NCBI GenBank assembly: GCA_910583995.1
Contig: CAJTYW010000003.1
Location: 80,492 to 144,491, forward strand
Direction of reading: 5' to 3'
Length of the DNA stretch: 64,000 bases
Source of the DNA: an uncultured Christensenella sp.
GTDB lineage: Bacteria > Bacillota > Clostridia > Christensenellales > UBA3700
Positions 1 through 64,000 of this stretch are shown here, piece by piece (the first letter of the stretch is position 1; each line of letters starts with the position of its first letter). The position numbers and the translations under genes were made by a program. The notes below the pieces were generated by a model. That model did no database searches and had not been told where the DNA came from. It saw nothing but the letters and a program-made list of their open reading frames with translations.

Positions 1-917
1 TGGATAAAAAATTTGCACCGCTTACAACTCAATCCGAAGTTATGCATTGCTTATTCTTTGGTATTATGCTAACTGCAACTTCCGTAGGTATTACAGTAGA
101 AGTTTTAAAAGAACTTGGAAAGTTAAAAGGTAAAGTGGGCAGTAGTATTTTGAGCGCCGCTATACTAGATGATATTATTGGTATTTTGATACTATCTATT
201 GCTATTAGTATGAATGGTAGCGGTGGAGAAGGTAGTGTAAGCATTACAGAGACTATTGTTAGAGTTTTATTGTTCTTTGTATTCGCGGTTGGTGCAGGTG
301 TTCTTTGTCACTATATTATCAAGTGGCTATCAAAAAAATTCCCTGTTTCAAGAAGAATTCCAATATTCGGTCTTGTAATTTGCTTTATATTTGCTTGGGC
401 ATCTGAAGCTTTATTTGGTGTTGCGGCAATTACAGGTGCTTTTGTAGCAGGTGTTGTAATGAGTAATATGACTTCAACTCAATACATTGAAAAGAAAATC
501 GATACTAACTCATATATGTTATTTGGACCAATTTTCTTCGCTAATATTGGTATAGGAATGGATTTTTCAACTTTCAATCTTGAGCTATTAGGTTTTGGAG
601 TTGCTTTTGTAATCTTTGGACTACTTGCAAAAATATTGGGTTGCGGTGCAGGTGCATTGATGTGCAAATATTCACTAAAAGATTCTGTAAGAGTCGGTTT
701 TGGTATGATGGCAAGGGGCGAAGTAGTTTTGATTGTTGCAAACAAGGGTATTTCTGCAGGAATTATTGATGCAAAATATATGTTCCCAGTAGTACTTTTA
801 ATTATCGTTTCAAGTTTCTTGACACCAATTTGTTTGAAGCTTTTGTACAGAAAAGACGATGCTACTCCACTAGAGCTAGATGGTATAGAACCACCGCCTT
901 ACGAAGAAGAAGTGTAA
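1..917 (+). CDS. Cation:proton antiporter (CPA2 / Na+-H+ exchanger family), C-terminal part; the 5' end lies outside the window
   Basis: The frame is open from base 3 to the stop at 915-917, upstream of the tracked Met at 42. Multi-TM protein with TATSVGITVEVLKELG and ILDDIIGILIL motifs typical of this family. Confidence 0.8.
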   Translation, partial: DKKFAPLTTQSEVMHCLFFGIMLTATSVGITVEVLKELGKLKGKVGSSILSAAILDDIIGILILSIAISMNGSGGEGSVSITETIVRVLLFFVFAVGAGVLCHYIIKWLSKKFPVSRRIPIFGLVICFIFAWASEALFGVAAITGAFVAGVVMSNMTSTQYIEKKIDTNSYMLFGPIFFANIGIGMDFSTFNLELLGFGVAFVIFGLLAKILGCGAGALMCKYSLKDSVRVGFGMMARGEVVLIVANKGISAGIIDAKYMFPVVLLIIVSSFLTPICLKLLYRKDDATPLELDGIEPPPYEEEV

Positions 918-938
918 AACAATATATTTAAAGAAATT

Positions 939-976
939 AAATATTGCTTGCTTTTATAGTAGGCAATATTTTTTTT
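939..976 (+). terminator. Intrinsic terminator after the antiporter gene
   Basis: Stem AAATATTGC / GCAATATTT followed by a T-run. Confidence 0.7.
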
Positions 977-1089
977 GATTAATTTTCTTTTTTAAATTAA
1001 TAGTTGGTAAATTTTGCAAAATTATAAGAATTTTTTGAGTAATATTGTAGGCAATTTGTCTAAAGACTATTTGTATAAGGAGGAAAATT

Positions 1090-2157
1090 GTGAATTTAAC
1101 TAGGAAGAAAATTGTTTTCAGTATAACTCTGATTTTGCTTGCAATTGTAATGGCTATGGCACTTAGCGTAAATGGTACGGCTGAACAAGTGTTTTTGCTC
1201 AATTTCGCAAGCAGTGAAAAAAATGATAATTTAACAAATAGGCAAGTATACCTAGGCGGTCAGCCAATAGGTGTGGAAATTAAGCCTAATGGTTTATTGA
1301 TAGAAGGCGTTTTGCCGGTAGTAACAGCAGATGGTGTAAAAACTCCGCTTAAGGAATTTGATATTAAAAAAGGCGATTTGCTTAAAAATATAAATGGAAT
1401 ACAAGTAAGCAGCGAGGAAGATATTGCAAATATTTTGGATAATGCTAAAGATGGAAATATCGAATTGTGCGTTATGAGAAATGGTAATCCGTTTATTTGC
1501 AATACAAAAGCCGTTAAGGATAGTATTTCAGGTAATTACAAGTTAGGTTTAAGCGTATCCGATGCGACTGACGGAATAGGCACATTGACTTTTGTAGATA
1601 TGAAAGACGGAAGATTTGGTGCATTAGGTCACCCTATAAGCGAACTTCACGGGAAGGACGGAACAAATAAAGTTAGTGGCTTTATATGTGATGCAAATGT
1701 ATTTAGTGTTTACAAAGGTGAAAAAAATCAAGCTGGGGAACTTGTGGGGAATCTAGTAAAAGATGTTAAGCTTGGTGTGATTGACACAAATGAAACCCAA
1801 GGTATATTTGGTGAGTATACAGGAGATACTTCGGGATTGAAAAAGATTAATATCGCGTCCCATAAAAATGTTAAACCGGGTAAGGCACAAATTGTTTCTT
1901 CTGCTTTTACAGGAAAACCAACTTATTACGATATAGAAATTATAAAGGCTTGCAGACAAGAGAAAGATAAGCCAAAAGGTATTTTGTATAGAGTTACAGA
2001 TGAAAGATTAATTAAATTGTGTGGTGGTATTGTACAAGGTATGAGTGGCAGTCCGATTATCCAAAAAGGTAAATTAGTAGGCGCAGTTACACACGTATTT
2101 TTAGCAGATAGTACAAAAGGATACGGCACTTATATAGATTGGATGATTGACAAATAA
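1090..2157 (+). CDS. spoIVB: SpoIVB peptidase (S55 family, sporulation signalling protease)
   Basis: GTG start 5 nt after AAGGAGGA. N-terminal TM, PDZ-like segment (IKKGDLLKNINGIQV), catalytic region GALGHPI ... GMSGSPIIQKGKLVGAVTHVF. Confidence 0.9.
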   Translation: MNLTRKKIVFSITLILLAIVMAMALSVNGTAEQVFLLNFASSEKNDNLTNRQVYLGGQPIGVEIKPNGLLIEGVLPVVTADGVKTPLKEFDIKKGDLLKNINGIQVSSEEDIANILDNAKDGNIELCVMRNGNPFICNTKAVKDSISGNYKLGLSVSDATDGIGTLTFVDMKDGRFGALGHPISELHGKDGTNKVSGFICDANVFSVYKGEKNQAGELVGNLVKDVKLGVIDTNETQGIFGEYTGDTSGLKKINIASHKNVKPGKAQIVSSAFTGKPTYYDIEIIKACRQEKDKPKGILYRVTDERLIKLCGGIVQGMSGSPIIQKGKLVGAVTHVFLADSTKGYGTYIDWMIDK

Positions 2158-2194
2158 TAGTACAAAATAAATTGAGTTAAAATTATAAAATTTT

Positions 2195-2231
2195 ATTCCC
2201 ATAATTAATAGATTATGGGAATTTATTTTTT
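2195..2231 (+). terminator. Intrinsic terminator after spoIVB
   Basis: Stem ATTCCCATAAT / ATTATGGGAAT followed by TTATTTTTT. Confidence 0.8.
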
Positions 2232-2290
2232 GCTAAATTTAGGATAAAACAGCGTGAAATTCGACATTAAATTGTGTTTTTTTGTAAAAG

Positions 2291-2319
2291 TTGACAGCTA
2301 AAATGTGTTAAAATATTCT
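2291..2319 (+). promoter_or_regulatory. Candidate sigma-A promoter of the Spo0A-like gene (TTGACA-17-TATTCT), with a perfect 0A-box heptamer (TTCGACA = TGTCGAA reversed) at 2260-2266
   Basis: Hexamers read directly. 0A-box consensus TGNCGAA recalled from Bacillus. Confidence 0.45.
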
Positions 2320-2338
2320 TGTAAAAACAGGGGGTAGT

Positions 2339-2665
2339 ATGGTATACGATTATTTGTTAAAATACGGATTTAAAGCTAATAACATTGGATTTAATTATTT
2401 GGTAGATATCATTACTTTAGGTATTAAAGGGGAAAATTTAGAGCCGATGTCAAAAGTCGGATATAAGCTTATTGCGGATAAATACGGCAAAAATATTGCT
2501 ACAATTGAAAAAGATATACAAAATAGCATTAGCAATGCTTGGCTTTATGGTAACAATGATTTGTTGTATCAAACTTTTGGGGCAACTATTTCAGATGTAA
2601 AAGGAAAACCTACAAACAAACACTTTATTTATACTATGATTGAAAAAATAAAGTTTGAAATGTGA
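2339..2665 (+). CDS. Spo0A C-terminal (DNA-binding) domain protein lacking the receiver domain
   Basis: 108 aa. By eye it aligns with the Spo0A effector domain: IGFNYLVDII, IADKYGKNIATIEKDIQNSISNAW, GKPTNKHFIYTMIEKI (compare B. subtilis ...VERAIRHAIEVAW...KAKPTNSEFIAMVADKL). RBS AGGGGG. Sits immediately downstream of spoIVB. Confidence 0.8.
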   Translation: MVYDYLLKYGFKANNIGFNYLVDIITLGIKGENLEPMSKVGYKLIADKYGKNIATIEKDIQNSISNAWLYGNNDLLYQTFGATISDVKGKPTNKHFIYTMIEKIKFEM

Positions 2666-2781
2666 TTTTTCTTGTTTATCTTTAGTATAGCTAGTAAAAT
2701 TTGTAAATTTAAAACAAAATACGACAAATTTATAACATAATTAGCATAAACCAAAAATATGGTGCATATTGTATTTTTGGT

Positions 2782-3396
2782 ATGCAAGGTGGATTTCGTT
2801 GTAAAATAGATTATGTAATTGCAAGTTTGAAATGCTATATTAAAGAGCATAAAAAGTATTTGCTATGTTTAGGCATTGCAATAGCTTGTGGTTTTGTTTT
2901 GGGGATTATTATATGTTCTTTAAGAGAAAATATCACAAGCAAGTATAACTATATCGTACTTATTAGCAATGAACAATACAATTTGTTTGGAACTTTTATA
3001 AAAGTGGTGATTTTATCTATTTTTGGTATGGTATTTTGTTATCTTCCAATTTTTCACAAGTATTGTGCGCCACTGCCTTATATTGTATTGTTTTATACCG
3101 CGTATAGGTTTGGTGGAAGGTTAGTGGGACTAATAGTTGCAGATAAATTTGTGGGATTTATATGTATTATTACATTTACTATTCCGTTATACCTTGCAGT
3201 GATAATAAGTCTTATTTCGGTAAGTTGTATATGTGAATATTACAAAGCAAGCTGTGGCGGACGGGGAATCGTTTGTAAAAATATTAACAAACAAATACTA
3301 AAGTATATATTATGTGTTTGTGGATTATATATGCTTGCACTTATTTTGATTTGTATTATCATACCTGCGATTGCAAAATTTATTATAGTGGTATAG
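2782..3396 (+). CDS. Hypothetical polytopic membrane protein (start uncertain)
   Basis: Long ORF with about 5 hydrophobic helices. No convincing RBS at the tracked start and no family motif recognised. Confidence 0.5.
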   Translation: MQGGFRCKIDYVIASLKCYIKEHKKYLLCLGIAIACGFVLGIIICSLRENITSKYNYIVLISNEQYNLFGTFIKVVILSIFGMVFCYLPIFHKYCAPLPYIVLFYTAYRFGGRLVGLIVADKFVGFICIITFTIPLYLAVIISLISVSCICEYYKASCGGRGIVCKNINKQILKYILCVCGLYMLALILICIIIPAIAKFIIVV

Positions 3397-3397
3397 A

Positions 3398-3426
3398 TTG
3401 ACAAAAATCTTCTCATATTGTATAAT
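3398..3426 (+). promoter_or_regulatory. Consensus sigma-A promoter TTGACA-17-TATAAT, with ATG 3433 seven nt after the -10 (predicted leaderless mRNA)
   Basis: TTGACA at 3398-3403, 17-nt spacer, TATAAT at 3421-3426. No Shine-Dalgarno before ATG 3433. Confidence 0.65.
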
Positions 3427-3432
3427 CACAAT

Positions 3433-4329
3433 ATGAGAATTTTTTTATTTGTATTAAATGGTTTGGGAGTAGGCAGTTTGCCAGATTACTCTAAATATGA
3501 CAAAGAATATTATTGTACTTCATTAAATATTAAGTGTATCGATGATTTGACTACACTTAATAAATTAGGTCTTAAAAAGTGTTGTCTTGACTTGGAAGCA
3601 AAAAACAGCTTGGGGTATTGTTTCCGTGGCAGAAGTTTATCTATTGATTCAACATTTGAAAGCGGGCTTAATGAAATACTTGGCAATGTTACTTTTAATA
3701 ATTCGCCTAAAGTTGAAAACCTTGTTGATGTTTTAAAAAGACATAATGTAGGTGTTACTTTTATTTCTTCAAGGGAAAATTCCATTGCAGAGCATATCTA
3801 TTGCGACGACAAAGCGGTTTTTGAAAATGTAAATAGTAGCACTAATAAAGATAGTGTAGTTATTGCAGAGTTAAACGATTTTGCAAAAGCAGGACTTGTT
3901 GGAGACACTGAAGGTATGGAGACTGCAATAAAATTTGCAGATAAAAAAATAGCTGAGATTATAAGTCATTTAACATATAATGATATTTTAATTTTAACAG
4001 GTAATTTTGGTGTTAATCCACTGAAAATCGGGATTACAAGAGAATATAACCCTATATTTATCCTATCTAAAATTGCAAGGGGCAATAGTGTACTTAAAAC
4101 AATTCAAGGCAATGACTCAATAGCTATGACAATAGTAAATTTACTAAATATTTATCCTAACAGCAAAAGTATTGTAGATGATAGTTTTGTGGAGAAAATG
4201 CAAAATAACGGCTTGTATTATAAAGGCGATAGGATTATTGGTAGTATTGGAAAAGTTAAGGAACTAAAAGTGCCTATTGCAAGAGAAAGAAAAACTAAAG
4301 ATAAAAGCAAAACCAATGATAAAAAATAA
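3433..4329 (+). CDS. Phosphopentomutase (DeoB)-like protein with substituted metal-ligand motifs; probable pseudoenzyme
   Basis: RIFLFVLNGLGVGSLPD corresponds to DeoB ...VLDSxGIGxxPD. TGNFGVNP...ITREYNP corresponds to DeoB TADHGNDP...HTREYVP. The tracked TTG start at 3418 lies inside the promoter, so ATG 3433 is preferred. Confidence 0.65.
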   Translation: MRIFLFVLNGLGVGSLPDYSKYDKEYYCTSLNIKCIDDLTTLNKLGLKKCCLDLEAKNSLGYCFRGRSLSIDSTFESGLNEILGNVTFNNSPKVENLVDVLKRHNVGVTFISSRENSIAEHIYCDDKAVFENVNSSTNKDSVVIAELNDFAKAGLVGDTEGMETAIKFADKKIAEIISHLTYNDILILTGNFGVNPLKIGITREYNPIFILSKIARGNSVLKTIQGNDSIAMTIVNLLNIYPNSKSIVDDSFVEKMQNNGLYYKGDRIIGSIGKVKELKVPIARERKTKDKSKTNDKK

Positions 4330-4531
4330 AGCTCTCAAAATTATAAAAGTAGCGATTTTTGACGAGTTTTTATAAAAAATTGTTTATTAATTGGCTAATT
4401 ATTTGATTATCAATAAATGTAAAGCAAAAAATAATTAATTATTTTGATTTATAGTATATAAAAAATGCAGTTAATAAATGTGTATAACTTCTTTATATTA
4501 TCACAAACTACCAGTAGTAAGAGGTGAGATT

Positions 4532-5665
4532 ATGAAGAAGTTTTTTTATTGCTTAGTTTTATTGATTACAATGTGTGCGGTATTTGCCTGCACAGGAATG
4601 ACTGCAAAAGAACAAGTTGTTGGGTCTGACAATTGTTATATGGTTGACTTTAACAGCGGAAGAGTGCTTTATGCAAAAGGTGAAAATGATAGAAAACCTA
4701 TTGCAAGTATGGTAAAAATAATGACATTACTTTTAACTTTTGAAAATGTTGATAGCGGTAAGCTTTCACTTGACCAAAAGGTAACTATTTCACACGATGC
4801 AGCAAAACAAGTCGGTTCAGAAATGTTCCTTGACGAAGGACAAGAATATCCTTTGTCAGATTTGGTAAAAGGTATTGTTACAATGAGTGCAAACGATGCT
4901 TCAGTTGCTGTAGCAGAATTAATTGCAGGTGATGAAGTAGCTTTTACAAATGTAATGAATGAGAGAGCAAAAAGCCTTGGTATGAATGATACTTTGTTTG
5001 CAAATGCAACAGGTTATCCTACTAAAGAAGAGCAATATTCTACTGCAAAAGATGTAACTTGTATGATGAGAGAACTTGCTAAACATAAAGAATATTACAA
5101 TTATTCTACAGTTTGGTTAGAAGATTATACACACCCATCAGGCAGAGTAACTCAAATGGCAAACACTAATAAGCTAATAAGACATTACAAAGGCTGTGAT
5201 GGTGGTAAGACAGGTTATACAGATAGTGCTAAGTTTTGTTTAGCGGGTACTGCTACAAGAAATGGTATGAGAGTAGTTGGTAGTGTGCTAGGTGCAAATG
5301 ACTCAAAAGCAAGATTTAGAGCAATGTCAAGTTTGTTTAACTATTCTTTTAATAACTTTAAACAAGTTGTATTGGTAAAAGGCGGTTCACCACTTAGCGT
5401 AGATGTTAAAGTCAACGGTGGTAAAAAAGATAAACTTAGTGTGATTGCAAAAAATGATTTATCTGTATTGCAAGCTCGTGGCGAAAATAACGCTAAACTT
5501 GAATACAACATTCCTGAAAGTGTAAAAGCACCTATAAATTGCGGTGATAAGATTGGCGAAGTATACGCAATAGTAGACGGCAAAAAAATTGCAGTATGCG
5601 ATATTTTGGCTGGTGAAGAAATCAAAAAAGCTAGTATTTGGGATTACGTTAAAAAAATAATGTAA
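4532..5665 (+). CDS. D-alanyl-D-alanine carboxypeptidase (peptidase S11, PBP5/DacB-DacF type)
   Basis: ATG after AGAGGTGAG. Signal peptide, SMVK (SxxK), SAND (SxN) and KTGYT (KTG) motifs, C-terminal PBP5_C-like region. Confidence 0.9.
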   Translation: MKKFFYCLVLLITMCAVFACTGMTAKEQVVGSDNCYMVDFNSGRVLYAKGENDRKPIASMVKIMTLLLTFENVDSGKLSLDQKVTISHDAAKQVGSEMFLDEGQEYPLSDLVKGIVTMSANDASVAVAELIAGDEVAFTNVMNERAKSLGMNDTLFANATGYPTKEEQYSTAKDVTCMMRELAKHKEYYNYSTVWLEDYTHPSGRVTQMANTNKLIRHYKGCDGGKTGYTDSAKFCLAGTATRNGMRVVGSVLGANDSKARFRAMSSLFNYSFNNFKQVVLVKGGSPLSVDVKVNGGKKDKLSVIAKNDLSVLQARGENNAKLEYNIPESVKAPINCGDKIGEVYAIVDGKKIAVCDILAGEEIKKASIWDYVKKIM

Positions 5666-5674
5666 TTAGTCACA

Positions 5675-5709
5675 AAATAAACAAGCAAACCGCTTGTTTA
5701 TTTTGTTTT
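5675..5709 (+). terminator. Intrinsic terminator after the carboxypeptidase gene
   Basis: Stem AAATAAACAAGC / GCTTGTTTATTT followed by a T-run. Confidence 0.8.
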
Positions 5710-5842
5710 ACATACTTGTTTTTATTATTTATATAAATAAAAAATATTTACTTGAATAAAAAAATAAATAAATGTGTTTACTTTTATTATAAAAATATGC
5801 TATACTAATTATGATTAAGTTGTTTTGTACAGGAGATGACGT

Positions 5843-7402
5843 ATGGGTGAACCTTTAGTTTTGGTGTTTGATGTTGGAACACAAAGCACACGTGCATTTT
5901 TGTTTAATAAAAATGGCGAAGCAGTTTGCACCAATAAAGTGGAAACAGAACCATTTTATTCAGTAAAAATCGGTTATGCGGAAAAGAATACCGAAGATTA
6001 TTGGAATGCAGTTGTTCAGGCATCTTTAGGACTAAAGAGTAAAGCAGGGGATTTGTGGAATGACATTATTGCAATGTCTTTGACTTCTATCCGTGGTACT
6101 TATGCGTTTTTGGACGAAAACTGTAACCCTGTAAGACCTACAATTACTTGGCTTGACCAACGCCTTGCAAAACCTGAACAAAAATTTCCTTTTATCAATA
6201 ATATCTTGTATCGAATTTCAGGAATGTACAGAACAGCACTTAAACAGAGAAGAATGGCTCCTTCTACTTGGATGAAGGAAAATCAGCCTGAGATTTGGGG
6301 AAAAACTAAATATTTTACTCTTGTTTCTGCTTATTTAAATTTTAAATTAAGCGGTAGATTATGTGATTGCACAGCATCTCAAGCAAGTAGACTTCCATAC
6401 AATTATAGGAAGGAAAGGTGGCAAAAATCTTATGAGCTTACTTGTACCGTTTATAATGTGGAAAGGGGAAAACTATGTGAATTAGTAAAACCTGGCGATG
6501 TTATTGGCAAAATATCAAAAGAAGTTAGTGAAATTACAGGAATACCCGAAGGAATAGAAATAATTGCAACAGGTAGTGATAAAGCTTGCGAAACATTGGG
6601 TACGGGTGCTTTGAGAGCGGATACTGCATCAATTAGTTTTGGTACAACTGCTACATTGCAAATTACAACTAAAAAATATGTTGAACCGCAAAAGTATATG
6701 CCTGCTTATAATAGCGTAGTAAGGGGATATTTTAATCCTGAAATACAAATTTTCAGGGGCTTTTGGATGGTTACTTGGTTTAAAAAACAATTTGGACACG
6801 AAGAAGTAAGACTTGCAGAAGATATAGGTGTTACCGCAGAGCAGTTATTGGATAAAAGTTTGACAGAAATTCCTGCAGGTAGTAATGGATTAATGTTACA
6901 ACCATATTGGGCACCGGGACTAAAAATTCCTGAAGCTAAAGGTACAATAATAGGCTTTAATGATTGCCATACAAAAGCACACGTTTATAAGTCTATAGTT
7001 GAAGGCATTGGCTATGCTTTATACGAAGGACTTGTATATCTTGAGAAAAAAAGCGGACAAAAGATTACAAAAATTTCTGTATCGGGTGGCGGCTCACAAA
7101 GTGATTCAATTTGTAAAATCACTGCAGATATGTTTGGTAGACCAGTTTATCGTGTACAAACATTTGAAACTAGTGGTTTAGGTGCTGCAATGATAGCGTT
7201 TGTGGCAAAAGGTGAGTTTAGTAGTATTGAAGAGTGCAATAAAGCTATGGTGCATTTTAAAGATGAATTTAAACCTAATATGAAAAATCATAAAATTTAC
7301 AAAAATTTGTTTAATAAAGTGTACAAAGATATTTATCCGCAATTGCAACCGCTATATTTGAAGTTATATGAAATTGTAAACGAGGAAACTAATGAAATAT
7401 AA
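5843..7402 (+). CDS. FGGY-family carbohydrate kinase
   Basis: N-terminal LVFDVGTQSTRAFLF and C-terminal SVSGGGSQSD / TSGLGAAM motifs of FGGY kinases. Confidence 0.85.
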   Translation: MGEPLVLVFDVGTQSTRAFLFNKNGEAVCTNKVETEPFYSVKIGYAEKNTEDYWNAVVQASLGLKSKAGDLWNDIIAMSLTSIRGTYAFLDENCNPVRPTITWLDQRLAKPEQKFPFINNILYRISGMYRTALKQRRMAPSTWMKENQPEIWGKTKYFTLVSAYLNFKLSGRLCDCTASQASRLPYNYRKERWQKSYELTCTVYNVERGKLCELVKPGDVIGKISKEVSEITGIPEGIEIIATGSDKACETLGTGALRADTASISFGTTATLQITTKKYVEPQKYMPAYNSVVRGYFNPEIQIFRGFWMVTWFKKQFGHEEVRLAEDIGVTAEQLLDKSLTEIPAGSNGLMLQPYWAPGLKIPEAKGTIIGFNDCHTKAHVYKSIVEGIGYALYEGLVYLEKKSGQKITKISVSGGGSQSDSICKITADMFGRPVYRVQTFETSGLGAAMIAFVAKGEFSSIEECNKAMVHFKDEFKPNMKNHKIYKNLFNKVYKDIYPQLQPLYLKLYEIVNEETNEI

Positions 7403-9053
7403 AGAGTATAAACCGAATTGGAATATAAAAAGGGATAACGACGATACTTACCGCACTATGTTTAGGTGGGGTAACCCTGATTATGCAGACGAACCTACAG
7501 AAGAGTTTTATAGCTTTGTAAAAGAAAAATTGTCTCTTTCAGATGAAGATTTTATGATTCCCGCAAGTGAAGGCGAAAATGTAATTGATGTGGAAATTCC
7601 AGTTAAGATGTCAAAGACTCATATAAAAGAGTTTGAAGATATTGTTGGTAAAATAAATGTTGCGACAGATACATTGTCAAGAGTGAAAGCCTGTTATTCA
7701 AAGGGCGTACTTGATAATATGCGACTTCGTGGCGAGATACTTGAGAATTTGCCAGATGCTGTAATTTCACCTAGTTCGGAAGAGCAATTGCTTATGATAG
7801 TAAAATATTGTTATAAAAACAATATCCCTATTTATGTAATGGGTGGCGGTACTAATATTACTAGGAGCAATGAAAATTTGCGTGGTGGTATAAAAATTGA
7901 TTTAAAAAGAAACCTTAACAAGATTATATCTTTTAGTGCTATCGACCAAACCGTTACTGTTATGGCAGGTATTACAGGCCCGCAACTTGAAGAAATATTA
8001 AACAATGCAAATGAGTATTTTACAAATGTAAACGGAAGGTATACTATTGGACATATTCCTGAATCCTTTGAATTTTCAACTGTCGGTGGTTGGGTTGCAA
8101 GCCGCAGCATAGGACAGAATAGTATGAGATATGGTGGTATTGATGATATTTTGCTATCAAGCAGATACATTACCCCAAAAGGAATAATGGAAACAGATGT
8201 TTGCACAAGAGATAGTTGTTTGCCTGCAATTGACGAAATTATGCTTGGCAGTGAAGGAAAACTTGGTATATTGGTTAGCTGTACTTTAAAGGTAAGGAAA
8301 TATACTTATGAGACTAAAAAGGCGTTTTCTTATGTGTTTAAAAACTGGGAGTCAGCTGTAACTTGTGCAAGAGAACTTGTTCAAAGAGAAATTTGCTCAC
8401 CTAGTTTTTTGAGAGTTTGTGATAAGGGCAGTACGGAAATAATATCTAAAATGAGCAAACTTATATCAAAAGGTATTTTGGGATTGCGTATTCGTGGAGA
8501 GAATGAAGAAAATAAATGTTTGCTTATAGGTTATACTGAAGGCGATAAATCTTTTGCTCAATACAATCGCAGAGCAATAGGCAGGCTTTGTACTCGTTTT
8601 GGCGGTGTATCTGCTACATCGTATCTTAACAGAAAATGGGATAAAACAAGATTTAATGATGCTTATATAAGAGATATTTTGCAAGATTACTCTATTGTAG
8701 TAGACAAATTCGTTTGCCCTGTAAAATGGTCAGAGCTTCAGGAAGTTTATTCTATTGCCGTTGATTATTTTAATGAAATCGGAGTGCTTAATATGTTTTA
8801 CTTGCAGGATATAAGTACTTATGGTGCACAATTGGTAATTTCCTATGCAAGAAAGTACAATGATATAAAAGAGTATAAAGATTTTCATAATGATACATTG
8901 GATATGCTTATTATGGCAGGAGTTAAATGCCCGCACTCATATTCTATAGGAAGGACTACAGATAGGACAATTTATAACTTGGACGAAGTTTACACCTTGA
9001 TTATGAAAACTATAAAAAAACAATTGGACTCAAAAAATATTTTGAATCCATAA
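7392..9053 (+). CDS. FAD-linked oxidase, alkylglycerone-phosphate-synthase-like
   Basis: FAD_binding_4-type segment PSSEEQLLMIVKYCYKNNIPIYVMGGGTNIT. N-terminal FRWGNPDY resembles the AGPS N-terminus. Overlaps the kinase gene by 11 nt. Confidence 0.75.
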   Translation: MKYKEYKPNWNIKRDNDDTYRTMFRWGNPDYADEPTEEFYSFVKEKLSLSDEDFMIPASEGENVIDVEIPVKMSKTHIKEFEDIVGKINVATDTLSRVKACYSKGVLDNMRLRGEILENLPDAVISPSSEEQLLMIVKYCYKNNIPIYVMGGGTNITRSNENLRGGIKIDLKRNLNKIISFSAIDQTVTVMAGITGPQLEEILNNANEYFTNVNGRYTIGHIPESFEFSTVGGWVASRSIGQNSMRYGGIDDILLSSRYITPKGIMETDVCTRDSCLPAIDEIMLGSEGKLGILVSCTLKVRKYTYETKKAFSYVFKNWESAVTCARELVQREICSPSFLRVCDKGSTEIISKMSKLISKGILGLRIRGENEENKCLLIGYTEGDKSFAQYNRRAIGRLCTRFGGVSATSYLNRKWDKTRFNDAYIRDILQDYSIVVDKFVCPVKWSELQEVYSIAVDYFNEIGVLNMFYLQDISTYGAQLVISYARKYNDIKEYKDFHNDTLDMLIMAGVKCPHSYSIGRTTDRTIYNLDEVYTLIMKTIKKQLDSKNILNP

Positions 9054-9093
9054 TAATTAAAAATATTGCTTTTAAAATTTATTTTAATTTAAA

Positions 9094-9124
9094 AAATCTA
9101 TCGGATTTCCGATAGATTTTTTTT
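9094..9124 (+). terminator. Intrinsic terminator after the oxidase gene
   Basis: 11-bp stem AAATCTATCGG / CCGATAGATTT followed by a T-run. Confidence 0.85.
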
Positions 9125-9316
9125 GGTATTTTTTATTGATTTTTTAATCATAAAAAAATCTTTTTTTTGCCTTTTTGAATAATTTAACATTTTTGAAAAA
9201 ATAATTGTCATAAAAATATTTCAATTTTTTAAAATGGGTGTATTATGAAATTATAGAAGAAAATGTATAGTAAAATCAACATAATTCGACATAATCGGAA
9301 ATATTTTGATTTTTTC

Positions 9317-9345
9317 TTGACATTCAATAATATTAAATATATAAT
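9317..9345 (+). promoter_or_regulatory. Perfect consensus sigma-A promoter TTGACA-17-TATAAT driving the phage-type activator, with a 0A-box heptamer TTCGACA at 9285-9291
   Basis: TTGACA at 9317-9322, 17-nt spacer, TATAAT at 9340-9345. Confidence 0.7.
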
Positions 9346-9380
9346 AATTGAATATTATTGAAAACACAATGGAGGCGAAA

Positions 9381-9956
9381 ATGGAAAACTTCTTATGGCA
9401 AAAAACTTTGTTGGATATGTATCATACTTTTGATAGAATTGTGATTATATTGGACAATAAATTCAATCGACTGGTGTCAAATTCACTGCATAACAATAAT
9501 ACTACTTTTTTATATGATGAAATGTTGACTTTTATGGCAAGAAAAAACAATTGTTTGACGGCAAAATCAATTGTTTGTAATGCTTTAGATAAATTATCTG
9601 CTACAAATCAAAATATTTTAAAATTTTATTATAAAGACAAAATGTCCTTTAAGGACATTGCAAAGAAAGAACAAATAAACATCAGACAAATTTTTAGGAA
9701 TTTTGATAAGGAATTATCAAAGTTTGCCTATTATTTATCCCAAGATGGTTATGACACCACGGTTATTGAAAAAGAGTTTGGTTCAGATAATCTGTTTGCC
9801 AATACTTATCAAAGATTAGAGAAAAAGGCAAATGACAAGGCAAAGACTACTATCCAACTTACAGAAGTATATGTTGATAACAAAAATAAAAATTATCAAT
9901 CTACTTCAAACTTTGTTAATGAAAATTTTGTTGCCGTCAATTCTTTTATTCGTTAA
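9381..9956 (+). CDS. Phage late-gene transcriptional activator, ArpU/RinA-like (sigma-70 region-4-type HTH)
   Basis: ALDKLSATNQNILKFYYKDKMSFKDIAKKEQINIRQIFRNFDKELSKF matches the sigma region 4 pattern. Lies just upstream of the terminase block. Start chosen after GGAGG; ATG 9369 is also possible, while TTG 9348 falls at or before the predicted TSS. Confidence 0.65.
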   Translation: MENFLWQKTLLDMYHTFDRIVIILDNKFNRLVSNSLHNNNTTFLYDEMLTFMARKNNCLTAKSIVCNALDKLSATNQNILKFYYKDKMSFKDIAKKEQINIRQIFRNFDKELSKFAYYLSQDGYDTTVIEKEFGSDNLFANTYQRLEKKANDKAKTTIQLTEVYVDNKNKNYQSTSNFVNENFVAVNSFIR

Positions 9957-9990
9957 GTAAAATGAGTATTATACTACATTTTTTATTTTT

Positions 9991-10018
9991 AACACTCTTT
10001 AACGGAGTGTTATTTTTT
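9991..10018 (+). terminator. Intrinsic terminator after the activator gene (makes it monocistronic)
   Basis: Stem AACACTC / GAGTGTT followed by ATTTTTT. Confidence 0.75.
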
Positions 10019-10077
10019 ACGATAAATGTTTTTGGTCATAGGTTAAGATTTAATTTAATAGATTGTTACTTTATTTA

Positions 10078-10866
10078 TTAATAATCATAAAAATCGTCTT
10101 TTGCGGCTCTGCGTTTGCTGCTTGTTGGTTTAAATAAAAGAAAAATTACAACAACTACCACAACGCATAAGGTAATTATCAAAATAACACGGGTTATTGT
10201 TGCTTTGTTTACAGAAGCTGGTGTTTTTTCTGGGTTATCTGGAGTTAGGTTAGTATTTGAATTTTCCGCATCTGGATTTACTGGATTTGGGTGCGGAGTA
10301 TAAATTATAGTTGGACTACAATGTCTTTTTGGAATATAGCCTATTGTTGCATCAGATAATTTTGCAAGTATGTAAGAGCCATTTTCAGAGTAGGCGATAA
10401 AATCAAGTTTATCATTATTTTTGATTTTACGGCAGTTTGTTTCGCTATCGTTTAAATTGAATATCATTAAAAGTTCGTCTTCATTTGTGGACGATGCTGT
10501 AAGTTTACTACTGCTTACAAAAAACGGATTGGAAATGTTGTTTATTGATTTTTTGCTTAGGTCAGATGATGGAACAAGTCCTGTAATTCCGTTATAGGCA
10601 ACATATCTGTAGGTTACATCATTGATTACTACATCGGGATTTCCTGTTGCTTGTACATAATAGGTGGCGTTTAATTGAATATTACCGCGTATATTTTGTC
10701 CTTGTGGAATCATTAATGTATTTTGTTTAATTAAAAAATAGCTTTTTATATTATCTTCTGCAAATACAACATTATTTGCCATTAAAGTTGAACAGCAAAC
10801 AAAGACTAATGTGATAAAGATAAAAAAATAAAAGAACAAATATTTTAATGAAAGTTTATTCATTAT
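10078..10866 (-). CDS. Secreted, C-terminally membrane-anchored protein with SH3b-like segments
   Basis: Start at MNKLSLKY (signal peptide). SH3b-like strings YRYVAYNGITGLVPSSDL and GSYILAKLSDATIGYIPKRH, Pro-rich linker, C-terminal TM plus basic tail. Confidence 0.6.
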   Translation of the reverse strand: MMNKLSLKYLFFYFFIFITLVFVCCSTLMANNVVFAEDNIKSYFLIKQNTLMIPQGQNIRGNIQLNATYYVQATGNPDVVINDVTYRYVAYNGITGLVPSSDLSKKSINNISNPFFVSSSKLTASSTNEDELLMIFNLNDSETNCRKIKNNDKLDFIAYSENGSYILAKLSDATIGYIPKRHCSPTIIYTPHPNPVNPDAENSNTNLTPDNPEKTPASVNKATITRVILIITLCVVVVVVIFLLFKPTSSKRRAAKDDFYDY

Positions 10867-11000
10867 ATGCCCCCTTAATTTGTAGATTAGAGATATTTTA
10901 GCAATAAAATTCAAAAAAAACTTTCTACAATTGTAAAAAATTGTCATAAAAGACTTGATAATTACAAAAAAGGCTTAAAAATGGATATAGGAGAGTTGGA

Positions 11001-12431
11001 ATGAGCGAAAAAATCGATGACATAGTAAAAAGGATTCTCAGTATTGAAAGAGAAGAGATAAGACGTAAAAATAAAAATTGTCTACAGTATTATAATACGG
11101 GAGAAAAAGTTCATAAAAAACAGCTTGAGTTTCACAAGTGTTTAAAACGCAATCGCTGGGTATTTGGTGGTAACAGAAGCGGCAAGACAGAGTGTGGTGC
11201 GGTGGAAGCAATATGGTGGGCAAGAGGGATTCACCCATATAGAGAAAATAGACCTAATACAATTGGTTGGGTTGTATCATTGTCATACGAAGTGCAAAGA
11301 GATGTTGCTCAAGCAAAAATATTACATTATTTAAACCCAGATTGGATAGAAGATATTGTAATGATGTCAGGAAGAAAAGGAGCACCTGAGTATGGTATCA
11401 TAGACCATATCGTAATTAAAAATGTGTTTGGTGGTTTATCTAAAATAGGGTTTAAAAGCTGTGACCAAGGAAGAGAAAAATTTCAAGGAACATCGCTTGA
11501 CTATGTTTGGTTTGACGAGGAACCGCCTTATGATATTTACGAAGAGTGCATTATGCGTGTGCTTGATAGGCGCGGGGAAGTATGGGGAACAATGACCCCA
11601 CTTAAAGGACTGACTTGGGTGTATGAAGAGATTTACCTTAATAAATCAAATAATCCTGAAGTATGGCATATTCACATTGAATGGGGGGATAACCCATTTT
11701 TGAATAAAAAGGAAGTGGAATTACTTACAAAAACATTGAGTAGTGAGTCTGTAGATAGCAGAAGATTTGGTAATTTTTCGGCAGATAGCGGGCTTGTTTA
11801 TCCTGAATTTGACCCTAAAACTCATATTGTTGAGCCGTTTTCAGTGCCAACAGAGTGGCAGGATAACATTGCTATTGACCCGGGGCTTAACAACCCGCTT
11901 GCTTGTTTGTTTTTTGCAGTGGACTATGACGGAAATATTTATGTTGTAGGGGAACATTACGAAGCAGGACGGGATATTGACTACCATACTGAAAAGATTT
12001 TTGCTTTGGCAGATAAGCTAAATTGGCATAGAGATAGCAAAGGCAGGCTTACAGCACTTATTGATAGTGCAAGTAAACAACATACCTTGGCATATAGCAA
12101 AAGTGTTGCAGAACTTTTTTATGAAAAAGGCATTGTGGTAAATCCTAATGTTAACAAAGATATGTTTAGTGGTATAGCAAGAGTTAAAGAATACCTTAAA
12201 GCTAGACCGCAAAAAATATTTATTTTTAAAAACTGTGTAAATCTTATAAGAGAATTAAAGTCATATTGGTGGTCTAATGGTGATAACCCAAAAAAGGTGG
12301 ACGACCATACACTAGATGCACTCAGATATTATATTATGACAAAGCCATCACTTAATGAAAGCAAACTAAAAGAGCTAAGTGAGATTGAAAAGGACAAAAC
12401 CAAACTTATGAGAAGATTGAGAAGGTTGTAA
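11001..12431 (+). CDS. terL: Phage terminase large subunit
   Basis: Walker A-like GGNRSGKTECG, Walker B LDYVWFDEE, C-terminal nuclease-type DDHTLDALRYY. Confidence 0.9.
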   Translation: MSEKIDDIVKRILSIEREEIRRKNKNCLQYYNTGEKVHKKQLEFHKCLKRNRWVFGGNRSGKTECGAVEAIWWARGIHPYRENRPNTIGWVVSLSYEVQRDVAQAKILHYLNPDWIEDIVMMSGRKGAPEYGIIDHIVIKNVFGGLSKIGFKSCDQGREKFQGTSLDYVWFDEEPPYDIYEECIMRVLDRRGEVWGTMTPLKGLTWVYEEIYLNKSNNPEVWHIHIEWGDNPFLNKKEVELLTKTLSSESVDSRRFGNFSADSGLVYPEFDPKTHIVEPFSVPTEWQDNIAIDPGLNNPLACLFFAVDYDGNIYVVGEHYEAGRDIDYHTEKIFALADKLNWHRDSKGRLTALIDSASKQHTLAYSKSVAELFYEKGIVVNPNVNKDMFSGIARVKEYLKARPQKIFIFKNCVNLIRELKSYWWSNGDNPKKVDDHTLDALRYYIMTKPSLNESKLKELSEIEKDKTKLMRRLRRL

Positions 12432-12474
12432 ATGGAGCATTTAACTAATTATTATAAGTGTCAAGGGGGAGAAA

Positions 12475-12798
12475 ATGGCTGTTAAAAAAAGCAAACGTGA
12501 AATTATGCTAGATACGCTTTATAAAAAAGGTATAGGTTACAAGACGGAAGAAATTGTGGAAGAGTACGCAAGCGAAGAAAAAGGCGGAGAACTTTTAAAA
12601 AGGAAAGTAACCGTAAAAAATGTGCCACCCGATGTTGTAGCATTAAAAGCGTATCTTGATATTTCCAAACAAGCGGACGAATTTAACAATTTGAGTGACA
12701 GCGAATTGCAGGCTGAAAAACTCAGATTGCTCAAATTATTAAAAAATATGGAGGATAAAAATGAAACTGGCGAATTTGAAAGTAAAGGTAAGGTGTGA
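12475..12798 (+). CDS. Phage hypothetical protein (possible small terminase / DNA-recognition subunit)
   Basis: 107 aa, basic N-terminus and coiled-coil C-terminus, adjacent to terL. The assignment is positional only. Confidence 0.4.
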   Translation: MAVKKSKREIMLDTLYKKGIGYKTEEIVEEYASEEKGGELLKRKVTVKNVPPDVVALKAYLDISKQADEFNNLSDSELQAEKLRLLKLLKNMEDKNETGEFESKGKV

Positions 12799-12988
12799 TT
12801 TCGGACTTTGTAAAAATACTGCAAAGTACGAAATTTATGAGGACGGAGTGCTAGCACGCAGAAAGATTTATTTGTGTGAAGATTGTGCAAAACAAATGTT
12901 TGAGTTGTTATCAAAAGAGTTTGTGCCTAAAAGTCCGATTAATGTAATAAACAGGTCAGTAAAAAGACAAGGAGAAAAGTTGCAATGA
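12761..12988 (+). CDS. Phage small Cys-pair (zinc-ribbon-like) protein
   Basis: RBS GGAGGA. CDFGLC ... CEDC pairs. Overlaps its neighbours on both sides. Confidence 0.5.
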   Translation: MKLANLKVKVRCDFGLCKNTAKYEIYEDGVLARRKIYLCEDCAKQMFELLSKEFVPKSPINVINRSVKRQGEKLQ

Positions 12989-14862
12989 AAAAAATAGATT
13001 TTGCAGAAGATATTGTTAGAGAAGTTTTACAAGACTTTGAAAGAATAAGCGATGAGAGAAAAGCGCTTGAGAGCCAATGGCGACTTAATATGAATTTTGT
13101 GCAAGGCAATCAATATTGTGAAATTTCTCCTGTCGGCGATGTTGAAGACTATGGAAAGCAGTATTTTTGGCAGGAAAGAGAAGTGTTTAATCATATTGCA
13201 CCTATTATTGAAACAAGGCTTGCAAAACTTGGAAGAGTACAAGCAAATGTAAGTGTGCGTCCGTTTAGCCAAGATGAAAAAGACATTAATGTTGCAAAAC
13301 TTTCCACAAGTGTTTTAAAAACCATTTCTGAAGAAAACAAGCTGTCTGAAATAATGATGCAAAGTAATATTTGGAGTGAGATTTGCGGTAGTGTGTTTTT
13401 TAAGGTGATTTGGAATTCGGAAAAAGGTAGAGCAATAGGAGAGACCAAAGATAAAAAGCTTATTAAAGAAGGGGATATTGATATTGTTTTATGTCCGCCT
13501 TACGAAATTTTTCCGGATAAAATAACTAACAATAGCATTGAAGATTGCAAGTATTTGTATCACGCAAAAGTTTATTCCGTAGAAGAAGTAAAAGAGCTTT
13601 GGAATGTTGATGTAGAGCCACAAACTCTTCAGGTATTTGGGTTTGACAATGTGCCTAATGGTGGTGGGCTTGGCTATACTGCAAACAATGCAAGATATGC
13701 GACTTCGAATAAAGAAAATTCCTGTCTTGTAATTGAAAAGTTTGAAAGGCCTTCTAAAAAATACCCTAAAGGTAGACATATTATTGTTGCGGGCGAAAAA
13801 TTAGTTATTGCAGAAGATTTGCCATATCAAACGGAACAAGATGGCGGTTATGGATTGCCTTTTGTCAGAAAAACTTCGCTTGAGAGTGTAACTTGCTTTT
13901 ATGGTTTAAGTATTGTTGAAAGAATTATTCCTGTACAAAGAGCATACAACGGAATTAAAAATAAAAAGCACGAGTTTATGAATAGGATAGCAATGGGTGT
14001 GCTTGCCGTAGAAGATGGTTCTGTTGATACGGATAATTTGGAAGAAGAAGGGTTGTCGCCAGGTAAAGTTTTGATTTATCGTGGTGGTTGCAATCCGCCT
14101 AAAATGCTAAATATGGGCAGTGTGCCAAGCGAATTTGACAGTGAAGAAGCAAGGCTTGAAGATACATTTGTTAATATTACAGGCGTAAGTGAATTTATGA
14201 GAAGTTCCAGCCTTCCTGCAAATGTAACTTCAGGTGTTGCTATCGGATTGTTACAAGAGCAAGATGACACAAGAATATCTATGTCCGCTGAATCTATAAG
14301 AAGTGCGGTAAAATTGATTGGACAATTGATTTTGAGATTATACAAACAATTTGCTGTTTCAAGAAGATTAAAAAGAATTGCAGGGGATAACGGAGAAATA
14401 CAATTGCTTTATTTCCAAGGTTCGGATTTGGCGTCAGATGATTTGGTATTTGATACAGATAATGAGCTTAACGAGACACCTGCTAACAGAAGAAGTATGG
14501 TAATTGAACTTGTTAAAATGGGAATGTTTAGAGACTCTGACGGCAATATGAGTGAGAGAAGTAGGCTTAAACTTTTGGAAATGCTTGGATTTGGTAACTG
14601 GGAGTCTGTACAAGATATCAACGAATGCCATAGAGTAAAAGCACAAAAAGAGAATTTGGATATTTTGCTAAAAGACATATCCGCTATGGAATATGACAAT
14701 CACCAATTGCATATTGATGAGCATATAAAAGCAATTATCAACGAAGAAAATAAAGAGCGTGTACAAAAATTAGACGCACATATTAAAGAACATCAAATGT
14801 TGCTTGCAATGACAAGTATGAATAACAATTTATTAATGGAGGACAATAATGCAGGAGAATAA
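12985..14862 (+). CDS. Phage portal protein
   Basis: 625 aa, positioned between terminase and scaffold/capsid. Size and order are typical of portals. Confidence 0.75.
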   Translation: MKKIDFAEDIVREVLQDFERISDERKALESQWRLNMNFVQGNQYCEISPVGDVEDYGKQYFWQEREVFNHIAPIIETRLAKLGRVQANVSVRPFSQDEKDINVAKLSTSVLKTISEENKLSEIMMQSNIWSEICGSVFFKVIWNSEKGRAIGETKDKKLIKEGDIDIVLCPPYEIFPDKITNNSIEDCKYLYHAKVYSVEEVKELWNVDVEPQTLQVFGFDNVPNGGGLGYTANNARYATSNKENSCLVIEKFERPSKKYPKGRHIIVAGEKLVIAEDLPYQTEQDGGYGLPFVRKTSLESVTCFYGLSIVERIIPVQRAYNGIKNKKHEFMNRIAMGVLAVEDGSVDTDNLEEEGLSPGKVLIYRGGCNPPKMLNMGSVPSEFDSEEARLEDTFVNITGVSEFMRSSSLPANVTSGVAIGLLQEQDDTRISMSAESIRSAVKLIGQLILRLYKQFAVSRRLKRIAGDNGEIQLLYFQGSDLASDDLVFDTDNELNETPANRRSMVIELVKMGMFRDSDGNMSERSRLKLLEMLGFGNWESVQDINECHRVKAQKENLDILLKDISAMEYDNHQLHIDEHIKAIINEENKERVQKLDAHIKEHQMLLAMTSMNNNLLMEDNNAGE

Positions 14863-15448
14863 TACAGTAGAACAAATAGCTGAAGTAACACCGGATACAA
14901 CAATTGAGTCTCAAGAAATAGAACAAACTCAAGCGAATGACAACATATCCGACAATGAAGAAACAGCTGTCTCTTATGGTAAATTCAAGTCAGTAGAGAG
15001 CTTATATGAAGGATATCAACAATTACAAAAGGAATTTACAAAAAAGTGTCAAGTATTAAAGGAACTTGAAAATCGTGTTGGAGATAATAAACATATTCTA
15101 GATAAAATGATTGAAGTAAATCCTGAACTAGGGCAATTTGCAGATGAGCTTAAAAATGTCAGCGATGTAAGCGGTATAAGTTTAAAACTAGCCGAATTGC
15201 TAGCTGGCAAAATCAACGAGCCTTGCAATATTATAAATGACGAGAATTTTTTGAATAATTATGTTTATCAAAACGAAGGTATAATTAACAAAATTGTATC
15301 CGATTATTTGGATAGTCTTGTCAGTATAAAAATTCCGCAAACAATTTCAAAAGGCGGAAATTCGTATGTGTCGCCTACATACAGACCGCGTACTTTAAAT
15401 GAGGCGGGTAAAATGGCGAAAAAATTTATAGAAACACGGAGATTTTAA
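14849..15448 (+). CDS. Phage scaffolding protein (putative)
   Basis: 199 aa, acidic and helical, immediately upstream of the capsid gene. Confidence 0.6.
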   Translation: MQENNTVEQIAEVTPDTTIESQEIEQTQANDNISDNEETAVSYGKFKSVESLYEGYQQLQKEFTKKCQVLKELENRVGDNKHILDKMIEVNPELGQFADELKNVSDVSGISLKLAELLAGKINEPCNIINDENFLNNYVYQNEGIINKIVSDYLDSLVSIKIPQTISKGGNSYVSPTYRPRTLNEAGKMAKKFIETRRF

Positions 15449-15451
15449 AAT

Positions 15452-16615
15452 ATGGTAAATTTGGAAACAGCAGATAAAGCGTTAAAAAGTGTATATTTGG
15501 GTGTAGTTACTGAGCAATTAAATGCACAAGTAAATCCATTGCTTACAAAAATCGAACAAACTTCAAGTGATGTTTGGGGTAAAGATATTATTAAAGTTGT
15601 ATCTTATGGCTTAAATGGTGGTGTTGGTGCAGGTGACGAAATCGGTAGTCTACCTATGGCAGCAGGTAACAACTATGCTCAATATAAATTGGAGCTTAAA
15701 AACCTTTATGGTAGCATTGAAATTTCAGATAAGGCAATCAGAGCTTCTCAAAGCAATGTTGGTGCTTTTGTTAATCTTCTTAACGCTGAAATGGAAGGTT
15801 TGTTAAAAGCTTCTAAGTATAATCTTGGTAGAATGCTTTATGGCGATGGCGACGGCAAGCTTGCAAATGTTGCAAAAGCAGCAACTGCAGCTACAAACAC
15901 TATTAGCTTAACAAGTGTTAAAAAAGTTGCAATTGGTATGGTTATTGACGTTATTGATAACAGCGGTAGCAAGAAAGTATCTCAAGCTAGAATTATCGAT
16001 GTTGATAGAGCAACAAAATCAATCAAAATTGATAAGCAAGTATCAACTCTTGCAACTACAGATTATATCACTATTCAAAACTCAAAAGGTTATGAACTTA
16101 CAGGTTTAGGTGCGATTTTTGGCACAAAAGACATTTATGGTTTAAAGAGAAGCGAAAACACTTGGCTTAATCCATATACAAAAAATGTTGGCGGTACACT
16201 TGATATGGGTACTATTCAAGAAGCAATTGATTTTGTTGACGAAACAGCAGGTTCTGCAGTTAACTTTATCACTTGTGCTTATGATGTTAAAAAGGAATAT
16301 ATCAAAAACTTGTCTGCTAACAGATTGAATGTGGATTATATGACTTTGGACGGCGGCTTTAAAGCTTTGTCTTACAGCGGTATTCCTCTAGTAAGCGATA
16401 AGTTTATCGAAGGTGGTGAAATGTATTTATTAAATACAGATGACTTTAAAATGCACCAACTTTGCGATTGGAGATGGCTTGAAGGGGATAATGGTAATGT
16501 TATCAAACAAAAACTTGGTAGTCCTACATATACTGCTACTTTGGTTAAATATGCTGATATTGTTTGCGACAGACCTTGTGGTCAAGCAAAACTTACCGGT
16601 ATTGTGTGTGAGTAA
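15452..16615 (+). CDS. Phage major capsid protein
   Basis: 387 aa, positioned after portal and scaffold, good RBS. No protease gene is present. Confidence 0.75.
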   Translation: MVNLETADKALKSVYLGVVTEQLNAQVNPLLTKIEQTSSDVWGKDIIKVVSYGLNGGVGAGDEIGSLPMAAGNNYAQYKLELKNLYGSIEISDKAIRASQSNVGAFVNLLNAEMEGLLKASKYNLGRMLYGDGDGKLANVAKAATAATNTISLTSVKKVAIGMVIDVIDNSGSKKVSQARIIDVDRATKSIKIDKQVSTLATTDYITIQNSKGYELTGLGAIFGTKDIYGLKRSENTWLNPYTKNVGGTLDMGTIQEAIDFVDETAGSAVNFITCAYDVKKEYIKNLSANRLNVDYMTLDGGFKALSYSGIPLVSDKFIEGGEMYLLNTDDFKMHQLCDWRWLEGDNGNVIKQKLGSPTYTATLVKYADIVCDRPCGQAKLTGIVCE

Positions 16616-16618
16616 TTT

Positions 16619-16987
16619 ATGAAAGAGCTTAGATTGATTAGTACGAATTGTTATAATATTCCCGAGCGTGTTAGAGAGTTAGATGACGATTACAGATTGT
16701 ATTATAATGTTAGACGAAATGTAATTGAACTTCATAATTTAAGACATATTCCTACCTTTCAATTAGTGCTTCCGTATAGTCAATTGGATACGCGTACTAT
16801 TGAATATATAAGGCGTACCAGAGTAGATAAAATTATAAACGAAATAAAAGAGATTGATGAGTATAATAATAATTTGGAAAATAAACTAATCAATCAAACT
16901 CTTGACGAAATTCACGAAAAAACCAAAAGCGTAATAAACTATATGAATAGGGGTGGAAGTCAAATTCCCTCCTATTCTGAATTGTGA
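16619..16987 (+). CDS. Phage hypothetical protein
   Basis: ORF in the tightly packed structural block. Confidence 0.55.
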   Translation: MKELRLISTNCYNIPERVRELDDDYRLYYNVRRNVIELHNLRHIPTFQLVLPYSQLDTRTIEYIRRTRVDKIINEIKEIDEYNNNLENKLINQTLDEIHEKTKSVINYMNRGGSQIPSYSEL

Positions 16988-16996
16988 GGGGATAAT

Positions 16997-17539
16997 ATGA
17001 AGGTTGAAGATGTTTTGACAGAAGTGTTGATAAGGTTAGGTGACAGGGATAAGTATGACATTATGAATTTGCCACAAGACGATGAAGAAATCAATACAAT
17101 AGTTAAATGTATTAATATGGTTATTTCTGAAATAGCAAGTGACTATTTGCCTGTTGAATTTGAAGAAGAAGTGGAAGTAATTAATGGTGTTATACCTTAT
17201 GATAATTTGTCAAAAAAATTGATTAATTTAAAAAATGTCACTAAAAACTCAACAAAAATCGACACTAAAATGTACCCTAATGAGCTTTTAGTTAAAGCTG
17301 ACGGTATGGTACGAGTGCAATATATGTATATGCCGAATGCAGTAAAACTTGGGGATATTATTTCACTTTCTCCTAAAATTACACTTATGCTTATCGTGTA
17401 TGGTGTGCTAGGAGAGTATTGCTTGCTACAAGGTAGATATGAAGATTCTAGCTTGTATGACAAAAGATATCGTGAAATGCTTAAAATTGCTTGTAGGGTT
17501 ACAAAAGAAATAAAGTTAAAACACGGTTGGTGGAATTAA
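16997..17539 (+). CDS. Phage hypothetical protein (possible head-tail adaptor)
   Basis: RBS GAGGGG. Positioned after the capsid gene. Confidence 0.5.
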   Translation: MKVEDVLTEVLIRLGDRDKYDIMNLPQDDEEINTIVKCINMVISEIASDYLPVEFEEEVEVINGVIPYDNLSKKLINLKNVTKNSTKIDTKMYPNELLVKADGMVRVQYMYMPNAVKLGDIISLSPKITLMLIVYGVLGEYCLLQGRYEDSSLYDKRYREMLKIACRVTKEIKLKHGWWN

Positions 17540-18876
17540 TGAAAAGAATTTATTACAAAAAATTTGTAAGTACCCGAAAGGTTAAGGTTGCGAATTTTAA
17601 AGGTGTAAGTCGTGACTGGTATTCAAAAAGCTTGCCTATTGATTTTGCTTTAAAACAAGAAAATCTAAAGATTGTTAATGGGGCATTGATTCCGTCAATG
17701 TCTCCAAAAAGCATTGAGCTGACTTTTGACGAAAGCATAAACAAGGTAATTCCTTTTTATGATAATGGTACTAAATTATTTGTCGCTTGCAGTGATTCAA
17801 ATTACATAATAGAAGAAAATAACGGCGAAATAATAAAAACGAAAATTGAAAAAGACTGCGAAATAATAGATAGTACCAATTATAAATATGGCGAAGATAA
17901 CTTTGTGATTTTAGCAACAGATGTCGGCGTTAAAAAATTAATAGGTGGCGTGATTGAAAGTAGCGATGTAGATTTGAAATTTAGCAATATTTGCAATCAT
18001 TTTTACAGAATATTTGGTGCAGAAAAAAATTCGACTAAACTACTTTTCAGTGACGATTTTGCACCATTTAACTGGGAGCAAAGTATTGACGAAGGTGGAT
18101 ATATTAATTTATCTTTTGACTATGGCAAGATAACAGACATTATAAGTTTTAATGAATATCTTGTGGTATGTCAGGAAGATTGTTTTACAAAGATTACTGC
18201 TTATTCTGAGCAGGATTCCTTTGTTGTAAAAACTATAACTTCGCCAAGTAACATTAAGGAAGGTAGCACAGTAAATTGCGGAAGTCAGGTAATGTATGCA
18301 ACTGGTAACGGATTTGGTATTTTTGACGGATATGATTGCAGAACAATTTGCGAAGAACTTGCGGGATTTTTAAAAGACTCGGATATTGAATCAGTTGCAA
18401 CAAGCGATTATTGTTATTTTTTGTGTAAGGACAAGTCTAGCGATATTAAAAATAACTATATTATTGCTTATAATTTGCTATACAGAGATTATCATTTTAT
18501 AACGGAAAATGAAGCTGAATTTCTTGTAAAAGTTAAGTTTAATGGCGAAGAAAAAGTGCTTATCGTATGTGACAAAGAGATAAAAGTTTTGTCAGCGGAT
18601 ATTAATAGCAGTAATAAAATATGGCGTTCAGGCAGTATTGATTTTGGTAATTCTGCAGATTTTAAACTTTTAAGAAGAATAGAGTTTGGTGGTAATACCA
18701 TTATTGATTTAAAAATTGCAGTAGACGGCAAAAATTATTTTTTTAATATCACAAATAAAAGAAGTCAACTGCTGAATTTAAAAGGTAAGGAGTTTGAAAT
18801 AGAAATTGCACCAAAAGGTAGAAATATCAATGTTCCGTCACCTGTGATTGAATATTCAGTATTGGAGGAAAATTAA
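17539..18876 (+). CDS. Phage hypothetical structural protein, 445 aa
   Basis: ATG overlaps the previous stop (TAATG). Beta-rich sequence with no motif recognised. Confidence 0.55.
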   Translation: MKRIYYKKFVSTRKVKVANFKGVSRDWYSKSLPIDFALKQENLKIVNGALIPSMSPKSIELTFDESINKVIPFYDNGTKLFVACSDSNYIIEENNGEIIKTKIEKDCEIIDSTNYKYGEDNFVILATDVGVKKLIGGVIESSDVDLKFSNICNHFYRIFGAEKNSTKLLFSDDFAPFNWEQSIDEGGYINLSFDYGKITDIISFNEYLVVCQEDCFTKITAYSEQDSFVVKTITSPSNIKEGSTVNCGSQVMYATGNGFGIFDGYDCRTICEELAGFLKDSDIESVATSDYCYFLCKDKSSDIKNNYIIAYNLLYRDYHFITENEAEFLVKVKFNGEEKVLIVCDKEIKVLSADINSSNKIWRSGSIDFGNSADFKLLRRIEFGGNTIIDLKIAVDGKNYFFNITNKRSQLLNLKGKEFEIEIAPKGRNINVPSPVIEYSVLEEN

Positions 18877-19241
18877 TGAATAAGTTAAGCAATGTGCTTG
18901 AAGAGTTGGAAAATAAATTTGATAGACTAAGACAAAAAGTTAAACAAAGCAAAGTTATTTGTAAAAACAATACAGAATCAAGTCCGCAAATAGTATTTGC
19001 TCATAATGTGTATGGAGCAAATAAAATTTTAACCTACGATATTACTGTAAGTGCTTTAAAGCCTGTTAATATTGTTATTAAACTTGATGATGTAATTATA
19101 AGTACTGTGCAAGGACTTATGGCGTATGGTGAAATATTGCTTAAGTCAAATAAACTTTATAGTCTTGTAGTTGAATGTACAGGTGAGAGTATACTTGCCG
19201 GCAAGCTTAAACTTGAGAGTGCTGACCTTAGGGTAATATAG
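18876..19241 (+). CDS. Phage hypothetical protein
   Basis: TAATG overlap with the upstream gene. Confidence 0.55.
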   Translation: MNKLSNVLEELENKFDRLRQKVKQSKVICKNNTESSPQIVFAHNVYGANKILTYDITVSALKPVNIVIKLDDVIISTVQGLMAYGEILLKSNKLYSLVVECTGESILAGKLKLESADLRVI

Positions 19242-19249
19242 GAGTAAAT

Positions 19250-20218
19250 ATGGGAATTTTTAAGGAAATCAGTGACTGGTGGAATGATTTGTTCAAAGAC
19301 GATGTCACCAAAGAACAAGAGCAAAAAATGATTACCGAACTTGCAGGAATGGAAGCTAAAGAAAGAGAAAGATTGGAAAATATCGTCAAAGAATATGCAG
19401 CTAGCAACAGACCGCAAGATTTGGAATTTGAATATCTTGAAGAATATGTACCTATCGATAATGAAACATTAATGGATAAAAGTGAAAAGCAATATTCTGA
19501 AATTTACAATGCCGAAAAAGATTTGGCAAATGAAAAATATCAAGAGAAACTAAATAAAGTAGAAGAAACCGAAAAAGGTTACATAGATAATGCAGAAAGT
19601 AAAAACAACAATTATAAAGAAAAGTATAAGGACAAGACAGAGAGTTTTAAATCTACTGCAAGCAAAAATGGAATTGCGGATTCTTCTATTATGGGTGCAA
19701 AATCTGAAGACTTGAATAATGAAAGAGACAGATACATTGATGATGTAATGAAAGCTTTGCAAAGCAAATTGAATAGCACTGCTAATAAAAAAGAAGATAT
19801 TCTAAACGAAAAGAATTTGAAAATTCAAAATTTGGATAGCAACTTTACTAAAAATGTTGAAGACTTGTTTAATAAATATCTAAAAGAAGAAGAGAATAAG
19901 GTTAAAGAAGTTGAAAAAGCAAATAAAGATACCGCTAATAAGGAAAAAGCTTACAAAGAGTATCAAGACAGAATAGTAAAAGAAAAGGCCAAAGAAATGG
20001 AAAACCTTCAAAAGGAAATGAAGGAAAAGGAAGAAAGGGGAATATACGAAGACCCTACTCGTGAAGCAGAATATGATAAAAGATTAGAAATAGCAAGAGA
20101 TTTTTATAAAGGGTTTACAAAGAAATCTGCTATAAAAGCTATCCAGGAAAATAGTACTTTGCAAAAGTTTTTAGGATTGAATTATTATAGATTGCTTGAG
20201 GAAATTCAAAATGGATAA
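19250..20218 (+). CDS. Phage Lys/Glu-rich coiled-coil protein
   Basis: RBS TAGGAG. Long K/E-rich heptad-like sequence. Confidence 0.55.
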   Translation: MGIFKEISDWWNDLFKDDVTKEQEQKMITELAGMEAKERERLENIVKEYAASNRPQDLEFEYLEEYVPIDNETLMDKSEKQYSEIYNAEKDLANEKYQEKLNKVEETEKGYIDNAESKNNNYKEKYKDKTESFKSTASKNGIADSSIMGAKSEDLNNERDRYIDDVMKALQSKLNSTANKKEDILNEKNLKIQNLDSNFTKNVEDLFNKYLKEEENKVKEVEKANKDTANKEKAYKEYQDRIVKEKAKEMENLQKEMKEKEERGIYEDPTREAEYDKRLEIARDFYKGFTKKSAIKAIQENSTLQKFLGLNYYRLLEEIQNG

Positions 20219-20456
20219 CGAGATTTTATTGATGGTGGCAAAAAGCGGCGTATTTGCCGTGTTATTTGTGATTTTGTTATTTTATGTGTTAAGAGATTCA
20301 AGAAATCGTGAGCAGAATTATCAAAAAGTTGTAAATGTTTTAACAAAAGAACTAGGTGCGGTTATGAATATCGAAGATGACATTAAGGATATTAAAAACA
20401 CTATAACACTACAGCCACTTTATAATGCAGAGGTAACTTATGAAGGGGAAATTTAA
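20211..20456 (+). CDS. BhlA/UviB-family holin-like protein
   Basis: GVFAVLFVILLFYVLRDSRNRE closely matches BhlA GPFAVLFCWLLFYVMKTSKERE. RBS GAGGA. Confidence 0.8.
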   Translation: MDNEILLMVAKSGVFAVLFVILLFYVLRDSRNREQNYQKVVNVLTKELGAVMNIEDDIKDIKNTITLQPLYNAEVTYEGEI

Positions 20457-20688
20457 AAATTACGGCTTGTGGATAAGTATTGTCAGTGCAGTGCTTATGT
20501 TGCTACAAGCAATGGGATTAAAGTTTGATTTGCCTTATGTTAACGAGATAATTACTTCTATTTTGGGTGTACTTGTGACATTGGGTATTATCAGTAATCC
20601 ATCAGACGGAAGCGGTTATACCGATAAAAGCGGTGACATAATCGAAAAAGTCGAAGACGAAGATATAAACTCAGATAATAATATTTGA
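20440..20688 (+). CDS. Phage holin (phi LC3 / Phage_holin_1-like)
   Basis: 82 aa with two TM segments (LWISIVSAVLMLLQAMG, ITSILGVLVTLGIISNP) and an acidic tail. Confidence 0.7.
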   Translation: MKGKFKNYGLWISIVSAVLMLLQAMGLKFDLPYVNEIITSILGVLVTLGIISNPSDGSGYTDKSGDIIEKVEDEDINSDNNI

Positions 20689-20754
20689 TTACATATCTTT
20701 GTAAATTGAAACAATTTAATATGTAATAAGTATTTATTATAAATTGCTTATTAC

Positions 20755-20790
20755 AAAAAAAGTCCTTAATTGATTTAAGGACTTTTTATT
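20755..20790. terminator. Bidirectional terminator between the holin gene and murG
   Basis: Stem AAAGTCCTTAA / TTAAGGACTTT flanked by an A-run and a T-run. Confidence 0.85.
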
Positions 20791-20835
20791 TTTATTTATA
20801 AAGTGTATAATAATTTATTTATTATTTTATCTCAA

Positions 20836-21855
20836 TCAATCTACACAAAGCAAAATTTGGTCTACAATTTTTTGAGCTGTTTCTTTGTCATAATTGCTAA
20901 TTGGTTTTGGCTCAGAAAAAGTTGTGTTTATTTTTTCACAAAGTAATTCTGGTGTCAAATCTTCCTGCCTTATTACTGTAAAGTTGCTTTTCTTTGCATT
21001 TTCCAATTGGTCACCGCGTGATGCTGACTCAGGTAGTGGTATTAATATGCTTCTTATTCCTATGGCTTGTAATTCAGTAATTACACCAGCCCCAGCTCTT
21101 GCAATAACAAGTGTTGCCAAAGCATAGTAATCGCCAATGTTATCTACATATTCTACTGGGTAGTAATTGTGAGTTTTAACATCGGGAAGTTTGCCTTTTC
21201 CTGTTAAATGAATGATATTATAATTTTTTGTTAGAGTACCTAAACAACTTACAACGCAGTCATTAATTGCTTTTGCACCCAAACTTCCGCCTACAACTAA
21301 AATAGTAGGTCTTTTACTATCCAAATTGAATTTAGTAACGATTTTTGACGGGTTTCCTTGTAATATCTCATCACGAATAGGTGTTCCTAAGGTTATATAT
21401 TTGTTATCTTTATTGCATTTGCTATCAGATGTTATTACTTTTTTTGCGGCTTTGGCAGCAAGTTTATTTGCAACTCCCAAGCTTTTGTCCGATTCGTGTA
21501 CAATGTAAGGAATATTCAATTTTTTACAAGCGTAGGTGATTGGAAGCGATACATATCCGCCTTTGGAAAAAACTACATCTGCATTAAGCTTTTCCAGTAA
21601 TTCCACAGCTTCCGAAATATATTTTGGAAGTACAAAAGGTATTTTAAAATTACGCATTAATTTAACTCTGTCAAGTTTTATTGCTTTTATAGGATAAAAA
21701 GGTATGTTATTGCTTTTTGCAATTTTTTCTTCCATACCGCCTGCTTCTCCTACATAATAAATTTTGTCAAAGTGCTTTTTTAAATAAGGTATAAGTGCAA
21801 TATTAGGTATAATGTGTCCGCCACTTCCACCGCCTGTCAATACAATAGTTTTCAT
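20836..21855 (-). CDS. murG: Undecaprenyldiphospho-muramoylpentapeptide beta-N-acetylglucosaminyltransferase (MurG)
   Basis: MKTIVLTGGGSGGHIIPNIAL N-terminus, HESD...GVANK, GT28 layout. Confidence 0.8.
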   Translation of the reverse strand: MKTIVLTGGGSGGHIIPNIALIPYLKKHFDKIYYVGEAGGMEEKIAKSNNIPFYPIKAIKLDRVKLMRNFKIPFVLPKYISEAVELLEKLNADVVFSKGGYVSLPITYACKKLNIPYIVHESDKSLGVANKLAAKAAKKVITSDSKCNKDNKYITLGTPIRDEILQGNPSKIVTKFNLDSKRPTILVVGGSLGAKAINDCVVSCLGTLTKNYNIIHLTGKGKLPDVKTHNYYPVEYVDNIGDYYALATLVIARAGAGVITELQAIGIRSILIPLPESASRGDQLENAKKSNFTVIRQEDLTPELLCEKINTTFSEPKPISNYDKETAQKIVDQILLCVD

Positions 21856-22100
21856 AAATATCCTGCCTTATGCAAATTTTATGCAAAAATTTTTATATTT
21901 TACTTTATTTTATTACCCAAATGTCAAAAAATATGCCGATTTTCATTATAAAATTTAAAATTGTACGCTTTTCCCTTGAAATATTATTCAAATTATAGTA
22001 AAATAAATATATAATGCAAAGTTTACAAATATTGGTAAATTTTTTGCATATACTATTTATGTGTATAAAAATGATTAAATATATCTTTTAGGAGATTTTT

Positions 22101-23045
22101 ATGGTTACAGAAAAATTTAAAAGCGAATCGGGATTTGAAAGTTATGCTTATTATTGGGACGATGTAAAAGAGCCGATTGGTGTCGTACAAATTATTCACG
22201 GTATGGCAGAGCATATTGGGAGATATGACTTTTTTGCAGAGTTTTTGAATTATAATGGTTTTATAGTTGTAGGTATGGATACAAGGGGACACGGAAGAAC
22301 TGCTCAAGAAGGTTTGGGACTTGGCATTGTTACAAATGGCGATAGTTTTGCAGATACTGTTGCAGACCAAATTGATTTGGCAAAACACATTAAGCAAAAG
22401 TATTCTTTACCATTGTGTTTGTTTGGACACAGCTTTGGTTCTTTTTTAAGTCAGTCGTTTATTCAAAGAGCAAGTGATTTACTTGAAGGTGTTATTTTGT
22501 GTGGTTCTGCTAAACAAAAGGGTATGGATATTACAGCGGGACAATTTGTATCTAAATTGCAAAGTGTATTTTGTGGCAAAGATAAACCAGCTAAAATGAT
22601 TACTAAACTTGCTTTTGGTGGTTTTGACCAAAAGTTTGCTTACGATAAAATGGAAAATGCTTGGGTTTGCAGCAATCTTGACTCTGTTAAAAAATACAAT
22701 GAAGACGAATGGTGCGGTGCAACTGCGTCAATAGGATTTTTTAAATCATTGTTTTATGGTGTTAAAGACTTGTATGAAGAATGTAATCTTGACTGCATAA
22801 GAAAGGAATTGAAGGTTTTTATCATTAGTGGAGAAATGGACCCTGTTGGCGGATATGGTAAAAAAGTTAAAAAACTTTATGATACTTATGTTGATACAGG
22901 TATTAAAGATGTGACTATCAAATTGTATCCAGATAAAAGACACGAACTTCTAAACGAAGATATACGAGACCAAGTTATGTTCGATTCGCTTGAATTTTTT
23001 AAAAACTGCTTAAAAAATGACGAAAATATGAAAGAAATCAATTAA
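22101..23045 (+). CDS. Alpha/beta hydrolase (lysophospholipase / monoacylglycerol-lipase-like)
   Basis: IIHGMAEHIGRYDFF, nucleophile elbow GHSFGS, C-terminal RHELLNE. Confidence 0.8.
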   Translation: MVTEKFKSESGFESYAYYWDDVKEPIGVVQIIHGMAEHIGRYDFFAEFLNYNGFIVVGMDTRGHGRTAQEGLGLGIVTNGDSFADTVADQIDLAKHIKQKYSLPLCLFGHSFGSFLSQSFIQRASDLLEGVILCGSAKQKGMDITAGQFVSKLQSVFCGKDKPAKMITKLAFGGFDQKFAYDKMENAWVCSNLDSVKKYNEDEWCGATASIGFFKSLFYGVKDLYEECNLDCIRKELKVFIISGEMDPVGGYGKKVKKLYDTYVDTGIKDVTIKLYPDKRHELLNEDIRDQVMFDSLEFFKNCLKNDENMKEIN

Positions 23046-23080
23046 AGAATAAAAATTTTAATAAAAAAGACGGGAATTTT

Positions 23081-23134
23081 AAAGAGTGATTTAATTTTTT
23101 TAAAAAAATTGCAAATCACTCTTTATTTTTTTTT
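23081..23134 (+). terminator. Intrinsic terminator after the hydrolase gene
   Basis: 12-bp stem AAAGAGTGATTT / AAATCACTCTTT followed by a T-run. Confidence 0.8.
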
Positions 23135-23303
23135 ATAAATGTGTTACAATATAATTAATTAAAATAATATTACTTTTATTAATAACTTAATGTGTGTGTG
23201 AATAATTAAAAAAGTTAAAAGCTTTGATGATTTACGCAAGTCAAGTTTAAATATAAACGGATAAGTAAATAAGTAAAATACATCTCAAAAGCAAGGAGAA
23301 ATT

Positions 23304-25265
23304 ATGAAGAATAAACAAGAATATTCATCTGACAGTATTGAAGTATTGGAAGGCCTTGATGCTGTGCGTTTAAGACCTGGTATGTATATAGGTGATTCTT
23401 CTTCAAAAGGTTTGCACCATATACTTTGGGAAATTGTTGATAATAGTATTGACGAAATTGCCAACGGACACGGCGATAGGGTTGACATTGAATTGCTAAG
23501 AGATGGTTCTGTTAGTGTTACAGATAACGGCAGAGGTATTCCTGTTGATATTCATAAGGAACTTAAGATTCCAGCACTGGAAATAGTTTTTACTAAATTG
23601 CACTCAGGTGCTAAATTTGGTAGTGATGACTATAAGTTTTCAGGCGGTTTGCACGGCGTAGGTTCTGCTGTTACAAATGCTGTGTCAAGGTGGCTTAACT
23701 CGACAGTTTGGCGTAACGGAACTGAAAATTACATTGAATTTCATTCCCCTGAAATCAATGGTAAGATAAAAAGCGGTATTAGAAAAACCGAAATGACTAC
23801 TACAAAATGTGATAAAAAATTGCACGGAACAAAGGTTGTTTTTATGCCTGATGACAGAGTTTTTGGGCATAATAAAATTTCCTTTGAAGTAGTAAATAAA
23901 AGAATAAGGGAGCTTGCTTTTTTAAATAACAACCTTACAATCACTTTGCGTGACGAGAGAGAAAGAGACGAAAATGGTTTGTCAAGACACGTTAGTTATC
24001 ATTATAACGGCGGGCTTGTAGACTTTGTTAAATACCAAAACGAAAGTAAAGACCCTATTTATGACACACCTATTTATTTTGAGAGTGTGGGGGATAATGT
24101 ACGTATTAAACTTGCTATGCAACACACAAATGGTATGGAGAGCATAACAAGCTTTGTAAACAATATTCCAACTCACGAAGGTGGTACACACGAGACAGGT
24201 TTTAAGCAAGGTCTTACAAGGTTTATGAATGACTATGCAAAAAACAATGGCTTTATTAAAGATAAAGACACTCCGTTTGTAGGCGACGATTTTAGAGACG
24301 GACTTACTGTCATTATGCTTATTCAAATGAAAAACCCTGAATTTGAAGGACAAACAAAATCTAAACTTTCAAATGCTTGGATTAAAAAACCGATTGAAGA
24401 TATGGTTTTTAGTGGCTTGCAAGAGATTTTTAAAAAGCTACCTAAAAATATTGTTGCAGATATTTTTGCACTGGCACTGCAATCTAAAAAGGAAAGGGAA
24501 AGATTACAAAACAGTAAAGACGTTAATAAAAAAATGCGAGATATTGCTGCAAATAAATTAATAGGTAAACTTGCACCTTGCATAGGTAAAAATACTAAAA
24601 GAAATGAATTGTTTATCGTAGAAGGTGATTCTGCGGGTGGTTCTGCAAAAAACGGCAGAGATAGGAATTTTCAGGCTATATTACCACTTCGTGGAAAGCC
24701 GCTTAATGTTGAAAAAGCTAAGCTTGACGATATTTTGAAAAATACAGAAATTTGTACAATAATTAGTGCTTTGGGTGCAGGATTTTATCACGACTTTAAT
24801 ATTGACAACTTAAAATATGATAAAGTTATCATACTTGCCGATGCCGACCAAGACGGCGCTCATATTAGGGCTATATTGCTTACTTTCTTTTACAGATATA
24901 TGCGACCGCTTATTGTGGAAGGACACGTTTATATCGGTATGCCACCGCTTTATAAGGTGGAAAATAAGGGCGAAGTAACTTATGTTTATGATGATGCAAA
25001 ACTAAAGGAATTGCTAGAGAATATAAGCGGTAAAAAGACTATACAGAGATATAAAGGTTTGGGTGAAATGAATCCCGAACAGCTTTGGGAGACAACAATG
25101 AATCCTGAAAACAGGTCGCTTATGAAAGTTACAATAGACGATGTTGTTGAAGCGGAAAGAATGATTACGATTTTTATGAGTAAGGAATCGGAAGCTAGAA
25201 AACAATATATCAATACAAACGCAAACTTTAATAAACAAGACGCTTTTGAAAAAATAGGAGGATAG
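23304..25265 (+). CDS. parE: Type IIA topoisomerase subunit B (ParE-like, paired with a ParC-like A subunit; GyrB not excluded)
   Basis: [20 protein letters not shown] ATPase and TOPRIM (EGDSAGG) motifs. Confidence 0.65.
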
Positions 25266-25266
25266 T

Positions 25267-27693
25267 ATGGCAAAAGATAAAGTTGTTAATTCTGACATTA
25301 TACTTGATTGTGAAATATCTGATGTAATGCACAATTCGATGATGCCATACTCAGAGTATGTTATTTTGGACAGAGCTTTGCCAAGGGTTGAAGATGGTTT
25401 AAAACCTGTTCAAAGGCGTATTTTATACACAATGTATGAGCTTGGAACTACACCTGAAAAACCATACAGAAAGTCTGCTCGTATTGTAGGTGATTGCTTG
25501 GGTAAATATCACCCACACGGCGACACATCTGTTTATGGTGCAATGGTAAGAATGGCACAATCTTTTAATATGAGCAGTATGCTTGTTGACGGACACGGTA
25601 ACTTTGGTAGTATTGACGGGGACTCTCCTGCGGCAATGAGATATACCGAAGTTAGGTTGCAACCACTTGCAATGGAAATGCTAAGAGATATCGAACAAGA
25701 TACTGTGGAATGGACACTTAACTTTGACGATACACTAAAAGAGCCTAAGACACTGCCAGGTAGATTTCCTAACTTGCTTGTCAATGGTGCATCGGGTATA
25801 GCAGTAGGTCTTGCAACAAATATACCACCGCATAATATTACTGAAGTTATTGACGGCGTTTGTGCGTATATAGACAATCCAAGAATTACTCTTGATAATC
25901 TAATGGAGTATATAAAAGCACCGGATTTTCCGTCCGGTGGTGAGCTTTTGGTAAATGACGATTTGAAAAAGGCTTATGAGACAGGTAGGGGTAAAATTGC
26001 AATCCGTGCTAAAATTATGATTGAAAAGGACGGGGATAAATTAAGCTTTGTAATAACCGAATTACCTTATCAAGTTAACAAAGCAGCATTGCTTGCAAAA
26101 ATAGACGAATATAGAGAAACAAAAAAAGGATTATTTGACGACATTACGGATATTATAGACGCATCTGACAGAACTGGTATGCGTGTAATAATTAAGTTTA
26201 AGCGTGACTGCAATCACAAAAAGTTATTGCATAATTTGTATGAAAAAACCGATTTGCAACAAAACTTTAATATAAATATGGTTGCGATTGCAGACGGAAA
26301 ACCACAGCAATTAGGCTTGATTGACTTGGTAAGATGCTATGTCAATTATCAACAAAATTTGATTTTAAGACGCTCACAATATCAACTTGCAAATGCAAAA
26401 GCAAGGGAACATATTTTGCAAGGTATTATCATTGCAATTGAGAATATTGACGAAGTTATTAAAATTATCAAATCTTCCGCATCACCTGTTGAGTGTAAGA
26501 GTAAACTTAAAGAAAGGTTTTCAATTAGTGAAAAGCAAGCACAAGCTATACTTGAGATTAAACTTGCAAGACTTACTAAACTTGAAGTTAACAATTTAAG
26601 GGAAGAGATAGCAGAACTTTTGAAAACTATTGACTATTTAACACAAGTTGTAGGTAGCAAACGCAGACAGCTTGCAATTGTAAAAAGCGAGCTTTTGGAT
26701 ATTAGAAAAAGATATAAACTTGAAAGAAGGTCACATATTTTTGTAGACGGAATAGAACAAAAAATTCAAGTTTATGATGTAAACGAGATTGAAGAAAAGA
26801 AAGGTTATTGCATATTGACGGGGCAAAATTGCATTAAATTCTTGACACAAAAAACATATAAGAGTGCAAACAAAACTTCTCAAAATTGTTCAAGCGAAGA
26901 TATTCCAATCAGCATTGTTGCTTGCAATAATTTGTCACCTGTTTATGCTTTTACAAATCTTGGTAATGTGGCACAAGTAAATATCGGCGATTTGAAGGAA
27001 GAAAAATGGCGTAGCAAAGGCAGTCCTTGCGGTAAAGTTATAAGTGATTTGCAAAAAGGCGAAATTGTTATAAAACTTTTAACTAAAGATATGATAGAAA
27101 ATAAAAATCTTTTGTTTGTGACAAGTAGCGGTATGGTTAAAGTTGGCAGGGGCGAAGAGTATTTAATAAATAAAAAATTCTATCAAGCAACAAGTTTGAA
27201 AGATGATGATAGAGTAGTTTATGTGGATACAAAAGACGATAGCAAAACTATTATTACAATAACAAATGAAGGTAGCGTGCTTAATATGGAAAGTGATATT
27301 ACTCCTACAGGAAGAAAATCACAAGGCGTTATCGGTATGTCTTTGTCTGACGGCGATTATGTTAAATTTGCTGAGCAAATTGATGACGAAGGTGAGATTA
27401 TTGTTGTAACAGAAAAAGGTTCTGCTAAAAAGGTTATAGCAGGTCTTATCAAAGTTTCTGGTCGTAATAGAAAAGGTAATAAAATTCAAAGCTTTACCGA
27501 TAAAACAGGATACTCAATATTGTATGCGGGATATGTTAAAGAACCTTATGATATTATTTTGGTTGGTGAAAATGATGAAATTGTACCACTAAATAGTGAA
27601 GAAATACGAATAGAAAATATGAATTCTAGGGGAACTTTAATACCTAATATTGCAGGTAAGATTGCTAAGATTTTGCCACTTAAAGTTATTTAA
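25267..27693 (+). CDS. parC: Type IIA topoisomerase subunit A, ParC-like (topoisomerase IV)
   Basis: [12 protein letters not shown] (Q as in Gram-positive ParC, H in GyrA), active-site AAMRYTE. No GyrA-box (QRRGGKG) is visible in the C-terminal domain. Confidence 0.65.
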
Positions 27694-27769
27694 GGTTAGT
27701 TGAATTTTGAATAATTACTTTATTTGAATTTAATAAATAAACAGAAACATAATTTAATATTTAAAATGA

Positions 27770-27802
27770 AAATGCACTTCTATTTGAAGTGCATTTGTTT
27801 TT
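27770..27802. terminator. Bidirectional terminator between parC-like and the 829-aa gene
   Basis: Stem AAATGCACTTC / GAAGTGCATTT followed by a T-run. Confidence 0.8.
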
Positions 27803-30290
27803 ATGCTAATATATCAGGTTCAATATTTTCAACTTTCTTTTTTTGCATTTTGGTTTTGTGCATAAACAATATTGCAATTATTGTAAATGCTACTATTGCA
27901 ACCGAAGTAATAGTTATTGCAATAATTTGATTTGGTGTTAGACCATTTGCTTGTAAGTTTTCATTTAAAATATAACCTATTTTGTCTTTATAAAACACTT
28001 TAGTAAAAGTACTTTCAGGGTTATATTCTCCTACAATTTGAATATCTTCTCCATCTTTTATATCGTCAAATAATATTTCTGAATTTATATCCGCTTGTTC
28101 GTATATTTTGATGTTAGTACCGATTTTCGGAGCTTTTGTTTTCATAAATATAATATTTTGCTCAGGAGTAGTAGGGACTTTTTTAGCAAGATAATCGGCA
28201 TTAACATAACCAGTATAATTTTTGCCAGCACTATTAATTGTTATTTCATACCAGTTCCAGCTACTATCAGATATTTTGCTATTACATATAACTTCAGTTT
28301 TAGGAGTTAATGTAAATTCCTTATCGTCAATTTTAAGCTTTTCGGAATATTTAAATGGGTATTTGTAAACTGCAACATTGCTAACTATTGCAGACATTTT
28401 TTGCCCTTTTAATTTAGTGTCTTTTGCTAAAACTTGTAAATCTTGTGCCAAAATATATTCCTTTTGAGACAAGTGTTCGGCAGTTACATAGTAATAATCA
28501 TTTTGAGCATAAGTTATTTTTGCCAAAATCAAAAATACTGAATCTTTTGGGATATGTCTTGCAGATTCCGGATTGTTAGGTGTGATATAGGCAGTTGTTT
28601 CATTTATGATTTTTCCTGCGTTTATTATATCAAACTCTGTAGGAGTATCGTCAAAATGAATATTTTTTGTGCCTATTAAACCAATTTTTTCGCCGTCTAT
28701 CTCAAATAACAAATGGTCATCTTCGCTAGTATAGTAGTAGTGAGCATTAATGCTATCAACAGCTGTTGATATGTTTGAGTCTTTTGAGAAAAGATTTATT
28801 ACATAGTCTTTCTCACGGGTAAACCTGCCGTTTTGTGAGTATTTTGTAATAGTGCCATCTTTTTCAACATACAAATTACCCCTAAAGTCAATATTGTAAT
28901 TTCTACCTGCGGCAACATTTGTTGTATCAGTAAAAACAGCTTTTTCAGTGTTCTCTAAATCGTATTTTGCAATGTATCCTGTGGCTTTATTAATTAAATA
29001 AGCATAATTTGTGCTGACAGCGGTAGTTATTTCGTCTGCTGCAATACTAATGTTTTTAATTAGCTCGGTAAGAGTACTACCATCATAAGTCAAAACTTTA
29101 CCATCTTTTAAAACTAGCAACTTAGTATTGTAAACAGCAATTGATTGTACATTTTCTGCAATTAATTTATTGCTATCGTCATAAAGATTATTTTGATTAT
29201 CAATATAATAAATACGACCGCTTACTGCTGCAACTTTTATTGGAGTGTAGTCTACAGGAAAAGCTGTTCTTTCTTTATTTGAAATATTACGCTTTACAAT
29301 TCTTTTATTGTTAGTATCTGCAATGTATAAATAACTTCCGTCGCTAAAAACGCTTTTTGGACTATCAAATCTTTGTATATCGTCGCCTTTACTTGTTATT
29401 GTGTTTTCAAATGCGTCATTATTGAATAAGTAAACTTTATGATTTTGAGCGGTAACATACAATTTATTATTGCTAAAAACCAATTTGTTAAAGTTTATTT
29501 CTTCATTGTATATTTGATTTTGAGCAGAATTTTTATATAGCTTACCACCTGCAATAAAATAAACTTGATTATCCACAACATAGTAATCTGTAAAAATGTT
29601 TCCAATATCTATTGTATGAATATCGACAAAAGAATTTGTTGCGTTGTTGTATTTTTTAATAATTGTGTTAGTGGTAGTGCTACTGAAAACATAAATTTCG
29701 TTGTTTATTATTTTTATATTGTTAACACTATTTACACCAATACCTATATTTAAATTGTTTTCTACTTTATTGCTTAAAATATTTTCTTTAGTTTCAGTAT
29801 CTGTAGTAATATCGTAAGTTGCAATGCTATTTGCAAGAATGATTGCAAGCTTATTATCTTTTTTACCGATTGACAAAATGTTTTGGTAATCAATATCTTG
29901 ATAAGATGTTTTAATTTGGGTTTCTGTATCAACAATACACAAGTTTGTGTTGTTATCTTTTATTATAAGTGCGATTATTTTGTTCCCAACAATTGTAAGT
30001 TTATCAATTCTCTCATCATTGCTTTGGGTTAAGTCTTTATAAAAGTAACTATATTTACTATCTTGCTTTTGAACAAAAAGAGTTTTCTCGTTTGCGACAG
30101 CTAAGTAATCGTCCGTTTTGTCTATTGCAATAGGATTGCTTAATTTCATATATCTTGCCATATCGGATAATACTACAGGCTCAAGCGTGTTATCACTCTC
30201 GCGTGCAAAATCTCCTTCTGCCAAAACGATTGGGAAGGCAAGTATTACTATTAATAGAATAAATATAATAAAAATAAGCGTTTTTTTCAT
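27801..30290 (-). CDS. Large surface protein: signal peptide, beta-propeller/NHL-like repeats, SH3b-like domains, C-terminal TM anchor
   Basis: N-terminal MKKTLIFIIFILLIVILAFPIVLAEG. NHL-like YLYIADTNNKRIVKRN. SH3b-like WYEITINSAGKNYTGYVNADYL and KVFYKDKIGYILNENL. C-terminal TM plus basic tail. Confidence 0.7.
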   Translation of the reverse strand: MKKTLIFIIFILLIVILAFPIVLAEGDFARESDNTLEPVVLSDMARYMKLSNPIAIDKTDDYLAVANEKTLFVQKQDSKYSYFYKDLTQSNDERIDKLTIVGNKIIALIIKDNNTNLCIVDTETQIKTSYQDIDYQNILSIGKKDNKLAIILANSIATYDITTDTETKENILSNKVENNLNIGIGVNSVNNIKIINNEIYVFSSTTTNTIIKKYNNATNSFVDIHTIDIGNIFTDYYVVDNQVYFIAGGKLYKNSAQNQIYNEEINFNKLVFSNNKLYVTAQNHKVYLFNNDAFENTITSKGDDIQRFDSPKSVFSDGSYLYIADTNNKRIVKRNISNKERTAFPVDYTPIKVAAVSGRIYYIDNQNNLYDDSNKLIAENVQSIAVYNTKLLVLKDGKVLTYDGSTLTELIKNISIAADEITTAVSTNYAYLINKATGYIAKYDLENTEKAVFTDTTNVAAGRNYNIDFRGNLYVEKDGTITKYSQNGRFTREKDYVINLFSKDSNISTAVDSINAHYYYTSEDDHLLFEIDGEKIGLIGTKNIHFDDTPTEFDIINAGKIINETTAYITPNNPESARHIPKDSVFLILAKITYAQNDYYYVTAEHLSQKEYILAQDLQVLAKDTKLKGQKMSAIVSNVAVYKYPFKYSEKLKIDDKEFTLTPKTEVICNSKISDSSWNWYEITINSAGKNYTGYVNADYLAKKVPTTPEQNIIFMKTKAPKIGTNIKIYEQADINSEILFDDIKDGEDIQIVGEYNPESTFTKVFYKDKIGYILNENLQANGLTPNQIIAITITSVAIVAFTIIAILFMHKTKMQKKKVENIEPDILA

Positions 30291-30486
30291 ATATCCCTCT
30301 TATAAAGCATATAATTACATTTTGATTATACACTAAATGTTAAAAAAAGTAAACATTTTTCTTTTAATTTTAAATTTGTCTTGCAAGTTTATGGAAATTA
30401 TGCTACAATAATTAGGATATTAAAATAATTATTTATAACAGCAAATAGTAGTTAATTGCTGCATATATATGACTAGCGGAGGCAAT

Positions 30487-31659
30487 ATGTCTAAAAATAA
30501 ATTTGTAAAACCTAATCAAGATTATATGCCTGAAGGGGATAGCAATCTTTTACAAAAAGATATTGAAGAATTGGGTTTAAGTGAATATACTTTGTCAAAA
30601 CTAAAAAGTGTGGAAATTTGTAAAATTATAGATTTGGCAAGATGTCAAATGAAACACTTATATAAAATCCCTGGAATGAATAAAAAAAACATTTTTGAAG
30701 TTCTTAAAAAATTGCAAAATGCAGGTTTGGATTTGAAAAGGTCGCCTGTTTTAGCGACAGTGGCAGAAGAAGGCTTACATAGCAAAAACGATGCAAAAGA
30801 TAATAGCGAAAGTGTAAAAGTCACAGGTAATCAAGACAAAAAAGCGGATAATAAAAAAAATAAGGACAATAAAAAGGAAAATATTGCTAAAAATAAAGGT
30901 AAAGGACAACCTGTAGTTGCAGAAAACAATACTGCGGAAATAGGGGCAAAGCAAAATAATAAAAACTTTGACAAAAAAAATAAGCAGGATAAAAAGAATA
31001 ATTCTGATATAAAACAAAATCAAAACAATGATAATAAAGTTGCTTTTGGAAATAAGAAACAGGCTATACCACAAAAACAAGTAAAAGTGGGAAATCCTAA
31101 TCCGATAAACAACTCTCCGCAAAAGCCACAAGCTGAGCCTAAGCGAATGAAAGTTAACAGCTATGATATTGATTCATTTATAAATGAAAATACATCTGGC
31201 AAGAAAACTTTGAAACAAGAGAGAGAAGAAAAAATTGCAAAAGCAATAAAAGATTTGCCACCTGTTAAAAATGCTGACGGACTATATAAATTTTACAGAC
31301 ACGGCAAATGGGGATACAAGACAGAGTCAGGTAAAGTGGTAATAGAACCAACTTATACAGAAGCTTTTAATTTTAGAGAAGGGCTTGCTTGTGTGGAACT
31401 TGACGAGAGATGTGGTTTTATTAACAAACAAGGTGAAATTGTAATTCCTATTCAGTATGATACAGCTTGCAGTTTTAGTGAAGGTGTTGCATCTGTAACA
31501 AAAGGCGACAAATGCGGTTATATAGATAAGGAAGGTAATATTGTTTTTGATTTTGTATATGAAGCTGCAACTTCTTTTGAAAATGATATTGCACTTGTTA
31601 AAAAAGACGGCAAATGGGGTTATATGGATAGAAAAACAGGAGAAATTAGACTTAGATAA
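30487..31659 (+). CDS. Protein with RNA-polymerase-alpha-CTD-like helix-hairpin-helix domain, N/K-rich linker and C-terminal WG (KWG) repeats
   Basis: ATG after GGAGG. IEELGLSEYTLSKLKSVEICKIIDL...IPGMNKKNIFEVLKKLQNAGLDL resembles the RpoA CTD. Repeats GKWGYKTESGKVVIEP, CGFINKQGEIVIP, CGYIDKEGNIVF, GKWGYMDRKTGE. Confidence 0.7.
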   Translation: MSKNKFVKPNQDYMPEGDSNLLQKDIEELGLSEYTLSKLKSVEICKIIDLARCQMKHLYKIPGMNKKNIFEVLKKLQNAGLDLKRSPVLATVAEEGLHSKNDAKDNSESVKVTGNQDKKADNKKNKDNKKENIAKNKGKGQPVVAENNTAEIGAKQNNKNFDKKNKQDKKNNSDIKQNQNNDNKVAFGNKKQAIPQKQVKVGNPNPINNSPQKPQAEPKRMKVNSYDIDSFINENTSGKKTLKQEREEKIAKAIKDLPPVKNADGLYKFYRHGKWGYKTESGKVVIEPTYTEAFNFREGLACVELDERCGFINKQGEIVIPIQYDTACSFSEGVASVTKGDKCGYIDKEGNIVFDFVYEAATSFENDIALVKKDGKWGYMDRKTGEIRLR

Positions 31660-31729
31660 AGTAAGTTTTAAAATTTTTGTTTTTACTTAAATATAAAGAT
31701 AATAATAAAAATAATATTAATAAAAATTG

Positions 31730-31765
31730 TCGGTTGCTTACAAATTAAGTAGCCGATTTTGTTTT
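31730..31765 (+). terminator. Intrinsic terminator after the WG-repeat gene
   Basis: Stem TCGGTTGC / GTAGCCGA (two G-U pairs) followed by TTTTGTTTT. Confidence 0.6.
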
Positions 31766-31906
31766 ATTGTGTAGAATTTTGTAATTTTAAAGCATTTTAA
31801 ATTGTGATATGAAAATATGCTATTATTTGCAAATGCTCATTTGTTAATTTAGCAAGTATTTTTTATGCGTAGTAAAGGGAATTATTGAAAATTTATAAAA
31901 AACCGC

Positions 31907-31938
31907 AACAAAAATCGGGACTACTTTTATAGTCCCGA
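31907..31938 (-). terminator. Intrinsic terminator after gdhA
   Basis: Stem TCGGGACTA / TAGTCCCGA with a T-run on the minus strand. Confidence 0.8.
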
Positions 31939-31988
31939 GATTTTGTTTTATATCAATATTTAGAATTTTATTTTAAACTAATTGGTTA

Positions 31989-33344
31989 TTAGATGATGCC
32001 TTGAGCCATCATAGCTTCAGCAACTTTCTTGAAACCAGCAATGTTTGCACCAGCAACCAAGTTGTAACCAAGACCTTCGCTTTCAGCAGCTTCCATAGAG
32101 TTTTTATGGATAGTTTTCATAATTTGGTCAAGTTTAGCATCAACTTCTTCAGCAGTCCAAGAATATCTCATACTGTTTTGGCTCATCTCTAGTGCAGAGC
32201 AAGCAACACCACCAGCATTAACTGCTTTTGCAGGAGCACAAACAACACCATTTTCCATTAAGTACTCAAGAGCTTCGTTAGTAGTTGGCATATTAGCAAC
32301 TTCAATGTAATATTTTACGCCGTTTGCAACGATTTGTTTAGCATCTTCGATTCTAACTTCGTTTTGAGTAGCACAAGGCATAACGATATCAACTTTTTCA
32401 CCCCAAGGCTTTTTGCCTGCAAAGAATGGAACGCCGAATTTGTCAGCATAGTCTTTAGCTTTATTTCTACCAGATGCACGCATCTCAAGTAGGTAATTGA
32501 TTTTTTCTTCAGTGTTTACGCCGTCTTTATCATATATATAGCCGTCTGGACCTGAAATAGTAACAACTTTACCACCAAGCTCAGTGATTTTTAATACAGC
32601 ACCCCAGCATACATTACCAAAACCTGACAAAGCAAATGTTTTGCCTGCGATTTTGTCATTAAAGTGAGCTAAAACTTCGCGAGTGAAGTAAGTAGCACCA
32701 AAACCAGTAGCTTCAGGACGAATCAAGCTTCCGCCATAAGATAGACCTTTACCAGTTAAAACACCATTTTCAAATGTGCCTTTAATACGTTTGTATTGAC
32801 CATATAAGTAACCGATTTCTCTTGCACCAACGCCGATATCACCAGCAGGAACGTCAACGTCTGGTCCGATATATTTGTAAAGCTCGGTCATAAAGCTTTG
32901 GCAAAATCTCATAACTTCTGCATCTGATTTACCGCTTGGGTCAAAGTCTGAACCACCTTTACCACCGCCGATAGGAAGACCTGTCAAGCTGTTTTTGAAA
33001 GTTTGTTCAAAACCTAAGAATTTCATAATTCCCATATAAACTGATGGGTGGAAACGCAAACCGCCCTTGTAAGGTCCGATAGCACCATTAAATTGTACTC
33101 TGAAACCTCTGTTAACTTGAACATTACCGTTGTCGTCAACCCAAGGAACTCTGAAAGTGAAAGCACGCTCTGGCTCAACCATTCTTTCAATTAGGTTAGC
33201 TTTAACATATTCAGGGTGTTTTTCGATGATAGGCTCAAGAGATTTCAAAACTTCTTCAACAGTTTGAATAAACTCTGGCTCATTAGCATTTTTCTCACGA
33301 ACTTTTGCTACTACATCTTGTAGATATTTGTTAGTAAATTGCAT
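31989..33344 (-). CDS. gdhA: NADP-specific glutamate dehydrogenase
   Basis: KGGLRFHPSV, LPIGGGKGGSDFDP, GFGNV dinucleotide motif, 451 aa. Confidence 0.95.
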   Translation of the reverse strand: MQFTNKYLQDVVAKVREKNANEPEFIQTVEEVLKSLEPIIEKHPEYVKANLIERMVEPERAFTFRVPWVDDNGNVQVNRGFRVQFNGAIGPYKGGLRFHPSVYMGIMKFLGFEQTFKNSLTGLPIGGGKGGSDFDPSGKSDAEVMRFCQSFMTELYKYIGPDVDVPAGDIGVGAREIGYLYGQYKRIKGTFENGVLTGKGLSYGGSLIRPEATGFGATYFTREVLAHFNDKIAGKTFALSGFGNVCWGAVLKITELGGKVVTISGPDGYIYDKDGVNTEEKINYLLEMRASGRNKAKDYADKFGVPFFAGKKPWGEKVDIVMPCATQNEVRIEDAKQIVANGVKYYIEVANMPTTNEALEYLMENGVVCAPAKAVNAGGVACSALEMSQNSMRYSWTAEEVDAKLDQIMKTIHKNSMEAAESEGLGYNLVAGANIAGFKKVAEAMMAQGII

Positions 33345-33573
33345 TATACTTACCTCCGAAGTTAATTTCTAATTGAATTAATTATATAACAAATTTATTT
33401 GAATATCAATAATTTTAAAACAATTTTTTTAAATTTTGCTAAAACAATTACTTAATGTTGATATAGTATATGGTTATGATAATTAATATCGTGCAAGATT
33501 TTTATTATATTTTATATGTTTTACGCTTTAATGTAAAATCTGCAATCTTCGATAAAAAAGTAAAAGTATAGGG

Positions 33574-33602
33574 TTGACTTTACTTTATTATAATGGTATA
33601 CT
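33574..33602 (+). promoter_or_regulatory. Sigma-A promoter with extended -10 (TTGACT-17-TGgTATACT) for the riboswitch-ATPase transcript
   Basis: TTGACT at 33574-33579, TG at 33594-33595, TATACT at 33597-33602. Confidence 0.6.
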
Positions 33603-33692
33603 TATAAAGTAATATTAATAATATTTAATATATCAATATTTAAATGTTTATAATTTCTTTAATTTATTAATATATTGTAACAACTGAATATT

Positions 33693-33816
33693 AAAGGGAG
33701 TAGTTTAAGTATGCTATCAACAATCCCGCCGTAAAAGGCTGGTAGTATACGCCAACATTTGGTTACAAGACTTTTTATACTAAGGCAAATGGCTATAAGT
33801 ATAAAAGGTCTTTTTT
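33693..33816 (+). promoter_or_regulatory. yybP-ykoY (Mn2+) riboswitch with terminator expression platform
   Basis: 5' AAAGGGAGUAG (compare conserved AAAGGGGAGUAG) and 3' GGUUACAAGAC (compare ..AGCAAGACC). A 14-bp terminator stem (33767-33780 / 33799-33812) plus T-run overlaps the 3' aptamer strand. Lies upstream of a P-type ATPase. Confidence 0.7.
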
Positions 33817-33879
33817 ATATAACAAACAATTATATGTGAAATTGTACAATTTGATTTTAATACTAATTTAGGAGAATAA

Positions 33880-36540
33880 ATGATGAATTTATTTAACAAA
33901 GAGAAAGAGATAGTTTTAAAAGAAATGAAAACTTCTATAAACGGACTATCTACAGCTGAAAGCAATGCACGAATTGAAGAATATGGTGAAAATAAACTTT
34001 CCGAAAAAAAGAAGAAAAGTGCAATAATTGTTTTTTTGGAACAATTTAAAGATTTATTAGTTATAATTTTGCTTATTGCGGCAATCATTAGCGGCGTTAC
34101 CGGCGAGTGGGCAGGTATGGCAGTTATATTTGTTGTTATAATTATGAACGCTATTTTGGGTACTGTTCAGTATCTTAAGGCAGAAAAATCGCTTGACGCA
34201 CTCAAAAAGTTATCCGCACCTAGTGCAAAAGTTATGCGTGACGGCGAAGTTGTGACTATACCTTCCGAGCAAGTTACAATAGGTGATATTATTGTTTTAG
34301 AAGCCGGTGACTTGATAGTTGCAGACGGAAGAATTATAGAAAACTATAGTTTGCAAGTAAATGAAAGTTCTCTAACAGGCGAGTCTACAGCAGTAGAAAA
34401 AACAGACTCTGTAATAGAAGGCGAAAATGTAGCATTGGGTGACCAAGTAAATATGGTGTTTAGCGGTTCACTTGTAACTTATGGCAGAGCAATTATGGTT
34501 GTAACGGCAGTAGGTATGCAAACTGAAATAGGTAAAATCGCTAAACTTATGAATGAAACGGGGGAAAAACTTACCCCATTACAAAAAAGCCTTAACAAAT
34601 TTAGTCAAATGCTTGCTATAATTATTATGGTTATAAGCATTGTAGTGTTTGGACTTACTTTGTGGCGTAGCTTTGACTCTGACAATGTTTTAAAAACAGT
34701 TTTAAATTCCTTTACCTTTGCAATAGCGCTTGCAGTTGCAGCTATACCTGAAGCATTAGGTAGTATAGTAACAATAGTGCAGGCAGTCGGTACAAGCAAA
34801 ATGGCAAAACAAAACGCTATAATAAAAGATTTGTCTGCAGTGGAAACACTTGGTGCAGTAAGCGTAATATGTTCGGACAAAACAGGTACGCTAACTCAAA
34901 ATAAAATGACAACTCAAGAAGTTTATGTAAATGGCCGTTTTAAGCGTGGTGAAGATATAGACAAAAACGAATTTGGCGAAAATATGTTGCTTCACGAAAT
35001 GGTTTTGGTCAATGACAGCACGCATAGAAGTGGCGACGGAATAGGCGACCCGACAGAAATAGCACTTACCGTGCTTGGAGAAAAACTTGGTGTTGACGAG
35101 ATAGATTACAGAAAAAAATATCCGAGACTTGCAGAAATTGCTTTTGACTCAGACAGAAAACTAATGAGCATATTAGGTGAATATAATGGTAAAAAATATA
35201 TGTTCACAAAAGGTGCATTAGATGTTATTTTAAGTAGAGTAGATAGCATTGTTGAAAACGGAAAGGTTAGAAAATTTACACCAACTGATAAAAAAAATAT
35301 AGAGAATGCAAATTTGGAACTTTCACAAAAAGGCTTAAGAGTTTTAACCTTTGCTTTTAAAGAGTTTGATAAAGATACAATTAGCGTGCAAGATGAGTTT
35401 GGCTATACATTTGTAGGATTGGTAAGTATGATTGACCCGCCAAGAGAAGAGAGTATGGAAGCAGTACGCAGGGCAAAAATTGCAGGCATAAAGACAATAA
35501 TGATTACGGGCGACCATAAAATCACGGCAGGTGCTATAGCAAAACAAATCGGGATAATGGAAGATGACGATATTGCTTTAAATGGTGTTGAGCTTGATAA
35601 AATGTCGGACGAACAGCTTAATAATATTTTGGATAAAGTTACAGTATATGCAAGAGTTTCACCTGAAAATAAAATTAGGATAGTGGAAGCTTGGCAAAGG
35701 CGTGGTAATATAGTTTCTATGACAGGTGACGGAGTTAACGATTCTCCTGCACTTAAAAAGGCTGATATCGGTGTTGCAATGGGCATAACGGGAACGGAAG
35801 TAAGTAAAGACGCTGCATCAATGATTTTAACAGACGATAACTTTGCAACAATAGTAAATAGTGTATCAAATGGCAGATGCGTTTACAATAATATTAAAAA
35901 TGCAGTAATGTTTTTATTGAGCGGAAATTTAGCGGGTATCTTTTGTATACTTTTAACTTCTGTAATGGGGTGGAACATTCCGTTTACAACAATACATTTA
36001 TTGTTTATCAACCTTTTAACTGATAGTTTACCTGCAATTGCAATAGGAATGGAACCTGCAAGTAACGATTTGTTACTGCAAAAACCGCGAAACCCTAAAG
36101 AACCACTTTTATCAAAAAATGTGCTGTTAATGATTTTATTGCAAGGATTTTTGATATTTGGTGCAACAATGGGTGCTTATAGCATAGGTAAATTTGCAGG
36201 ACTTAGCGATACACTTGCAACTACAATGTCATTTTTGACAATTACACTAGCAAGACTATTCCACGGCTTTAACTGCAGGGGAAGACTGAGCGTTGCAAAA
36301 CTTGGTCTCAAAACTAACTGGTATGTTGTGGGAGCTTTGGGTATAGGTGTGGCGTTAATGTGCTTTGTTACATTTGTACCAGGACTTAATAGCTTGTTTG
36401 AGATTTCAAGCGATTTGTTAGCAAAGCCACAAATGATTGGATACATTGTGTTGTTTGCTATAATGCCTACAATTATGATTCAAATTGGTAAAATGGTAAT
36501 GGAATTGTATAAAAAATTTAGTGAAAAAACTATTAAATAA
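33880..36540 (+). CDS. Cation-transporting P-type ATPase (Ca2+/Mn2+ type, P2A/PMCA-SERCA-like)
   Basis: CSDKTGTLTQNKM phosphorylation site, MITGDH, TGDGVNDSPALKKADIGVAMG, about 10 TM segments. Confidence 0.9.
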   Translation: MMNLFNKEKEIVLKEMKTSINGLSTAESNARIEEYGENKLSEKKKKSAIIVFLEQFKDLLVIILLIAAIISGVTGEWAGMAVIFVVIIMNAILGTVQYLKAEKSLDALKKLSAPSAKVMRDGEVVTIPSEQVTIGDIIVLEAGDLIVADGRIIENYSLQVNESSLTGESTAVEKTDSVIEGENVALGDQVNMVFSGSLVTYGRAIMVVTAVGMQTEIGKIAKLMNETGEKLTPLQKSLNKFSQMLAIIIMVISIVVFGLTLWRSFDSDNVLKTVLNSFTFAIALAVAAIPEALGSIVTIVQAVGTSKMAKQNAIIKDLSAVETLGAVSVICSDKTGTLTQNKMTTQEVYVNGRFKRGEDIDKNEFGENMLLHEMVLVNDSTHRSGDGIGDPTEIALTVLGEKLGVDEIDYRKKYPRLAEIAFDSDRKLMSILGEYNGKKYMFTKGALDVILSRVDSIVENGKVRKFTPTDKKNIENANLELSQKGLRVLTFAFKEFDKDTISVQDEFGYTFVGLVSMIDPPREESMEAVRRAKIAGIKTIMITGDHKITAGAIAKQIGIMEDDDIALNGVELDKMSDEQLNNILDKVTVYARVSPENKIRIVEAWQRRGNIVSMTGDGVNDSPALKKADIGVAMGITGTEVSKDAASMILTDDNFATIVNSVSNGRCVYNNIKNAVMFLLSGNLAGIFCILLTSVMGWNIPFTTIHLLFINLLTDSLPAIAIGMEPASNDLLLQKPRNPKEPLLSKNVLLMILLQGFLIFGATMGAYSIGKFAGLSDTLATTMSFLTITLARLFHGFNCRGRLSVAKLGLKTNWYVVGALGIGVALMCFVTFVPGLNSLFEISSDLLAKPQMIGYIVLFAIMPTIMIQIGKMVMELYKKFSEKTIK

Positions 36541-36563
36541 AATAAATACTAGGAGAAGAAATT

Positions 36564-37007
36564 ATGTTATTAGATGAAATTAGAAGCAAATTTAATGAAG
36601 CAAGAAAAGCAAAAGATGAAACTACAAAGTCTGCACTAGAAGCAGTTATCGCAGGTGTGCTTTTAAAACAAAAAAGTGGTAAAGGCGAAGTAACAGATGC
36701 AGATGTTATGGAATGTGTTAGTAAAGAGATAAAAGTTCAAACAGAAGTTGCGGAATTATATAAAGAAAAAGACCCTGCAACTTCAAATATAGCTTGTTGT
36801 AAAATTGAAATTTTAAAAGAGTTTTTGCCAAAGCAAATGACTGAAGAAGAAGTGCTTGCTCTAATAAAAGAAAAGGATATTTATCCTGACGCATCACCTA
36901 AAACAAAGGGTATGATTATAAAAAGTATTATGCCTATTATTGCTTGTAAGTTTGACAAAAGCAAAGTTAATGGACTTGTTGAAGAATACCTTAAAACAAA
37001 ATGTTAA
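36564..37007 (+). CDS. GatB/YqeY domain protein
   Basis: 147 aa with the typical N-terminus LLDEIRSKFNEARKAKDE..K..L. Confidence 0.8.
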   Translation: MLLDEIRSKFNEARKAKDETTKSALEAVIAGVLLKQKSGKGEVTDADVMECVSKEIKVQTEVAELYKEKDPATSNIACCKIEILKEFLPKQMTEEEVLALIKEKDIYPDASPKTKGMIIKSIMPIIACKFDKSKVNGLVEEYLKTKC

Positions 37008-37843
37008 TTTCCTTTTTAAAACAATTTAATATCGATTTTTGTGCGGTTTGTGACAATAATATTACAGATATAGTATTTTTAATGCCATATTATCCGTTTG
37101 AAAATTATGACAAAAATTGTGCTAGAATAGATAGTTTTTATATCGCATCAAATAGCCTATATAAAAAAGTAAAAGTGATTGAAAAAAAAGCTATTGAAAG
37201 CGGTTTTGAAATTGTTAAAAGACCCTTGCATCTTAAAAAAATAGCACAAAAAGGCGGGCTAGGCAGCGTACTTGATAATATGTTGCTTGCAAATAAAAAT
37301 TACGGCACTAAAGTAACTTTGCAAGGCTTTTCCGTAAAAGGACAATTTGAGTATATTTCAGACGGAATTGTAAATAAAATTTGCGATAGCTGCCATAGGT
37401 GCGATATTGCTTGTCCAAATAATGCTTTATGCAAAGGCGAATTTACAAGAGAAAAATGTATTAGACACAAGCAAGATTTTGCTAAAGAATACTATAGTAT
37501 AGTAGGTAGCAGAGTTCTTGGTTGTGAAGAATGCCAAAATGTATGTCCATATAATAGCCATATTGAAAAAATAAAAATGCCTGATAATATTGCTGAAATT
37601 TTTGATATTCAAAATATTTTTAATATGATAAGAAGTGGCAAACGTTGTATGGCACCTATTAGTGATTTGATTGGTAGTAATATGGCAAGACCGACTTTTA
37701 TTTTTAATTTGGTTATTAATAGCTTGCTTGCATCAAACAATTATGAGTATACAGATATTATAAAGAGTTTTGTAAATAGTAATAATGAAGATATTAAAGC
37801 AAAAGTTCAATTTTATTTAGATTGTGTAAACAAAATAAAATAA
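37001..37843 (+). CDS. 4Fe-4S dicluster protein, epoxyqueuosine reductase (QueG)-like
   Basis: CDSCHRCDIACPNNAL and GCEECQNVCPYN cluster motifs. Shorter than the canonical QueG. Confidence 0.5.
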   Translation: MLISFLKQFNIDFCAVCDNNITDIVFLMPYYPFENYDKNCARIDSFYIASNSLYKKVKVIEKKAIESGFEIVKRPLHLKKIAQKGGLGSVLDNMLLANKNYGTKVTLQGFSVKGQFEYISDGIVNKICDSCHRCDIACPNNALCKGEFTREKCIRHKQDFAKEYYSIVGSRVLGCEECQNVCPYNSHIEKIKMPDNIAEIFDIQNIFNMIRSGKRCMAPISDLIGSNMARPTFIFNLVINSLLASNNYEYTDIIKSFVNSNNEDIKAKVQFYLDCVNKIK

Positions 37844-37956
37844 ATTTTATTGTATTTATATTTGACAAATTGCGAGCTAATTAATTGTTGATAGGATATT
37901 TGATATTTAAAATGTGACAAAAAGGAACAAAAATAGTAAAATTACCCCCTTGCTTT

Positions 37957-37965
37957 ATGGTATAA
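37957..37965 (+). promoter_or_regulatory. Extended -10 promoter element TGgTATAAT upstream of the 377-aa gene
   Basis: Read directly. There is no good -35. Confidence 0.4.
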
Positions 37966-37985
37966 TTTAGCTTGGGGGTGTTGCT

Positions 37986-39119
37986 ATGCTTTACACACAA
38001 TTTGAAGATAATTTTGCTAAATGTAAAAATGTAAGAATTGAAAATAATATTGCCGAAGAAGTATTATCCGACATAAAAAAATTGACTAAAGCCGGAGTGA
38101 TTAATGTCATTTATACTGAAAATAAAATTGACCTTGCAAGTGAAATTGAAGTATTATTAAATCGTGCAGGATACATTGCAAAAATAACTTTATTAAGTAA
38201 TGATATTTTTGTGGACGAACTGCAAGATAATTGCGAAGGAATAGTATTATTGGGTAGTAGTTTATCAAAATTGATTTGCGGAAATAAATGCTTGATTGTA
38301 GCAGACGAATTGCATTTGTTTGAAATTTTACATAAAGATTATTATTCCGTCATTGTGGACGAAAAAACTATAAAAAACAGCAGTGCAGGCGAACTTGCAG
38401 GTGGTTACGGAATTTTAATGGCGAAGCTAATTGCTTGCTTTGATTATAAGCTTTCTTGTATCGCTTATAGCAAAAATGATAATTTGAGCATAATATCTGA
38501 GATTGAAGAAGTAATAATAAGTATGTTTTTAAAGACATATACTTTTAATTTTGATGAAAGTTTTTCAAGAGATTTAGCTATGACTATTATAAGTGTAGGA
38601 ATGCTTGAGAGTATGCTTAATAAAATAGATATACTTAGCGGCTATGACATTTGCAGTTTGCTTGTCAAAAAAGTGAGCAAAAGCAATAATGGAAAAAATG
38701 AATTTGCTATGCTAGTTGGTTGGTATATTTTAAATGTTGTAAAAAGCCTTATCAAAAATGAGTCAAAAGATTTGTTTTTGCCTAGCGATATTATTGCTGA
38801 CTTGGAGTTTGTAAGCGGTAAGGCGGAAATTAGTAAATTGCAATTGCTTAATTTGATTGATAATATTGTGGCAAGTGAGTATACAAGATTATTGTTTATA
38901 AGCTTTGAGTATAAAAACGAGATAGAAAAAAGTATTAATAAAATATATACGCCTTGTCAAAACGCAATAAAAAATTTCAGACGCATATATTACGATGCGG
39001 GACTAGAGATAGCAGCAAGTATAACTATGAAAGACTTGTCCGAATGTGTGCTAAGAAGCGTAATATTTAATCCGCAATATAGCTTTTTAAAAATGTACAG
39101 GATACTGGGTATAGCCTAA
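37986..39119 (+). CDS. Hypothetical protein
   Basis: 377-aa ORF with RBS GGGGGTG. No family recognised. Confidence 0.55.
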   Translation: MLYTQFEDNFAKCKNVRIENNIAEEVLSDIKKLTKAGVINVIYTENKIDLASEIEVLLNRAGYIAKITLLSNDIFVDELQDNCEGIVLLGSSLSKLICGNKCLIVADELHLFEILHKDYYSVIVDEKTIKNSSAGELAGGYGILMAKLIACFDYKLSCIAYSKNDNLSIISEIEEVIISMFLKTYTFNFDESFSRDLAMTIISVGMLESMLNKIDILSGYDICSLLVKKVSKSNNGKNEFAMLVGWYILNVVKSLIKNESKDLFLPSDIIADLEFVSGKAEISKLQLLNLIDNIVASEYTRLLFISFEYKNEIEKSINKIYTPCQNAIKNFRRIYYDAGLEIAASITMKDLSECVLRSVIFNPQYSFLKMYRILGIA

Positions 39120-39150
39120 AAGCCACTAATTAGTGGCTTTTATTTTTTTT
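39118..39150. terminator. Bidirectional terminator
   Basis: Stem AAAAGCCACTA / TAGTGGCTTTT followed by a T-run. Confidence 0.85.
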
Positions 39151-39153
39151 ATA

Positions 39154-39933
39154 TTATTTGTTTTTAACTTCAAATATTTCGTATTTGCCTGTATACTTTT
39201 GAGACCTGCCCCTTATTACGCTTATTATTGCAAGCAGTATATTTACAGAGCCTAAAATTATATAATAAGTTTTAAAAGGTATTAAAAAACTGAAAGCAAA
39301 CAAAACAATTGCTACAAACAAAAATTTTTTGATATTGGATTTGTCAAATATAATATCAAATATATTTGTGCTGTAATTTAATTTTCCAATTTTAATACTT
39401 AGTTTGTCAGATAGTAATTTTTGTGATTTTAGCAATTTAAATACGATTTTCAGCGGGATAAACTTTAAATTGTCAGCAAAATTAAATAAAGTTATTGCAG
39501 CGTTTTTAGGTAGTTCCTTTGCAATAAGATAGCATTTTTCCACCCCGCATTGTTTTGCGATTTTGCTATATTTCAAAATTTCGTCAGGTGACAAATTTCC
39601 GAATTTTGCCGAGCATACAATCATAATATTAAGCGGTGAAATCAAATAATCATTTGCTTTTTTAAATTCCATATTTTCAAACACTATCATTAATTTATCG
39701 TATATGTAGTTTGCACCTTGCACACTGACATAAAGCTCAAAATTTTTATAGTTTATTCTTTTGCTGTTTATTTTTTGAATAAATGAAATAACAATCAATC
39801 CTAACAAAGCAAATAGCGCTGCTAGGATAGTTTTTATTGCCACATTTTGTGATATGAAATGACATATCAAATAAAATGGAATGAATAAACAAATAAAAGT
39901 CAGTAATCTGTCAATGTGTTTTTTTAATTTCAT
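39154..39933 (-). CDS. Hypothetical membrane protein (2 N-terminal and 2 C-terminal TM segments around a soluble domain)
   Basis: ORF plus hydrophobicity pattern only. Confidence 0.55.
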   Translation of the reverse strand: MKLKKHIDRLLTFICLFIPFYLICHFISQNVAIKTILAALFALLGLIVISFIQKINSKRINYKNFELYVSVQGANYIYDKLMIVFENMEFKKANDYLISPLNIMIVCSAKFGNLSPDEILKYSKIAKQCGVEKCYLIAKELPKNAAITLFNFADNLKFIPLKIVFKLLKSQKLLSDKLSIKIGKLNYSTNIFDIIFDKSNIKKFLFVAIVLFAFSFLIPFKTYYIILGSVNILLAIISVIRGRSQKYTGKYEIFEVKNK

Positions 39934-40060
39934 AAAGTTATTATTGACACTATTAATTTAATTTATTATACTTTTTATATTAATTAAAAAATAAATCGGA
40001 TTTATTTGTAAAAAGTAAAAATATATTGCTAATTATATAAAAATAATGTATAATAGGAAT

Positions 40061-41188
40061 ATGAGTGAATTTATCGGAATTTATGGTGGTGCTTTTGACC
40101 CGCCGCATATCTCTCACATACAAACTGCAAAAGCATTGCTACTTGAGAGAAAGTATGACAAATTAATATTGCTACCAAGCCATAATCCACCGCATAAAAT
40201 GCTATCTGCAACTGATGCGGACAGACTTAATATGCTAAAGTTTGTAACAGACAATAAAATTATACTTTCCGATTTGGAAATTAAGCGTGACGGAGTGGGC
40301 TATACTGTAGATATACTTCCTGAACTTATTAAACAATACGGGGATAATATAGAGTTTATAATTGGTGGAGATAGTTTTTTAAATTTTGATAAATGGTACA
40401 AGCCATTAGAAATTTTGAAATTGGTAAAAATTTTGGTTGTCGCACGAGATGGTGAAGTTGAAAAATTGCAGGATAAACTAAAAGAATATGATAATATTCC
40501 TAAACTTGGCATTACTATTGCAAAATATCTGCCAAAAAGTATGTCGTCAAGTGAGATAAGGAACAAATTGCGTTTGCATATTGTAACTTGCGATTTGTTG
40601 GATAAAAAAGTAATATACTATATTAATAAGCACAATTTATATAATGAATATGACAGCTTGGTTAAAAAATTGAAATCGCAGCTGAGTGAAGAAAGGTTTT
40701 TGCATACTCAAGGAGTAGTGCTTTATGCCTTAAAGTATGCTGATAAGCTAAAACTTGACTATAATAAAGTGTTTATTGCAAGTCTTTTGCACGACTCTGC
40801 AAAAACTGGCCTAAATTATGATTATATATATAATAAAAATTTAGTGCCGATAGATAGCAAAAACACACCTGTTGCTCACGCATTTTGCGGTGCGGTTGTT
40901 GCTAAGTTAGAGTATGGTATAGAGAACAAAGAAATTCTTGATGCAATATATTGTCATACAACGGCAAAGCCAAATATGTCACAGCTTGCAAAGCTTATTT
41001 ATTGTGCGGATATGCTTGAAGAAGGACGAAATTTTGACGGAGTAGAAAAGCTGAGAGAGATTTTTGATAAAGATTTTGAACAAGGTTTTGTAGCTTGTCT
41101 AAAACAAACGGTAGAGTTTTTAAAAAGCGGAAATAAGGAAATTTATCATTTAACGCTAGATGCGTACGAATTTTACAACAAAGCCTAA
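40061..41188 (+). CDS. nadD: Fusion protein: nicotinate-nucleotide adenylyltransferase (NadD) plus HD-domain YqeK (Ap4A hydrolase family)
   Basis: N-terminal IGIYGGAFDPPHISH...SSSEIR. C-terminal half HTQGVV...LLHDSAK...HAFCGAVVA...CHTTAKPNMSQLAKLIYCADMLEEGR. Confidence 0.85.
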   Translation: MSEFIGIYGGAFDPPHISHIQTAKALLLERKYDKLILLPSHNPPHKMLSATDADRLNMLKFVTDNKIILSDLEIKRDGVGYTVDILPELIKQYGDNIEFIIGGDSFLNFDKWYKPLEILKLVKILVVARDGEVEKLQDKLKEYDNIPKLGITIAKYLPKSMSSSEIRNKLRLHIVTCDLLDKKVIYYINKHNLYNEYDSLVKKLKSQLSEERFLHTQGVVLYALKYADKLKLDYNKVFIASLLHDSAKTGLNYDYIYNKNLVPIDSKNTPVAHAFCGAVVAKLEYGIENKEILDAIYCHTTAKPNMSQLAKLIYCADMLEEGRNFDGVEKLREIFDKDFEQGFVACLKQTVEFLKSGNKEIYHLTLDAYEFYNKA

Positions 41189-41223
41189 ATGGTAATAAAA
41201 TTAAAGTAATTTAAGGAGAAAAT

Positions 41224-41583
41224 ATGGAATATACAGCAGAACAAATTAAAGATTTAGTAGTTGAAGCTTGCCTTGATAAAAAAGCAAAAGATATAGTGGT
41301 TATAAAGGTTGACCACTTGACAGTAATTGCAGATTATTTAGTTGTTGCAAGTGGTAAGTCAACATCTCAAGTAAAGGCGATAGCAAACAATATTGATGAC
41401 CATTTATCAAAAGCAGGTGTAGAGCCTATCGGAAGAGAAGGTATACCTGAAGGAAGATGGGCAGTTGTGGATTATGGTGTTGTACTTGCACACGTGTTTA
41501 ATGAAGAAAGTAGAAAGTTATATCTATTAGACCAACTTTGGAGTGACGGCAGTAATGTCACTATGATAGAAAACAAAGACTGA
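41224..41583 (+). CDS. rsfS: Ribosome silencing factor RsfS
   Basis: KKAKDIVVIKV...ADYLVVASGKSTSQVKAIANNI...W.VVDYG.V..HVF. Confidence 0.9.
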   Translation: MEYTAEQIKDLVVEACLDKKAKDIVVIKVDHLTVIADYLVVASGKSTSQVKAIANNIDDHLSKAGVEPIGREGIPEGRWAVVDYGVVLAHVFNEESRKLYLLDQLWSDGSNVTMIENKD

Positions 41584-41603
41584 CATTTTGCATTTATGCC
41601 GCC

Positions 41604-42029
41604 TTGCATAATTTGGTAAACTTTGCTAATAATAATTGTATGAACAATTATATTATGTATGAAAATGTAGCAAATGTTTCTAATATTTCAGGCTATGAAA
41701 AAGATTATAACTATTTAATAGTTAATGACGCAAAACAATATGATTTTGTGCAAGTTGTGCTTAGTGTAGGCAAAATCAGACAAGCAGTTTGTTATGAACT
41801 AAAAACTGGAGAAGTTTTGGTTGGGGCACTTACAGAGCCATTATTTTCACTTTCGGAAAGACTTATTCTAATGCAGGATATAGAGAAAAAAGTGAATGAA
41901 ATTACAGGTAAAAAGGTGTATGTAACCTTTGATACAGACTTGTTTGTAGCCATAAGTAAATGTAAAGACGATGAAAAGGCCGGTAAGCTAAAAGAGTTAA
42001 TTTTTATGCGAAATAGTGCTAGAATGTAA
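41604..42029 (+). CDS. Hypothetical protein (start uncertain)
   Basis: ORF with a TTG tracked start. No RBS or family recognised. Confidence 0.4.
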   Translation: MHNLVNFANNNCMNNYIMYENVANVSNISGYEKDYNYLIVNDAKQYDFVQVVLSVGKIRQAVCYELKTGEVLVGALTEPLFSLSERLILMQDIEKKVNEITGKKVYVTFDTDLFVAISKCKDDEKAGKLKELIFMRNSARM

Positions 42030-42105
42030 AATGTGTTAAAAATGTCTTGCCTTTTGTATAGTTTTATGTTATAATTATGTAAATCAATTAGGAGAGGGTT
42101 TAAAA

Positions 42106-42789
42106 ATGAAATATTCAATTTACGCTGTAGATGATGATGAAAGCATTAGAGACTTATACAAGTACACTTTTGAACCTTTAGGTTATGAGTGTCGAACCTT
42201 TCATTCAGCAGAAGAGTTGTTTGTCGCATTGGAGAAGAATTTACCTAATGTTTTATTAATGGATGTTATGTTACCGGGTATGGACGGTATTTCGGCTGTT
42301 AAAATTCTTCGTGAACAGTATCAGACTCTTTCAATAATCATTGTAAGTAGCAAAAGTGATGAAATCAGTAAAGTACGTGGTCTGGACTCTGGTGCAGATG
42401 ACTACATAGCAAAACCATTTGGTGTGCTTGAGCTTGTAGCAAGGGTAAAAGTCAGTATTCGTAAGCAAAATTTTGCAAAAGAAGAATCAACTGTTTTTGA
42501 ATATGGCGATATACTTTTGAACAATGACGAGCATATTGTAACTGTCAATGGTAATGTCGTAAAAATGACTTTGAAAGAATTTAACTTATTAAAACTTTTA
42601 ATGTCAAAAGCAGGCAATGTCGTACCTAGGGAATCAATCCTTAACGATGTTTGGGGCTTTGAGTATTATGGTAAAACTCGTACTTTGGATATGCACGTTA
42701 AGTCTTTAAGAAGTAAGCTGTCAGAGTTTAGTAATAAAGAATATATCCAAACTATAAGAGGTGTGGGATATAAGTTTATCAATCAATAA
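42106..42789 (+). CDS. OmpR-family response regulator (no adjacent histidine kinase)
   Basis: Receiver domain DDDESIRDLY...LMDVMLPGMDG...KPF, winged-helix C-terminus LTLKEFNLLKLL...IQTIRGVGYKF. Confidence 0.9.
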   Translation: MKYSIYAVDDDESIRDLYKYTFEPLGYECRTFHSAEELFVALEKNLPNVLLMDVMLPGMDGISAVKILREQYQTLSIIIVSSKSDEISKVRGLDSGADDYIAKPFGVLELVARVKVSIRKQNFAKEESTVFEYGDILLNNDEHIVTVNGNVVKMTLKEFNLLKLLMSKAGNVVPRESILNDVWGFEYYGKTRTLDMHVKSLRSKLSEFSNKEYIQTIRGVGYKFINQ

Positions 42790-42802
42790 TTATTAAAATT
42801 AA

Positions 42803-42833
42803 AATATTCCCTTGAGTACGGGAATATTTTTTT
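42803..42833 (+). terminator. Intrinsic terminator after the response regulator gene
   Basis: Stem AATATTCCC / GGGAATATT followed by a T-run. Confidence 0.8.
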
Positions 42834-42993
42834 GCTTAAATTAATTTTAAATTTATTATTATATCTAAGTTTAAAATTATGTAGTCAATATATGTTTAAT
42901 TGTATCGTTTTAAATATTATGAAATTTATTAAAGCTGCATTTAACAAAATTGCTTCAAAAATCGATACTATTTTAATGTGTGAATAGTATTAC

Positions 42994-43022
42994 TTGACAT
43001 AAAAGCTAAATAATGATAAAAT
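42994..43022 (+). promoter_or_regulatory. Sigma-A promoter TTGACA-17-(TGa)TAAAAT for ygiQ
   Basis: Hexamers read directly. This argues against the tracked start at 43013. Confidence 0.6.
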
Positions 43023-43039
43023 TTATAAAAGGTAAATTT

Positions 43040-45043
43040 ATGGAATTTTTGGCAGTTAAAAAAGAAGAATTAAATGGTAGACAACCTGATTTTGTTTATG
43101 TGACGGGGGAAGCGTATTGCGACCACCCATCTTTTGGTACTGCAATAATCACCAGAATGCTTGAGCATTTAGGCTTTTTGGTTGCAATAATTCCACAGCC
43201 GCAAAAAGATATTGATTATCTTGAATTCGGTACTCCAAAATACGGCTTTTTTGTGTCCAGCGGTGTTGTTGATAGTATGGTCAATAATTACACAGTTGCA
43301 AAAATTAAAAGAACGCGTGATGTTTATAGCGAAGGCGGAGATATTGGAAAAAGACCAGATAGAGCTGTTTGTGTTTATACAAAAACTTTAAAAAGACTGT
43401 TTCCAAATGTACCTGTCGTGATTGGTGGTATTGAAGCGTCATTGAGAAGATTTGCACATTATGACTATTGGGCGGATAAAGTTTTGCCTAGTATATTAGT
43501 TGATAGCAATGCGGATTTACTTATTTACGGAATGGGTGAAACACCTATTTTAGATATTGCAAAAAATATAAAAAAAGGCGTACCACTAGATAAAATGAGA
43601 GATATTGAAGGGGTATGCTATTTAGAAAATTACGAAAAATTATCAAAAAAATTAAAAACGCAGATTGAAGAACATTCAGCTATTTTCTGTCCAAGTTTTG
43701 AAGAAGTTGTGGAAAATAAAAAGTCGTATGTTAAAGCATTTAATATGCAATCACAAAACAATGACCATATAACTGCAAAAATTTTGTTGCAAAAACAGCC
43801 TGACGGCAGATATCTTGTGCAAAATATCCCGCAAAGGTCTGCAACTGTTGAAGAAATGGATATGGTTTATTCTCTTCCTTATGCACGCAATTATCACCCA
43901 ATGTATACACGGGGAGTACCTGCAATTGAAGAAGTAAAATATTCTATTACTTCTCAAAGGGGGTGTTTTGGCGGTTGTAGTTATTGTGCAATTACATATC
44001 ACCAAGGCAGAACTATTCAAAAAAGAAGTAAAGAGTCTATTATTAGAGAAGTAAAAATTTTTACTGCTGATAAAGATTTTAAAGGTTATGTACACGATGT
44101 TGGTGGTCCTACCGCTAATTTTAGAAATGTATCTTGCAAAAGCCAAAAGAAAAATGGCGTTTGTTTAAAGAAAAATTGTATTGGTTACAAACCTTGTGCA
44201 AATTTGGAAGTTTCACATACTGAATATCTTGATTTGCTTAGAGAGTTAAGGGAGCTTGAAGGAGTTAAAAAAGTATTTATCCGCAGTGGTATAAGATACG
44301 ACTATTTGATGATGGATAGCGATGATGCTTTTATGACGGAATTAATCAAGCACCACATTAGCGGACAACTAAAAGTTGCTCCCGAACATACAGAAGATAG
44401 TGTGTTAAAACTTATGAATAAACCACCTTTCCGAGTTTATAGGGAGTTTAAGGCTAAGTTTGATAAAATCAATCAAAGTCTTGGTAAAAAGCAGTATTTA
44501 GTGCCTTATCTTATCTCATCTCACCCAGGTTGCACCTTAAAAGATGCAGTAAGACTTGCAGAATATTTAAAAAGTATAAATTATATGCCTGAGCAGGTAC
44601 AAGATTTTTATCCTACACCATCTACAAAATCAACTTGTATGTATTATACAGGTTTAAACCCCGATACTTTGGAAGAGATTTTTGTGCCAAAAACTAAAGA
44701 AGAGAAGAAAATGCAAAGAGCATTGCTACAATATCGTAAAAAAGAGAATTACGATATAGTACACAAAGCTTTGGAACTTGCAGGAAGAAAAGACTTGATT
44801 GGCTTTGGCTTAAATTGTTTGATAAAACCGACTAAGGAAGAAGCTATAAACAATAGTTTAACAACAAACAATAAAAAGCAGGGTAATGTTACAAATAGTA
44901 ATAGTAAAAATAAAATCGACTTTTCTAAAAACAATAAATCAAGCAATAAAGCGGGTGGATATAATAAAAACAAACCCGATTTTAATAAAACAAGTAATAA
45001 AGGCAAAAAAACAAGCGGGCATAAGACTTCTAAAAACAGATAA
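43040..45043 (+). CDS. ygiQ: YgiQ-family radical SAM protein (UPF0313) with K/N-rich basic tail
   Basis: VYVTGEAYCDHPSFG N-terminus, radical SAM CFGGCSYCAI. Confidence 0.85.
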   Translation: MEFLAVKKEELNGRQPDFVYVTGEAYCDHPSFGTAIITRMLEHLGFLVAIIPQPQKDIDYLEFGTPKYGFFVSSGVVDSMVNNYTVAKIKRTRDVYSEGGDIGKRPDRAVCVYTKTLKRLFPNVPVVIGGIEASLRRFAHYDYWADKVLPSILVDSNADLLIYGMGETPILDIAKNIKKGVPLDKMRDIEGVCYLENYEKLSKKLKTQIEEHSAIFCPSFEEVVENKKSYVKAFNMQSQNNDHITAKILLQKQPDGRYLVQNIPQRSATVEEMDMVYSLPYARNYHPMYTRGVPAIEEVKYSITSQRGCFGGCSYCAITYHQGRTIQKRSKESIIREVKIFTADKDFKGYVHDVGGPTANFRNVSCKSQKKNGVCLKKNCIGYKPCANLEVSHTEYLDLLRELRELEGVKKVFIRSGIRYDYLMMDSDDAFMTELIKHHISGQLKVAPEHTEDSVLKLMNKPPFRVYREFKAKFDKINQSLGKKQYLVPYLISSHPGCTLKDAVRLAEYLKSINYMPEQVQDFYPTPSTKSTCMYYTGLNPDTLEEIFVPKTKEEKKMQRALLQYRKKENYDIVHKALELAGRKDLIGFGLNCLIKPTKEEAINNSLTTNNKKQGNVTNSNSKNKIDFSKNNKSSNKAGGYNKNKPDFNKTSNKGKKTSGHKTSKNR

Positions 45044-45062
45044 TCAAAACCAATAAAGCAAA

Positions 45063-45092
45063 AAATAAGCAGTTTTCACTGCTTATTTTTTT
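45063..45092 (+). terminator. Intrinsic terminator after ygiQ
   Basis: Stem ATAAGCAGT / ACTGCTTAT followed by a T-run. Confidence 0.8.
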
Positions 45093-45241
45093 ATAAAATA
45101 TTGCTATCTATAAATTGTTTTTTATTAAATTAATAAATTATGATTAAAGAGCGTTATTTATAATATACTAAATAAAATATATATTAATGTTTAAATTTAA
45201 AATAATAAATTTTTAAAAGATTTTATCTAATTTAGATAAAC

Positions 45242-45273
45242 AAAAAACTTCTGATTTTACTCAGAAGTTTTTT
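45242..45273. terminator. Bidirectional terminator downstream of the 1239-aa gene
   Basis: Stem AACTTCTGA / TCAGAAGTT flanked by A- and T-runs. Confidence 0.8.
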
Positions 45274-45293
45274 GTTATTCGGAATATTTTTTA

Positions 45294-48200
45294 TTAATCC
45301 TGGTGTTTTTGGTTAATGTCACGTTTTTGTGCATTAGCCTTGTTGTAGTCGACTCTGTTTCTATTATAAGTTTCTGTGCCTTTTTCGTTAAAGTTGCCTT
45401 TTCTTGAGAATTTATCAAATACATTGAATTTCTTAAGTGCAAATATTACAACAACGATTATTAGTAGTAGACCGATTATACCAGTAGTGATATAAAGCCA
45501 TAGTAATGGGTCAAGGTCTTTTACTTTTTCTTCTTCAGGGTCTTTATTCAAGTCGTCTTCAGTAAATACTATTCTGTGTTTGTATTCAGTAACAGTTTTA
45601 TCAAACTCAAATTTGCTTTCGTCGTCGCCGCTAGCAGGGTATTTATCTTCAGGTACTTGTTCGTTAAATCTATCTTCTGTAATTTCGCTTATAGCTACGT
45701 TATCTACAAATAGGTAACCAGAAACATAATTATCTTCACCTGAAGTACCAAGAGAAACACTTAATTCAACATTGTCAATATCTGCATTATCTTGAGTTGC
45801 AACGAAGAATGAATATTTTTTCCAAGCTCCGTTAGTATTTACTTTAATACCTCTTGCATCGTTACTAGAGAACTCGTAAGTTGAATTGTGAAGTTTCAAT
45901 TGAATTGTAGCATTTTTATCTTGTATTTCGTAAGTTAATACATACAAGCTAATTTCATAATACTTGTTTTCTGTCAAGCTGTTTTCAGCAAGAGTAGTAG
46001 TATAAGTGTATTCTGATTTAGCATTGTTGTGAATTACTAATACATTGCTGTTGCTAGAACCTTCAATACTTTCTTGATAATTAGTGAAGTTGAAGTGTGG
46101 AGCAGTGTTCATAATTTCAAGAATCTTATCAAAGTCTATACCTTTGTTAGTCTTGCCTTCTTCATATTCTCCACCAAACCAACCAGAACTGCTGTGGTCA
46201 CGATTGAATACACCTGCAATAGATTTGCCTTCGCCGTCTGGAGCATCTGTATCAGCGTGTGAACCTGTCCAACCATCTGGAGTATCTAGTTTCTTATCGT
46301 CACTATTATCTGTAGAGTTGTCAAAAGTTGTAGTGCTAAATGTAGTTGCAATTTCAGTTTTTTCATTTAAGTTTTTAATTAATTTTTCGTACAAGTCTTT
46401 GTTTGTGATTTCGTTAAATGAAGGTCTGTCAAAGAAGACTGTTCCGCTTGAAATTGAATCTTGATTATCACCAAGTTTTAGTTGAAGATAAACTGTTGAG
46501 TTGTCAAAACCTGCATTGATATAAAATTTATATTCATCCCAACCTGTAGTGTCAGCTGTTATTGTAAAGCTTTCAATATTTGTTTTTGAAGAAGATTGCA
46601 AGTTGATTGTTGCAGTAGTTCCTTCATACAAATAAGCCCAAACAGATAATTCGTAATATTTACCTTTTGACAAACTGATTGAAGGAGAAGTGAAGCCCCA
46701 AGGTTTATCAATTTGGCTCTCAAGTGCTTTTTGAGTGCTGATAACAAGTACATTATCATTGTTTTGAGCAACTTGTGAATTCCAGCCTGCCATAATGTCG
46801 TTTACTTTTAGCAAACCTTTTTGATAAGTGTTGTTAACATTATAAACTCCTGCATAAAGGTCTTTTAGATATTCTTTAGAAGAAGTAGTCCAACTTAATG
46901 GTAAACCGAAAGTAGCTTTAGTATTTTTGTCTAAGAAATCTTTCTCATCAAAATCGTCATATTCTGTTTTAGTAGCAGAAATATCAACTTGGTTGAACTC
47001 TGCATTTGAAATGTTAAGACTTTCTGATTTGAAAGAATGTTTTTTAACATAATCACCTGAAGATTCAGAGTTGTAATCAGAGTAGTTAACTTTGTACATT
47101 TCAAAATCTTTGATAGAAACTTTACCTTTTACAAGTGTGTCTGGGGTTAAGTTGCTACCGCTACCCATAACAATTTCGTAGTAAATTTCGCTTGTTTCTT
47201 TTAAATCACCTTGAATTAAAAATGCAAATTCTATATAACCATCGCTGTCAATATCGTCGTCTTCTAGTCCTTCAGAGTTGAACTCACTTATTTTGGTGAT
47301 TTCTGTATCTTTACCATCTCTTACTTTTTTGTAAAGGATAATTTCAACACCTTTATTTTCGTCAATTAATTCTGTTTTAACTTTGAATGATAATCTGTAG
47401 TGATTATTTGCTTCAATAGTTATAAGGTTTTTATATTTATATTTAGTAATACTAGGTTTTTTGTTTTCAAGTGTAATAACTTGATTGCTTGAAGTTAACT
47501 CACCACGATAACTATTTGGAATACCATCGTGTTTGTCATAGGTAGATTGTTCGTAGTTATTTGGATTTGTAATGATTGTGCTATCAAGCAAATTTTCGCC
47601 CAATGTAGATTCAAGATTTGCTTGGTAAGCTTCGTCAGCATTTTTATACTCATCTTCAGTGATAGTCTCTAAAGTAATTTCGTCAAAGAATGCTGCACCG
47701 ATTGCGTTATCGCTATGGTTTTTGCCACCTTTACCCAATCCTACTTGAACATAAATTTCTTTAGTTCTCTTTTGGTCACCTTGGATAAAGAAGGTAACTG
47801 CTTTCCATTCTCCGTCAGCTGAAACGATATTATCAATTGATTTGATTTGTTCGTTTTTATCTGTAGAAGTTTTTAGCATTACATAAGCACCATTTTGTTC
47901 AATATTTTTAGTTTGAACCCAAACAGTTAATTTGTAATAGTTTCCTGCAGAAATTTTTAATCTGTTATCAGACCTATATCCATAAGCAGTTGCCTTAATA
48001 TTGTTTAGCATTAAAAATTTGCTGTCATTGCCTTTTGGATTAACATTTTCAGCAATAGTAGGAATGCCTATAGCGTTTTTATCAATAACGCCGCGTACCA
48101 AATAGTCAGTACTTGATGGAGCAGTGTCACCATTTTCACCTGTGCTTGAAACACCTGTCCATTTACGAGCAGTGAATGGTTGTTCTGTACCACTAATATT

Positions 48201-49013
48201 TATAAATGACATATCGCCGTTAGTTAAATCATTATAACCTTGTTGTTCATTGCCTGCACTGGCTTTTACAAAGTCATTGTATTTTTCTTCTGCGGTTTTG
48301 CCACCTTCGTCGTCTTTAACTTCGCTTACAACTACATTATCAAAGAAGGCATAGCCGTTAGAAAGTTTATTATCCTTTTTACCATCTTTACCATTTGACA
48401 AAACTACACTAATAGAATTGCTTGAAAGGTTAGATGTTTTTAGCATAACTGTAAATGTTTGCCAGCTACCACCTGTTTTAATTCTTTCAAATTCAACAAA
48501 TGCGTCGCCACCAACTTTAATATAAGCACCATAGCTATCTTCAGTAAGCTTGTCTGTTTTTACAGAAATTTTAATTTCAAAATACTTGTTTGCATTTAAA
48601 CTGAAATTGCTTGATGTATATTTGTAAGAGTTATCCTTTTTGTTGTAAATCATAAGGATATTTGTATCTGTTGTTGCAACAGCACCTGGATTAGGTAGTC
48701 TGTTCCAGATTTTCTTATTTTTATCATAAGCTGTTTTTTCAGTGTCGATAACACCTGCTACCAAAGAATCGTCGTCAGTATCAGTAGAATTGCCTGAAGA
48801 AGTACTTCCTGCAGAGCCTGTCCAACTGCCGGGGATTTTTGGGAAGGCGTCAGATGTAGTCACTTCAAAGTTACCATTAGCGATAAATTCACTTGTGTCT
48901 TTTACTTCCCCTACTGCATCATCATCTTTGTCGCACGCAATAAGTGTAGTTAACATTGTAATGCACAAAATGATTATCAATAGAACTGTCAAAAATTTGT
49001 ATTTTTTGTTCAT
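45294..49013 (-). CDS. Giant surface lipoprotein with about 6 tandem CBM-like beta-sandwich modules and a C-terminal TM anchor
   Basis: Lipobox LIAC after an N-terminal signal. Recurrent ~190-aa module (..W.G.....AGV......N.L.I.N......Y.S....L....YY..S.WV.......A.I.L........W..Y.F...........LG......G..FFD). C-terminal TM ITTGIIGLLLIIVVVIFAL plus basic tail. Confidence 0.75.
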   Translation of the reverse strand: MNKKYKFLTVLLIIILCITMLTTLIACDKDDDAVGEVKDTSEFIANGNFEVTTSDAFPKIPGSWTGSAGSTSSGNSTDTDDDSLVAGVIDTEKTAYDKNKKIWNRLPNPGAVATTDTNILMIYNKKDNSYKYTSSNFSLNANKYFEIKISVKTDKLTEDSYGAYIKVGGDAFVEFERIKTGGSWQTFTVMLKTSNLSSNSISVVLSNGKDGKKDNKLSNGYAFFDNVVVSEVKDDEGGKTAEEKYNDFVKASAGNEQQGYNDLTNGDMSFINISGTEQPFTARKWTGVSSTGENGDTAPSSTDYLVRGVIDKNAIGIPTIAENVNPKGNDSKFLMLNNIKATAYGYRSDNRLKISAGNYYKLTVWVQTKNIEQNGAYVMLKTSTDKNEQIKSIDNIVSADGEWKAVTFFIQGDQKRTKEIYVQVGLGKGGKNHSDNAIGAAFFDEITLETITEDEYKNADEAYQANLESTLGENLLDSTIITNPNNYEQSTYDKHDGIPNSYRGELTSSNQVITLENKKPSITKYKYKNLITIEANNHYRLSFKVKTELIDENKGVEIILYKKVRDGKDTEITKISEFNSEGLEDDDIDSDGYIEFAFLIQGDLKETSEIYYEIVMGSGSNLTPDTLVKGKVSIKDFEMYKVNYSDYNSESSGDYVKKHSFKSESLNISNAEFNQVDISATKTEYDDFDEKDFLDKNTKATFGLPLSWTTSSKEYLKDLYAGVYNVNNTYQKGLLKVNDIMAGWNSQVAQNNDNVLVISTQKALESQIDKPWGFTSPSISLSKGKYYELSVWAYLYEGTTATINLQSSSKTNIESFTITADTTGWDEYKFYINAGFDNSTVYLQLKLGDNQDSISSGTVFFDRPSFNEITNKDLYEKLIKNLNEKTEIATTFSTTTFDNSTDNSDDKKLDTPDGWTGSHADTDAPDGEGKSIAGVFNRDHSSSGWFGGEYEEGKTNKGIDFDKILEIMNTAPHFNFTNYQESIEGSSNSNVLVIHNNAKSEYTYTTTLAENSLTENKYYEISLYVLTYEIQDKNATIQLKLHNSTYEFSSNDARGIKVNTNGAWKKYSFFVATQDNADIDNVELSVSLGTSGEDNYVSGYLFVDNVAISEITEDRFNEQVPEDKYPASGDDESKFEFDKTVTEYKHRIVFTEDDLNKDPEEEKVKDLDPLLWLYITTGIIGLLLIIVVVIFALKKFNVFDKFSRKGNFNEKGTETYNRNRVDYNKANAQKRDINQKHQD

Positions 49014-49334
49014 TTTACCACCTTTGTCTAATATTACTATTATTATATTTGATAAATAATCGTTTATTATTATATACTATTATTAAAAATAATGCAATAG
49101 TTTATAAGTATTTTTTTGTTTTATTTTCATTAATAACTGAAACTAACGATTGCTTTTAGAAATTTTATGTCGATTATTTTTTGCGTCCAACTATTGTGGT
49201 AATCCATTGTTTTACAAAATAGTATCGATTTTTTTAAGCTTTTAATTAAAATCAATTAACAAAATTTCTTGTTATTTTACAAAAAATTATCTGTTAAAAT
49301 TAATATTTTTTGATAAAATCCACATATTAAAATT

Positions 49335-49727
49335 ATGAGAGTAGAGCAAAAAATAAAGAAAAATAGCAAATTAAAATTTGTATTTGTGTCCATTGCAAGT
49401 AGTTTTGTAGGTTTAATTAATGGATTGTTAGGGGCAGGTGGTGGTTCGCTTGTTGTACCACTTTATGAGTCGGGTATGGATTTGGAAGCAAAAAAATCTC
49501 ACGCTACGGCAATTGCAACAATGTTGCCTACTTGTATAGTTAGCGGAATTATATATTTGTTAGGCGGTAACTTTGATTGGCTCAGTGGTGGAGTGATAAC
49601 TGCAGGTGTAATCATTGGCGGAATTATCGGTTCAATTTTGCTTAAATTTATAAAAAATGATTTTCTGTCATTGGTGTTTTATTTTATTATGATATATGCG
49701 GGAATAAAACTTTTGCTACCAAGTTAA
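49335..49727 (+). CDS. Half-size (4-TM) TSUP/TauE-SafE family membrane protein
   Basis: GLLGAGGGSLVVPL motif, four hydrophobic segments, 130 aa. Confidence 0.7.
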   Translation: MRVEQKIKKNSKLKFVFVSIASSFVGLINGLLGAGGGSLVVPLYESGMDLEAKKSHATAIATMLPTCIVSGIIYLLGGNFDWLSGGVITAGVIIGGIIGSILLKFIKNDFLSLVFYFIMIYAGIKLLLPS

Positions 49728-49915
49728 AAGCTGACATTACAATTGTGGATTTTATTGTTTATCGCAATAACAACTCGTGTTATTAGCTATGTTTTGAAAA
49801 CTTATAAATACTAAAATTGTAAAATAATGTCGATTTTCTACTTGCTTTATTAAAAAGAAAGTAGAAAATTGACAAGTTTAAAGGTTTAAAATTACATATT
49901 TAAAGGGGGAATATA

Positions 49916-50353
49916 ATGGAGTACTTACTTTACATTTTATTTGGTGCATTAGGCGGATTAATAGGTGGTATGGGAATGGGTGGTGGTACAATACTAATAC
50001 CGCTACTTACTTTGTTTTTAGATATACCGCAATTGCAAGCTCAAACGATAAATTTGATTTCTTTTATACCAATGGCAGTTGTTTCGCTTATCATTCATAT
50101 TAAAAACAAACTTGTAGACTTTGGGGCACTTTTTAAGGTTTTACCATTCGCTTTGGGATTTAGTATAATAAGTTCATTTTTTGCTTTAAAAATCAATAGT
50201 GGCGTTTTAAGGACGATTTTCGGCGTGTTTATGTTGATTATCGGTTGTATTTTTATGATAAAAACTTTAAAAAACTATTTATTCAGGTATTTTTCTAGCC
50301 ATAAAAACGCTAATTTAATTACCAAAATCAAACTTTTGGTTAAGGTAAAATAA
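49916..50353 (+). CDS. Half-size (4-TM) TSUP/TauE-SafE family membrane protein
   Basis: RBS AGGGGG. GGMGMGGGTILIPLL motif, four hydrophobic segments, 145 aa. Confidence 0.7.
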   Translation: MEYLLYILFGALGGLIGGMGMGGGTILIPLLTLFLDIPQLQAQTINLISFIPMAVVSLIIHIKNKLVDFGALFKVLPFALGFSIISSFFALKINSGVLRTIFGVFMLIIGCIFMIKTLKNYLFRYFSSHKNANLITKIKLLVKVK

Positions 50354-50577
50354 AATTAATGTAAAATTTTTATATTTAGTGTAGATTTTTATATTATTAT
50401 GTGTTATAATGGGGCTATAGAAAATATAGAAAAGTTTTAATTATTTGTTTTAAGGTGTCTGACTCAGTTGTGTGCGATTAAAACAAATAAATGTTTTAAT
50501 CAAATTACAAAAGTTTAAAAGTGCAAATGTTTTTTGTTAATATTTGTACAATCAGCATTTTAATGCGAAGGAGTTTT

Positions 50578-52092
50578 ATGGAGAGAATAGGAATAATTGA
50601 CCTTGGCTCTAATTCTGCAAGATTGGTTTTGGTAAATGTTCACGAAGGCGGTTATTTTGCTGTATTCGACGAGCTTAAAGAGTCAGTAAGACTTGCTCAA
50701 GGTATGGACGAAGATGGTGTATTAAGTCCTGCAAGAGTTGAACAAACTATAAAAACATTGCAAATGTTTAGGCGTTTGTGTGATTCTAACAAAGTTAGCA
50801 GAATTTATGCTTATGCAACAGCCGCTGTTAGAAATGCAAAAAATCAACACAGCTTTTTGGCAGAAGTACAATTGAAATGTGGTTTCAAATTGGAAATATT
50901 AGATGACGAGCAAGAAGCTCAAATGGTTTATCAAGGCGTAATAAACAGTATGGATATTCCTAGGGGCTTGATTATGGATATTGGCGGTGGCAGTACACAG
51001 TTGATATACTACAACCGCAAAAATATTTTGGGACACGCAACTATTCCTTATGGTGCTGTTACATTGACAGAAAAATTCAGAACTGTTACATATAGACCGC
51101 AAGAGCGTGCTGAAAAAATAAAAGCCTTTTTCCTTGAAGAATTGGATAAAGTTGAATTTTTAAAAGAAATTGAGCCTGAAGTTAGATTTATAGGTGTCGG
51201 GGGTTCTTTTAGAAATGTAGGTAAAATTAGCCGTATGCTTAGAAAGTATCCACTTAATATGTTACATAACTATGTGGTACCATCTAGTGAGTTTAATAGC
51301 ATTTACAACAATATAAAATCACTTGATTTGGATAAAACTATGAAAATTAAAGGTTTGTCCAGTGTGCGTGCGGATATATTCCCATCAGCTTTAGCTGCAG
51401 TAAGTGCGGTATTTGAAAAATTGAACTTTAACGATGTTACTATTTCAGGTTGTGGTCTTCGTGAAGGTGCAATGTTTAAAATTGCTGTGCCTTCAACTAA
51501 TGACAAACCAATTAGTGATGTTTTAGGTCATAGCTTATACACAACTTTAAATTTTTATCAAGAAAATATCGGACACGCAGAGCAAGTTTACAATTTGTCT
51601 GTACAACTATTTAAGCAATTAAGAGTTTTGCATAAATTGCCACGTGCTTATGTGAAAGTGTTAAGAGTTGCGGCAATGCTTCACGATACTGGTAATAAGA
51701 TTAAGTATTATGACCACCATAAACATAGCGCTTACATAATTTTACACAGCAATCTTTATGGTATATCTCACAAAGACTTGGTTATGAGTGCAATGGTTGC
51801 AAGTATGCACAGAAAAGGCGAACTTGATGCAAGTACTTTTATGAAATACAGAGATATGATTACAGAAGAAGATTTGTATGCAGTTTTAAAACTTGGTGTG
51901 ATTGTGAGAATTGCAGAGTCACTTGACAGGTCAATGGATAGCGTTATTAAGGAAATCAATTGCGATGTCTTGGGTGATAGCGTAATTATGAAAACAGAAG
52001 CAGTTGGCGATTGTTCATTAGAAATTAAAAACGCTTTGTCTGCAACTGCGGAATTTAAAAAGCACTTTAATAAAAACTTGCAAATTTTATAA
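50578..52092 (+). CDS. Ppx/GppA-family phosphatase (exopolyphosphatase) with C-terminal HD domain
   Basis: ATG after AGGAG. IGIIDLGSNSARLVL, DIGGGSTQ, C-terminal LHDTG HD motif. Confidence 0.85.
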   Translation: MERIGIIDLGSNSARLVLVNVHEGGYFAVFDELKESVRLAQGMDEDGVLSPARVEQTIKTLQMFRRLCDSNKVSRIYAYATAAVRNAKNQHSFLAEVQLKCGFKLEILDDEQEAQMVYQGVINSMDIPRGLIMDIGGGSTQLIYYNRKNILGHATIPYGAVTLTEKFRTVTYRPQERAEKIKAFFLEELDKVEFLKEIEPEVRFIGVGGSFRNVGKISRMLRKYPLNMLHNYVVPSSEFNSIYNNIKSLDLDKTMKIKGLSSVRADIFPSALAAVSAVFEKLNFNDVTISGCGLREGAMFKIAVPSTNDKPISDVLGHSLYTTLNFYQENIGHAEQVYNLSVQLFKQLRVLHKLPRAYVKVLRVAAMLHDTGNKIKYYDHHKHSAYIILHSNLYGISHKDLVMSAMVASMHRKGELDASTFMKYRDMITEEDLYAVLKLGVIVRIAESLDRSMDSVIKEINCDVLGDSVIMKTEAVGDCSLEIKNALSATAEFKKHFNKNLQIL

Positions 52093-52111
52093 TTTTAAAT
52101 AAAAATAAAAA

Positions 52112-52139
52112 AAGGTAGCTTATGGTAGCTGCCTTTTTT
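52112..52139 (+). terminator. Intrinsic terminator after the ppx-like gene
   Basis: Stem AAGGTAGCT / AGCTGCCTT followed by a T-run. Confidence 0.75.
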
Positions 52140-52336
52140 GTGTGTAATATTGGTTAAAAATTTCGTACTAAAATTATTTAAAATTTAATATGTAAGTATA
52201 ACTTGTTTTTAGCTTGCAAATTTTATTAATTTTAAAACTTGTAAAGAACTATAGGAAATCAAAAATTTATTTTGCATTTACTGACATAAAAACACATTAA
52301 CTTTTTTGTAAACATTTTTAAATGATGCAAAAAACA

Positions 52337-52377
52337 ATAAAAAACTATTATCTACAATGTGTGGATAATAGTTTTTA
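52337..52377. terminator. Bidirectional hairpin terminator in the long ppx / 235-aa intergenic region
   Basis: 10-bp stem AACTATTATC / GATAATAGTT flanked by A- and T-runs. Confidence 0.55.
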
Positions 52378-52555
52378 TAAAATTTAGTATATTGGCTATA
52401 AAAATATTAAAATATATTAGTGAATGCAGATATAATCATATTTATTTATAATAAAAATTTTAACTATAAAAGAGTAGTCAGTTTAAAATACACCAATAAA
52501 ATGCAAAATCTACAATATGTAGATATGCTCATATCGTGATATCTGCATTTGATGA

Positions 52556-53263
52556 CTAATTGATTTCTCTTCTTAATTGTTTAAGTTTTATATATGTGTA
52601 AATCTTTTTTATCTGTTCGGGAGTAAGCTTTGTTGTTGTAATCTTTTGACCCGGCGTGTAAGTAGTAATATCGCTGTTTTTTATTTCGGATAATCTACTT
52701 GTTATATCGGTTATATTATGTACGCTATTTATGTTGTCGCCTGTCTCTTCAGTTGCAAGTAAGCTTTCGCTTGTTTCCAGTAAATCGCTATCTGCCATTA
52801 TATCCGTTTGTGTAACTGTATTGTTTTGACTGATATTGCTATAATATGCTTGATTTTGCTTAACTGAAAAATCAATATTATGTATTGTTGAGATTGTTTC
52901 CGCTTGTCTTAAACTTGTTGGCATAATTTTTGAGTAATTGACTTGCATATCATTTAGTTTGTTAAACAAAAACTCACTTTCAAATTCCCCACACAAGATA
53001 TAAACTTGTAAATAATTGTTTTTGGCACATAATTCTATTGTATCTAATGCTTGCGGAATATCCAGTGCAACTTTTTTTCTGCTACCATTGTAATTATGTA
53101 TTATTTCATTGTTTACAAAAGGCAACTTATTGTGTTTTTGCTCAATATAGTTATAAATGTGTATTTCAAGATTATCACTTGGAATATTTTCAATCAAGTG
53201 GGAATAACTCTGAGTATTCAGTCTTGTTGTGTTTAAATCAATAGTCAAAAGATAATTGTGCAA
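52556..53263 (-). CDS. Hypothetical protein, co-oriented and abutting ogg
   Basis: 235-aa ORF starting 3 nt after the ogg stop. No family recognised. Confidence 0.55.
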   Translation of the reverse strand: MHNYLLTIDLNTTRLNTQSYSHLIENIPSDNLEIHIYNYIEQKHNKLPFVNNEIIHNYNGSRKKVALDIPQALDTIELCAKNNYLQVYILCGEFESEFLFNKLNDMQVNYSKIMPTSLRQAETISTIHNIDFSVKQNQAYYSNISQNNTVTQTDIMADSDLLETSESLLATEETGDNINSVHNITDITSRLSEIKNSDITTYTPGQKITTTKLTPEQIKKIYTYIKLKQLRREIN

Positions 53264-53265
53264 AA

Positions 53266-54066
53266 TTACTCCTTATTTTCTTCCCGTTTGTTATAAAACA
53301 GATATTGCTGTGCGTATCCTGCGTTTTCTCCGTACAATTTAATAAGATTTTCTCTCATAATTTTAGGAGAAGGGTATTCATTAAATAAATCTTGATATAT
53401 TTTTTTTACCCAAGTATCTACAGGAAATACGTCCATTTTGTGATATCCAAATAATAGTATGCAGTCTGCAACTTTAGGTCCTACGCCCACAAGATTGTCG
53501 CATAAATATTTATTTGCTTCATATCCGTTTACTTGATTAGGAAAAGATAAATTTATTTGATTTTCAGCAAGAGTTTTAATAGACTTTTCAAGATAAGATG
53601 CTCTATAACCGCAACCCATTGCTTTAAAGTCACTTTCCTTAATAGCTGATAGTTCCGCTAAAGTAGGAAATTTCCCATTAGGTGCTATTCTGTTTAAAAT
53701 ACCTTGTATCCTTGGAATATTATTGTTTGCGGAAATTATAAAACTAATTATTGTTTCCAAAATATCTTGTCTTAAAATTCTTATTCCGTAGCCGTATTTA
53801 ATTGCACTATCCATCATAGGCAAACCTTTTAGTTCTTCCTTTATTTTGGAATAATCGCAATTTAAATCAAAATAGTTTTCAAAATAATCTCTATCTTCGT
53901 TTTCAATAATTATTTCGTCTTTATTTTGATAAAGTACAGCTTTTTTATCCAAAGAATACACTTCGGCATAAGTATCATTTATAGTGAATCGAAAAAGTTG
54001 TCCGCACTCTAATGTTTGTTTAATATTAAAATCTTTTGCTTCAGTTATTATAGTATTATTTTGCAT
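53266..54066 (-). CDS. ogg: 8-oxoguanine DNA glycosylase (Ogg, HhH-GPD superfamily)
   Basis: LECGQLFRF N-terminal motif, HhH-GPD GVGPKVADCILLFGYHKMDVFPVDTWV. Start taken at MQNN (the tracked start at 54108 is 14 codons upstream). Confidence 0.8.
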   Translation of the reverse strand: MQNNTIITEAKDFNIKQTLECGQLFRFTINDTYAEVYSLDKKAVLYQNKDEIIIENEDRDYFENYFDLNCDYSKIKEELKGLPMMDSAIKYGYGIRILRQDILETIISFIISANNNIPRIQGILNRIAPNGKFPTLAELSAIKESDFKAMGCGYRASYLEKSIKTLAENQINLSFPNQVNGYEANKYLCDNLVGVGPKVADCILLFGYHKMDVFPVDTWVKKIYQDLFNEYPSPKIMRENLIKLYGENAGYAQQYLFYNKREENKE

Positions 54067-54143
54067 AATATTTTTACCTTTTGTGTCGAAATTTTGTATG
54101 TAGTACAAAAAAGAACAATTAATATTGTCAAAATTTGTACTTT

Positions 54144-54437
54144 TTTATAATATCGGAAGTTATCGCAAAGCGGGGCGAAGCCACATTTTGCAGTAACTGA
54201 CGATTTCTCAAACTAGAAGTGCTTGCGACAGCAAGTATATTGTGTTAGCAATATGAAATTTTAATGGCAATTAAAATTCACTTCTTTTAGTTTATATTAT
54301 CGGAAGCTGTAGTCAAGCGACACGAAGTGGCATTTGACATCAGCGAGTGTTAATTCAAATTAGAAGTACTTGCGACAGCAAGTTTATTGTGTTAGCAATA
54401 TGAAATTTTAATGGCAATTAAAATTTACTTCCTATAA
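54144..54437 (+). repeat. Tandem duplication (2 x 147 nt) of a highly structured element; candidate ncRNA or cis-regulatory RNA of unknown class
   Basis: Exact 147-nt register. 3' 71-nt modules are nearly identical. 5' modules are diverged but show compensatory stem changes. G-U pairs favour + strand RNA. Confidence 0.7.
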
Positions 54438-54526
54438 TTTGTATTATATAATATTTACATATTTTTTGCAACAATTGGTTGACAAGTGTTAAAGAAAATG
54501 TTAATTTTAACAAGAGGATAATGAAA

Positions 54527-56068
54527 ATGAGTGAAATGGTTGCTGAAAATAGTGTGAAAGAGAATAAATTAGGAGTTATGCCAATCCCAAAATTGCTGGC
54601 AAAAATGTCTTTGCCGGCTATTTTTTCTATGCTTATAATGTCAATGTATAACATTGTTGACAGTTTATTTATTGCAAAATCAAGTATATATGCTTTGGGA
54701 GCATTGAATCTTGCTTTTCCGTTGCAACAAATTATGCTTGCATTTGCACTTGGCGTTGGTGTAGGTACTAGCACTATAGTTGCAAGAAGGCTTGGCGAGA
54801 AAAATAAAAATCAAGCGGACAAACTTGCTCAAAACGGCTTGAAAATTGCTATTGTTACTACTGTACTTTTTATGATTTTAGGTAGTTTTTTGCCTAATTT
54901 ATTTATGAAAATATTTACTCAAGATAAAACAATTATTACAATGGGTACACAATATTTGACAATTTGTATGGTATGTTGCTTTGGTATGATGATAGAAATT
55001 TTGGTTTCCAAAATTTTGCAAGCAACTGGAAATATGATAATTCCAATGCTTTCTCAATTGTTGGGTGCTGTAATAAATATTATATTTGACCCTATTTTTA
55101 TTTTTGTTTGCGATTTAGGTATTATAGGTGCGGGAATTGCTACGGTAATGGGGCAGATAATCAGTATGATATTCGTTTTGGTTTTGGCATCAAAAAGAAG
55201 ACACGTAATTGATTTAATGTTTAAAATTAAGCATCCTAAAGATATATTAATAAGTCTTAAGTGTTTTAAAGAAATTGTTCGTATAGGTTTGCCTGTATTG
55301 ATTATGAATGCAGTGACAGGTATTATTGTTATAATAATGAATAAAATAATCGGCGGTTACAGCAGTCAAGCTACAAATGCTTTGGGCGTTTATTTTAAAT
55401 TGCAGTCATTTGTATTTATGCCTGTTTTTGGACTTAATCAAGGTGCTTTGCCTATTATGTCTTTCAACTTTGGTGCAAATCAAGAAAAAAGATATAGGCA
55501 AACTTTCTTGCTATCCCTTGCCGTAAGTTTGGTTATTATGGTTATAGGTGTTTTGATTTTCCAATTGTGTCCGGAATGGTTGATTTCATTGTTTGAAAAT
55601 AGCAGTAGTGAAACGCAAATTGCAGAGTATAATGAACTTGTGGCAGTAGGAACAGTGACTTTGCGAGTAATAAGTTGGAGTTTCTTGTTTGCAGCAGTAA
55701 ATATTATTGTTACAACAGGCTATCAATCCATAGGTTACGGAGTGACTTCGCTAATAATGTCACTTTTAAGACAAGTTATATTTATTTTGCCACTTGCAAT
55801 ATTGTTCGGTAAATTTTGGGGGCTTGACATTTTGTGGTGGAGTTATCCTATTTCAGATATACTGGTTATGGTTATATTTACACCTTATTACTTCTTTGCG
55901 TACAAAAAAGCTTTTGCAAAGCGAATAAAAAATAATCAACAATCAAGTGAAGAAATAGCTAATCAAAATAGTGAAGTGATACAAGAAAATGTAGAAAAAC
56001 AGATTGTGGACCAAGGCGAATATGCTTTGCCTGTCGCATCAACTATGGATAATGAAGGTGAAGAATAA
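54527..56068 (+). CDS. MATE-family efflux transporter with acidic C-terminal extension
   Basis: ATG 8 nt after AGAGGA. 12-TM MATE pattern (PAIFSMLIMSMYNIVDSLFI..., GLNQGALPIMSFNFGA). Confidence 0.85.
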   Translation: MSEMVAENSVKENKLGVMPIPKLLAKMSLPAIFSMLIMSMYNIVDSLFIAKSSIYALGALNLAFPLQQIMLAFALGVGVGTSTIVARRLGEKNKNQADKLAQNGLKIAIVTTVLFMILGSFLPNLFMKIFTQDKTIITMGTQYLTICMVCCFGMMIEILVSKILQATGNMIIPMLSQLLGAVINIIFDPIFIFVCDLGIIGAGIATVMGQIISMIFVLVLASKRRHVIDLMFKIKHPKDILISLKCFKEIVRIGLPVLIMNAVTGIIVIIMNKIIGGYSSQATNALGVYFKLQSFVFMPVFGLNQGALPIMSFNFGANQEKRYRQTFLLSLAVSLVIMVIGVLIFQLCPEWLISLFENSSSETQIAEYNELVAVGTVTLRVISWSFLFAAVNIIVTTGYQSIGYGVTSLIMSLLRQVIFILPLAILFGKFWGLDILWWSYPISDILVMVIFTPYYFFAYKKAFAKRIKNNQQSSEEIANQNSEVIQENVEKQIVDQGEYALPVASTMDNEGEE

Positions 56069-56113
56069 AAATTTTTAAAAATTAAATGATTGATTATCGC
56101 ATATCAAATTAAG

Positions 56114-56147
56114 TTATCCCACAGCAAAAATGCTGTGGGATATTTAT
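56114..56147 (+). terminator. Probable terminator after the MATE gene
   Basis: Stem ATCCCACAGC / GCTGTGGGAT with a weak T-tract. Confidence 0.55.
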
Positions 56148-56369
56148 ATGAAATAAAAGTAGTTTTTGTAACATTTTAATTATGATTAAAATATTATTAA
56201 TATAGTAATCATTACTACTTTTATGTTTAAAAATTGATAACGAATATTAGTTTTATTTTTTATAAATTAATAATCATTACTATTTTTAACAAAGCACTTT
56301 AGACATAAGGATAATTTATATATTTATATAAATATAAGCTTAAAAAGTGCGTATCGTTTAGTATTTTAC

Positions 56370-56738
56370 TCAGTTGTTGCAACCACAACCATTATTTCTA
56401 TTGTTCCAGATTAAAAATACTGGCATACCATTTAAGTTGTTTCTGTTTTGCATTCCGCTGCAAGAGCCGTAACCACAGCCACAACTATTTCTATTGTTGC
56501 CACAGCTACAAGAATTGCAACCGCAAGAGTTACAACCGTAGCCAATTCTATTATTGCCGCAACCACAAGAGTTACAGCCGCAACCATTTCTATTGTTTCC
56601 ACAACCGCAAGGATTGCAGCCACAGCCATTTCTGTTGTTCCAGCCGAAATCGTTAAATAAATTAGCTTGATTATTAAACCAATTGTTACAACCTGAGCAG
56701 TTATTTCTGCAACAGTTATTGCAATTAAAATTACACAT
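56370..56738 (-). CDS. Cys/Asn/Gly-rich tandem-repeat small protein (function unknown)
   Basis: RBS GAGGT 6 nt before the ATG. 122 aa with 24 Cys by my count. Repeated NNRNGCGCN(P/S)CGCG units. No signal peptide. Confidence 0.6.
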   Translation of the reverse strand: MCNFNCNNCCRNNCSGCNNWFNNQANLFNDFGWNNRNGCGCNPCGCGNNRNGCGCNSCGCGNNRIGYGCNSCGCNSCSCGNNRNSCGCGYGSCSGMQNRNNLNGMPVFLIWNNRNNGCGCNN

Positions 56739-56761
56739 ATATATACCTCAAAAACATAGCT

Positions 56762-56790
56762 ATTTTAAAGATAAAATTAAAAAATTTCAA
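56762..56790 (-). promoter_or_regulatory. Sigma-A-type promoter TTGAAA-17-TAAAAT for the Cys-rich gene
   Basis: On the minus strand: TTGAAA (56790-56785), 17-nt spacer, TAAAAT (56767-56762). Confidence 0.55.
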
Positions 56791-57296
56791 AGCTGAATTT
56801 GATTTATCCTATTTGATAAAAATTGTTTCATAACACCGCAATAGGATTATCATTTTGGATTTAAAAGTTTATAGATTTTTGAATTAAAAACTCATAAAAT
56901 CAGTATGAAAAATTTCTTTTTTATCTTCTACTAAAAAGATATGAATTTTTAAAAAAATATGTGAAAAATTTTGAGTAAAAGACTAGACATTTTTTTATAA
57001 ATGTGTTATTATAAATATACAAGAAAAATATATAATAAAATTAAGAAAAATTACACAAAATAATACTGAAAAAATAATCTTGTTTTTGAGCAAAAATCAA
57101 ACAGAAAATTGTTTTTTCAGGGCGTTAAAATTTTATTAAATCCACTGATATTATTTAAACATTCGCAGATTTACAAAATCAATAACAAATAATTTTTCGG
57201 TTTTAACAAAAAATATATTTTCTAAAATAACTTTTAACAGCTGACATATAAATTTCCGTATATGAATTTGGCTTTAATAATCTTGGAGGTATTAAG

Positions 57297-59525
57297 ATGA
57301 GAGAAGAATGGAAAGGTTTTAACGAAGGTGCTTGGACTGATAGTATTAATGTCTCAGACTTCATCAAACGCAACTACACTTTTTATGATGGAGACGCTAG
57401 TTTCTTAAGCGGCCCTACAAAAAGAACTTCTGCAATTATGGAGAAGGTTAACGCATTGCTAAAAGAAGAAACAGAAAAAGGTGTTGTTGGTATCGACACT
57501 GAAAGAGAAACTTCTATTTTAAGTTACGGTCCCGGTTATATCGATAAAGATAAAGAGATTATTGTCGGTTTGCAAACTGAAGCTCCACTTGTTCGTGGTG
57601 TAAACCTATTCGGTGGTAAGAGAATGGCTATTTCTGCTTGCGAAAACTATGGTTATAAAATTTCCGATAAAGTTCTTGATGAGTTTAAATACAGAACTAC
57701 ACACAATGACGGTGTATTCAGAGCATACAATGATACAATGAGAAAAGCAAGACACGTTGGTATCATTACAGGTTTGCCAGATGCTTATGGTCGTGGTCGT
57801 TTGATTGGTGACTACAGAAGATTGGCTCTTTATGGTATGGATTTCCTAATCGAGCAAAAAATGGCTGACAAAGCTAAATATGGCGATATGGATATGACTG
57901 AAGAAAACATTCGTATTGTTGAAGAACTTGCAAAACAAATTGATTTTATGAAACAATTGAAAGTTCTTGCTAACAACTATGGTTTTGATATTTCAAATCC
58001 TGCTAAAAATGCAAAAGAAGCAGTTCAATTCACATATTTTGCTTATTTAGGTTCAATCAAAGAACAAAATGGTGCTGCTAACTCTATCGGTCGTATTTCT
58101 ACTTTCCTTGATATCTATTTTGAAAGAGATTTGAAGAATGGCGATTTAACAGAAGAGCAAGCTCAAGAAATTATGGATGATTTAATTATTAAATTACGTC
58201 TAGTTCGTCACTTAAGAACAGAAGAGTACAATGACTTGTTTGCTGGTGACCCAACTTGGGTAACAATGAGTGAAGCTGGTGTTGACAGCGAAGGTAATCC
58301 AATGGTTACTAAAAACTCTTATCGTGTACTTCAAACATTGTATAACTTGGGTAGTAGCTGCGAGCCTAATATTACAATTTTGTGGAGCCAAAAACTTCCA
58401 CAAGCTTACAAGAATTTCTGTGCACAAGTTTCTATCGATACAGATAGTATTCAATACGAGAATGACGATGTAATGAGATGCAGATATGGTAATGACTATT
58501 CAATCGCTTGTTGCGTATCAGCTATGGAAACTGGTAAACAAATGCAATTCTTTGGTGCAAGATGTAATATGGCAAAAGTATTGCTAATGGCATTAAACGG
58601 CGGTGTTGACGAAGTTCACGGCGTTCAAGTTGCTCCAAAAGGCAAAGTATTTGAAGAAGGTAAGCCACTTGTTTATGAAGAAGTTATGGAAGCTTATGAC
58701 AAATACAGTGATTGGATTGCAAATCTTTATGTAAATACTTTGAATATCATTCACTATATGCACGATAAATACGCTTATGAGCGTTTGACAATGGCTTTCC
58801 ACGATACTAATCCACACAGATGGATGGCTTTCGGTATTAGCGGACTTTCAGTTTTGACAGATAGCTTGAGTGCAATTAAATTTGCAAAAGTTACTCCAAT
58901 CAAAGATGAGCGTGGTGTTATCGTTGATTTCAAAACAGAAGGCGAATTCCCTAAATATGGTAACGATGATGATAGAGTTGACGAAATTGCTAAGTATATC
59001 ACTGATGATTTCTATGCTAAATTGAAGAAAACTCCTTGCTACCGTGGTGCAACTCATACATTGAGTGTTTTGACTATTACTTCAAACGTTGTATATGGTA
59101 GAAAGACAGGTAACACTCCTGATGGTCGTCGTGCAAAAGAGCCATTCGCTCCAGGTGCAAACCCAATGCACGGTCGTGATGCAAGCGGTGCAGTAGCAAG
59201 CTTGACAAGTGTTTCTAAGTTGAATTACGATAGTTGCCGTGATGGTATTTCAAATACTTTCTCTGTAACTCCACAAGCTTTAGGTAAAGATAAACAAACT
59301 CAAATTGTTAACTTAACAACTATGCTTGACGGATATTTTGGTAGAGATGCACATCACTTGAACGTAAACGTTTTGAACAGAGATTTGTTGATTGATGCAA
59401 TGAACAATCCTGGTAAATATCCAACTCTTACTGTTCGCGTAAGTGGTTATGCTGTAAACTTCAATAAACTTACTCGTGATAAACAAGAAGAAGTTATTGC
59501 AAGAACATTCCACCAAAAATTATAA
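57297..59525 (+). CDS. pflB: Formate C-acetyltransferase (pyruvate formate-lyase)
   Basis: RBS GGAGG. 742 aa, glycyl-radical motif RVSGYAVNF, active-site CCVS. Confidence 0.95.
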
Positions 59526-59689
59526 TTATCTAAAAATTGCTAGTATATTTACTAATTAATAATTTTTAATTGAGTTTAGTAACGCTTATTACAATTTTGA
59601 ATAATCTATATTGTTTGAGTTTAAGATTTAATATATAGCAATAAATATAATTTGATAATTAAAATTTGAGTTTCAATAGGTTGTAATTT

Positions 59690-60415
59690 ATGGAAGTAAT
59701 TTTAAATGTCCACTCAGTCGAGAGTTTTGCGACTCTCGAAGGGGCGGGTATAAGGTACGCGTTGTTCTTGCAAGGCTGTCCGTACAGATGCGTTTATTGC
59801 CATAACCCAGATACTTGGAAATGTGGTATAGGTAAACCAAAGTCTGTGGATAGTGTTATTGAGCAAATGCAACATTATAAATCATTTTATAAAAATGGCG
59901 GTGGACTTACTGTAACAGGTGGTGAACCACTTATGCAGTCGGAAGGTGTGCTTGAGTTATTTAAAAGAGTACATACTGAACTTGGACTTACCAATACAAT
60001 TGATACTTCTTGTGCTGTTATGCCAGATAATATCAATGAGATTTTGCATTACACCGATTTAGTTATTATCGATTTGAAATTTCATAATAACGAAGATTAT
60101 ATGACATATGCAAATGGCTCACTTGATAATACTATTGCTATGTTAAAAAAGACATTGCAAGCAGGCGTAAAAGTTCTTGTTAGAACAGTTATTGTTCCAG
60201 GTATTAATGATACTGCTCAAGATATTGAAAAATATGTTGACATTGTAAATCAATATCCTAACGTAATTAAATATGAGTTATTGGGATATCATACAATGGG
60301 AGTATTTAAGTACGATGAGCTTGGTATGAAATATCGTTTGGAAGGAGTAGAGCCTTTATCTGCAACAAAATTAAAAGAATTGCAAACTATTGCAAATAGC
60401 AAACTTAAAATTTGA
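59690..60415 (+). CDS. pflA: Pyruvate formate-lyase activating enzyme (radical SAM)
   Basis: CPYRCVYCHN cluster motif, GGGLTVTGGEP. Adjacent to pflB. Confidence 0.9.
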   Translation: MEVILNVHSVESFATLEGAGIRYALFLQGCPYRCVYCHNPDTWKCGIGKPKSVDSVIEQMQHYKSFYKNGGGLTVTGGEPLMQSEGVLELFKRVHTELGLTNTIDTSCAVMPDNINEILHYTDLVIIDLKFHNNEDYMTYANGSLDNTIAMLKKTLQAGVKVLVRTVIVPGINDTAQDIEKYVDIVNQYPNVIKYELLGYHTMGVFKYDELGMKYRLEGVEPLSATKLKELQTIANSKLKI

Positions 60416-60470
60416 TAAAATTAATTATTAGTTATTTAGATTTTTAAAATTATTAACTTTGTTTTAATTA

Positions 60471-60500
60471 AAAAAGCGACTTTTTGTCGCTTTTTATTTT
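60471..60500 (+). terminator. Intrinsic terminator after pflA
   Basis: Stem AAAAGCGAC / GTCGCTTTT followed by a T-run. Confidence 0.8.
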
Positions 60501-60726
60501 TATTTATATTTGGGTTTGGTATTACTCATTAATTATAAAAACAAATGTATAGTTTTATTTAAAGCAAAAATGTTTTTCAATTTATAAAATATTTTTAGTC
60601 TAATATAAAATACTTAAATAATTGCAATCATATTGATTTTTAAGCATTTATAATGTATAATTAATTATAAAATATAATTATGGCATTATTAAAAATTGTT
60701 ATTTTTTATATAATAATGGGGGCAGT

Positions 60727-61425
60727 ATGAAAAAGAAAGCGTTGATAAATTTTATAGTTTTAATTTGCTTGATTCTTAGTTGTTTTTTATTGACTAGTTG
60801 CAATGGCAGTAGTCAAACAGAGTATGACATTGTAAAAAAGACTAAAATGGAAAATTTTGAACTTTTGAATAGGTCAGCAAAAGAAAATCAAGTTGTTTTT
60901 ATAGGTGATTCGATTATAGAACTATTTCCAACTTACGAGCTGTTTGCTGATAAAGATAAAATTGTATATAATCGTGGAATAAGTGGTGATACTTCTGATA
61001 GAATGCTTGAGAGAATGGATAAAAATTGCTTAAATATCAATCCAAATGTTGTATATATTCTAGTTGGTACTAATGATATTGCTAAAAATATCGACTATAG
61101 TACAATTATTGATAATATTAGTAAGTCTATTGATAAATGCAAAGAAAATGGCGTTCAAAAAATCATTGTAAGCGGTTTATATCCTGTCAACAAAGCCATA
61201 AATTCAAATATGGTTGGTAGCAGAACAAACGAAGAAATATTGGAGTTAAATAGCAAACTTCAAGTACTAGTAAAAAACAAATCTGTAGTTTACAGTGATG
61301 TGTTTGATTGTTTAAAAGATAGTCAAGGAAATTTTGATAAAGAGTATACTTATGATGGATTGCACCCTAATGCAAAAGGTTACTCTGTAATTACAAATGC
61401 AATTTTGCCACTTGTTTTTGAATAA
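60727..61425 (+). CDS. SGNH/GDSL hydrolase lipoprotein
   Basis: Lipobox LTSC, FIGDSI (block I), GTND (block III), DGLHPN (block V). Confidence 0.85.
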   Translation: MKKKALINFIVLICLILSCFLLTSCNGSSQTEYDIVKKTKMENFELLNRSAKENQVVFIGDSIIELFPTYELFADKDKIVYNRGISGDTSDRMLERMDKNCLNINPNVVYILVGTNDIAKNIDYSTIIDNISKSIDKCKENGVQKIIVSGLYPVNKAINSNMVGSRTNEEILELNSKLQVLVKNKSVVYSDVFDCLKDSQGNFDKEYTYDGLHPNAKGYSVITNAILPLVFE

Positions 61426-61469
61426 GAAAATATTTTGCATATAATTAAGATAATGATTTAATAGCAATA

Positions 61470-61503
61470 AAAAAATGAGCAAGTTAATTTTGCTCATTTT
61501 AAT
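61470..61503. terminator. Bidirectional terminator
   Basis: Stem AAAATGAGCAA / TTGCTCATTTT. Confidence 0.8.
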
Positions 61504-61518
61504 TTATTTTAAAATTGA

Positions 61519-62418
61519 TTAATCCTTTTTAGCTTTTGCATTTGTAAACTCAATTTGTTGTTGCTCAATGTTTTTAATAAATACATCAAGTTTATTGTAA
61601 GGAATTTCAATATTATTCTCATTCAATTTGTTAAATACGCTTTCAGTAAACGCATAAAAACAATCCCAATAATTTTCGGTAGCAGTCCAAACTTTAACAG
61701 AAAAATCAATTGAACTAGAATTCATTTTTGCAAGATTTACGCTGTTTGCTTGGTCTTGCAATACAAGTTCTTGCTCCTTTATAGTTTCAAGCAAAACTTC
61801 TTTAACTTTAGCCATATCACTATCATAACTAACTGAAACATCTAGGACTATACGACGCATTTCTAAACTTGTGTAATCGATTATTGGATTGTTGATAGTA
61901 ACATTGTGGGGCATAGTGATCATTTCGTTATTACCAGTACGAATTTTAGTGTTAAAAATGCTTATATCAACAACTGTTCCTGAAACACCATTAATCTCTA
62001 CAAAATCACCAATTTTGAAAGGTTTATTTGCAAGAAGAATAATACCATTTGCTAAGTTTGATACACTTGATTGTATTGCAAGAGTGACACCTAAAGTCAA
62101 TGCTGTAATTATAGCTACAAGACTAGTGATAGGAACGCCTACAATAGCAAGCAGAGTTAATGCATAAAGTACCCAAAGCACAAATTTGACTACTGTGACT
62201 AAAAATTTGTAAACAGTTTGGTCAAGTTTAACTTTTTTGCCCATATTTCTAAGCATTTTAATAAAAACTTTAATTAGGATAAAACCGATTATTGCAACAA
62301 TAATAAACAAAACTACTTTGCCAAGACCTGATGCAAAGAATTTTGTCATAGTTTCCATAAAACTATTGAAGCCTGCAATAAAGTTATCCCAACCAGTTGC
62401 TGAAAGAATAGATAACAT
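61519..62418 (-). CDS. Mechanosensitive ion channel (MscS family)
   Basis: Start at MLSILS after AAGGCGG. TM3-beta domain pattern LANGIILLANKPFKIGDFVEINGVSGTVVDI. Confidence 0.85.
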   Translation of the reverse strand: MLSILSATGWDNFIAGFNSFMETMTKFFASGLGKVVLFIIVAIIGFILIKVFIKMLRNMGKKVKLDQTVYKFLVTVVKFVLWVLYALTLLAIVGVPITSLVAIITALTLGVTLAIQSSVSNLANGIILLANKPFKIGDFVEINGVSGTVVDISIFNTKIRTGNNEMITMPHNVTINNPIIDYTSLEMRRIVLDVSVSYDSDMAKVKEVLLETIKEQELVLQDQANSVNLAKMNSSSIDFSVKVWTATENYWDCFYAFTESVFNKLNENNIEIPYNKLDVFIKNIEQQQIEFTNAKAKKD

Positions 62419-62690
62419 ATATTTACCGCCTTTTTTAAATTTATATTGATATTTTAGCACAAAAAGTCATATTTTACAATAGATAATAGTGGATAAATTT
62501 AGCATTTTGTAAAAAATTTATTGATTATTGTCATAAATGAATTTTGCAAGATTTTTTTTAACAAAATATATGTTATTTTGCAAATTTGATATTGACAAAT
62601 AATATTATAAATTATATAATAGAAAAAAAGATTTAATTTAGTAAATTTATAATAAAATTGATACTAAATAGATTTTTTAAGGGGGGATTT

Positions 62691-63320
62691 ATGAAAAATA
62701 ATTTTGTTATTACACTTGCAAGACAATATGGCTGTGGTGGTAGAACCGTTGGCAAAATCGTGGCAGAAAAATTGGGGATTGGTTATTATGATACCGATTT
62801 AATCAAATTAGCAGCAGAAAAAAATGGCGTAAATCCAGAATTTTATAAAGAGTTTGACGAAAAAGCAACAAGCAAATTTGCAAGTATGTTTGGTTATTCA
62901 ACAGGTGTAGGTAATTTTTATAGTGCAAATTATACCGATATGGTTATTAATGACAAAGTTTACTTTGCGCAAAGCGAAGTTATAAAAGAAGTTGCCGAAA
63001 AACCTTGCGTAATTGTTGGCAGATGTGCAGACTATGTGCTTGAAGGTAAGAAAAACCTTGTTAAAGTTTTTCTTCACGCTGATATGGACGCTAGAAGAGA
63101 TAGAATCGTCAATAAATATGGTATAAAAGATGTTAAAAATATTGATAAGTATATCTTTAAGGCAGATAAACATAGGGCACAATATTACAACACTTATACA
63201 GATAAGGAATGGGGTGATATTAAAAATTACGATATCACTATTAATACATCAAAACTAACACTTGAAAAAGTGGCAGATATAATTTTACATTATTTGGAAC
63301 AATTGGAGGAAATTAATTAA
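62691..63320 (+). CDS. Cytidylate-kinase-like family protein
   Basis: ATG after AAGGGGGG. ITLARQYGCGGRTVGKIVAEKLGIGYYD N-terminus typical of this family. Confidence 0.8.
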   Translation: MKNNFVITLARQYGCGGRTVGKIVAEKLGIGYYDTDLIKLAAEKNGVNPEFYKEFDEKATSKFASMFGYSTGVGNFYSANYTDMVINDKVYFAQSEVIKEVAEKPCVIVGRCADYVLEGKKNLVKVFLHADMDARRDRIVNKYGIKDVKNIDKYIFKADKHRAQYYNTYTDKEWGDIKNYDITINTSKLTLEKVADIILHYLEQLEEIN

Positions 63321-63781
63321 TGGACAGACAGGAAAAGGCTTACGAGTGCTTTAAGGAAGGTTATAATTGCGCTCAAGCAATAATTATGGCATTCTCAGAT
63401 GATTTGCCTATTGATAAGGAACTACTTTTAAAATTCAGCAGTGCGTTTGGTGGCGGCTTTGCAAGAACAAGAAATTTGTGCGGTGCAGTTGCAGGGATTG
63501 GTATGGTTTTAGGTGTACTTAAAGATACTTTAGGCAGTGTAGCCGAAGATAAAAAAGATATTTACGAAAAAGTTCGCAATCTAACTGACCAGTTTGAAGC
63601 AATGAACGGTAGCCTACTTTGTGGCGAGCTTTTAAAAAATATTAAAAACATTACAAAAGATTATGTGCCGTCAGAAAGAACTGCCGAGTATTATGCAGTT
63701 CGTCCTTGCGTTAAGTTTATTTTGGAAGCAACAAAACTTACAGAAGATTATTTAGTTTCACAAGGAATTATTAAGGCTTAA
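63320..63781 (+). CDS. C_GCAxxG_C_C family protein
   Basis: CFKEGYNCAQAI, LCGAVAGIGMVLG, LCGELL, RPCVKFI motifs. Confidence 0.8.
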   Translation: MDRQEKAYECFKEGYNCAQAIIMAFSDDLPIDKELLLKFSSAFGGGFARTRNLCGAVAGIGMVLGVLKDTLGSVAEDKKDIYEKVRNLTDQFEAMNGSLLCGELLKNIKNITKDYVPSERTAEYYAVRPCVKFILEATKLTEDYLVSQGIIKA

Positions 63782-63882
63782 TAAAATTTATTAATGATAC
63801 TAAGCAATTTAGTATCATTAATTTTTAAATTATAATTAAATAGCGATTTTACAATAATTAACAAAGGAAAAGAAAACAAAAA

Positions 63883-64000
63883 TGAGAAAAATAATATCAT
63901 TATTTCTTGCATCATCAATTGATGACATAGCATTTGACAGATTGGCGATTGGAGATTTTATAAATCAACTTAACAATATCTATGAATCTAAAGATATTTT
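63883..64000 (+). CDS. Partial ORF (N-terminus only, continues beyond the window), hypothetical
   Basis: ATG 63883 after AAAGGAAAAG. MRKIISLFLASSIDDIAFDRLAIGDF. Too short to classify. Confidence 0.35.

Follow-up and report, generated by a model that had tools for sequence, protein, structure and literature searches.

Introduction

A locus of an uncultured Christensenella sp. (contig CAJTYW010000003.1) raises the question of whether a protein that consists of the Spo0A effector domain alone can hold the place of Spo0A itself, and what would then set its activity. The locus lies in a stretch of 64,000 nucleotides, the whole of the DNA that was analysed, which is called the window below. Textbooks present Spo0A as the model of a developmental decision that runs through a phosphorelay, and to our knowledge phosphorylation controls it in every spore-former that has been studied. 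In Bacillus subtilis, receiver deletions of the sad67 type render Spo0A constitutive and bypass phosphorylation.

According to reviews, all sporulators encode Spo0A as a receiver joined to a Spo0A_C domain (PMC6136694), and surveys of metagenome-assembled genomes (MAGs) treat spo0A, where present, as marking the capacity to sporulate (PMC11536998). The isolated DNA-binding domain of Spo0A needs no phosphorylation to bind genuine targets; it recognizes the 0A box TGTCGAA, in which G2, C4, and G5 are contacted specifically, and C. difficile spo0A has a box of its own at −75 (PMC3485338). In a full-text search of the literature, no account of a receiver-less Spo0A orthologue came up, and such a form is not mentioned in the sporulation-gene survey of Galperin (2022) or in Davidson (2018).

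Results

The Gene Product Is the Spo0A Effector Domain Alone

The gene and its ribosome-binding site are as follows.

2339..2665, + strand: receiver-less spo0A, 108 aa, Spo0A_C domain alone, ATG start
2329..2334, + strand: ribosome-binding site AGGGGG, 4 nt 5′ of the spo0A ATG, with a purine-rich counterpart in relatives

A preliminary description of the window, made by reading the letters, had taken the 108-aa product for the C-terminal domain of Spo0A, and a Pfam profile search bears this out: Spo0A_C (PF08769) matches at E = 1.7e-22 and 79.8 bits (cutoff 25), residues 2–104 of the protein align with profile positions 1–104 of 104, and the same search returned no Response_reg match in the protein. 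The NCBIfam model for Spo0A (TIGR02875) aligned through its C-terminal positions 156–258 alone, at 57.6 bits against a curated cutoff of 200, which indicates that the receiver half is absent. Measured against TIGR02875, therefore, the protein has the C-terminal effector with the KPTN signature (residues 90–93), together with the ATIEKDIQNSISNAW helix, but lacks the N-terminal receiver with its phospho-acceptor aspartate; measured against Pfam Spo0A_C, it qualifies by score, full coverage, and effector fold. The fold is that of an AlphaFold model with a pLDDT of 94.6, whose top PDB matches in Foldseek are 1LQ1 and 1FC3 (probability 1.00, TM 0.86), structures of the Spo0A effector domain in DNA-bound and free form.

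Only 181 bp separate spoIVB from spo0A, and none of the three frames of this gap is free of stop codons; in the frame of spo0A the nearest one is at 2309–2311. No receiver remnant can therefore be read upstream, in agreement with the earlier remark that the gap has no room for a receiver or its remnant.

The Receiver-less Form Is Shared by a Clade of Gut Clostridia

The truncation is not peculiar to the window. At 80 related genome loci, one per species-level genome, the gene product is about 110–125 aa and none has a receiver; the few longer ORFs among them are upstream read-through, whose translations, read by eye, give no sign of a receiver, and P0146, a database protein akin to these read-through ORFs, has Spo0A_C only according to Pfam. 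The arrangement that had been described for the window, a receiver-less Spo0A at the canonical spoIVB–spo0A site, thus holds for 80 species-level relatives as well, with spoIVB adjacent. A first search returned 25 homologues, of which the ones with an alignment across most of the query have lengths of 105–140 aa, and every match with a precomputed Pfam annotation is Spo0A_C without a receiver; PF08769 is the only domain in the 120 best of the 475 matches to a profile search. GKPTNK is invariant across the receiver-less family. The carriers are MAGs of uncultured gut Clostridia, recorded as Christensenella or Christensenellales, and amount to at least 80 species-level genomes. An “EKDIQN” clade was defined in this analysis by a length of about 105–140 aa, Spo0A_C as the only domain, an E-K-(D/N)-I-Q-N helix, a GKPTNK(H/Q)F motif, and adjacency to spoIVB and dac; the window's protein belongs to it on all these counts.

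Gene Order Supports Orthology with spo0A

The genes that flank the receiver-less spo0A in the window are the following.

1090..2157, + strand: spoIVB, S55 signalling protease, 355 aa (Peptidase_S55, 3e-66; TIGR02860, 4.9e-88)
2782..3396, + strand: polytopic membrane protein, 204 aa, roughly in the slot of SpoIIM in a canonical genome
3418..4329, + strand: shortened phosphopentomutase-like deoB (Metalloenzyme, 1.1e-06; phosphopentomutase models, 4.8e-14)
4478..5665, + strand: D-Ala-D-Ala carboxypeptidase (Peptidase_S11, dacB-like; called dac below), with a Peptidase_S11 annotation in L001 and L004

The order spoIVB, spo0A_C, membrane protein, deoB, dac is collinear with that of genomes that have a full-length spo0A, namely spoIVB, spo0A, deoB, pnp, dac in L087 and recN, spoIVB, spo0A, ..., spoIIM, xerD, deoB in L091, and the position immediately after spoIVB is common to all three. 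Among the related loci, spoIVB adjoins the spo0A_C gene in most, and a tblastn match to dac adjoins it in 81 sequences (the window and the 80 fetched loci). The SpoIVB translation contains readable GALGH and GMSGSP motifs, which we take to include the catalytic His and Ser. The window's deoB aligns only with the C-terminal half of its models, and a full-length Metalloenzyme gene occupies the deoB slot in L087, L088, and L092. Next to spo0A_C, the close clade has homologues of the membrane protein and the distant clade has weaker ones. Considered as a candidate novel partner, this protein has no family match in Pfam or NCBIfam, even at E ≤ 5; its position suggests a divergent SpoIIM, a protein that in L091 is encoded between spo0A and deoB, and hhalign against the L091 SpoIIM gave a probability of 2%. 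Since the gene order matches that of full-length-spo0A genomes, the 108-aa gene is read as an orthologue of spo0A and not as a phage gene or a stray paralogue; that it is a true spo0A which lost its REC domain is part of the explanation that, taken as a whole, we consider likely.

Three other explanations of the locus bear on its neighbourhood. It is unlikely that the gene is an accessory paralogue which acts as a competitor, co-activator, or memory device beside a normal, phosphorylatable Spo0A encoded elsewhere. Stand-alone or multi-copy Spo0A_C is indeed common in public data, with 6,985 matches, many of them 110–130 aa long or with 2–4 tandem domains, but the receiver-less gene sits in the exact slot of the single canonical spo0A with like neighbours on both sides, so that any full-length copy would be the relocated one, and the 0A box of the receiver-less gene stands at the same distance as that of C. 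difficile spo0A. The 86 fetched loci, which together come to about 1.4 Mb, contain no second Spo0A_C, although these span only about 20 kb per genome.

Rather less probable is a relic put to new use, in a lineage that no longer sporulates and in which the 108-aa protein would be a constitutive factor for other genes, the loss of the receiver having accompanied that of the developmental decision. Loss of sporulation is frequent among host-adapted gut Firmicutes, and this clade has no cultured member; spoIVB is the sole unambiguous sporulation gene of the window, no further clear one being found in its 64 kb, and both spoIVB and deoB are shortened. Against such a relic, spoIVB has been kept, with GALGH and GMSGSP conserved and 82% identity to its counterpart in L007; spoIIGA (36 loci), sigE (50), sigG (49), and ytfJ (55) lie within 10 kb of the gene, as does a PRC-domain gene, in most loci of the distant clade; and a neighbourhood of sporulation type is retained across species whose proteins are only 40–60% identical.

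A phage-derived Spo0A_C gene that landed beside spoIVB, very improbable and rejected here, could draw on a PHROGs family of 111-aa stand-alone Spo0A_C proteins (phrog_24603, E = 1.6e-08), on nine matching “Bacteriophage sp.” records, and on a phage-like head module 8 kb downstream. Two of these records were examined, MT835614.1, which is the best match, and MT835504.1; both prove to be unverified contigs from faeces with spoIVB–spo0A on them (MT835614.1 also dac) and so are bacterial DNA; the PHROG score of 35.7 bits is far below the 79.8 bits of Pfam; the chromosomal genes for Dac, an FGGY kinase, and an FAD oxidase stand between the gene and the head module; and the locus is fully syntenic with canonical spo0A loci. 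A phage-type paralogue, which the preliminary description had named as the case against its own reading, accordingly fails on synteny, the two database records examined being fragments of bacterial spoIVB–spo0A loci, and the context of the gene is chromosomal.

At the level of codon substitution, the receiver-less spo0A proves to be under strong purifying selection: dN/dS between the window and L007 is about 0.02, and is 0.02–0.12 in every comparison that yielded a value, dS being at least 1 and saturated. Identity to L007 is 96% for the receiver-less Spo0A, the highest of the neighbourhood, compared with 82% for SpoIVB and 78% for the membrane protein. These values dispose of the recent deletion that had earlier been weighed; a pseudogene or assembly artefact from recent truncation of a normal spo0A, to which the short gene and the NCBIfam Spo0A score below cutoff might point, is practically out of the question and is refuted by the conservation of the same architecture across hundreds of protein clusters and across 80 species-level assemblies that are independent of one another, by the dN/dS of 0.02, by conserved signals of its own (promoter, ribosome-binding site, start codon), and by upstream stops in all frames with no receiver remnant.

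The Upstream Region Carries a Conserved Promoter and Predicted 0A Boxes

Four elements were placed in the gap between spoIVB and spo0A.

2195..2231, + strand: intrinsic-terminator-like hairpin (12-pair stem, 2195–2222) followed by the T-run TTATTTTTTG, predicted end of the spoIVB transcript
2260..2266, − strand: distal 0A box TGTCGAA (TTCGACA on the + strand), 79 nt before the ATG
2290..2296, + strand: proximal 0A-like box GTTGACA, doubling as a −35-like TTGACA, with conserved GACA columns
2306..2314, + strand: extended −10 element TGTTAAAAT (TGnTAAAAT), with T2306, G2307, T2309, A2310, A2313, and T2314 invariant

The terminator had been noticed before, and its hairpin and T-run were recovered here; terminator-like sites number 2, where 0.2 are expected. 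The promoter proposed with it, TTGACA-17-TATTCT, is present in its letters at 2291–2319 (10/12 consensus matches), promoter-like matches as a class showing no excess over shuffled sequence (4 vs. 5.4), but TATTCT is not the conserved −10 element; TGnTAAAAT is, and its six invariant columns are the sole invariant ones in an alignment of 10 upstream regions. The stretch AGGA...GAAAT at 2241–2260, a candidate σH-type promoter, was rejected, as it is not conserved in relatives.

For the distal 0A box, from which autoregulation had been proposed, the outcome is similarly mixed: the heptamer is there, and its column is kept in the alignment of 10 relatives, but with 4 heptamers in the window against 4.2 expected a lone box is insignificant by itself, and it is the boxes of relatives that speak for autoregulation. 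The proximal 0A-like box follows the distal one at 30 bp and precedes the conserved −10 element by 12 nt. L001 and L012 have perfect TTCGACA boxes at −89, −79, and −69, with another at −49 in L012 only, and so carry 3–4 boxes in a 10-bp phase, the window's box at −79 being in the same place; at the site equivalent to the proximal box, L012 has a perfect TTCGACA, and L010 and L011 have TATGACA. The type of box varies in the family, being TTCGACA in the clade of the window and mostly TATGACA elsewhere. Of 69 dereplicated upstream regions, 38 contain TATGACA, at fixed distances (observed 42 times vs. 1.75 expected), and the 260 bp before the gene have 46 copies of TATGACAA, compared with 158 in the other ~1.38 Mb. 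Autoregulation of the receiver-less spo0A through these predicted boxes, one of which recurs family-wide at a fixed position, gains support from such comparisons.

Copies of TATGACAA also occur elsewhere. Intergenic ones are located upstream of spoIVB in L067 and L070–L073 and near a PRC gene in L005, too few for a regulon; a secondary peak ~2 kb downstream was considered as a regulatory site and rejected, as it is conserved coding sequence.

The Recognition Helix Departs from That of Canonical Spo0A

The recognition helix comprises residues 53–70 and includes E57-K58-D59-I60-Q61-N62, so that the protein has EKDIQN where canonical Spo0A reads ERAIRH; over a longer stretch, T-I-E-K-D-I-Q-N-S-I-S stands against the canonical (S/T)-R-V-E-R-A-I-R-H-A-I-E, and the helix is thus not of the canonical type. 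K58 and Q61 align with R214 and R217 of B. subtilis Spo0A, which, with E213, we take to be base-contacting residues; Zhao et al. are said to have described contacts of E213, R214, and R217 with bases in 2002. The earlier claim of a Spo0A-type helix together with KPTN therefore stands for KPTN and falls for the helix, in which K58 and Q61 replace R214 and R217, and given these two substitutions, binding of the 108-aa protein to a canonical 0A box is not guaranteed. Among 150 representatives, EK-x-IQN is confined to proteins of at most 204 aa, and ER-x-IR is found in those of canonical length (about 240–280 aa), a group in which REC was confirmed by Pfam in the three proteins scanned. On co-variation of helix and box, the five long-form loci, three with canonical REC and two with a pseudo-receiver, give a mixed picture, with TGTCGAA at −46 and −106, or none, in a sample too small for a firm claim.

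Discussion

Comparison with Known Systems

Canonical Spo0A (B. subtilis; C. difficile CD1214) shares with the 108-aa protein PF08769, the fold, KPTN, and the locus after spoIVB, as well as a 0A box about 75–80 nt before its own start codon. The 108-aa protein differs in having no receiver and hence no phospho-acceptor Asp; because of this, no input from kinases, Spo0F/Spo0B, or Spo0E-type phosphatases is possible. The isolated DNA-binding domain and sad67 are effectors alone and provide a mechanistic precedent for a natural 108-aa protein, but they are laboratory constructs of a protein whose wild type needs phosphorylation, whereas here the receiver-less form is the conserved wild type of a clade.

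A second departure from the canonical form is represented by Spo0A proteins of about 255 aa with a pseudo-receiver (P0172, P0288, P0290, and P0293), which occur at the same recN–spoIVB–spo0A locus (L088, L092). These keep an N-terminal domain of ~140 aa that has no Pfam REC match and no DD acidic pair, and they are likely to be phosphorylation-independent; unlike the window's protein with EKDIQN, they retain an ERNIRN helix. Unannotated ORF(s) lie 3′ of their spo0A (in L088 one of 212 aa that is weakly similar to the window's membrane protein, in L092 two short ones), followed by deoB, pnp, and dac.

Response-regulator output domains that act as independent factors, controlled by level, ligands, or partners, are known in GerE and the LuxR solos; these, however, have the LuxR/FixJ helix-turn-helix fold, and none is orthologous to a developmental master regulator. 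Spo0A_C without a receiver is also found in phrog_24603 and in the tandem proteins P0139 and P0140, in a different genomic context: similarity of phrog_24603 to the 108-aa protein is weak (35.7 bits), so that the latter does not fall in this phage family, and the helices of P0139 and P0140 are of canonical type or otherwise varied, with EKDIQN in neither.

A Proposed Mechanism

The reading that we favour, and hold to be likely, is that of a phosphorylation-independent, self-regulating Spo0A that acts as a stand-alone DNA-binding transcription factor. The switch would probably work without a phosphorylation signal. With no receiver domain to inhibit the effector, the 108-aa protein is proposed to bind its boxes and contact RNA polymerase without phosphorylation, as the isolated Spo0A DNA-binding domain does in B. 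subtilis and C. difficile, and its activity would therefore be set by the amount of protein made. Its feedback on the extended −10 promoter of its own gene would pass through a box overlapping the −35 region together with at least one other, 30 bp or more upstream. The start of the Spo0A programme, probably sporulation, would then be decided transcriptionally or by a partner, and not by kinases or a phosphorelay.

In its most extended form the proposal is that a large clade has freed its sporulation switch from phosphotransfer entirely, its only Spo0A being a kinase-free 108-aa effector, with a helix re-coded by R→K and R→Q and, to match it, a box shifted from TGTCGAA to mostly TGTCATA, which drives its own promoter and leaves development to be decided by transcription or by a partner; to this complete version we give an even chance.

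Implications for Sporulation in Gut Clostridia

If this reading is true, endospore formation, or what remains of it, can start without any phosphorylation input, and these bacteria are a natural experiment on bistability that arises from autoregulation alone. The altered helix, together with the altered box, is a test of how Spo0A reads DNA. Sporulation predictors that depend on marker genes or HMMs class these abundant gut lineages as ordinary spo0A carriers, and for them such predictions may err either way.

The receiver-less spo0A gene and its product

The gene that follows spoIVB encodes the effector half of Spo0A; the receiver half is absent. The features of the locus are:

1090-2157 (+), SpoIVB (Peptidase_S55, 3e-66; TIGR02860, 4.9e-88)
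2195-2222, terminator-like hairpin followed by a T-run, in the spoIVB-spo0A_C gap
2329-2334 (+), AGGGGG preceding the spo0A_C ORF
2339-2665 (+), receiver-less spo0A, ORF of 108 aa

The profile search that the preliminary description had called for returned the full Pfam Spo0A_C domain (residues 2-104 covering profile positions 1-104 of 104; E=1.7e-22; 79.8 bits against a cutoff of 25), while the NCBIfam Spo0A equivalog was matched only over its C-terminal positions 156-258 (57.6 bits against a cutoff of 200). The 181-bp spoIVB-spo0A_C gap has stops in all three frames in addition to the hairpin, and thus leaves no room for a receiver domain and holds no remnant of one; the earlier proposal of a Spo0A C-terminal domain alone at the spoIVB-spo0A position is borne out. 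An AlphaFold model built from 27 family sequences (mean pLDDT 94.6) has six helices, and its sole significant matches in the PDB, both at TM 0.86, are the DNA-bound (1LQ1) and DNA-free (1FC3) forms of the Spo0A effector domain. The protein belongs to the Pfam Spo0A_C family and is the positional orthologue of spo0A, but lacks three features that define the Spo0A equivalog: the receiver domain, a score above the cutoff and the canonical recognition helix.

When aligned to B. subtilis Spo0A (1LQ1), this helix reads T-I-E-K-D-I-Q-N against R-V-E-R-A-I-R-H, so that E213 is kept while R214 is replaced by K58, R217 by Q61 and H218 by N62; E213, R214 and R217 are reportedly the base-contacting residues in the 1LQ1 complex. 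Throughout the receiver-less family K58 and Q61 do not vary, and E57 and N62 hardly do. In a set of the 150 best representatives drawn from 1.84 billion proteins, none longer than 204 aa has the EK-x-IQN helix, and those of 240-280 aa have ER-x-IR. The stretch past the helix (W-x-x-G-N-x-D...F-G-x-T...KPTN), the sigma-A-activating surface, is broadly conserved.

Conservation of the receiver-less state

An initial protein search found 25 relatives, of which those aligned across most of the query are 105-140 aa long and all those with precomputed Pfam annotation have Spo0A_C without a receiver domain. A profile search (E<=1e-5) gave 475 protein clusters, the best 120 of which all carry PF08769 only (106-158 aa). 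One genome per GTDB species was scanned, which gave 89 relatives, nearly all of them MAGs of uncultured gut bacteria that bear the labels Christensenella, Christensenellaceae, Christensenellales or Clostridia; all 80 loci fetched have a receiver-less ORF, generally of about 110-125 aa. Members of the family come from MAGs throughout. The few longer ORFs reflect upstream read-through, with no receiver domain apparent when their translations were read, and P0146, a database protein of the same kind, contains Spo0A_C only. Between the window and L007, spo0A_C is the best-conserved protein of the neighbourhood (96% identity, against 82% for SpoIVB and 78% for the downstream membrane protein); dN/dS is 0.02 for this pair and 0.02-0.12 wherever computable, synonymous sites being saturated. 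The receiver-less Spo0A is a conserved state and not an accident.

Orthology and gene neighbourhood

Canonical genomes (L087, L091), which encode a 256-267-aa REC-Spo0A_C protein, have the order (argR-recN-)spoIVB, spo0A, ..., (spoIIM-xerD-)deoB, pnp, dac, lysA or M50. The window has spoIVB, the 108-aa gene, a 204-aa membrane protein, a deoB-like gene and dac, as do L001 and L004, and dac adjoins spo0A_C in 81 sequences, the window included. More distant members retain the order with only the small spo0A_C gene inverted, which makes spoIVB and spo0A_C convergent. The 108-aa gene is the orthologue of spo0A. Most distant-clade loci have spoIIGA (36 loci), sigE (50), sigG (49) and ytfJ (55) within 10 kb, and the clade has thus retained at least the core sigma cascade.

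Several neighbouring features are also unusual. The polytopic membrane protein (2782-3396, +) belongs to a family of about 180-210 aa that matches nothing in Pfam or NCBIfam and has homologues in L004 (10379-11002), L089 (6811-7407, where its start overlaps the spo0A_C stop), L005 (10480-11052) and L088 (6795-7433); its neighbour is the receiver-less spo0A throughout the close clade and at about 40 loci of the distant clade, and a candidate pseudo-receiver Spo0A in L088. It may be a very divergent SpoIIM, since SpoIIM sits between spo0A and deoB in canonical L091, but the hhalign probability is only 2%. The deoB-like gene (3418-4329, +) encodes 303 aa rather than about 390 and matches phosphopentomutase models with its C-terminal half only. 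The window SpoIVB, at 355 aa, is shorter than those of canonical loci (405-454 aa) and scores 295.8 in NCBIfam, just below the cutoff of 305.25. In close relative L009 (about 2550-3000) the spoIVB-spo0A_C spacer is expanded to 958 bp by a long run of tandem repeats, each of roughly 14-15 bp (GCTCACGCAAA(A)GACTT), broken by an assembly gap. In the distant clade (for example L058, about 9900-10000, and L034), an extended -10 (TGnTATAAT or TATACT) precedes the spo0A_C GTG start by ~7 nt and there is no Shine-Dalgarno sequence, which suggests a leaderless mRNA.

0A-type boxes and promoter

The preliminary description had noted a perfect 0A-box heptamer at 2260-2266 as consistent with autoregulation. 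The box reads TTCGACA and lies 79 nt before the ATG. The window has four such heptamers against 4.2 expected, so that this box alone is at chance level; its placement, however, is non-random. Perfect TTCGACA boxes recur in L001 and L012 at -89, -79 and -69, and at -49 in L012 only, with the 10-bp (7+3) tandem spacing of the abrB promoter and the 1LQ1 complex. L004 and L014 have a single box each; near -78, L010 has TATGACA and L011 TGTGACA, and both have TATGACA near -48. TATGACA is present at fixed distances in 38 of 69 dereplicated upstream regions (42 occurrences against 1.75 expected), and the 260 bp upstream of spo0A_C contain TATGACAA 46 times against 158 in the remaining ~1.38 Mb, counts that come from related, dereplicated sequences that are not phylogenetically independent. 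In C. difficile, boxes lie at -75 for spo0A and -78 for sigH (PMC3485338).

A promoter-like TTGACA-17-TATTCT had also been noted. The TTGACA is present (2291-2296), but TATTCT is not conserved: in an alignment of 10 upstream regions, the only invariant positions are T2306, G2307, T2309, A2310, A2313 and T2314, an extended -10 (TGnTAAAAT) 12 nt downstream of TTGACA. In relatives the TTGACA position is occupied by a 0A-type box (perfect TTCGACA in L012, TATGACA in L010 and L011), with the distal box 30 bp, or three helical turns, further upstream. Such an arrangement, in which an activator-type box overlaps the -35 region next to an extended -10 and phased boxes lie upstream, would be expected of a self-activating promoter; the regulation may be of either sign.

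Spo0A makes specific contacts with G2, C4 and G5 of TGTCGAA (PMC3485338). The family box consensus, T-(A/T)-(T/C)-G-A-C-A-A-A-A, has the reverse complement TGTCATA, the main change from the canonical site being G5 to A. Pairing of the helix Arg to Gln change with this G to A change would fit the usual recognition code, but is only a hypothesis because canonical boxes go together with the EKDIQN helix in the clade of the window itself, and the small number of long-form loci compared (canonical and pseudo-receiver) have no informative helix-box pattern.

Other Spo0A_C variants and window features

The canonical recN-spoIVB-spo0A locus can also encode a Spo0A family of about 255 aa (L088, 6001-6774; L092, 5001-5822; database proteins P0290, P0288, P0172, P0286 and P0293, with source labels that include Tenericutes and Spirochaetales MAGs). 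In its N-terminal 140 aa no REC domain is recognised and the DD acidic pair is missing. These may be pseudo-receiver Spo0A proteins, and receiver erosion may therefore have occurred more than once. Public metagenome proteins P0139 (454 aa, four domains), P0140 (394 aa, three domains), P0145 and P0151 are single polypeptides in which two to four Spo0A_C domains follow one another without a receiver; they resemble the head-to-tail Spo0A arrays on tandem 0A boxes in covalently joined form, and no description of them was found.

Elsewhere, the window carries a compact phage-like head module (11001-20218, +):

11001-12431 (+), terminase large subunit
12985-14862 (+), P22-type portal
15452-16615 (+), major head protein (phrog_14242, 1.3e-50)
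19250-20218 (+), DUF7934 protein

None of its genes was recognised as an integrase, tail or lysis gene. L001, L004, L008, L010 and L011 have a TerL of 83-94% identity in the same syntenic position, whereas flanking chromosomal genes are only 33-60% identical in L004; the module may have been domesticated or resemble a gene-transfer agent, or it may be a prophage that is widely shared and inserts at a fixed site. Other features are a 396-aa protein joining an RNA-polymerase alpha-CTD-like domain to WG beta-repeats (30469-31659, +), a 1,239-aa ORF with no Pfam match (45294-49013, -) and a TauE split over two half-size ORFs with the profile's C-terminal half first (49335-50353, +).

Discussion

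The descriptive part of this account is near certain: spo0A orthology, absence of a receiver, effector fold, purifying selection, altered helix, phased 0A-type boxes and extended -10. According to the literature, all known sporulators encode Spo0A as a regulator made up of REC and Spo0A_C (PMC6136694), and full-text literature searches found no description of a receiver-less orthologue; it thus appears to be a new form, although proteins of this kind are entered in public databases as 'Spo0A C-terminal domain-containing protein'.

The main alternative for its function, a second, full-length spo0A elsewhere in the genome, is unlikely. That the gene is a repurposed relic in a non-sporulating lineage is more doubtful still, given that spoIVB and a spoIIGA-sigE-sigG neighbourhood have been retained. 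A phage-type paralogue, raised in the preliminary description, is effectively excluded: of the nine 'Bacteriophage sp.' matches, the two inspected, MT835614.1 (L089), which is the top hit, and MT835504.1 (L090), are both human faecal contigs labelled 'UNVERIFIED: Bacteriophage sp.' in GenBank that carry spoIVB-spo0A (with dac in MT835614.1) and are bacterial chromosome fragments in a phage collection; the PHROG stand-alone Spo0A_C family matches weakly (35.7 bits). A pseudogene left by recent deletion is effectively excluded as well by the low dN/dS, the 80 like loci and the remnant-free gap.

The isolated Spo0A DNA-binding domain binds without phosphorylation in B. subtilis and C. difficile (PMC3485338), and the 108-aa protein, likened here to that engineered domain and to sad67-type constitutive alleles, would by analogy bind its predicted boxes in the same way, so that its activity would follow protein concentration. 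The receiver-less protein is thus probably a phosphorylation-independent, concentration-driven Spo0A that would feed back on its own promoter, the initiating input being transcriptional or provided via a partner.

Follow-up and report, generated by a model that had tools for sequence, protein, structure and literature searches.

RcGTA of Alphaproteobacteria is a vertically inherited, domesticated cluster of head, tail and packaging genes that is held under purifying selection and whose TerS lacks a DNA-binding domain. Its accessory functions, the lysis genes included, lie outside the main cluster, its head genes evolve slowly and its distal tail genes fast; the particle is of the siphovirus type, with a tape measure and a tail tube, and is regulated through CtrA and GafA. 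PBSX and PBSZ of Bacillus are chromosomally fixed phage-derived particles that package host DNA, rely on a holin for lysis and have a sigma-like late regulator; PBSX also encodes an endolysin and a repressor, and its tail is of the contractile myovirus type. The capsid-forming satellites known as cf-PICIs use tails from helper phages. Judged on gene order, annotation and architecture, the closest known system to the locus described here is FpGTA, a particle-forming element of Faecalibacterium prausnitzii for which EM, proteomics and packaged-DNA evidence is available (Nat Commun 2026, PMC12946183). GTA-like packaging of 4-6 kb has been recorded in Christensenellaceae, with no locus assigned, and packaging was observed for the HGM11616 and QANA01 genomes, with no link to the present module established (PMC12946183).

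The present locus was found in a 64-kb window, meaning the whole stretch of DNA that was analysed. It is an 11.5-kb cluster (9204-20787) made up of a regulator gene, a divergent gene for a membrane protein and a 13-gene operon (Table 1). The operon opens with genes for TerL, a TerS core, a zinc-ribbon-like protein, a P22-type portal, a putative scaffold and a podovirus-type capsid protein, followed by those for a 122-aa protein, a putative adaptor, a tail hub/nozzle, a 121-aa protein, a DUF7934 protein and two holins. As an earlier note on this DNA had described, these ORFs lie on one strand and abut, overlap or are at most 43 nt apart, the largest gap being that between TerL and the next ORF, and TAATG overlaps occur at 17537-17541 and 18874-18878. 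An FGGY kinase and an FAD oxidase form the upstream flank; downstream are murG, a hydrolase and GyrB/ParE-type then GyrA/ParC-type topoisomerase subunits, for which the names parE and parC are used here. The FAD oxidase and murG neighbours, already named in that note, were recovered by family searches and in the L027 gene table. The GC content of the module is indistinguishable from that of its surroundings, and the rest of the window holds housekeeping genes, with no phage genes among the other large ORFs inspected downstream of the island.

Table 1. Features of the cluster, with window positions.
Feature	Position	Strand	Description
Terminator	9091-9122		Upstream side of module
Conserved box ATTGTCATAAA, copy 1	9204..9214	+	Upstream of regulator gene; candidate operator/activator site
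Regulator promoter	9317..9345	+	Perfect sigma-70 consensus TTGACA-17-TATAAT, 12/12 matches
Regulator	9381..9956	+	191 aa (as called in L027); sigma-70 region-4-type HTH
Intrinsic terminator	9990..10012	+	3' of regulator gene
Divergent 261-aa protein	10078..10863	-	Predicted signal peptide, Pro-rich linker and C-terminal membrane anchor
Conserved box ATTGTCATAAA, copy 2	10940..10950	+	About 55 nt upstream of TerL
Weak sigma-70-like promoter of structural operon	10955-10982		Upstream of TerL
TerL	11001..12431	+	476 aa; PF03237 E=4e-13, PF17289 E=2e-6, phrog_2 E=7e-32
TerS-core homolog (o107)	12475..12798	+	107 aa; no N-terminal HTH DNA-binding domain
75-aa basic protein	12761..12988	+	CxxxxC...CxxC zinc-ribbon-like motif, as read from the sequence
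Portal, P22 type	12985..14862	+	625 aa; PF16510 P22_portal E=2e-21, PF23899 SU10_portal E=1e-7, phrog_156 E=1e-39
Putative scaffolding protein	14849..15448	+	199 aa; acidic, pI 4.75
Major capsid protein (MCP)	15452..16615	+	387 aa; NF033394 capsid_maj_Podo 243 bits (cutoff 80), phrog_14242 E=1e-50; 22-29% identity to actinobacterial phage MCPs
122-aa conserved protein	16619..16987	+	Present in >20 loci
Putative head-to-tail adaptor	16997..17539	+	180 aa; PF24175 SU10_adaptor E=0.0038, below cutoff
Tail hub/nozzle protein	17539..18876	+	445 aa; beta-propeller
121-aa conserved protein (o121)	18876..19241	+	Kept in close clade
DUF7934 protein	19250..20218	+	322 aa; PF25588 E=6e-16; long alpha-helical hairpin
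BhlA-family holin	20211..20456	+	81 aa (L027 gene call); PF10960 E=3e-17
Second holin, phiLC3 / Phage_holin_1 type	20440..20688	+	82 aa; phrog_297 E=4e-10; PF04531 and TIGR01598 below cutoff
Operon-closing terminator	20757..20787	+	Faces convergent murG

With the P22/Sf6 module the cluster shares the portal family PF16510, and its order of portal, scaffold, coat, small ORF, adaptor and hub is that of P22. The protein that the earlier note had called a clear large terminase carries all three expected motifs (residues 56, 166 and 434) besides its Pfam matches, and those described there as portal-sized and capsid-sized are now assigned by PF16510 and by NF033394 with phrog_14242, respectively. 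The scaffold-like protein is acidic as stated; its pI and the location of its gene between those for portal and MCP, an arrangement also seen in P22, suggest a putative scaffold, which is present in all loci and gave no match in family searches. A profile of 26 o107 orthologs aligned by hhalign with the TerS of Terrisporobacter phage TVCOM_ph1 (probability 96.4%, E=1.1e-9; a homology based on a single phage protein, labelled TerS by its depositor). Residues 8-63 of o107 correspond to residues 63-114 of the phage protein, and o107 has nothing equivalent to the HTH region of the latter (about residues 12-75). The phage protein's own Pfam match, GP3_package, is below the cutoff. In 19 loci the gene for the 75-aa protein, which gave no match in family searches, is kept between those for the TerS-like protein and the portal, and the 122-aa protein, which matched nothing in family or PDB searches, is possibly a head-completion protein by its position.

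The earlier note had also considered a short podovirus-type tail among the unassigned ORFs, and the 445-aa protein bears this out. Its AlphaFold2 model (pLDDT 80.8, pTM 0.81) was compared with the PDB by Foldseek, and the best 14 matches are all podovirus tail hub/nozzle chains (E=1e-18 to 1e-8), including Pa223 (E=1e-18, TM 0.73), GP4, Pan3, P22 gp10, Sf6 gp8, SU10 and T7-like chains. Directly 5' of the hub gene, as are P22 gp4 and the FpGTA adaptor, the 180-aa ORF is a putative adaptor, with no sequence match to P22 gp4. No match was obtained in family searches for o121, possibly a tail plug or tip, whose dN/dS is 0.04-0.2 in most pairs and 0.36 in the divergent L005-L006 pair. The DUF7934 protein is a candidate needle, plug or ejection protein: its AlphaFold2 model (pLDDT 91.5) consists of helices 71-139 and 145-262 with an invariant motif, ASKNGIADSSI, at the hairpin tip, and it has no fold match in the PDB and no relatives among 50,697 phage records. 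Both holin types proposed earlier, BhlA and phi LC3, were recovered by family searches. Between the present proteins and gp4, gp10 and gp26 of the P22/Sf6-type module no sequence-level similarity was detected, and unlike P22/Sf6 the cluster has no tailspike, no recognisable gp7/gp20/gp16 ejection proteins and no early or lysogeny genes.

Other phage functions were also sought. Family searches of the island found no integrase, replication or repressor genes and no tape-measure, sheath/tube or hydrolase domains, in agreement with the earlier note. Neither the cluster nor the window holds an endolysin, and no receptor-binding protein, fibre or spike was seen in the cluster of this clade or in the window, nor could an ejection-protein set be recognised in the cluster. 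A search for att-like repeats, which the note had proposed, found no direct repeats joining the two island borders, and no excision junctions were found.

The regulator had been described as an ArpU/RinA-like late activator with its own promoter and terminator. Both of these elements are in place and the protein has a sigma-70 region-4-type HTH, but there was no ArpU match and that label is not supported. Family matches were weak for PF04545, E=7e-7 for phrog_36 and E=4e-5, below cutoff, for TIGR02937, and an ortholog profile searched against the PDB matched SigF region 4 (E=2e-5). In at least 15 loci the gene adjoins the module, and it encodes a putative activator of the structural operon. 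A host-type promoter, also claimed earlier, exists for the regulator gene only, whereas the structural operon has a weak sigma-70-like site alone, whose -35 at 10955 is abutted by the second conserved box. Two of the three exact copies of ATTGTCATAAA in the 64 kb lie within the two control regions of the module. Across species, TTGTCATAA precedes the regulator gene by 135-175 nt in L001, L002, L004 and L007 (322 nt in L006) and TerL by 60-76 nt in L001, L002, L004, L005, L007 and L008 (128 nt in L006). When the rev-TerL intergenic regions of 7 species are aligned, the box is the only block conserved throughout, and it is kept at both promoters in 8 species. The minus-strand gene between the two control regions, absent from the first description of the island, is part of the module: nearly all loci, even where the outer flanks differ, have a minus-strand gene for 250-350 aa at this position, and its dN/dS is 0.01-0.14. 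Its product probably has an SH3-like extracellular region, as read from the sequence, and the positional ortholog in L018 has a weak SH3_3 match.

This module recurs with unchanged gene order in 26 species-level MAGs, mostly at the site between FAD oxidase and murG-parE, with MCP identity ranging from 93% down to 45%. In 13 of these loci murG lies downstream, mostly also with the hydrolase/parE; distant loci have the module between ddl/glmM/murC/dinB-type genes, where no recombinase was found. Among close metagenomic relatives of the upstream FAD oxidase, 4 of 4 come with the module and no site is empty. Identity of parE among module-bearing loci drops to about 53-58%, and pairwise identity of TerL, portal and MCP follows that of murG and hydrolase (Mantel r=0.97, p=1e-4); module divergence thus tracks flank divergence, which contradicts recent independent insertions. 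All 15 genes are intact in >20 species. In unsaturated pairs their dN/dS (Nei-Gojobori) is 0.02-0.3, with the exception of the last holin (up to 0.46); for TerL it is 0.02-0.05 in most pairs and 0.115 in L018-L026. The dS of the module equals that of the flanks (for L002-L004, 0.1-0.4 against 0.24-0.32), and synonymous divergence is saturated between many locus pairs. Conservation is higher in the head and packaging proteins than in murG, and tail proteins evolve fastest. The earlier note had left the choice between GTA-like domestication and a prophage remnant; relatives at the same site carry the same reduced module and no complete prophage, evolution is not neutral, and domestication is favoured.

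FpGTA (PMC12946183) and the present module are each a chromosomal operon of ~10 kb that is conserved among the species of a gut Clostridia lineage, although their host families differ. In both, the order is TerL, portal, small protein, MCP, a protein of no assigned function, adaptor, P22-gp10-like nozzle, small protein and a charged helical protein, the last annotated as 'TolA' in FpGTA and as DUF7934 here. In both, TerS lacks the DNA-binding domain and integrase and replication genes are missing; both also have a podovirus-like particle architecture, predicted from the genes in the case of the present module. By contrast, the FpGTA MCP is annotated as 'N4-gp56 family', to which the present MCP, of NF033394, has no match at E<=0.01, and the TerS-like gene follows TerL here and precedes it in FpGTA. 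The holins lie within the operon, whereas in FpGTA a second operon, 125 kb from the first, carries the genes for holin, endolysin, fibre and RBP; the sigma-r4 regulator and the divergent SH3-like membrane protein are found in the present module only. With RcGTA are shared domestication, vertical descent under purifying selection, a TerS lacking the DNA-binding domain, accessory functions that would lie outside the main cluster, and slow head and fast tail genes, but the gene sets are unrelated, the present one having a podovirus hub and in-operon holins. Like PBSX/PBSZ, it would be a chromosomally fixed, phage-derived particle system of Firmicutes with holins and a sigma-like regulator, as far as gene content goes; unlike PBSX, it has no contractile tail, endolysin or repressor.

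We regard the cluster, whose head, packaging, short-tail and holin genes form a complete set, as probably an anciently domesticated P22/Sf6-style short-tailed phage morphogenesis and lysis module that its host maintains as a GTA-like particle system. It is best read as chromosomally fixed and vertically inherited in a low-GC lineage of uncultured gut Clostridia that NCBI files as Christensenella, Christensenellaceae or Clostridia. A less likely alternative, although one to be taken seriously, is a domesticated particle that may package DNA but is selected, by a PBSX-like logic, for something other than its delivery, such as the killing of competitors, the release of public goods or eDNA by holin-driven lysis, or a decoy role against related phages. 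PHROGs annotates the BhlA family as 'involved in bacteriocin production or immunity', the cluster has no recognisable receptor-binding protein or ejection-protein set, and the co-inherited surface-anchored SH3-like protein could serve self-protection or wall targeting; the authors of the FpGTA study raised the same caveat for their own element (PMC12946183). However, constraint is among the strongest on TerL, the TerS core and the portal (dN/dS 0.02-0.05 in most pairs), which argues that DNA packaging itself is selected, and the module has a podovirus-type hub, a DNA conduit, in place of any contractile or other killing apparatus.

A capsid-forming satellite of the cf-PICI kind, or a mobile island, with a helper phage supplying replication, fibres and endolysin, is very improbable. 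The module itself supplies TerL, a TerS-like protein, a portal, a scaffold, an MCP and a connector and lacks fibre and endolysin, and IMG/VR pipelines repeatedly call it viral; but searches gave no integrase, AlpA, primase/replicase or att repeats, it keeps a constant chromosomal site and co-diverges with its flanks across deep divergence, and unlike cf-PICIs it encodes its own adaptor and hub. An inert remnant, an old podophage that lost its early half and is drifting to decay, would account for the missing early genes, housekeeping neighbours and terminators on both sides, but deserves hardly any credence: under neutrality stops and frameshifts would have been expected long ago, the cis element is kept at both promoters, and the dN/dS analysis refutes it, a decaying or truncated prophage being ruled out by the module shared among 26 MAGs, low dN/dS and co-divergence with the flanks.

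If the module is a domesticated GTA-like system, a signal would relieve control at the TTGTCATAA boxes, and the regulator, drawn from its own strong promoter, would then switch on the 13-gene operon from its weak one. Portal, scaffold and capsid protein would form procapsids, which TerL and the TerS lacking the HTH would fill without sequence specificity, packaging mostly chromosomal DNA; by analogy with RcGTA and FpGTA, a TerS that keeps only its oligomerisation core suggests such non-specific packaging. The adaptor, the gp10-like hub, o121 and the DUF7934 protein would seal the portal and make up a stubby tail. The two holins encoded at the operon end would permeabilise the membrane, and release of the particles would require a cell-wall hydrolase encoded elsewhere or a host autolysin; a receptor-binding fibre or spike may be encoded elsewhere in the genome, as in operon II of FpGTA, or be absent. 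Beyond the gene identities, it is this particle system as a whole that we infer, including the packaging and transfer of DNA by its particles. Because it has no replication or integration genes, is inherited with the chromosome and is kept intact by selection, the cluster is a strong candidate for a new gene-transfer-agent-like system.

The phage-derived module (window 9204-20787) comprises a regulator gene, a divergent membrane-protein gene and an operon of 13 genes whose widest intergenic gap is 43 nt. On re-reading the sequence, the ORF positions, overlaps and large-terminase (TerL) motifs were as the earlier note had described them, and a membrane-protein gene absent from that description was found between the regulator and TerL genes. 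Independent gene calls on ENA ERZ18773780, a 287-kb contig of the same genome, agree with these ORFs, and the GC content of the island is that of its surroundings. Beyond the assignments collected in the table, o75 (module proteins are named by their length in amino acids) has a zinc-ribbon-like cysteine pattern.

Positions and assignments of features in the window and in related loci (MCP, major capsid protein)
Feature	Position	Strand	Assignment or content
Regulator	window 9381-9956		Sigma-70 region-4-type HTH protein (sub-threshold Pfam and NCBIfam matches; SigF region 4 in PDB, E=2e-5)
261-aa protein	window 10078-10863	minus	Signal peptide, probable SH3-like region, Pro-rich linker, C-terminal membrane anchor
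Operon	window 11001-20688	plus	
TerL		plus	Large terminase (PF03237, PF17289, phrog_2)
o107	window 12475-12798	plus	
625-aa protein		plus	Portal, P22-type (PF16510, E=2e-21)
387-aa protein	window 15452-16615	plus	Major capsid protein (NF033394 'capsid_maj_Podo', 243 bits, cutoff 80; phrog_14242, E=1e-50)
o445	window 17539-18876	plus	
Last two operon genes		plus	BhlA holin, then phiLC3-type holin
829-aa ORF	window 27801-30290	minus	Weak C-terminal SH3_3 match only
396-aa protein	window 30469-31659		RNA-polymerase alpha C-terminal-domain-like region and WG beta-repeats
1239-aa ORF	window 45294-49013	minus	No Pfam match
Third exact 11-mer	window 62527-62537		ATTGTCATAAA
MCP of two relatives	L007:10001-11161; L008:5335-6495		
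Microbacterium phage Shocker, terminase to portal	L094:3363-7711		
Split TerL	L066:3376-7263; L068:5870-9029; L048:2559-6691		
Variant loci with extra genes	L037:11968-16419; L045:10805-15276; L016:4811-8094; L018:13373-15849; L042:13573-16607		
Large ORF after last holin	L001:13905-16475; L006:17121-20021		
o122-o180 fusion calls	L028:3-929; L029:1139-2059; L030:539-1459		

The earlier note had suggested that a short podovirus-type tail might lie among the ORFs it left unassigned, and the fold predicted for o445 (o449 in the profile work) bears this out. Its AlphaFold2 model, based on 14 homologs, is all-beta (pLDDT 80.8, pTM 0.81), and the 14 PDB chains that Foldseek ranks highest all belong to podovirus tail hubs or nozzles. 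The matches include Pa223 (E=1e-18, TM 0.73), GP4, Pan3, P22 gp10, Sf6 gp8, SU10 and the T7-like Kp9, with 8eap_D, 8u10 and 7sg7_S at E around 1e-12 and T7 gp12 itself at rank 17. As modelled, o445 is the tail hub. The module combines a P22-type portal with a gp10-type hub, both features of P22-like tail machines, and no tailspike-sized ORF occurs in the cluster. Directly 5' of the hub gene, in the position of gp4 in P22 and of the adaptor in FpGTA (the particle-forming element of Faecalibacterium prausnitzii), o180 gives a sub-threshold match to SU10_adaptor and is a putative head-to-tail adaptor. The DUF7934 protein (o322) was modelled with a pLDDT of 91.5 as an extended helical hairpin whose tip carries an invariant motif; the model has no fold match in the PDB. 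By tblastn, o322 has no relative among deposited phages and o180 no match among phage records. Profile searches of PDB sequences with o449, o322, o180, o107 and o122 returned nothing significant, the fold search alone being successful, and for o449 only; hhalign was negative for o180 against P22 gp4, o449 against gp10 and o322 against gp26.

Packaging is represented by TerL and by o107, whose 26-ortholog profile matches the small terminase (TerS) of Terrisporobacter phage TVCOM_ph1 (probability 96.4%, E=1.1e-9), residues 8-63 aligning with residues 63-114 of the phage protein. Because o107 begins 7 residues before this aligned core, the HTH-bearing first ~60 residues of the phage TerS have no counterpart in it, which leaves the module with the core of a TerS and no DNA-recognition domain. 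No Pfam match recurred consistently when the members of the o107 family were scanned singly. Among deposited phages the nearest is Microbacterium phage Shocker (MCP 29% identical), whose gp18 occupies the position of o107; hhalign detected no similarity between the two proteins. In Shocker, too, terminase and portal genes are separated by two small ORFs, so that the layout TerL-two small ORFs-portal may be ancestral to the phage group.

A perfect TTGACA-17-TATAAT promoter lies before the regulator gene, and a terminator of its own follows it. The gene product had been described as ArpU/RinA-like, an attribution that did not hold: there is no ArpU/RinA match, the Pfam and NCBIfam hits are of the sigma-70 region-4 type and all below cutoff, and the PDB profile search matched region 4 of SigF, SigW and FliA. 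Its sequence is that of a putative late activator, not assigned to the ArpU/RinA family. In an alignment of seven species, TTGTCATAA is the sole fully conserved block of the intergenic region between the membrane-protein and TerL genes. It lies ~60-76 nt 5' of TerL in most of them, adjoining a weak sigma-70-like -35; four of the genomes have it again 135-175 nt 5' of the regulator gene, and a fifth at 322 nt. The exact 11-mer occurs three times in the 64-kb window, twice at the two control sites of the module. A -35 element with a common -10 was rejected on the unequal spacing at these sites; since the spacing differs, TTGTCATAA is called only a candidate operator or activator site shared by both. 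The third copy, flanked by genes for a mechanosensitive channel and a cytidylate-kinase-like protein, may be due to chance or mark a further target of the same regulator.

An MCP pattern scan with one genome per GTDB species yielded 26 loci, all in uncultured Christensenella, Christensenellaceae or Clostridia MAGs, with MCP identities from 93% down to 45%. According to tblastn and ORF maps, the gene order is that of the window: regulator, minus-strand membrane protein, TerL, o107, o75, portal, scaffold, MCP, o122, o180, hub, (o121), DUF7934 protein and holins. Thirteen loci have murG downstream, and most of these continue with the hydrolase and parE genes as in the window. Upstream, the closer loci have the same FGGY and FAD-oxidase genes and three have parE/parC instead; more distant loci lie among ddl, glmM, murC, icd and dinB-type genes. 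No recombinase was found beside any of the 26. When the upstream FAD oxidase was used to scan metagenomes, four close relatives were recovered, all of which carry the module, with no empty site seen among them. In IMG/VR, at least 56 contigs carry related capsid genes, in most of them in the order TerL-portal-MCP, with GC contents of 0.25 to 0.50 among 15 examined. Related capsids extend to thousands of clusters (3,461 at 50% identity for the MCP family, E<1e-3) and hundreds of metagenomic contigs; ten cluster representatives looked up were named no more closely than 'Clostridiales'.

Several of these loci depart from the common layout. Some variant loci have large extra genes, one to four of them, after the hub, probably encoding fibres or spikes; in the five loci of the table, one to three such genes (291-805 aa, a single one matching a beta-propeller) stand between the hub and the DUF7934 or holin genes. 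They are missing from the window's clade, which makes tail-tip content the main variable of the family. In two species, a large ORF separates the last holin from the next chromosomal gene, encoding in one (L001) an 856-aa protein of the BspA-type leucine-rich repeat class (LRR_5, E=8e-105) and in the other (L006) a 966-aa product that clusters with it by BLASTP; this 3' border is thus a variable cargo site. Three distant copies, including two IMG/VR contigs of GC ~0.49 (L066 and L068), have a split TerL, with genes for two large serine recombinases (510 and 536 aa) and an Mtd_N domain just 5' of a 176-aa TerL fragment, the module being followed by chromosomal serA-like and serC-like genes and RNase J. 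Mtd_N is the tropism determinant of diversity-generating retroelements. It looks as if another mobile element had inserted in the terminase gene, possibly as an excisable intervening element. An apparent 306-aa o122-o180 fusion in three low-GC Logan contigs was rejected as a gene-calling artefact, since the DNA does not differ from that of the window and the product runs through an in-frame TGA, a codon evidently not treated as a stop in the Logan calls.

The earlier note had hesitated between GTA-like domestication and a prophage remnant, remarking that a recently decayed prophage would look similar to a domesticated element. The inheritance of the module decides against the remnant. In nine genome pairs (Nei-Gojobori), dN/dS is 0.02-0.05 for TerL, portal and MCP in most pairs (up to 0.2 in single pairs). 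The remaining module genes lie almost all at 0.04-0.3; higher values occur in o75 and o121 (~0.4, two divergent pairs) and in the last holin (up to 0.46). In unsaturated pairs, dS of the module equals that of the flanking FGGY, FAD-oxidase, murG, hydrolase and parE genes (0.06-0.40 versus 0.24-0.32 for the pair L002-L004; 0.15-0.39 versus 0.33-0.34 for L007-L008). Across 11 genomes, the identity of TerL, portal and MCP follows that of murG and hydrolase (Mantel r=0.97, p=1e-4). In the deepest comparison, head and packaging proteins are 59% identical versus 43-48% for the murG and hydrolase flanks, and tail proteins 28%; conservation spans divergences at which parE identity falls to ~55%. Neutral decay and recent independent insertions are therefore excluded, and the module has co-diverged with the chromosome over the long term. 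Synteny in the 26 species-level loci, Mantel correlation, dN/dS and the presence of the module in all four close metagenomic relatives describe vertical inheritance under purifying selection and support the domestication reading. In the sister lineage of L007 and L008, the MCPs are 72-73% identical to that of the window, against 91% for TerL and 84% for portal, and MCP is the most diverged core gene between the two (89% identity, dN/dS 0.20), which suggests either recombinational replacement of the capsid allele or faster evolution.

Other readings fail on gene content. Pfam, PHROGs and NCBIfam scans of the island ORFs found no integrase, repressor, replication, tape-measure, sheath/tube or peptidoglycan-hydrolase domain, as had been judged by eye, and the search that had been proposed for att-like direct repeats linking the two island borders found none. 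The island consists of chromosomal structural and packaging genes without genes for replication, integration or excision. A PBSX-like defective prophage or tailocin would bring a contractile sheath and tube, a tape measure and an endolysin, and a cf-PICI an integrase, AlpA, a primase/replication module and att sites; none of these was found in the island. An intact prophage is dismissed for want of its defining features. No match emerged when the island was compared by megablast with 50,697 phage records. No receptor-binding protein (RBP) was identified in the cluster or window, and searches of the window revealed neither homologs of the extra tail genes of variant loci nor a second operon for fibre, RBP, holin and endolysin. 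The flanks of the island are housekeeping genes, and in the scan of large ORFs, which covered the window from 5843 on, those 3' of the island to ~63 kb are of housekeeping type or without family match, none phage-like. Among them, the 829-aa protein could, from its sequence, be wall-associated, having an SH3-like theme in common with the module membrane protein, and the 396-aa protein shows an unusual pairing of domains.

The closest described system is FpGTA, the first gut, podovirus-like GTA, published in 2026 (PMC12946183). Its 10.5-kb operon encodes a TerS without DNA-binding domain, then TerL, portal, MCP, adaptor (7sp4-like) and nozzle (8eap-like), as well as an abundant protein annotated as 'TolA'; a second operon encodes fibre, RBP, holin and endolysin, and the 40-nm particles contain ~8.5-9 kb of host DNA (PMC12946183). 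Compared by annotation, the two architectures are alike in TerL, portal, MCP, adaptor, P22-gp10-like nozzle and a charged helical protein. However, the FpGTA MCP is of the 'N4-gp56 family', whereas that of the module belongs to NF033394 and matches no N4-gp56 model at E<=0.01; TerS precedes TerL in FpGTA, whereas the TerS-like gene follows it in the module; the holins are inside the module operon rather than in a second one; and the module has two extra upstream genes. Given the differences in MCP family, TerS position, holins and extra genes, the module is not filed as FpGTA but as another podovirus-type GTA-like element of gut Clostridia, a recently established kind. It would be the second such family in gut Clostridia, possibly domesticated independently. 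Literature searches returned no description of this element or of DUF7934.

Next to what is observed (gene identities, hub fold, loss of the TerS HTH, chromosomal fixation, co-divergence and purifying selection), a course of events may be proposed. The regulator would turn on the operon, after which procapsids would assemble; TerL and the HTH-less TerS would fill the heads by a headful mechanism without sequence choice; adaptor, hub and distal proteins would seal the head as a stubby tail; and the holins would permeabilise the membrane, with a hydrolase encoded elsewhere finishing lysis. We are confident that the module is a functional, host-maintained particle system, and judge it rather probable that the particles package host DNA non-specifically, in the manner of GTAs, the indirect evidence for this being the HTH-less TerS.

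For the Christensenellaceae genera HGM11616 and QANA01, GTA-like packaging of 4.1-kb and 6.3-kb fragments has been reported but not traced to a locus (PMC12946183), and the module is a concrete candidate for it. More tentatively, and with somewhat less than even confidence, the module may represent an undescribed, independently domesticated podovirus-type GTA family, ancestral to much of the uncultured Christensenellales-like gut Clostridia and the basis of the 4-6 kb packaging of chromosomal DNA seen for Christensenellaceae genera in human faecal viromes. A TerS stripped of its DNA-binding domain is common to the module, FpGTA and the alphaproteobacterial RcGTA, which makes convergent GTA evolution testable. 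IMG/VR virome pipelines repeatedly label this chromosomal module as viral, inflating counts of 'phage' and 'transduction'. To our knowledge, GTA families with a known genetic basis are few and nearly all in Alphaproteobacteria. If the broader reading is true, gene flow through GTAs would be common and ancient in gut Firmicutes, and no mere peculiarity of Alphaproteobacteria.

Follow-up and report, generated by a model that had tools for sequence, protein, structure and literature searches.

A tandem structured element in the ogg-MATE spacer of an uncultured Christensenella sp. probably represents a low-copy, mosaic family of intergenic repeats

The array and its fold

The spacer between ogg and a MATE efflux gene in the window (the whole 64-kb stretch of DNA that was analyzed) is occupied by a tandem array of two structured units. 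The ogg gene is transcribed divergently from the MATE gene, with the array between them, and Pfam searches confirmed both flanking genes as they had been named in the original prediction. Read 5' to 3', each unit is made up of an irregular hairpin (H), a single-stranded linker and a tight four-way junction (C). The features of the locus are as follows:

53266-54066, - strand: ogg, 8-oxoguanine DNA glycosylase (Pfam OGG_N and HhH-GPD; 266-aa gene calls)
54144-54290, + strand: unit 1 (H1-C1), 157 bits by the R1 covariance model
54144-54151, + strand: boundary octamer of unit 1, TTTATAAT
54152-54159, + strand: ATCGGAAG of unit 1
54158-54198, + strand: H1 hairpin
54199-54214, + strand: single-stranded linker of unit 1
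54215-54285, + strand: four-way junction C1; the tail of unit 1 is TTTAG
54291-54437, + strand: unit 2 (H2-C2), 172 bits by the R1 covariance model
54291-54298, + strand: boundary octamer of unit 2, TTTATATT
54299-54306, + strand: ATCGGAAG of unit 2
54306-54344, + strand: H2 hairpin
54346-54361, + strand: linker of unit 2
54362-54432, + strand: four-way junction C2; the tail of unit 2 is TATAA
54427-54454, + strand: junction 28-mer ACTTCCTATAATTTGTATTATATAATAT, resembling Bacillus subtilis dif (22/28)
54438-54445, + strand: third boundary octamer, TTTGTATT, at the right edge of the array
54479-54507, + strand: MATE promoter-like site (TTGACA, 17 nt, TGTTAATTT), 3' of the array
54527-56068, + strand: MATE efflux gene (Pfam MatE, E 1.3e-47)

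As originally described, the two units (54144-54290 and 54291-54437) lie head to tail in exact 147-nt register. Their 3' 71 nt (54215-54285 versus 54362-54432) are identical at 67 of 71 positions (94%), their 5' halves share 61% identity, and the unit is AT-rich, with a GC content of 33%. Tandem Repeats Finder returned no row for the array, even with a minimum score of 30, since the array has only two copies at 79% identity. The R1 model, run with its filters off, found no additional copy in the 64-kb window besides units 1 and 2; a 23-bit match at 38984-39152, which overlaps the 3' end of a coding ORF, was rejected as noise. Upstream of unit 1, the TTGTCA that had been proposed as part of a promoter-like site is present at 54125. 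On the far side of the spacer, ogg is adjoined by a 235-aa ORF (52556-53263, - strand) with no Pfam match, and counterparts of 214-300 aa, also with no domain match, are kept beside ogg in all syntenic relatives.

Folding of the + strand gave -44.2 kcal/mol for unit 1 and -37.8 kcal/mol for unit 2 (z of -5.0 and -3.5), a stability that none of 200 shuffles reached. In each unit the - strand folds less stably by about 7 kcal/mol because several of the pairs are G-U. The minimum-energy fold of unit 1 is exactly the one that had been drawn, namely a 5' hairpin followed by a four-way junction with the closing helix AGAAGUG/CACUUCU. In unit 2 the three hairpins are unchanged, and the lowest-energy fold closes the entire unit through UUAUCGGAAG paired with CUUCCUAUAA. 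Junction C has a 7-bp closing helix, hairpins of 5, 8 and 9 bp (the last being the third arm), 4-nt loops and almost no unpaired bases, and the linker between H and C, of about 16 nt, is unpaired.

The compensated pairs reported between window copies 1 and 2 were confirmed, and compensatory change was found to extend across 14 units of the family described below. When these units were aligned with MAFFT, 91.6% of the proposed pair positions could pair, compared to 30-50% when the 3' partners were slid, and 11 of the 43 pairs were changed on both sides. Several arrays in this family end in a terminal module that we considered to be a separate element. This was rejected in favor of a compensatorily diverged form of the same four-way junction, in which all four helices have been replaced: the closing helix AGAAGUA/UACUUCU by GUGUCG/CGACAC, AUAUUGC/GCAAUAU by AAAAGC/GCUUUU, and AAAUUUUAAU/AUUAAAAUU by AAAUUUGAG/CUCAAAUUU. 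Units with the rewritten junction scored 84-114 bits by the covariance model over their full length. Adding them raised the count to 20 of 43 pairs changed on both sides, with 92% of pair positions pairing compared to about 40% (33-49%) in slid controls, in an alignment that was fitted to the model and is thus biased toward structure.

Thirteen of the 14 units share one G-U pair in H, and further G-U pairs recur. Since such pairs form on one strand only, the selected strand is the strand shown, in agreement with the + strand specificity that had been proposed. This selection is compatible with RNA and single-stranded DNA alike and does not separate them. The fold of the unit is real, specific to one strand and selected for structure, as the original prediction had argued from two copies. 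Conserved unpaired positions are confined to the initial ATCGGAAG, the linker GTTAATTCAAA and some bases in the internal loops of H; the scarcity of conserved unpaired bases in junction C is evidence against a ligand pocket or the core of a ribozyme.

Relation to known RNAs and to the MATE gene

The units do not correspond to a described RNA class. Rfam gave no match in the whole 64-kb window at gathering thresholds, and at E<=10 the 511-nt region surrounding the array yielded noise matches to eukaryotic snoRNAs and lncRNAs only. When the arrays of six other loci (L016-L021) were scanned, no Rfam family matched the units, and the sole match was a separate L10_leader. A tRNA cloverleaf has canonical D, anticodon and T arms, and ARAGORN found no tRNA or tmRNA genes in the window. 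The original view of the element as unclassified was thus upheld, the scan having included ribozymes, sRNAs and riboswitches, among them ykkC, mepA (guanidine-IV), glycine, purine and T-box.

The position of the array raised the question of MATE control. A cis-acting leader or tandem riboswitch controlling MATE would fit an array that is co-oriented with and upstream of this gene, that contains tandem structured domains, and in which a 5' GGAAG or an internal AGAAG could pair alternatively with a 3' CUUCC. This alternative pairing is lost in the rewritten-junction units, however. MATE orthologs with 74-77% identity were compared, together with their surroundings, in five sister species (L001, L002, L004, L010 and L013), which share with the window the gene order ppx - hypothetical - ogg <-> MATE - (small ORF) - pfl. 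In all five, the syntenic ogg-MATE spacer measures 165-265 bp and contains no unit.

The promoter-like site at TTGACA (54479) is present as originally noted, and it is kept in every one of these sister species as part of a conserved block, TGCAAC-N6-TTGACA-N17-TGTTAAnTTT (54466-54507 in the window), which is followed by the ribosome-binding site. This block is likely an extended -10 promoter, and its conserved TGCAAC could be a regulator-binding site. The promoter lies about 20 nt before the ribosome-binding site, and to judge from its conservation, a transcript from it would carry a leader of only ~20 nt. Since the conserved promoter lies between the units and the start codon, the units are not the MATE leader, and the earlier suspicion that the element might not be the MATE leader was correct.

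What is not supported is the idea of a locus-specific regulatory or ligand-sensing RNA tied to MATE: the units are absent from the five sister spacers, module number and order vary among strains with the same MATE protein, and family copies adjoin unrelated genes elsewhere. With no Rfam class in its favor either, control of MATE by a leader or riboswitch is largely refuted and has become extremely improbable. The MATE gene is a downstream neighbor without a functional tie to the units.

Strain variation, dispersal and boundaries of the units

Contigs carrying a MATE protein that is identical to that of the window, or in the same 90% cluster, were used to compare strains. At least three different arrays occupy the ogg-MATE site among conspecific strains. 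The window and L022 have H1-C-H2-C; L007, L008, L023 and L024 have a single unit, H2-C, and lack unit 1; and L028 has H2 alone followed by H1-C (H2-x-H1-C), in which the order of the H modules is reversed. The L028 arrangement is seen in truncated form in L015 and L029-L031. Many contigs end inside the element just upstream of MATE (L009, L015, L024-L027 and L029-L031), so array length in metagenome-assembled genomes (MAGs) is unreliable; runs of N also occur within the arrays of L019 and L020.

The exact 147-nt register and the near-identical 3' halves would be expected from a simple local tandem duplication followed by divergence of the 5' halves, and the original prediction described the 5' halves as diverged in sequence. 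However, H1 and H2 differ by 39% in strains that share the MATE protein, the one- and two-unit strains being identical in it, which excludes in-place divergence after duplication. Copies in another species share 97% identity with the H2 of the window, the H1 outer stem resembles that of the L016 copy, and L028 carries the H modules in the opposite order. H1 and H2 are two pre-existing module alleles, and local duplication, refuted by these family members elsewhere, retains almost no credibility. The identities of the modules point the same way: window H2 is 97% identical to the H of L019 unit 1, from another species, while the corresponding C modules are 82% identical, and within the window the pattern is reversed (C1/C2 94%, H1/H2 61%). 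The tip of H takes discrete forms (CAC-GAA-GUG, CCC-GUA-GGG and GGC-GAA-GCC), and orthologous arrays of two species with an overall identity of 92-93% have exchanged these forms. The discrete, exchanged H forms and the contrasting H and C identities indicate that the family is a mosaic whose modules recombine or convert.

Searches elsewhere revealed the extent of this family. Blastn of the units against the sister-species loci gave weak partial relatives at other sites. The exact 3'-module pattern had no match in a first genome scan and found only the ogg-MATE locus in a metagenome scan, but a relaxed two-hairpin pattern recovered six loci (L016-L021) in three species-representative MAGs. These represent four independent places and, with the window, five independent loci in four species. 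The units there are full-length (147-148 nt) and occur singly or head to tail, with one to at least three units per array:

L019 and the orthologous L017: array between a serine recombinase gene and a gene for a BspA-type LRR protein
L020: array 3' of ftsZ and 5' of a GH3 glycosidase gene
L021 and the orthologous L018: array between convergent genes
L016 (from an uncultured Christensenella sp. MAG), 1212-1489, sense: unit flanked by the L10 leader (RF00557, 53.5 bits) on one side and the rplJ ribosome-binding site on the other

The L016 unit lies within the leader of an essential ribosomal-protein operon, where it is almost certainly transcribed and presumably does not block the operon. The records of these MAGs are titled uncultured Christensenella sp., Christensenellaceae bacterium and Clostridia bacterium, and the host range of the family is a clade of uncultured gut Clostridia, represented by Christensenellaceae-like MAGs. 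Copy number appears low, with two units in the 64 kb of the window and, in one MAG, four pattern matches at three loci on two contigs totaling 739 kb. Two arrays have been retained at orthologous loci of two species at about 92% identity, so movement is not rapid. The structured strand is the G-rich strand at four of the five independent loci, which is not significant. Blastn of the spacer in distant mode gave no match in 72,556 plasmids or 50,697 phages, and four viral scans gave nothing or chance AT hairpins of about 14 bits by the covariance model. Two weak partial matches to the 3' part of the unit (24-25 bits), at L013 851-913 after ppx and L002 9340-9414 before pflA, could be remnants that have decayed or simply AT-rich hairpins, and nothing corresponding to them is present at the equivalent places in the window.

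The L019 locus holds a second variable feature. Two MAGs with 92-93% identity elsewhere carry a 176-bp segment (L019 4028-4203; L017 6707-6882) in opposite orientations, and 35-nt inverted repeats of 91% complementarity bound this segment. Its neighbors on the two sides are the gene of a 203-aa serine recombinase (Pfam Resolvase, L019 2879-3490) and the BspA-type LRR surface-protein gene (L019 4391-6739), and the segment looks like an invertase-driven phase-variable promoter with the repeat array right beside it. The serine recombinase was set aside as a mobilizer of the family, being present at one of five loci and having its own 35-nt inverted repeats around the inverted segment. No transposase or recombinase linked to the family was found among the loci examined.

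The edges of the units are uniform. Every unit starts with TTTATAWT, giving a -10-like TATAAT or TATATT, and the same octamer follows every array, including those of L017-L021. The single unit of L007 is flanked by TTTATATT and TTTGTATT; when the unit and one octamer are removed, the remaining sequence, GTACTTTTTTATATTATATAATATTTACA, aligns with the empty site CTACTTTTTATATTGTATAATATTTACA of L004, the one alignable sister species, in which a single octamer copy is present. From sequence comparison, this pattern would fit either an insertion that duplicated its target or crossing over inside the core. Since all loci have the same octamer, it might instead belong to the element itself or serve as a recombination core. 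In C-type units there are, in addition, short inverted termini, TTATCGGAAG and CTTCCTATAA, which match at 9 of 10 nt. These are missing from the rewritten-junction units, so a classical transposase dependent on terminal inverted repeats is not indicated, and no related insertion sequence (IS) element was seen at any family locus.

The right edge of the array led us to consider site-specific recombination. A dif site is 28 bp long, with XerC and XerD arms around a 6-bp spacer, and the chromosomal dif lies once per replicon at the switch in GC skew. The stretch at 54427-54454 matches B. subtilis dif at 22 of 28 positions, the top match in the window and one never reached in 20 shuffles; the dif string used is present in PMC3025954. 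The GC skew is positive across the entire site without a change of sign, and the ogg-MATE spacer was rejected as a chromosomal dif on these grounds.

A related proposal is that the units are miniature integrative modules that recombine, through a Xer-type (dif-like) or other site-specific system, at ACTTCCTATAA-TTTRTA-TTATCGGAAGC, with repeated integration producing the head-to-tail arrays, by analogy to elements that use dif for their integration. In addition to the dif match, the junction arms form inverted repeats flanking a 6-nt AT-rich spacer, the core octamer is common to all boundaries, and the arrays are indeed head-to-tail. Nevertheless, the skew shows that the site is not at the chromosomal terminus, and there are several family loci per genome. 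A dif-like arm is missing at the left junctions and where rewritten-junction units end, the L004 empty site does not resemble dif in the same register, and the sole nearby recombinase, that of L019, belongs with its own invertible segment. A 147-bp circle is, moreover, a poor recombination substrate. On balance we regard integration of this kind as improbable.

Comparison with known repeats and the most likely origin

The closest analog of the unit family is bcr1, a repeat of the B. cereus group (group A of bcr1-bcr18). It is a transcribed repeat of about 155 bp with TTTAT direct repeats and a distribution that is not conserved; compensatory changes maintain its cruciform-like fold, and its mobility may involve a form of site-specific recombination (PMC3184786, PMC6542083). 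Both repeats are about 150 bp, non-coding, intergenic and dispersed, and both differ in distribution among close relatives. In both, independent, cruciform-like stem-loops have undergone compensatory changes, and the TTTAT of bcr1 is contained within TTTATAWT. Unlike bcr1, the unit family is modular (H and C recombine), forms head-to-tail arrays, combines a hairpin with a four-way junction, is hosted by Clostridia MAGs and has an apparently much lower copy number. The plasmid blastn, which covered reported bcr1-carrying plasmids of the B. cereus group, detected no similarity to bcr1, an indirect comparison in that the bcr1 consensus itself was not the subject.

The modularity is reminiscent of the BOX element of Streptococcus pneumoniae (boxA-boxBn-boxC), in which the number of tandem modules at a given locus varies by strain (PMC3049150). 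BOX is likewise composite, its transcripts are predicted to be extensively folded, and it can be located within transcribed regions (PMC3049150). In contrast, the sequences are unrelated, the modules of the unit family are about 73 nt each rather than 45-59 nt, and each repeated unit here is a complete hairpin plus junction. The terminal inverted repeats of BOX resemble those of an IS element, whereas the inverted termini of the unit family are short and not universal.

Similarities to MITEs (Correia elements, RUP) include small size, AT-richness, an apparently duplicated target sequence, short inverted termini in C-type units and small, non-coding, dispersed copies, in our case at five independent loci in four species. 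The family differs from MITEs in that it has neither long terminal inverted repeats nor terminal inverted repeats matching a related autonomous IS element, its fold is not one long hairpin formed from the termini, and its boundary octamer is constant at all loci. Miniature elements derived from IS200/IS605, and REP sequences, all mobilized as single strands by Y1/HUH transposases, have strand-specific, irregular subterminal hairpins as the units do. Insertion of the IS200/IS605 type beside a fixed, short AT-rich sequence resembling the 3' end of the element would explain both the direct repeat and tandem insertion, but the left and right hairpins of the unit are dissimilar and no Y1 transposase was seen at the family loci. 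REP and BIME sequences are GC-rich palindromes of 20-40 bp with a GTAG or CGTC tag, present in high copy. A unit of 147 nt and 33% GC does not fit them in size, and a GTAG at the foot of the hairpin occurs in H2 and is absent from both H1 and the L021 copy. The unit family is a new family of the general kind of bcr1 and BOX, set apart from both by sequence membership.

The original prediction had named dispersed copies in arbitrary contexts, free of covariation, as the outcome that would speak against a structured RNA. Dispersal was indeed found, but so was covariation, and this could count against a repeat, as strong structural covariation is equally compatible with a functional RNA. The units might accordingly be multi-copy small RNA genes, in which a unit or array is transcribed from the -10-like octamer, the linker UGUUAAUUCAAA pairs with targets or binds a protein, and the spread is secondary. 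The strand-specific fold with its conserved one-strand G-U pairs and strong covariation would suit such genes, as would the conserved, unpaired linker, the TATAAT or TATATT that opens every unit, the two terminators flanking the L021 array, and the L016 copy, which lies in sense in the rplJ 5' UTR and is almost certainly transcribed. However, a consistent -35 box is lacking, as is a clear terminator 3' of C-type units, the four-way junction is almost devoid of conserved unpaired bases, the presence, number and order of units vary among conspecific strains, sister species lack units at this site, and the duplicated boundary octamer indicates insertion. We therefore consider small RNA genes of this type rather unlikely.

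A broader reading, also unlikely but deserving some weight, is that the units constitute structured nucleic acids of a new class with a function of their own. The unit would be either a trans-acting, mobile, multi-copy non-coding RNA that works through its linker, or a miniature element moved as a folded single strand by a junction-recognizing host enzyme (Y1/HUH or Xer-like), with arrays formed in either case by repeated site-specific insertion at TTTATAWT.

The reading that we favor, at a probability of roughly 60%, is that the array belongs to a previously undescribed, low-copy, structured and mosaic family of intergenic repeats that is probably mobile or was formerly so. Its dispersal, insertion polymorphism, modularity, conserved strand-specific fold and lack of a MATE link were all demonstrated above. 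We propose that a unit entered the ogg-MATE spacer in the lineage of the window species, at a TTTATATT target that is now on both sides, and that the array may afterwards have gained, lost and reshuffled modules through recombination. The element would be mobilized in trans, now or formerly, through a single-stranded or otherwise structured intermediate or transcript, and mobilization of this type would account for the selected fold. Any effect on ogg and MATE would be incidental, for example through an outward -10-like box or a structured read-through RNA.

In conclusion, this analysis dispels a false indication of a riboswitch upstream of a MATE transporter and documents a repeat of gut Clostridia in which every helix is kept by compensatory change while the modules shuffle between strains. 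Such repeats break metagenome assemblies, and they can place -10-like boxes and stable RNA structures beside genes. If the units are functional RNAs, they would constitute a new multi-copy RNA family; if the fold is what a mobilizing enzyme recognizes, they would offer a compact model for structure-directed mobility.

Follow-up and report, generated by a model that had tools for sequence, protein, structure and literature searches.

A cysteine-rich tandem-repeat protein of uncultured gut Clostridia: a conserved, lineage-restricted gene with a possible metallothionein-like role

Results

Gene organization and protein composition

Within the window, by which we mean the whole 64-kb stretch of DNA that was analysed, a coding sequence located at positions 56370 to 56738 on the minus strand starts with ATG and encodes a Cys/Asn/Gly-rich repeat protein of 122 amino acids. 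The gene is flanked by the genes for PFL and its activase on one side and by a convergent gene for a MATE transporter on the other. A previous sequence-only reading had placed it between AT-rich spacers, and the GC contents of these are 19.5% upstream (558 nt) and 17.9% downstream (301 nt). The same reading held that the G/C-rich codons stand out sharply, which is true relative to the non-coding flanks, whereas the contrast with coding DNA is moderate: the GC content of the ORF is 38.7% versus a coding average of 33.1%, and the GC3 values are 39% and 25%, respectively. No paralogs were found in the window.

The protein contains 24 Cys, 37 Asn and 21 Gly, as had been estimated (24 Cys, a similar or larger number of Asn and many Gly), and these three residues together make up two-thirds of the sequence; there are 7 Arg, a single Asp and no Lys, His or Glu. 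From the N- to the C-terminus it consists of an MCNFNCNNCC cap, a Cys-free NNWFNNQANLFNDFGW segment, repeats of the form NNRNGCGCN(S/P)CGCG and a conserved tail, CGCGYGSC...NNLNGMPVFLIWNNRNNGCGCNN, with Cys located at residues 2, 6, 9 and 10 as well as within the last five residues. One example of an Arg-C or tryptic peptide from the protein is NGCGCNPCGCGNNR. At the DNA level, the repeats form a tandem array at positions 56518 to 56639 with a period of 42 nt (14 amino acids), 2.9 copies and 81% matches, and this array is the substrate of a repeat-number polymorphism. Neither a signal peptide nor a transmembrane segment was detected in the protein, for which the Kyte-Doolittle mean over 15 residues peaks at 0.34, and MPVFLIW is its sole hydrophobic patch; the missing signal peptide and the single patch had been noted previously.

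The members of the family have Cys shares of 16.7-21.6%, versus a mean of 1.4% in the other proteins of the window. The window protein has eight C-x-C, six C-x-x-C and one CC motif. The C-x-C count compares with 4.5 expected and was reached by 94 of 2000 composition-matched shuffles, while the 14 such motifs in L012 compare with 6.0 expected and were reached by none of 2000. C-x-C motifs exceeded the composition-matched shuffles in most members, and for L007, L009, L010, L011 and L012 at most 5 of 2000 shuffles reached the observed count. The residue before nearly every Cys is Gly, Ser or Asn. Across the family, the proteins contain 4-7 Arg and 9-11 aromatic residues (8-10%), some of them at conserved W, F and Y positions. 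The number of Cys ranges from 15 to 29 and neither the count nor its parity is conserved, which speaks against a fixed fold held by disulfides within the molecule.

Conservation and coding capacity

The same PFL/ORF/MATE synteny, with orthologs of 89-134 amino acids, recurs in at least 10 further assemblies of gut MAGs that are Christensenellales-like; the carrier MAGs include GCA_948845845.1, GCA_949438725.1, CANSGN01, CAJTNW01, CAJUOU01, CAJTNA01 and CAJUEA01. The protein has conserved termini and a conserved tail, its core is of low complexity, and all changes in repeat number and other indels are in frame. A same-species relative with a flank identity of 97.8% carries a clean 99-nt in-frame deletion within the tandem repeat, and L011 and L017 differ in repeat number (127 versus 118 amino acids), so that copy number varies among strains, as the earlier reading had proposed to examine. 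The dN/dS ratio was estimated to about 0.02-0.1 on 32 ungapped conserved codons.

An open frame in a repeat could also be a GC-richer DNA segment free of stop codons by chance, or the locus could encode a functional RNA or an antisense-frame peptide. Other frames do run for long distances without a stop codon, in L006 and L011 one antisense frame is wholly open, and the non-coding module downstream of the gene suggests RNA-level features at the locus. However, only the Cys-rich frame is open from end to end in all nine loci, and in this frame pS is 0.56-0.84, with synonymous sites saturated, as compared to a pN of 0.04-0.16. The ATG codon, the ribosome-binding site and both termini are conserved, and indels are multiples of three throughout. 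The frame, disruption of which in relatives had been put forward as the sign of a non-coding repeat, is intact in every relative. We consider the non-protein explanation very improbable, since the conservation, dN/dS and frame data essentially refute it. Given the conserved synteny, the exclusively in-frame changes and the purifying selection, the Cys-rich ORF is a real protein-coding gene, confined to a narrow group of uncultured Clostridia from the gut.

Profile searches run exhaustively against 1.84 and 5.8 billion proteins recovered two members only, P0001 and P0002. No match to the protein was obtained in Pfam and NCBIfam (E <= 10), in PHROGs or in a PDB sequence profile search (E <= 10); the 122-residue sequence was not on record in an exact look-up, and a cluster look-up returned no names. 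A search with the C-terminal module alone gave zero matches but also missed the known members, so the query was uninformative. Literature searches found no described equivalent of the protein. The gene is thus an orphan, as first described, with just two database relatives. An AlphaFold model based on an alignment of three sequences had a pLDDT of 31.7 and no predicted fold. The contrast between two entries among 5.8 billion proteins and DNA in at least 10 assemblies indicates that the gene is absent from most MAG annotations, which is a practical warning. A metagenome scan yielded no members in another context, only in the same lineage and synteny. One of the contigs, L016, appears to be chimeric.

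Gene neighborhood

The absence of an adjacent modifying enzyme, noted already from the sequence, extends to all of the 9 or more genomes inspected, in none of which a RiPP-type enzyme adjoins the gene. This bears on whether the protein is a TOMM-type (thiazole/oxazole) or otherwise Cys-modified RiPP precursor matured by enzymes encoded elsewhere in the genome. Its many Gly-Cys and Ser-Cys dipeptides would then be cyclodehydrated, with the conserved segments that lack Cys acting as recognition sequences. The Cys/Gly-rich repetitive sequence with strain-variable in-frame indels and the Gly, Ser or Asn before nearly every Cys are as expected of such a precursor, and there is a precedent in heterocycloanthracin, whose Cys/Gly-repeat precursor is encoded 1.27 Mb from the maturation operon and is often missed by gene callers (PMC2674419), much as the Cys-rich gene is missed by most MAG annotations. 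Against this, even a threshold of E <= 10 gave no match of the protein to TIGR03601 or to any other model of RiPP precursors, it lacks a Cys-free N-terminal leader, having Cys at residue 2 as well as at its end, and its length (100-134 amino acids) is great for a RiPP. Genes for YcaO, cyclodehydratase, dehydrogenase, LanM and SPASM proteins are absent within 10 kb on either side in 9 or more genomes and from the 64-kb window, where the sole radical SAM genes are those for the PFL activase and YgiQ. The adjacent transporter is the convergent MATE protein rather than an ABC or peptidase exporter. Taken together, this makes a precursor role improbable.

Upstream region

The translation initiation region (56745 to 56759, minus strand) contains a CTATG motif at 56759-56755 and, as predicted in the earlier reading, a good ribosome-binding site, GAGGT at 56749-56745, 6 nt from the ATG; CTAT..GAGGTA is invariant across all orthologs. 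That reading also assigned the gene a promoter of its own, TTGAAA-17-TAAAAT at 56790-56762 on the minus strand. The site is present, with a 10/12 match, and is a plausible promoter in the window species, but sites of this pattern occur at chance frequency in this AT-rich DNA (9 found versus 9.7 expected). It is moreover located in a lineage-variable spacer that is missing from L007 and L009, and is found only in the window and in L001, with a similar TTGAAA-16-CATAAT in L006, which rules it out as a conserved promoter.

The only upstream promoter-like element common to all nine loci is a block at 56936 to 56965 that faces the ORF on the minus strand, TTCACA (56965-56960) followed after 18 nt by TATCTT (56941-56936). 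It is located about 200 nt upstream of the ORF, and about 60-90 nt from the ATG in L007 and L009, and its strict pattern occurs once in the window. We regard it as a candidate conserved promoter for the Cys-rich gene. Back-to-back with this block is the conserved promoter of the divergent PFL gene (56984 to 57012, plus strand; TAGACA-17-TGtTATTAT), both being contained in a conserved intergenic core of about 140 nt. We recognized no metal-sensor operator in the conserved upstream region and, by eye, no Rex/CRP-type palindrome in the conserved block.

The block has a second reading, CAC-N17-CATATCTT, which resembles mother-cell sigma-K promoters. Across all loci it takes the form cAC-N17-CATAT(C/T)(C/T)T, which fits the AC/16-18/CATATAAT-type sigma-K promoters of Clostridioides difficile, for which a sigma-K/E consensus has been published (PMC3789822). 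Accordingly, the protein could belong to the structural matrix of the spore coat, the exosporium or a different envelope layer and be crosslinked there by disulfides. Made by the mother cell under a sigma-K-type promoter, it would be deposited by means of the conserved C-terminal hydrophobic motif and then locked by intermolecular disulfides into a cement similar to keratin-associated proteins, leaving the number of repeats free to vary. The unconserved Cys parity is compatible with cross-links between molecules, spore-surface proteins typically show repeat polymorphism within a species, and a conserved tail combined with a low-complexity core is in line with such a function. The host also has an intact gene for the SpoIVB peptidase (E = 3e-66), next to a gene for a protein with a Spo0A_C domain only (57.6 bits versus a cutoff of 200; profile positions 156-258), an arrangement conserved in many samples. 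However, the Spo0A-like gene has no receiver domain, so that the lineage is a putative spore former. The block is equally sigma-A-like (TTCACA-18-TATCCT), its match to the sigma-K -10 element is partial, and since it lies between -45 and -95 relative to the PFL promoter, it may serve PFL. Finally, no CotY/ExsY/CdeC/CdeM-type homology was found in Pfam or NCBIfam, and there are no other coat genes nearby. A spore or envelope role hence appears rather unlikely, if more credible than a precursor.

Downstream module

A conserved non-coding module at 56153 to 56336 follows the gene. It consists of an invariant, AT-rich anchor (56336-56310), three 7-1-7 palindromes with a spacing of about 33 bp (box 1, 56282-56268; box 2, 56249-56235; box 3, 56217-56203) and an inverted repeat, ATAAAAGTAG (56224-56215) and CTACTTTTAT (56162-56153). 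The sequence TAGTAATNATTACTA has two matches in 64 kb at no more than one mismatch, both within the module. Box 3, TAGTAATgATTACTA, is a perfect 7-1-7 palindrome with a TAAT-N-ATTA core that matches the Gram-positive Zur consensus at 12 of 14 positions and the Fur and PerR consensus sequences at 10 of 14. The consensus sequences used for the comparison were verified against PMC545781, and all three strings also occur verbatim in indexed papers. No Fur-like box was found at the promoter of the nearby rubrerythrin gene or elsewhere in the window; given a rubrerythrin gene nearby without such a box, we rejected a PerR identity for the boxes. A weak antisense promoter-like site precedes box 3 at a position that recurs among loci, although such sites are common in AT-rich DNA.

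The module contains no conserved small ORF or type I toxin, and Rfam gave no credible match at the locus. Variation within it is compatible with G-U pairing, which favors an RNA stem in the direction of the ORF over a DNA operator. The module may be the 3'UTR of the ORF, a Fur-family-type operator array or both, and its tie to the ORF is uncertain. It is followed by a predicted bidirectional intrinsic terminator, a hairpin with a 12-bp stem at 56115 to 56142 that the ORF transcript shares with the MATE gene converging on it. In other loci the stem of the terminator shows compensatory changes (CCCACAGC/GCTGTGGG, CCCCGCAG/CTGCGGGG and CCCACGGC/GCCGTGGG).

Discussion

The sequence-only reading had proposed three roles for the protein, which we rank in the order metal or redox buffer, spore or envelope component, and precursor for Cys modification. 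The first, a metallothionein-like thiol-rich buffer, is our preferred but tentative interpretation, to which we give less than even odds. The protein would be cytoplasmic, intrinsically disordered and thiol-rich, and would act like a metallothionein (MT). The modules, (NNR[NS]G)-C-G-C-N-x-C-G-C-G, present Cys mostly as C-x-C and C-x-x-C, and these residues could enclose soft metal ions (Cu(I), Zn(II) and Cd(II)) within clusters of metal thiolates, or could serve as scavengers of oxidants and electrophiles. The one Arg per module might offset the negative charge of the clusters, acidic residues being nearly absent, and the conserved Cys-free aromatic segments (NNWxNN...F.. and NLNGMPVFLIW) could serve as linkers or docking elements. 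Recombination between the 42-nt repeats would add or remove units and thereby tune the capacity between strains. Both metal or redox binding and any regulation of the protein are inferred here.

The high Cys content, the excess of C-x-C in most members, the variable number and parity of Cys, the lack of Lys, His and Glu alongside 4-7 Arg, and the lack of a signal peptide or transmembrane segment are all consistent with the metallothionein-like interpretation. So are the stand-alone gene, with no maturation genes in 9 or more genomes, and the low pLDDT of the AlphaFold model, as would be expected of an apo-metallothionein. The adjoining module, with three Fur-family-like boxes and a core close to the Zur consensus, may point in the same direction. 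In common with classical MTs, the protein is small, falls within their Cys content of about 15-30% and has its Cys in C-x-C, C-x-x-C and C-C motifs. On the other hand, the aromatic content of 8-10% and the strongly conserved hydrophobic PVFLIW are atypical of classical MTs, in which aromatics are scarce, and no homology to any MT family was detected in Pfam, NCBIfam or the PDB (E <= 10). The gene has no neighbor encoding a metal transporter or sensor, and no metal-sensor operator is recognizable upstream. The Fur-like boxes are located 3' of the gene and absent from the rubrerythrin promoter, and are candidates for either a DNA operator or an RNA stem.

A bolder version would make the protein the founder of a new class of bacterial metallothioneins, and the first metallothionein from strictly anaerobic gut Firmicutes, with a modular, strain-tunable capacity and an expression coupled to metal status through the adjacent module. 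Bound to the three 7-1-7 palindromes, a Fur-family repressor would silence a cis-antisense transcript, or act in some other way on the 3'UTR, such that the buffer is made only when metal is plentiful. We consider this combination a long shot.

As a metal or redox buffer, the protein would represent an unrecognized type of metallothionein in anaerobic gut Firmicutes, of relevance to how uncultured Christensenellales-like commensals face dietary Cu and Zn and oxidative bursts. The repeat polymorphism within a species provides a range of dosages of natural origin. A role in the spore matrix would instead be a sign of sporulation, and one as an orphan-located thiazole peptide precursor a sign of a hidden RiPP pathway, in a lineage without cultured members.

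Comparison with known systems

The C-G-C and C-x-C-x-x-C-x-C strings presumably resemble those of Cu-thioneins in fungi and of type 1/2 MTs in plants, the plant proteins also having Cys-free aromatic linkers. Eukaryotic Cu/Zn MTs of these kinds (Neurospora-type Cu-thionein, plant type 1/2) are likewise small and rich in Gly, Ser and Asn, with about 20% Cys in C-x-C and C-x-x-C motifs, basic but few acidic residues and a disordered state without metal. The protein described here differs from them in having no homology (Pfam), about 30% Asn, the conserved hydrophobic PVFLIW, 14-residue tandem modules of strain-variable copy number and a bacterial host, an anaerobic Firmicute. No metallothionein of a Firmicute is known to us, and none turned up in a brief search of the literature. 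The bacterial MTs SmtA/BmtA and the mycobacterial MymT are also small cytoplasmic Cys-rich proteins encoded by stand-alone genes, the likeness as a metal buffer being predicted. BmtA has a zinc-finger-like fold with Cys and His ligands and MymT has Cys/His motifs, whereas the present protein lacks His, has a repetitive sequence of about twice their length and shows no detectable similarity to them.

CotY/ExsY and the C. difficile proteins CdeC and CdeM are Cys-rich, disulfide-crosslinked Firmicute proteins with sigma-K promoters. The likeness consists of the Cys-richness and the possible sigma-K-like reading of the conserved upstream block; the differences are the lack of homology, a far more extreme composition and a host that is a putative spore former, with Spo0A present as a C-terminal domain only. 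The heterocycloanthracin/sonorensin precursors (TIGR03601; PMC2674419) share with the Cys-rich protein the Cys/Gly-rich low-complexity repeats with strain-variable in-frame indels, the distance from maturation genes and the ease with which gene callers miss them. Their N-terminal leader is conserved and free of Cys and their period is C-x-x, whereas the protein encoded in the window has C-x-C in 14-residue modules and its best-conserved Cys-free motif near the C-terminus.

A constrained, lineage-restricted gene for a cysteine-rich protein

The Cys-rich ORF begins with ATG and spans 122 codons on the minus strand (56370..56738). Its product, MCNFNCNNCCRNNCSGCNNWFNNQANLFNDFGWNNRNGCGCNPCGCGNNRNGCGCNSCGCGNNRIGYGCNSCGCNSCSCGNNRNSCGCGYGSCSGMQNRNNLNGMPVFLIWNNRNNGCGCNN, contains 37 Asn, 24 Cys, 21 Gly, 8 Ser and 7 Arg residues and no Lys, His or Glu; the mean values for the other proteins of the window are 1.4% Cys, 6.8% Asn and 6.4% Gly. 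The ribosome binding site GAGGT is located 6 nt before the start codon, the surrounding spacers are 558 and 301 nt in size with a GC content of 18-20%, and Tandem Repeats Finder identified 2.9 copies of a 42-nt (14-aa) unit at 56518-56639. No signal peptide or membrane segment was found, no 15-residue stretch of the product being hydrophobic enough. The sequence-only reading had described the ORF, its Cys/Asn/Gly-rich composition, the ribosome binding site, the AT-rich spacers, a promoter-like site and the lack of a signal peptide, all of which were present, whereas its claim that G/C-rich codons stand out sharply was too strong: the GC content of the ORF exceeds the coding average by a moderate margin only (38.7% versus 33.1%), although GC3 is 39% versus 25%. 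The mean pLDDT of the AlphaFold2 model was 31.7, and the product is therefore predicted to be disordered, at any rate when neither ligand-bound nor cross-linked.

Searches against Pfam, NCBIfam (including its RiPP precursor and metallothionein models) and PHROGs gave no matches to the product even at E <= 10, and a sequence profile search of the PDB returned nothing. A family profile recovered one protein, P0001 (89 aa), from 1.84 billion representatives with hmmsearch, and a 9-member profile recovered P0001 and P0002 (108 aa, 46% identity) alone from 5.8 billion proteins, the same two relatives that an initial search of that number of proteins had yielded; both belong to clusters without a name. 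The contigs encoding these two relatives share the same gene order, with the PFL and PFL activase genes divergent from the ORF and the MATE gene convergent with it. Six further loci were identified in a scan of one genome per GTDB species, all in MAGs labelled uncultured Christensenella, Christensenellaceae or Clostridia with a GC content of about 29-33%, and a metagenome scan yielded additional copies. The product is a new, lineage-restricted family, and the gene has evidently never been called in most MAG annotations. One copy, identical to that of locus L017, is located at 1019-1375 on a contig with 44% GC (L016, OFFM01001840.1), where the surrounding genes are unrelated and the PFL/MATE synteny is missing; a chimeric metagenome assembly is the most likely explanation, more so than a transfer event.

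The orthologues are 89-134 aa in size, start with MCNF and end with ...G(C/Y)GYGSC...N(L/I)NG(M/I/A)PV(F/Y)L(I/V)W...C.CN. Most of the differences between them are in how many NNR(N/S)GCGC-type units they contain, always with the frame kept, and the Cys-rich frame is the only one open end-to-end in all 9 loci. For 32 ungapped conserved codons, which were picked for alignability so that dN is biased downward, pS was 0.56-0.84 (saturated), pN 0.04-0.16 and dN/dS about 0.02-0.1. Despite this bias, the synonymous saturation shows protein-level constraint in the Cys-rich frame. Repeat numbers vary among strains, as had been proposed for checking: a same-species relative with flanks 97.8% identical over 12 kb lacks 99 nt of the repeat array through a clean, in-frame deletion, and the L011 and L017 products likewise differ in repeat number (127 versus 118 aa). 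A non-coding GC-rich repeat that is open by chance, the scenario named at the outset as refuting the gene, is extremely improbable, being effectively excluded by the conserved synteny and frame, the dN/dS values and the in-frame indels. The Cys-rich ORF is a real gene.

Transcription signals and the sporulation context

The PFL-ORF intergenic region (379-558 nt) was aligned in full for 9 loci and contained three conserved parts: a PFL-proximal leader, the ORF initiation region (CTATG...GAGGTA) and a core of about 140 nt. The core includes a PFL-facing promoter, TAGACA-17-TGtTATTAT (56984-57012, plus strand), and, back-to-back with it on the minus strand, an ORF-facing block consisting of TTCACA (56965-56960), 18 nt and TAT(C/T)(C/T)T (56941-56936), the one promoter-like element that all 9 loci share. 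The own promoter initially suggested for the ORF, TTGAAA-17-TAAAAT (56790-56762, minus strand), does exist as a site, but it falls in about 130 nt of spacer that vary between lineages and are missing entirely from L007 and L009; the site recurs in no locus but the same-species L001 and, in a loose form, L006. Such hexamer pairs are also no more frequent than expected by chance in the AT-rich DNA of the window (9 found, 9.7 expected).

On the PFL side (56984-57296, plus strand, and orthologous loci), the conserved promoter is located about 285 nt before the ATG, and the leader conserved near the RBS spans about 80 nt (complementary strand: CATA.ACGGAATATTTATATG...TGTTAAAAGTTA). Rfam had no matching family. 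The distant promoter and the leader suggest that PFL has a long regulated 5'UTR.

Shifted by one base, the ORF-facing block reads CAC-N17-CATATnnT, a strict pattern that occurs once in the window. It fits the sigma-K promoters mapped in C. difficile (AC, 16-18 bp, CATATAAT-type; PMC3789822). By its motifs, the block could be either a sigma-A or a sigma-K promoter; alternatively, it might belong to the PFL promoter as an upstream element. If made from the sigma-K-like block, the product might be a disulfide-crosslinked matrix protein of the spore coat or exosporium; this second-ranked possibility, to which we give a modest chance, would require a host able to sporulate. Such competence is plausible, judging from the genes encoded: region 1090-2665 of the window holds an intact SpoIVB peptidase gene (E = 3e-66) followed, after a 181-nt gap, by a gene for a 108-aa protein that has the DNA-binding C-terminal domain of Spo0A alone and lacks a receiver domain. 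This arrangement is conserved (L018-L020), and the assembly collection contains the exact 108-aa protein in 167 blocks. The gene may encode a receiver-less, phosphorylation-independent Spo0A or may be a relic of sporulation loss.

A conserved module downstream of the ORF

A terminator hairpin with a 12-bp stem (56142-56115) serves both convergent genes, the ORF and MATE, and its stem shows compensatory changes between loci. The segment between the ORF stop and the terminator is conserved far better than the repeats of the ORF itself. It contains a module (56153-56336), also found in L001, L006-L012 and L017, that is located 30 to 248 nt from the ORF stop and, because of this variation, is considered a separate unit. 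The module consists of an invariant AT-rich 27-mer (56336-56310) and three 7-1-7 palindromes evenly spaced at about 33 bp: box 1, TAGTAATGATTATTA (56282-56268); box 2 (56249-56235), which is degenerate in the window and reads AATAATCATTATCA in other loci; and box 3, TAGTAATGATTACTA (56217-56203), a perfect palindrome enclosed by the inverted repeat ATAAAAGTAG / CTACTTTTAT. Allowing one mismatch at most, the palindrome matched only within the module in the 64-kb window, and the nearby rubrerythrin gene has no such box at its promoter. There was no conserved small ORF in the module and no corresponding Rfam family.

The box core agrees with the Gram-positive Zur consensus TCGTAATNATTACGA at 12 of 14 positions and with the Fur and PerR consensus at 10 of 14, using the sequences as given in PMC545781 and PMC4324032; each of the three strings also appears verbatim in indexed papers. 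The boxes may be DNA operators: an antisense promoter-like site recurs closely upstream of box 3 (GTAACA-18-TATTAT, 56168-56197, plus strand) and would fire toward the 3' end of the ORF, although such sites are frequent in 82% A+T DNA. Alternatively, the module may form an RNA structure in the 3'UTR of the ORF or in an sRNA, in which box 1 would pair with box 2 and the inverted repeat would enclose box 3. Natural variation at three positions gives G-U pairs in the ORF direction and C-A in the opposite direction; double compensatory changes are absent outside the terminator. We flag the module as the best lead to the regulation of the ORF.

Other features of the window

A phage-like head and packaging block at 11001-20218 encodes a terminase large subunit, a portal and a major head protein (PHROGs E = 7e-32, 1e-39 and 1e-50), followed by unassigned ORFs, and may be either a GTA-like element or what is left of a prophage. 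In a 396-aa protein (30469-31659), an N-terminal domain resembling the RNA polymerase alpha-CTD (PF03118, 2.7e-06) is joined to WG beta-repeats (PF14903, 8e-38), an unusual pairing. Five conserved ORFs of 141-377 aa (52556-53263, 37986-39119, 39154-39933, 41604-42029 and 2782-3396) had no match in Pfam or NCBIfam; one of them, the 235-aa ORF downstream of the OGG-like glycosylase gene, is syntenic in all related loci.

Putative function and relationship to known families

Our leading, still tentative, suggestion from the sequence features is that the product is a cytoplasmic, metallothionein-like thiol-rich buffer, in which each C-G-C-N-x-C-G-C module would offer four thiolates. Consistent with this, Cys constitutes 17-22% of the residues, C-x-C exceeds the compositional expectation in most members, each module has one Arg and acidic residues are nearly absent. 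The number and parity of Cys vary (15-29), so that a fixed disulfide fold is less likely, and the predicted disorder, the lack of an export signal, the stand-alone gene and the adjoining Fur-family-like module point in the same direction. Against it are the lack of homology to known metallothioneins, an aromatic content of 8-10% with a strongly conserved PVFLIW motif, and the absence of adjacent metal genes. Functions other than those named here have about the same modest chance as a spore matrix role.

A TOMM-type (thiazole/oxazole-modified) RiPP precursor encoded away from its maturation genes is, by analogy with heterocycloanthracin, an unlikely candidate. In that precedent (PMC2674419), the precursor gene is likewise distant from its maturation genes, has Cys/Gly repeats with strain-variable indels and is often overlooked by gene callers. 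However, the product has no Cys-free N-terminal leader, no model match and a different Cys period, and there is no maturase in any of the sequences examined; YcaO, LanM and SPASM genes are absent from the window, where the radical SAM genes are those for PFL activase and YgiQ. The ORF resembles heterocycloanthracin in its repeats and indels but does not have the leader-and-core architecture of that family. In its working, as far as composition indicates, the product most resembles a metallothionein, but it has neither the homology nor the paucity of aromatic residues expected of a member, and is therefore placed in no existing metallothionein family.
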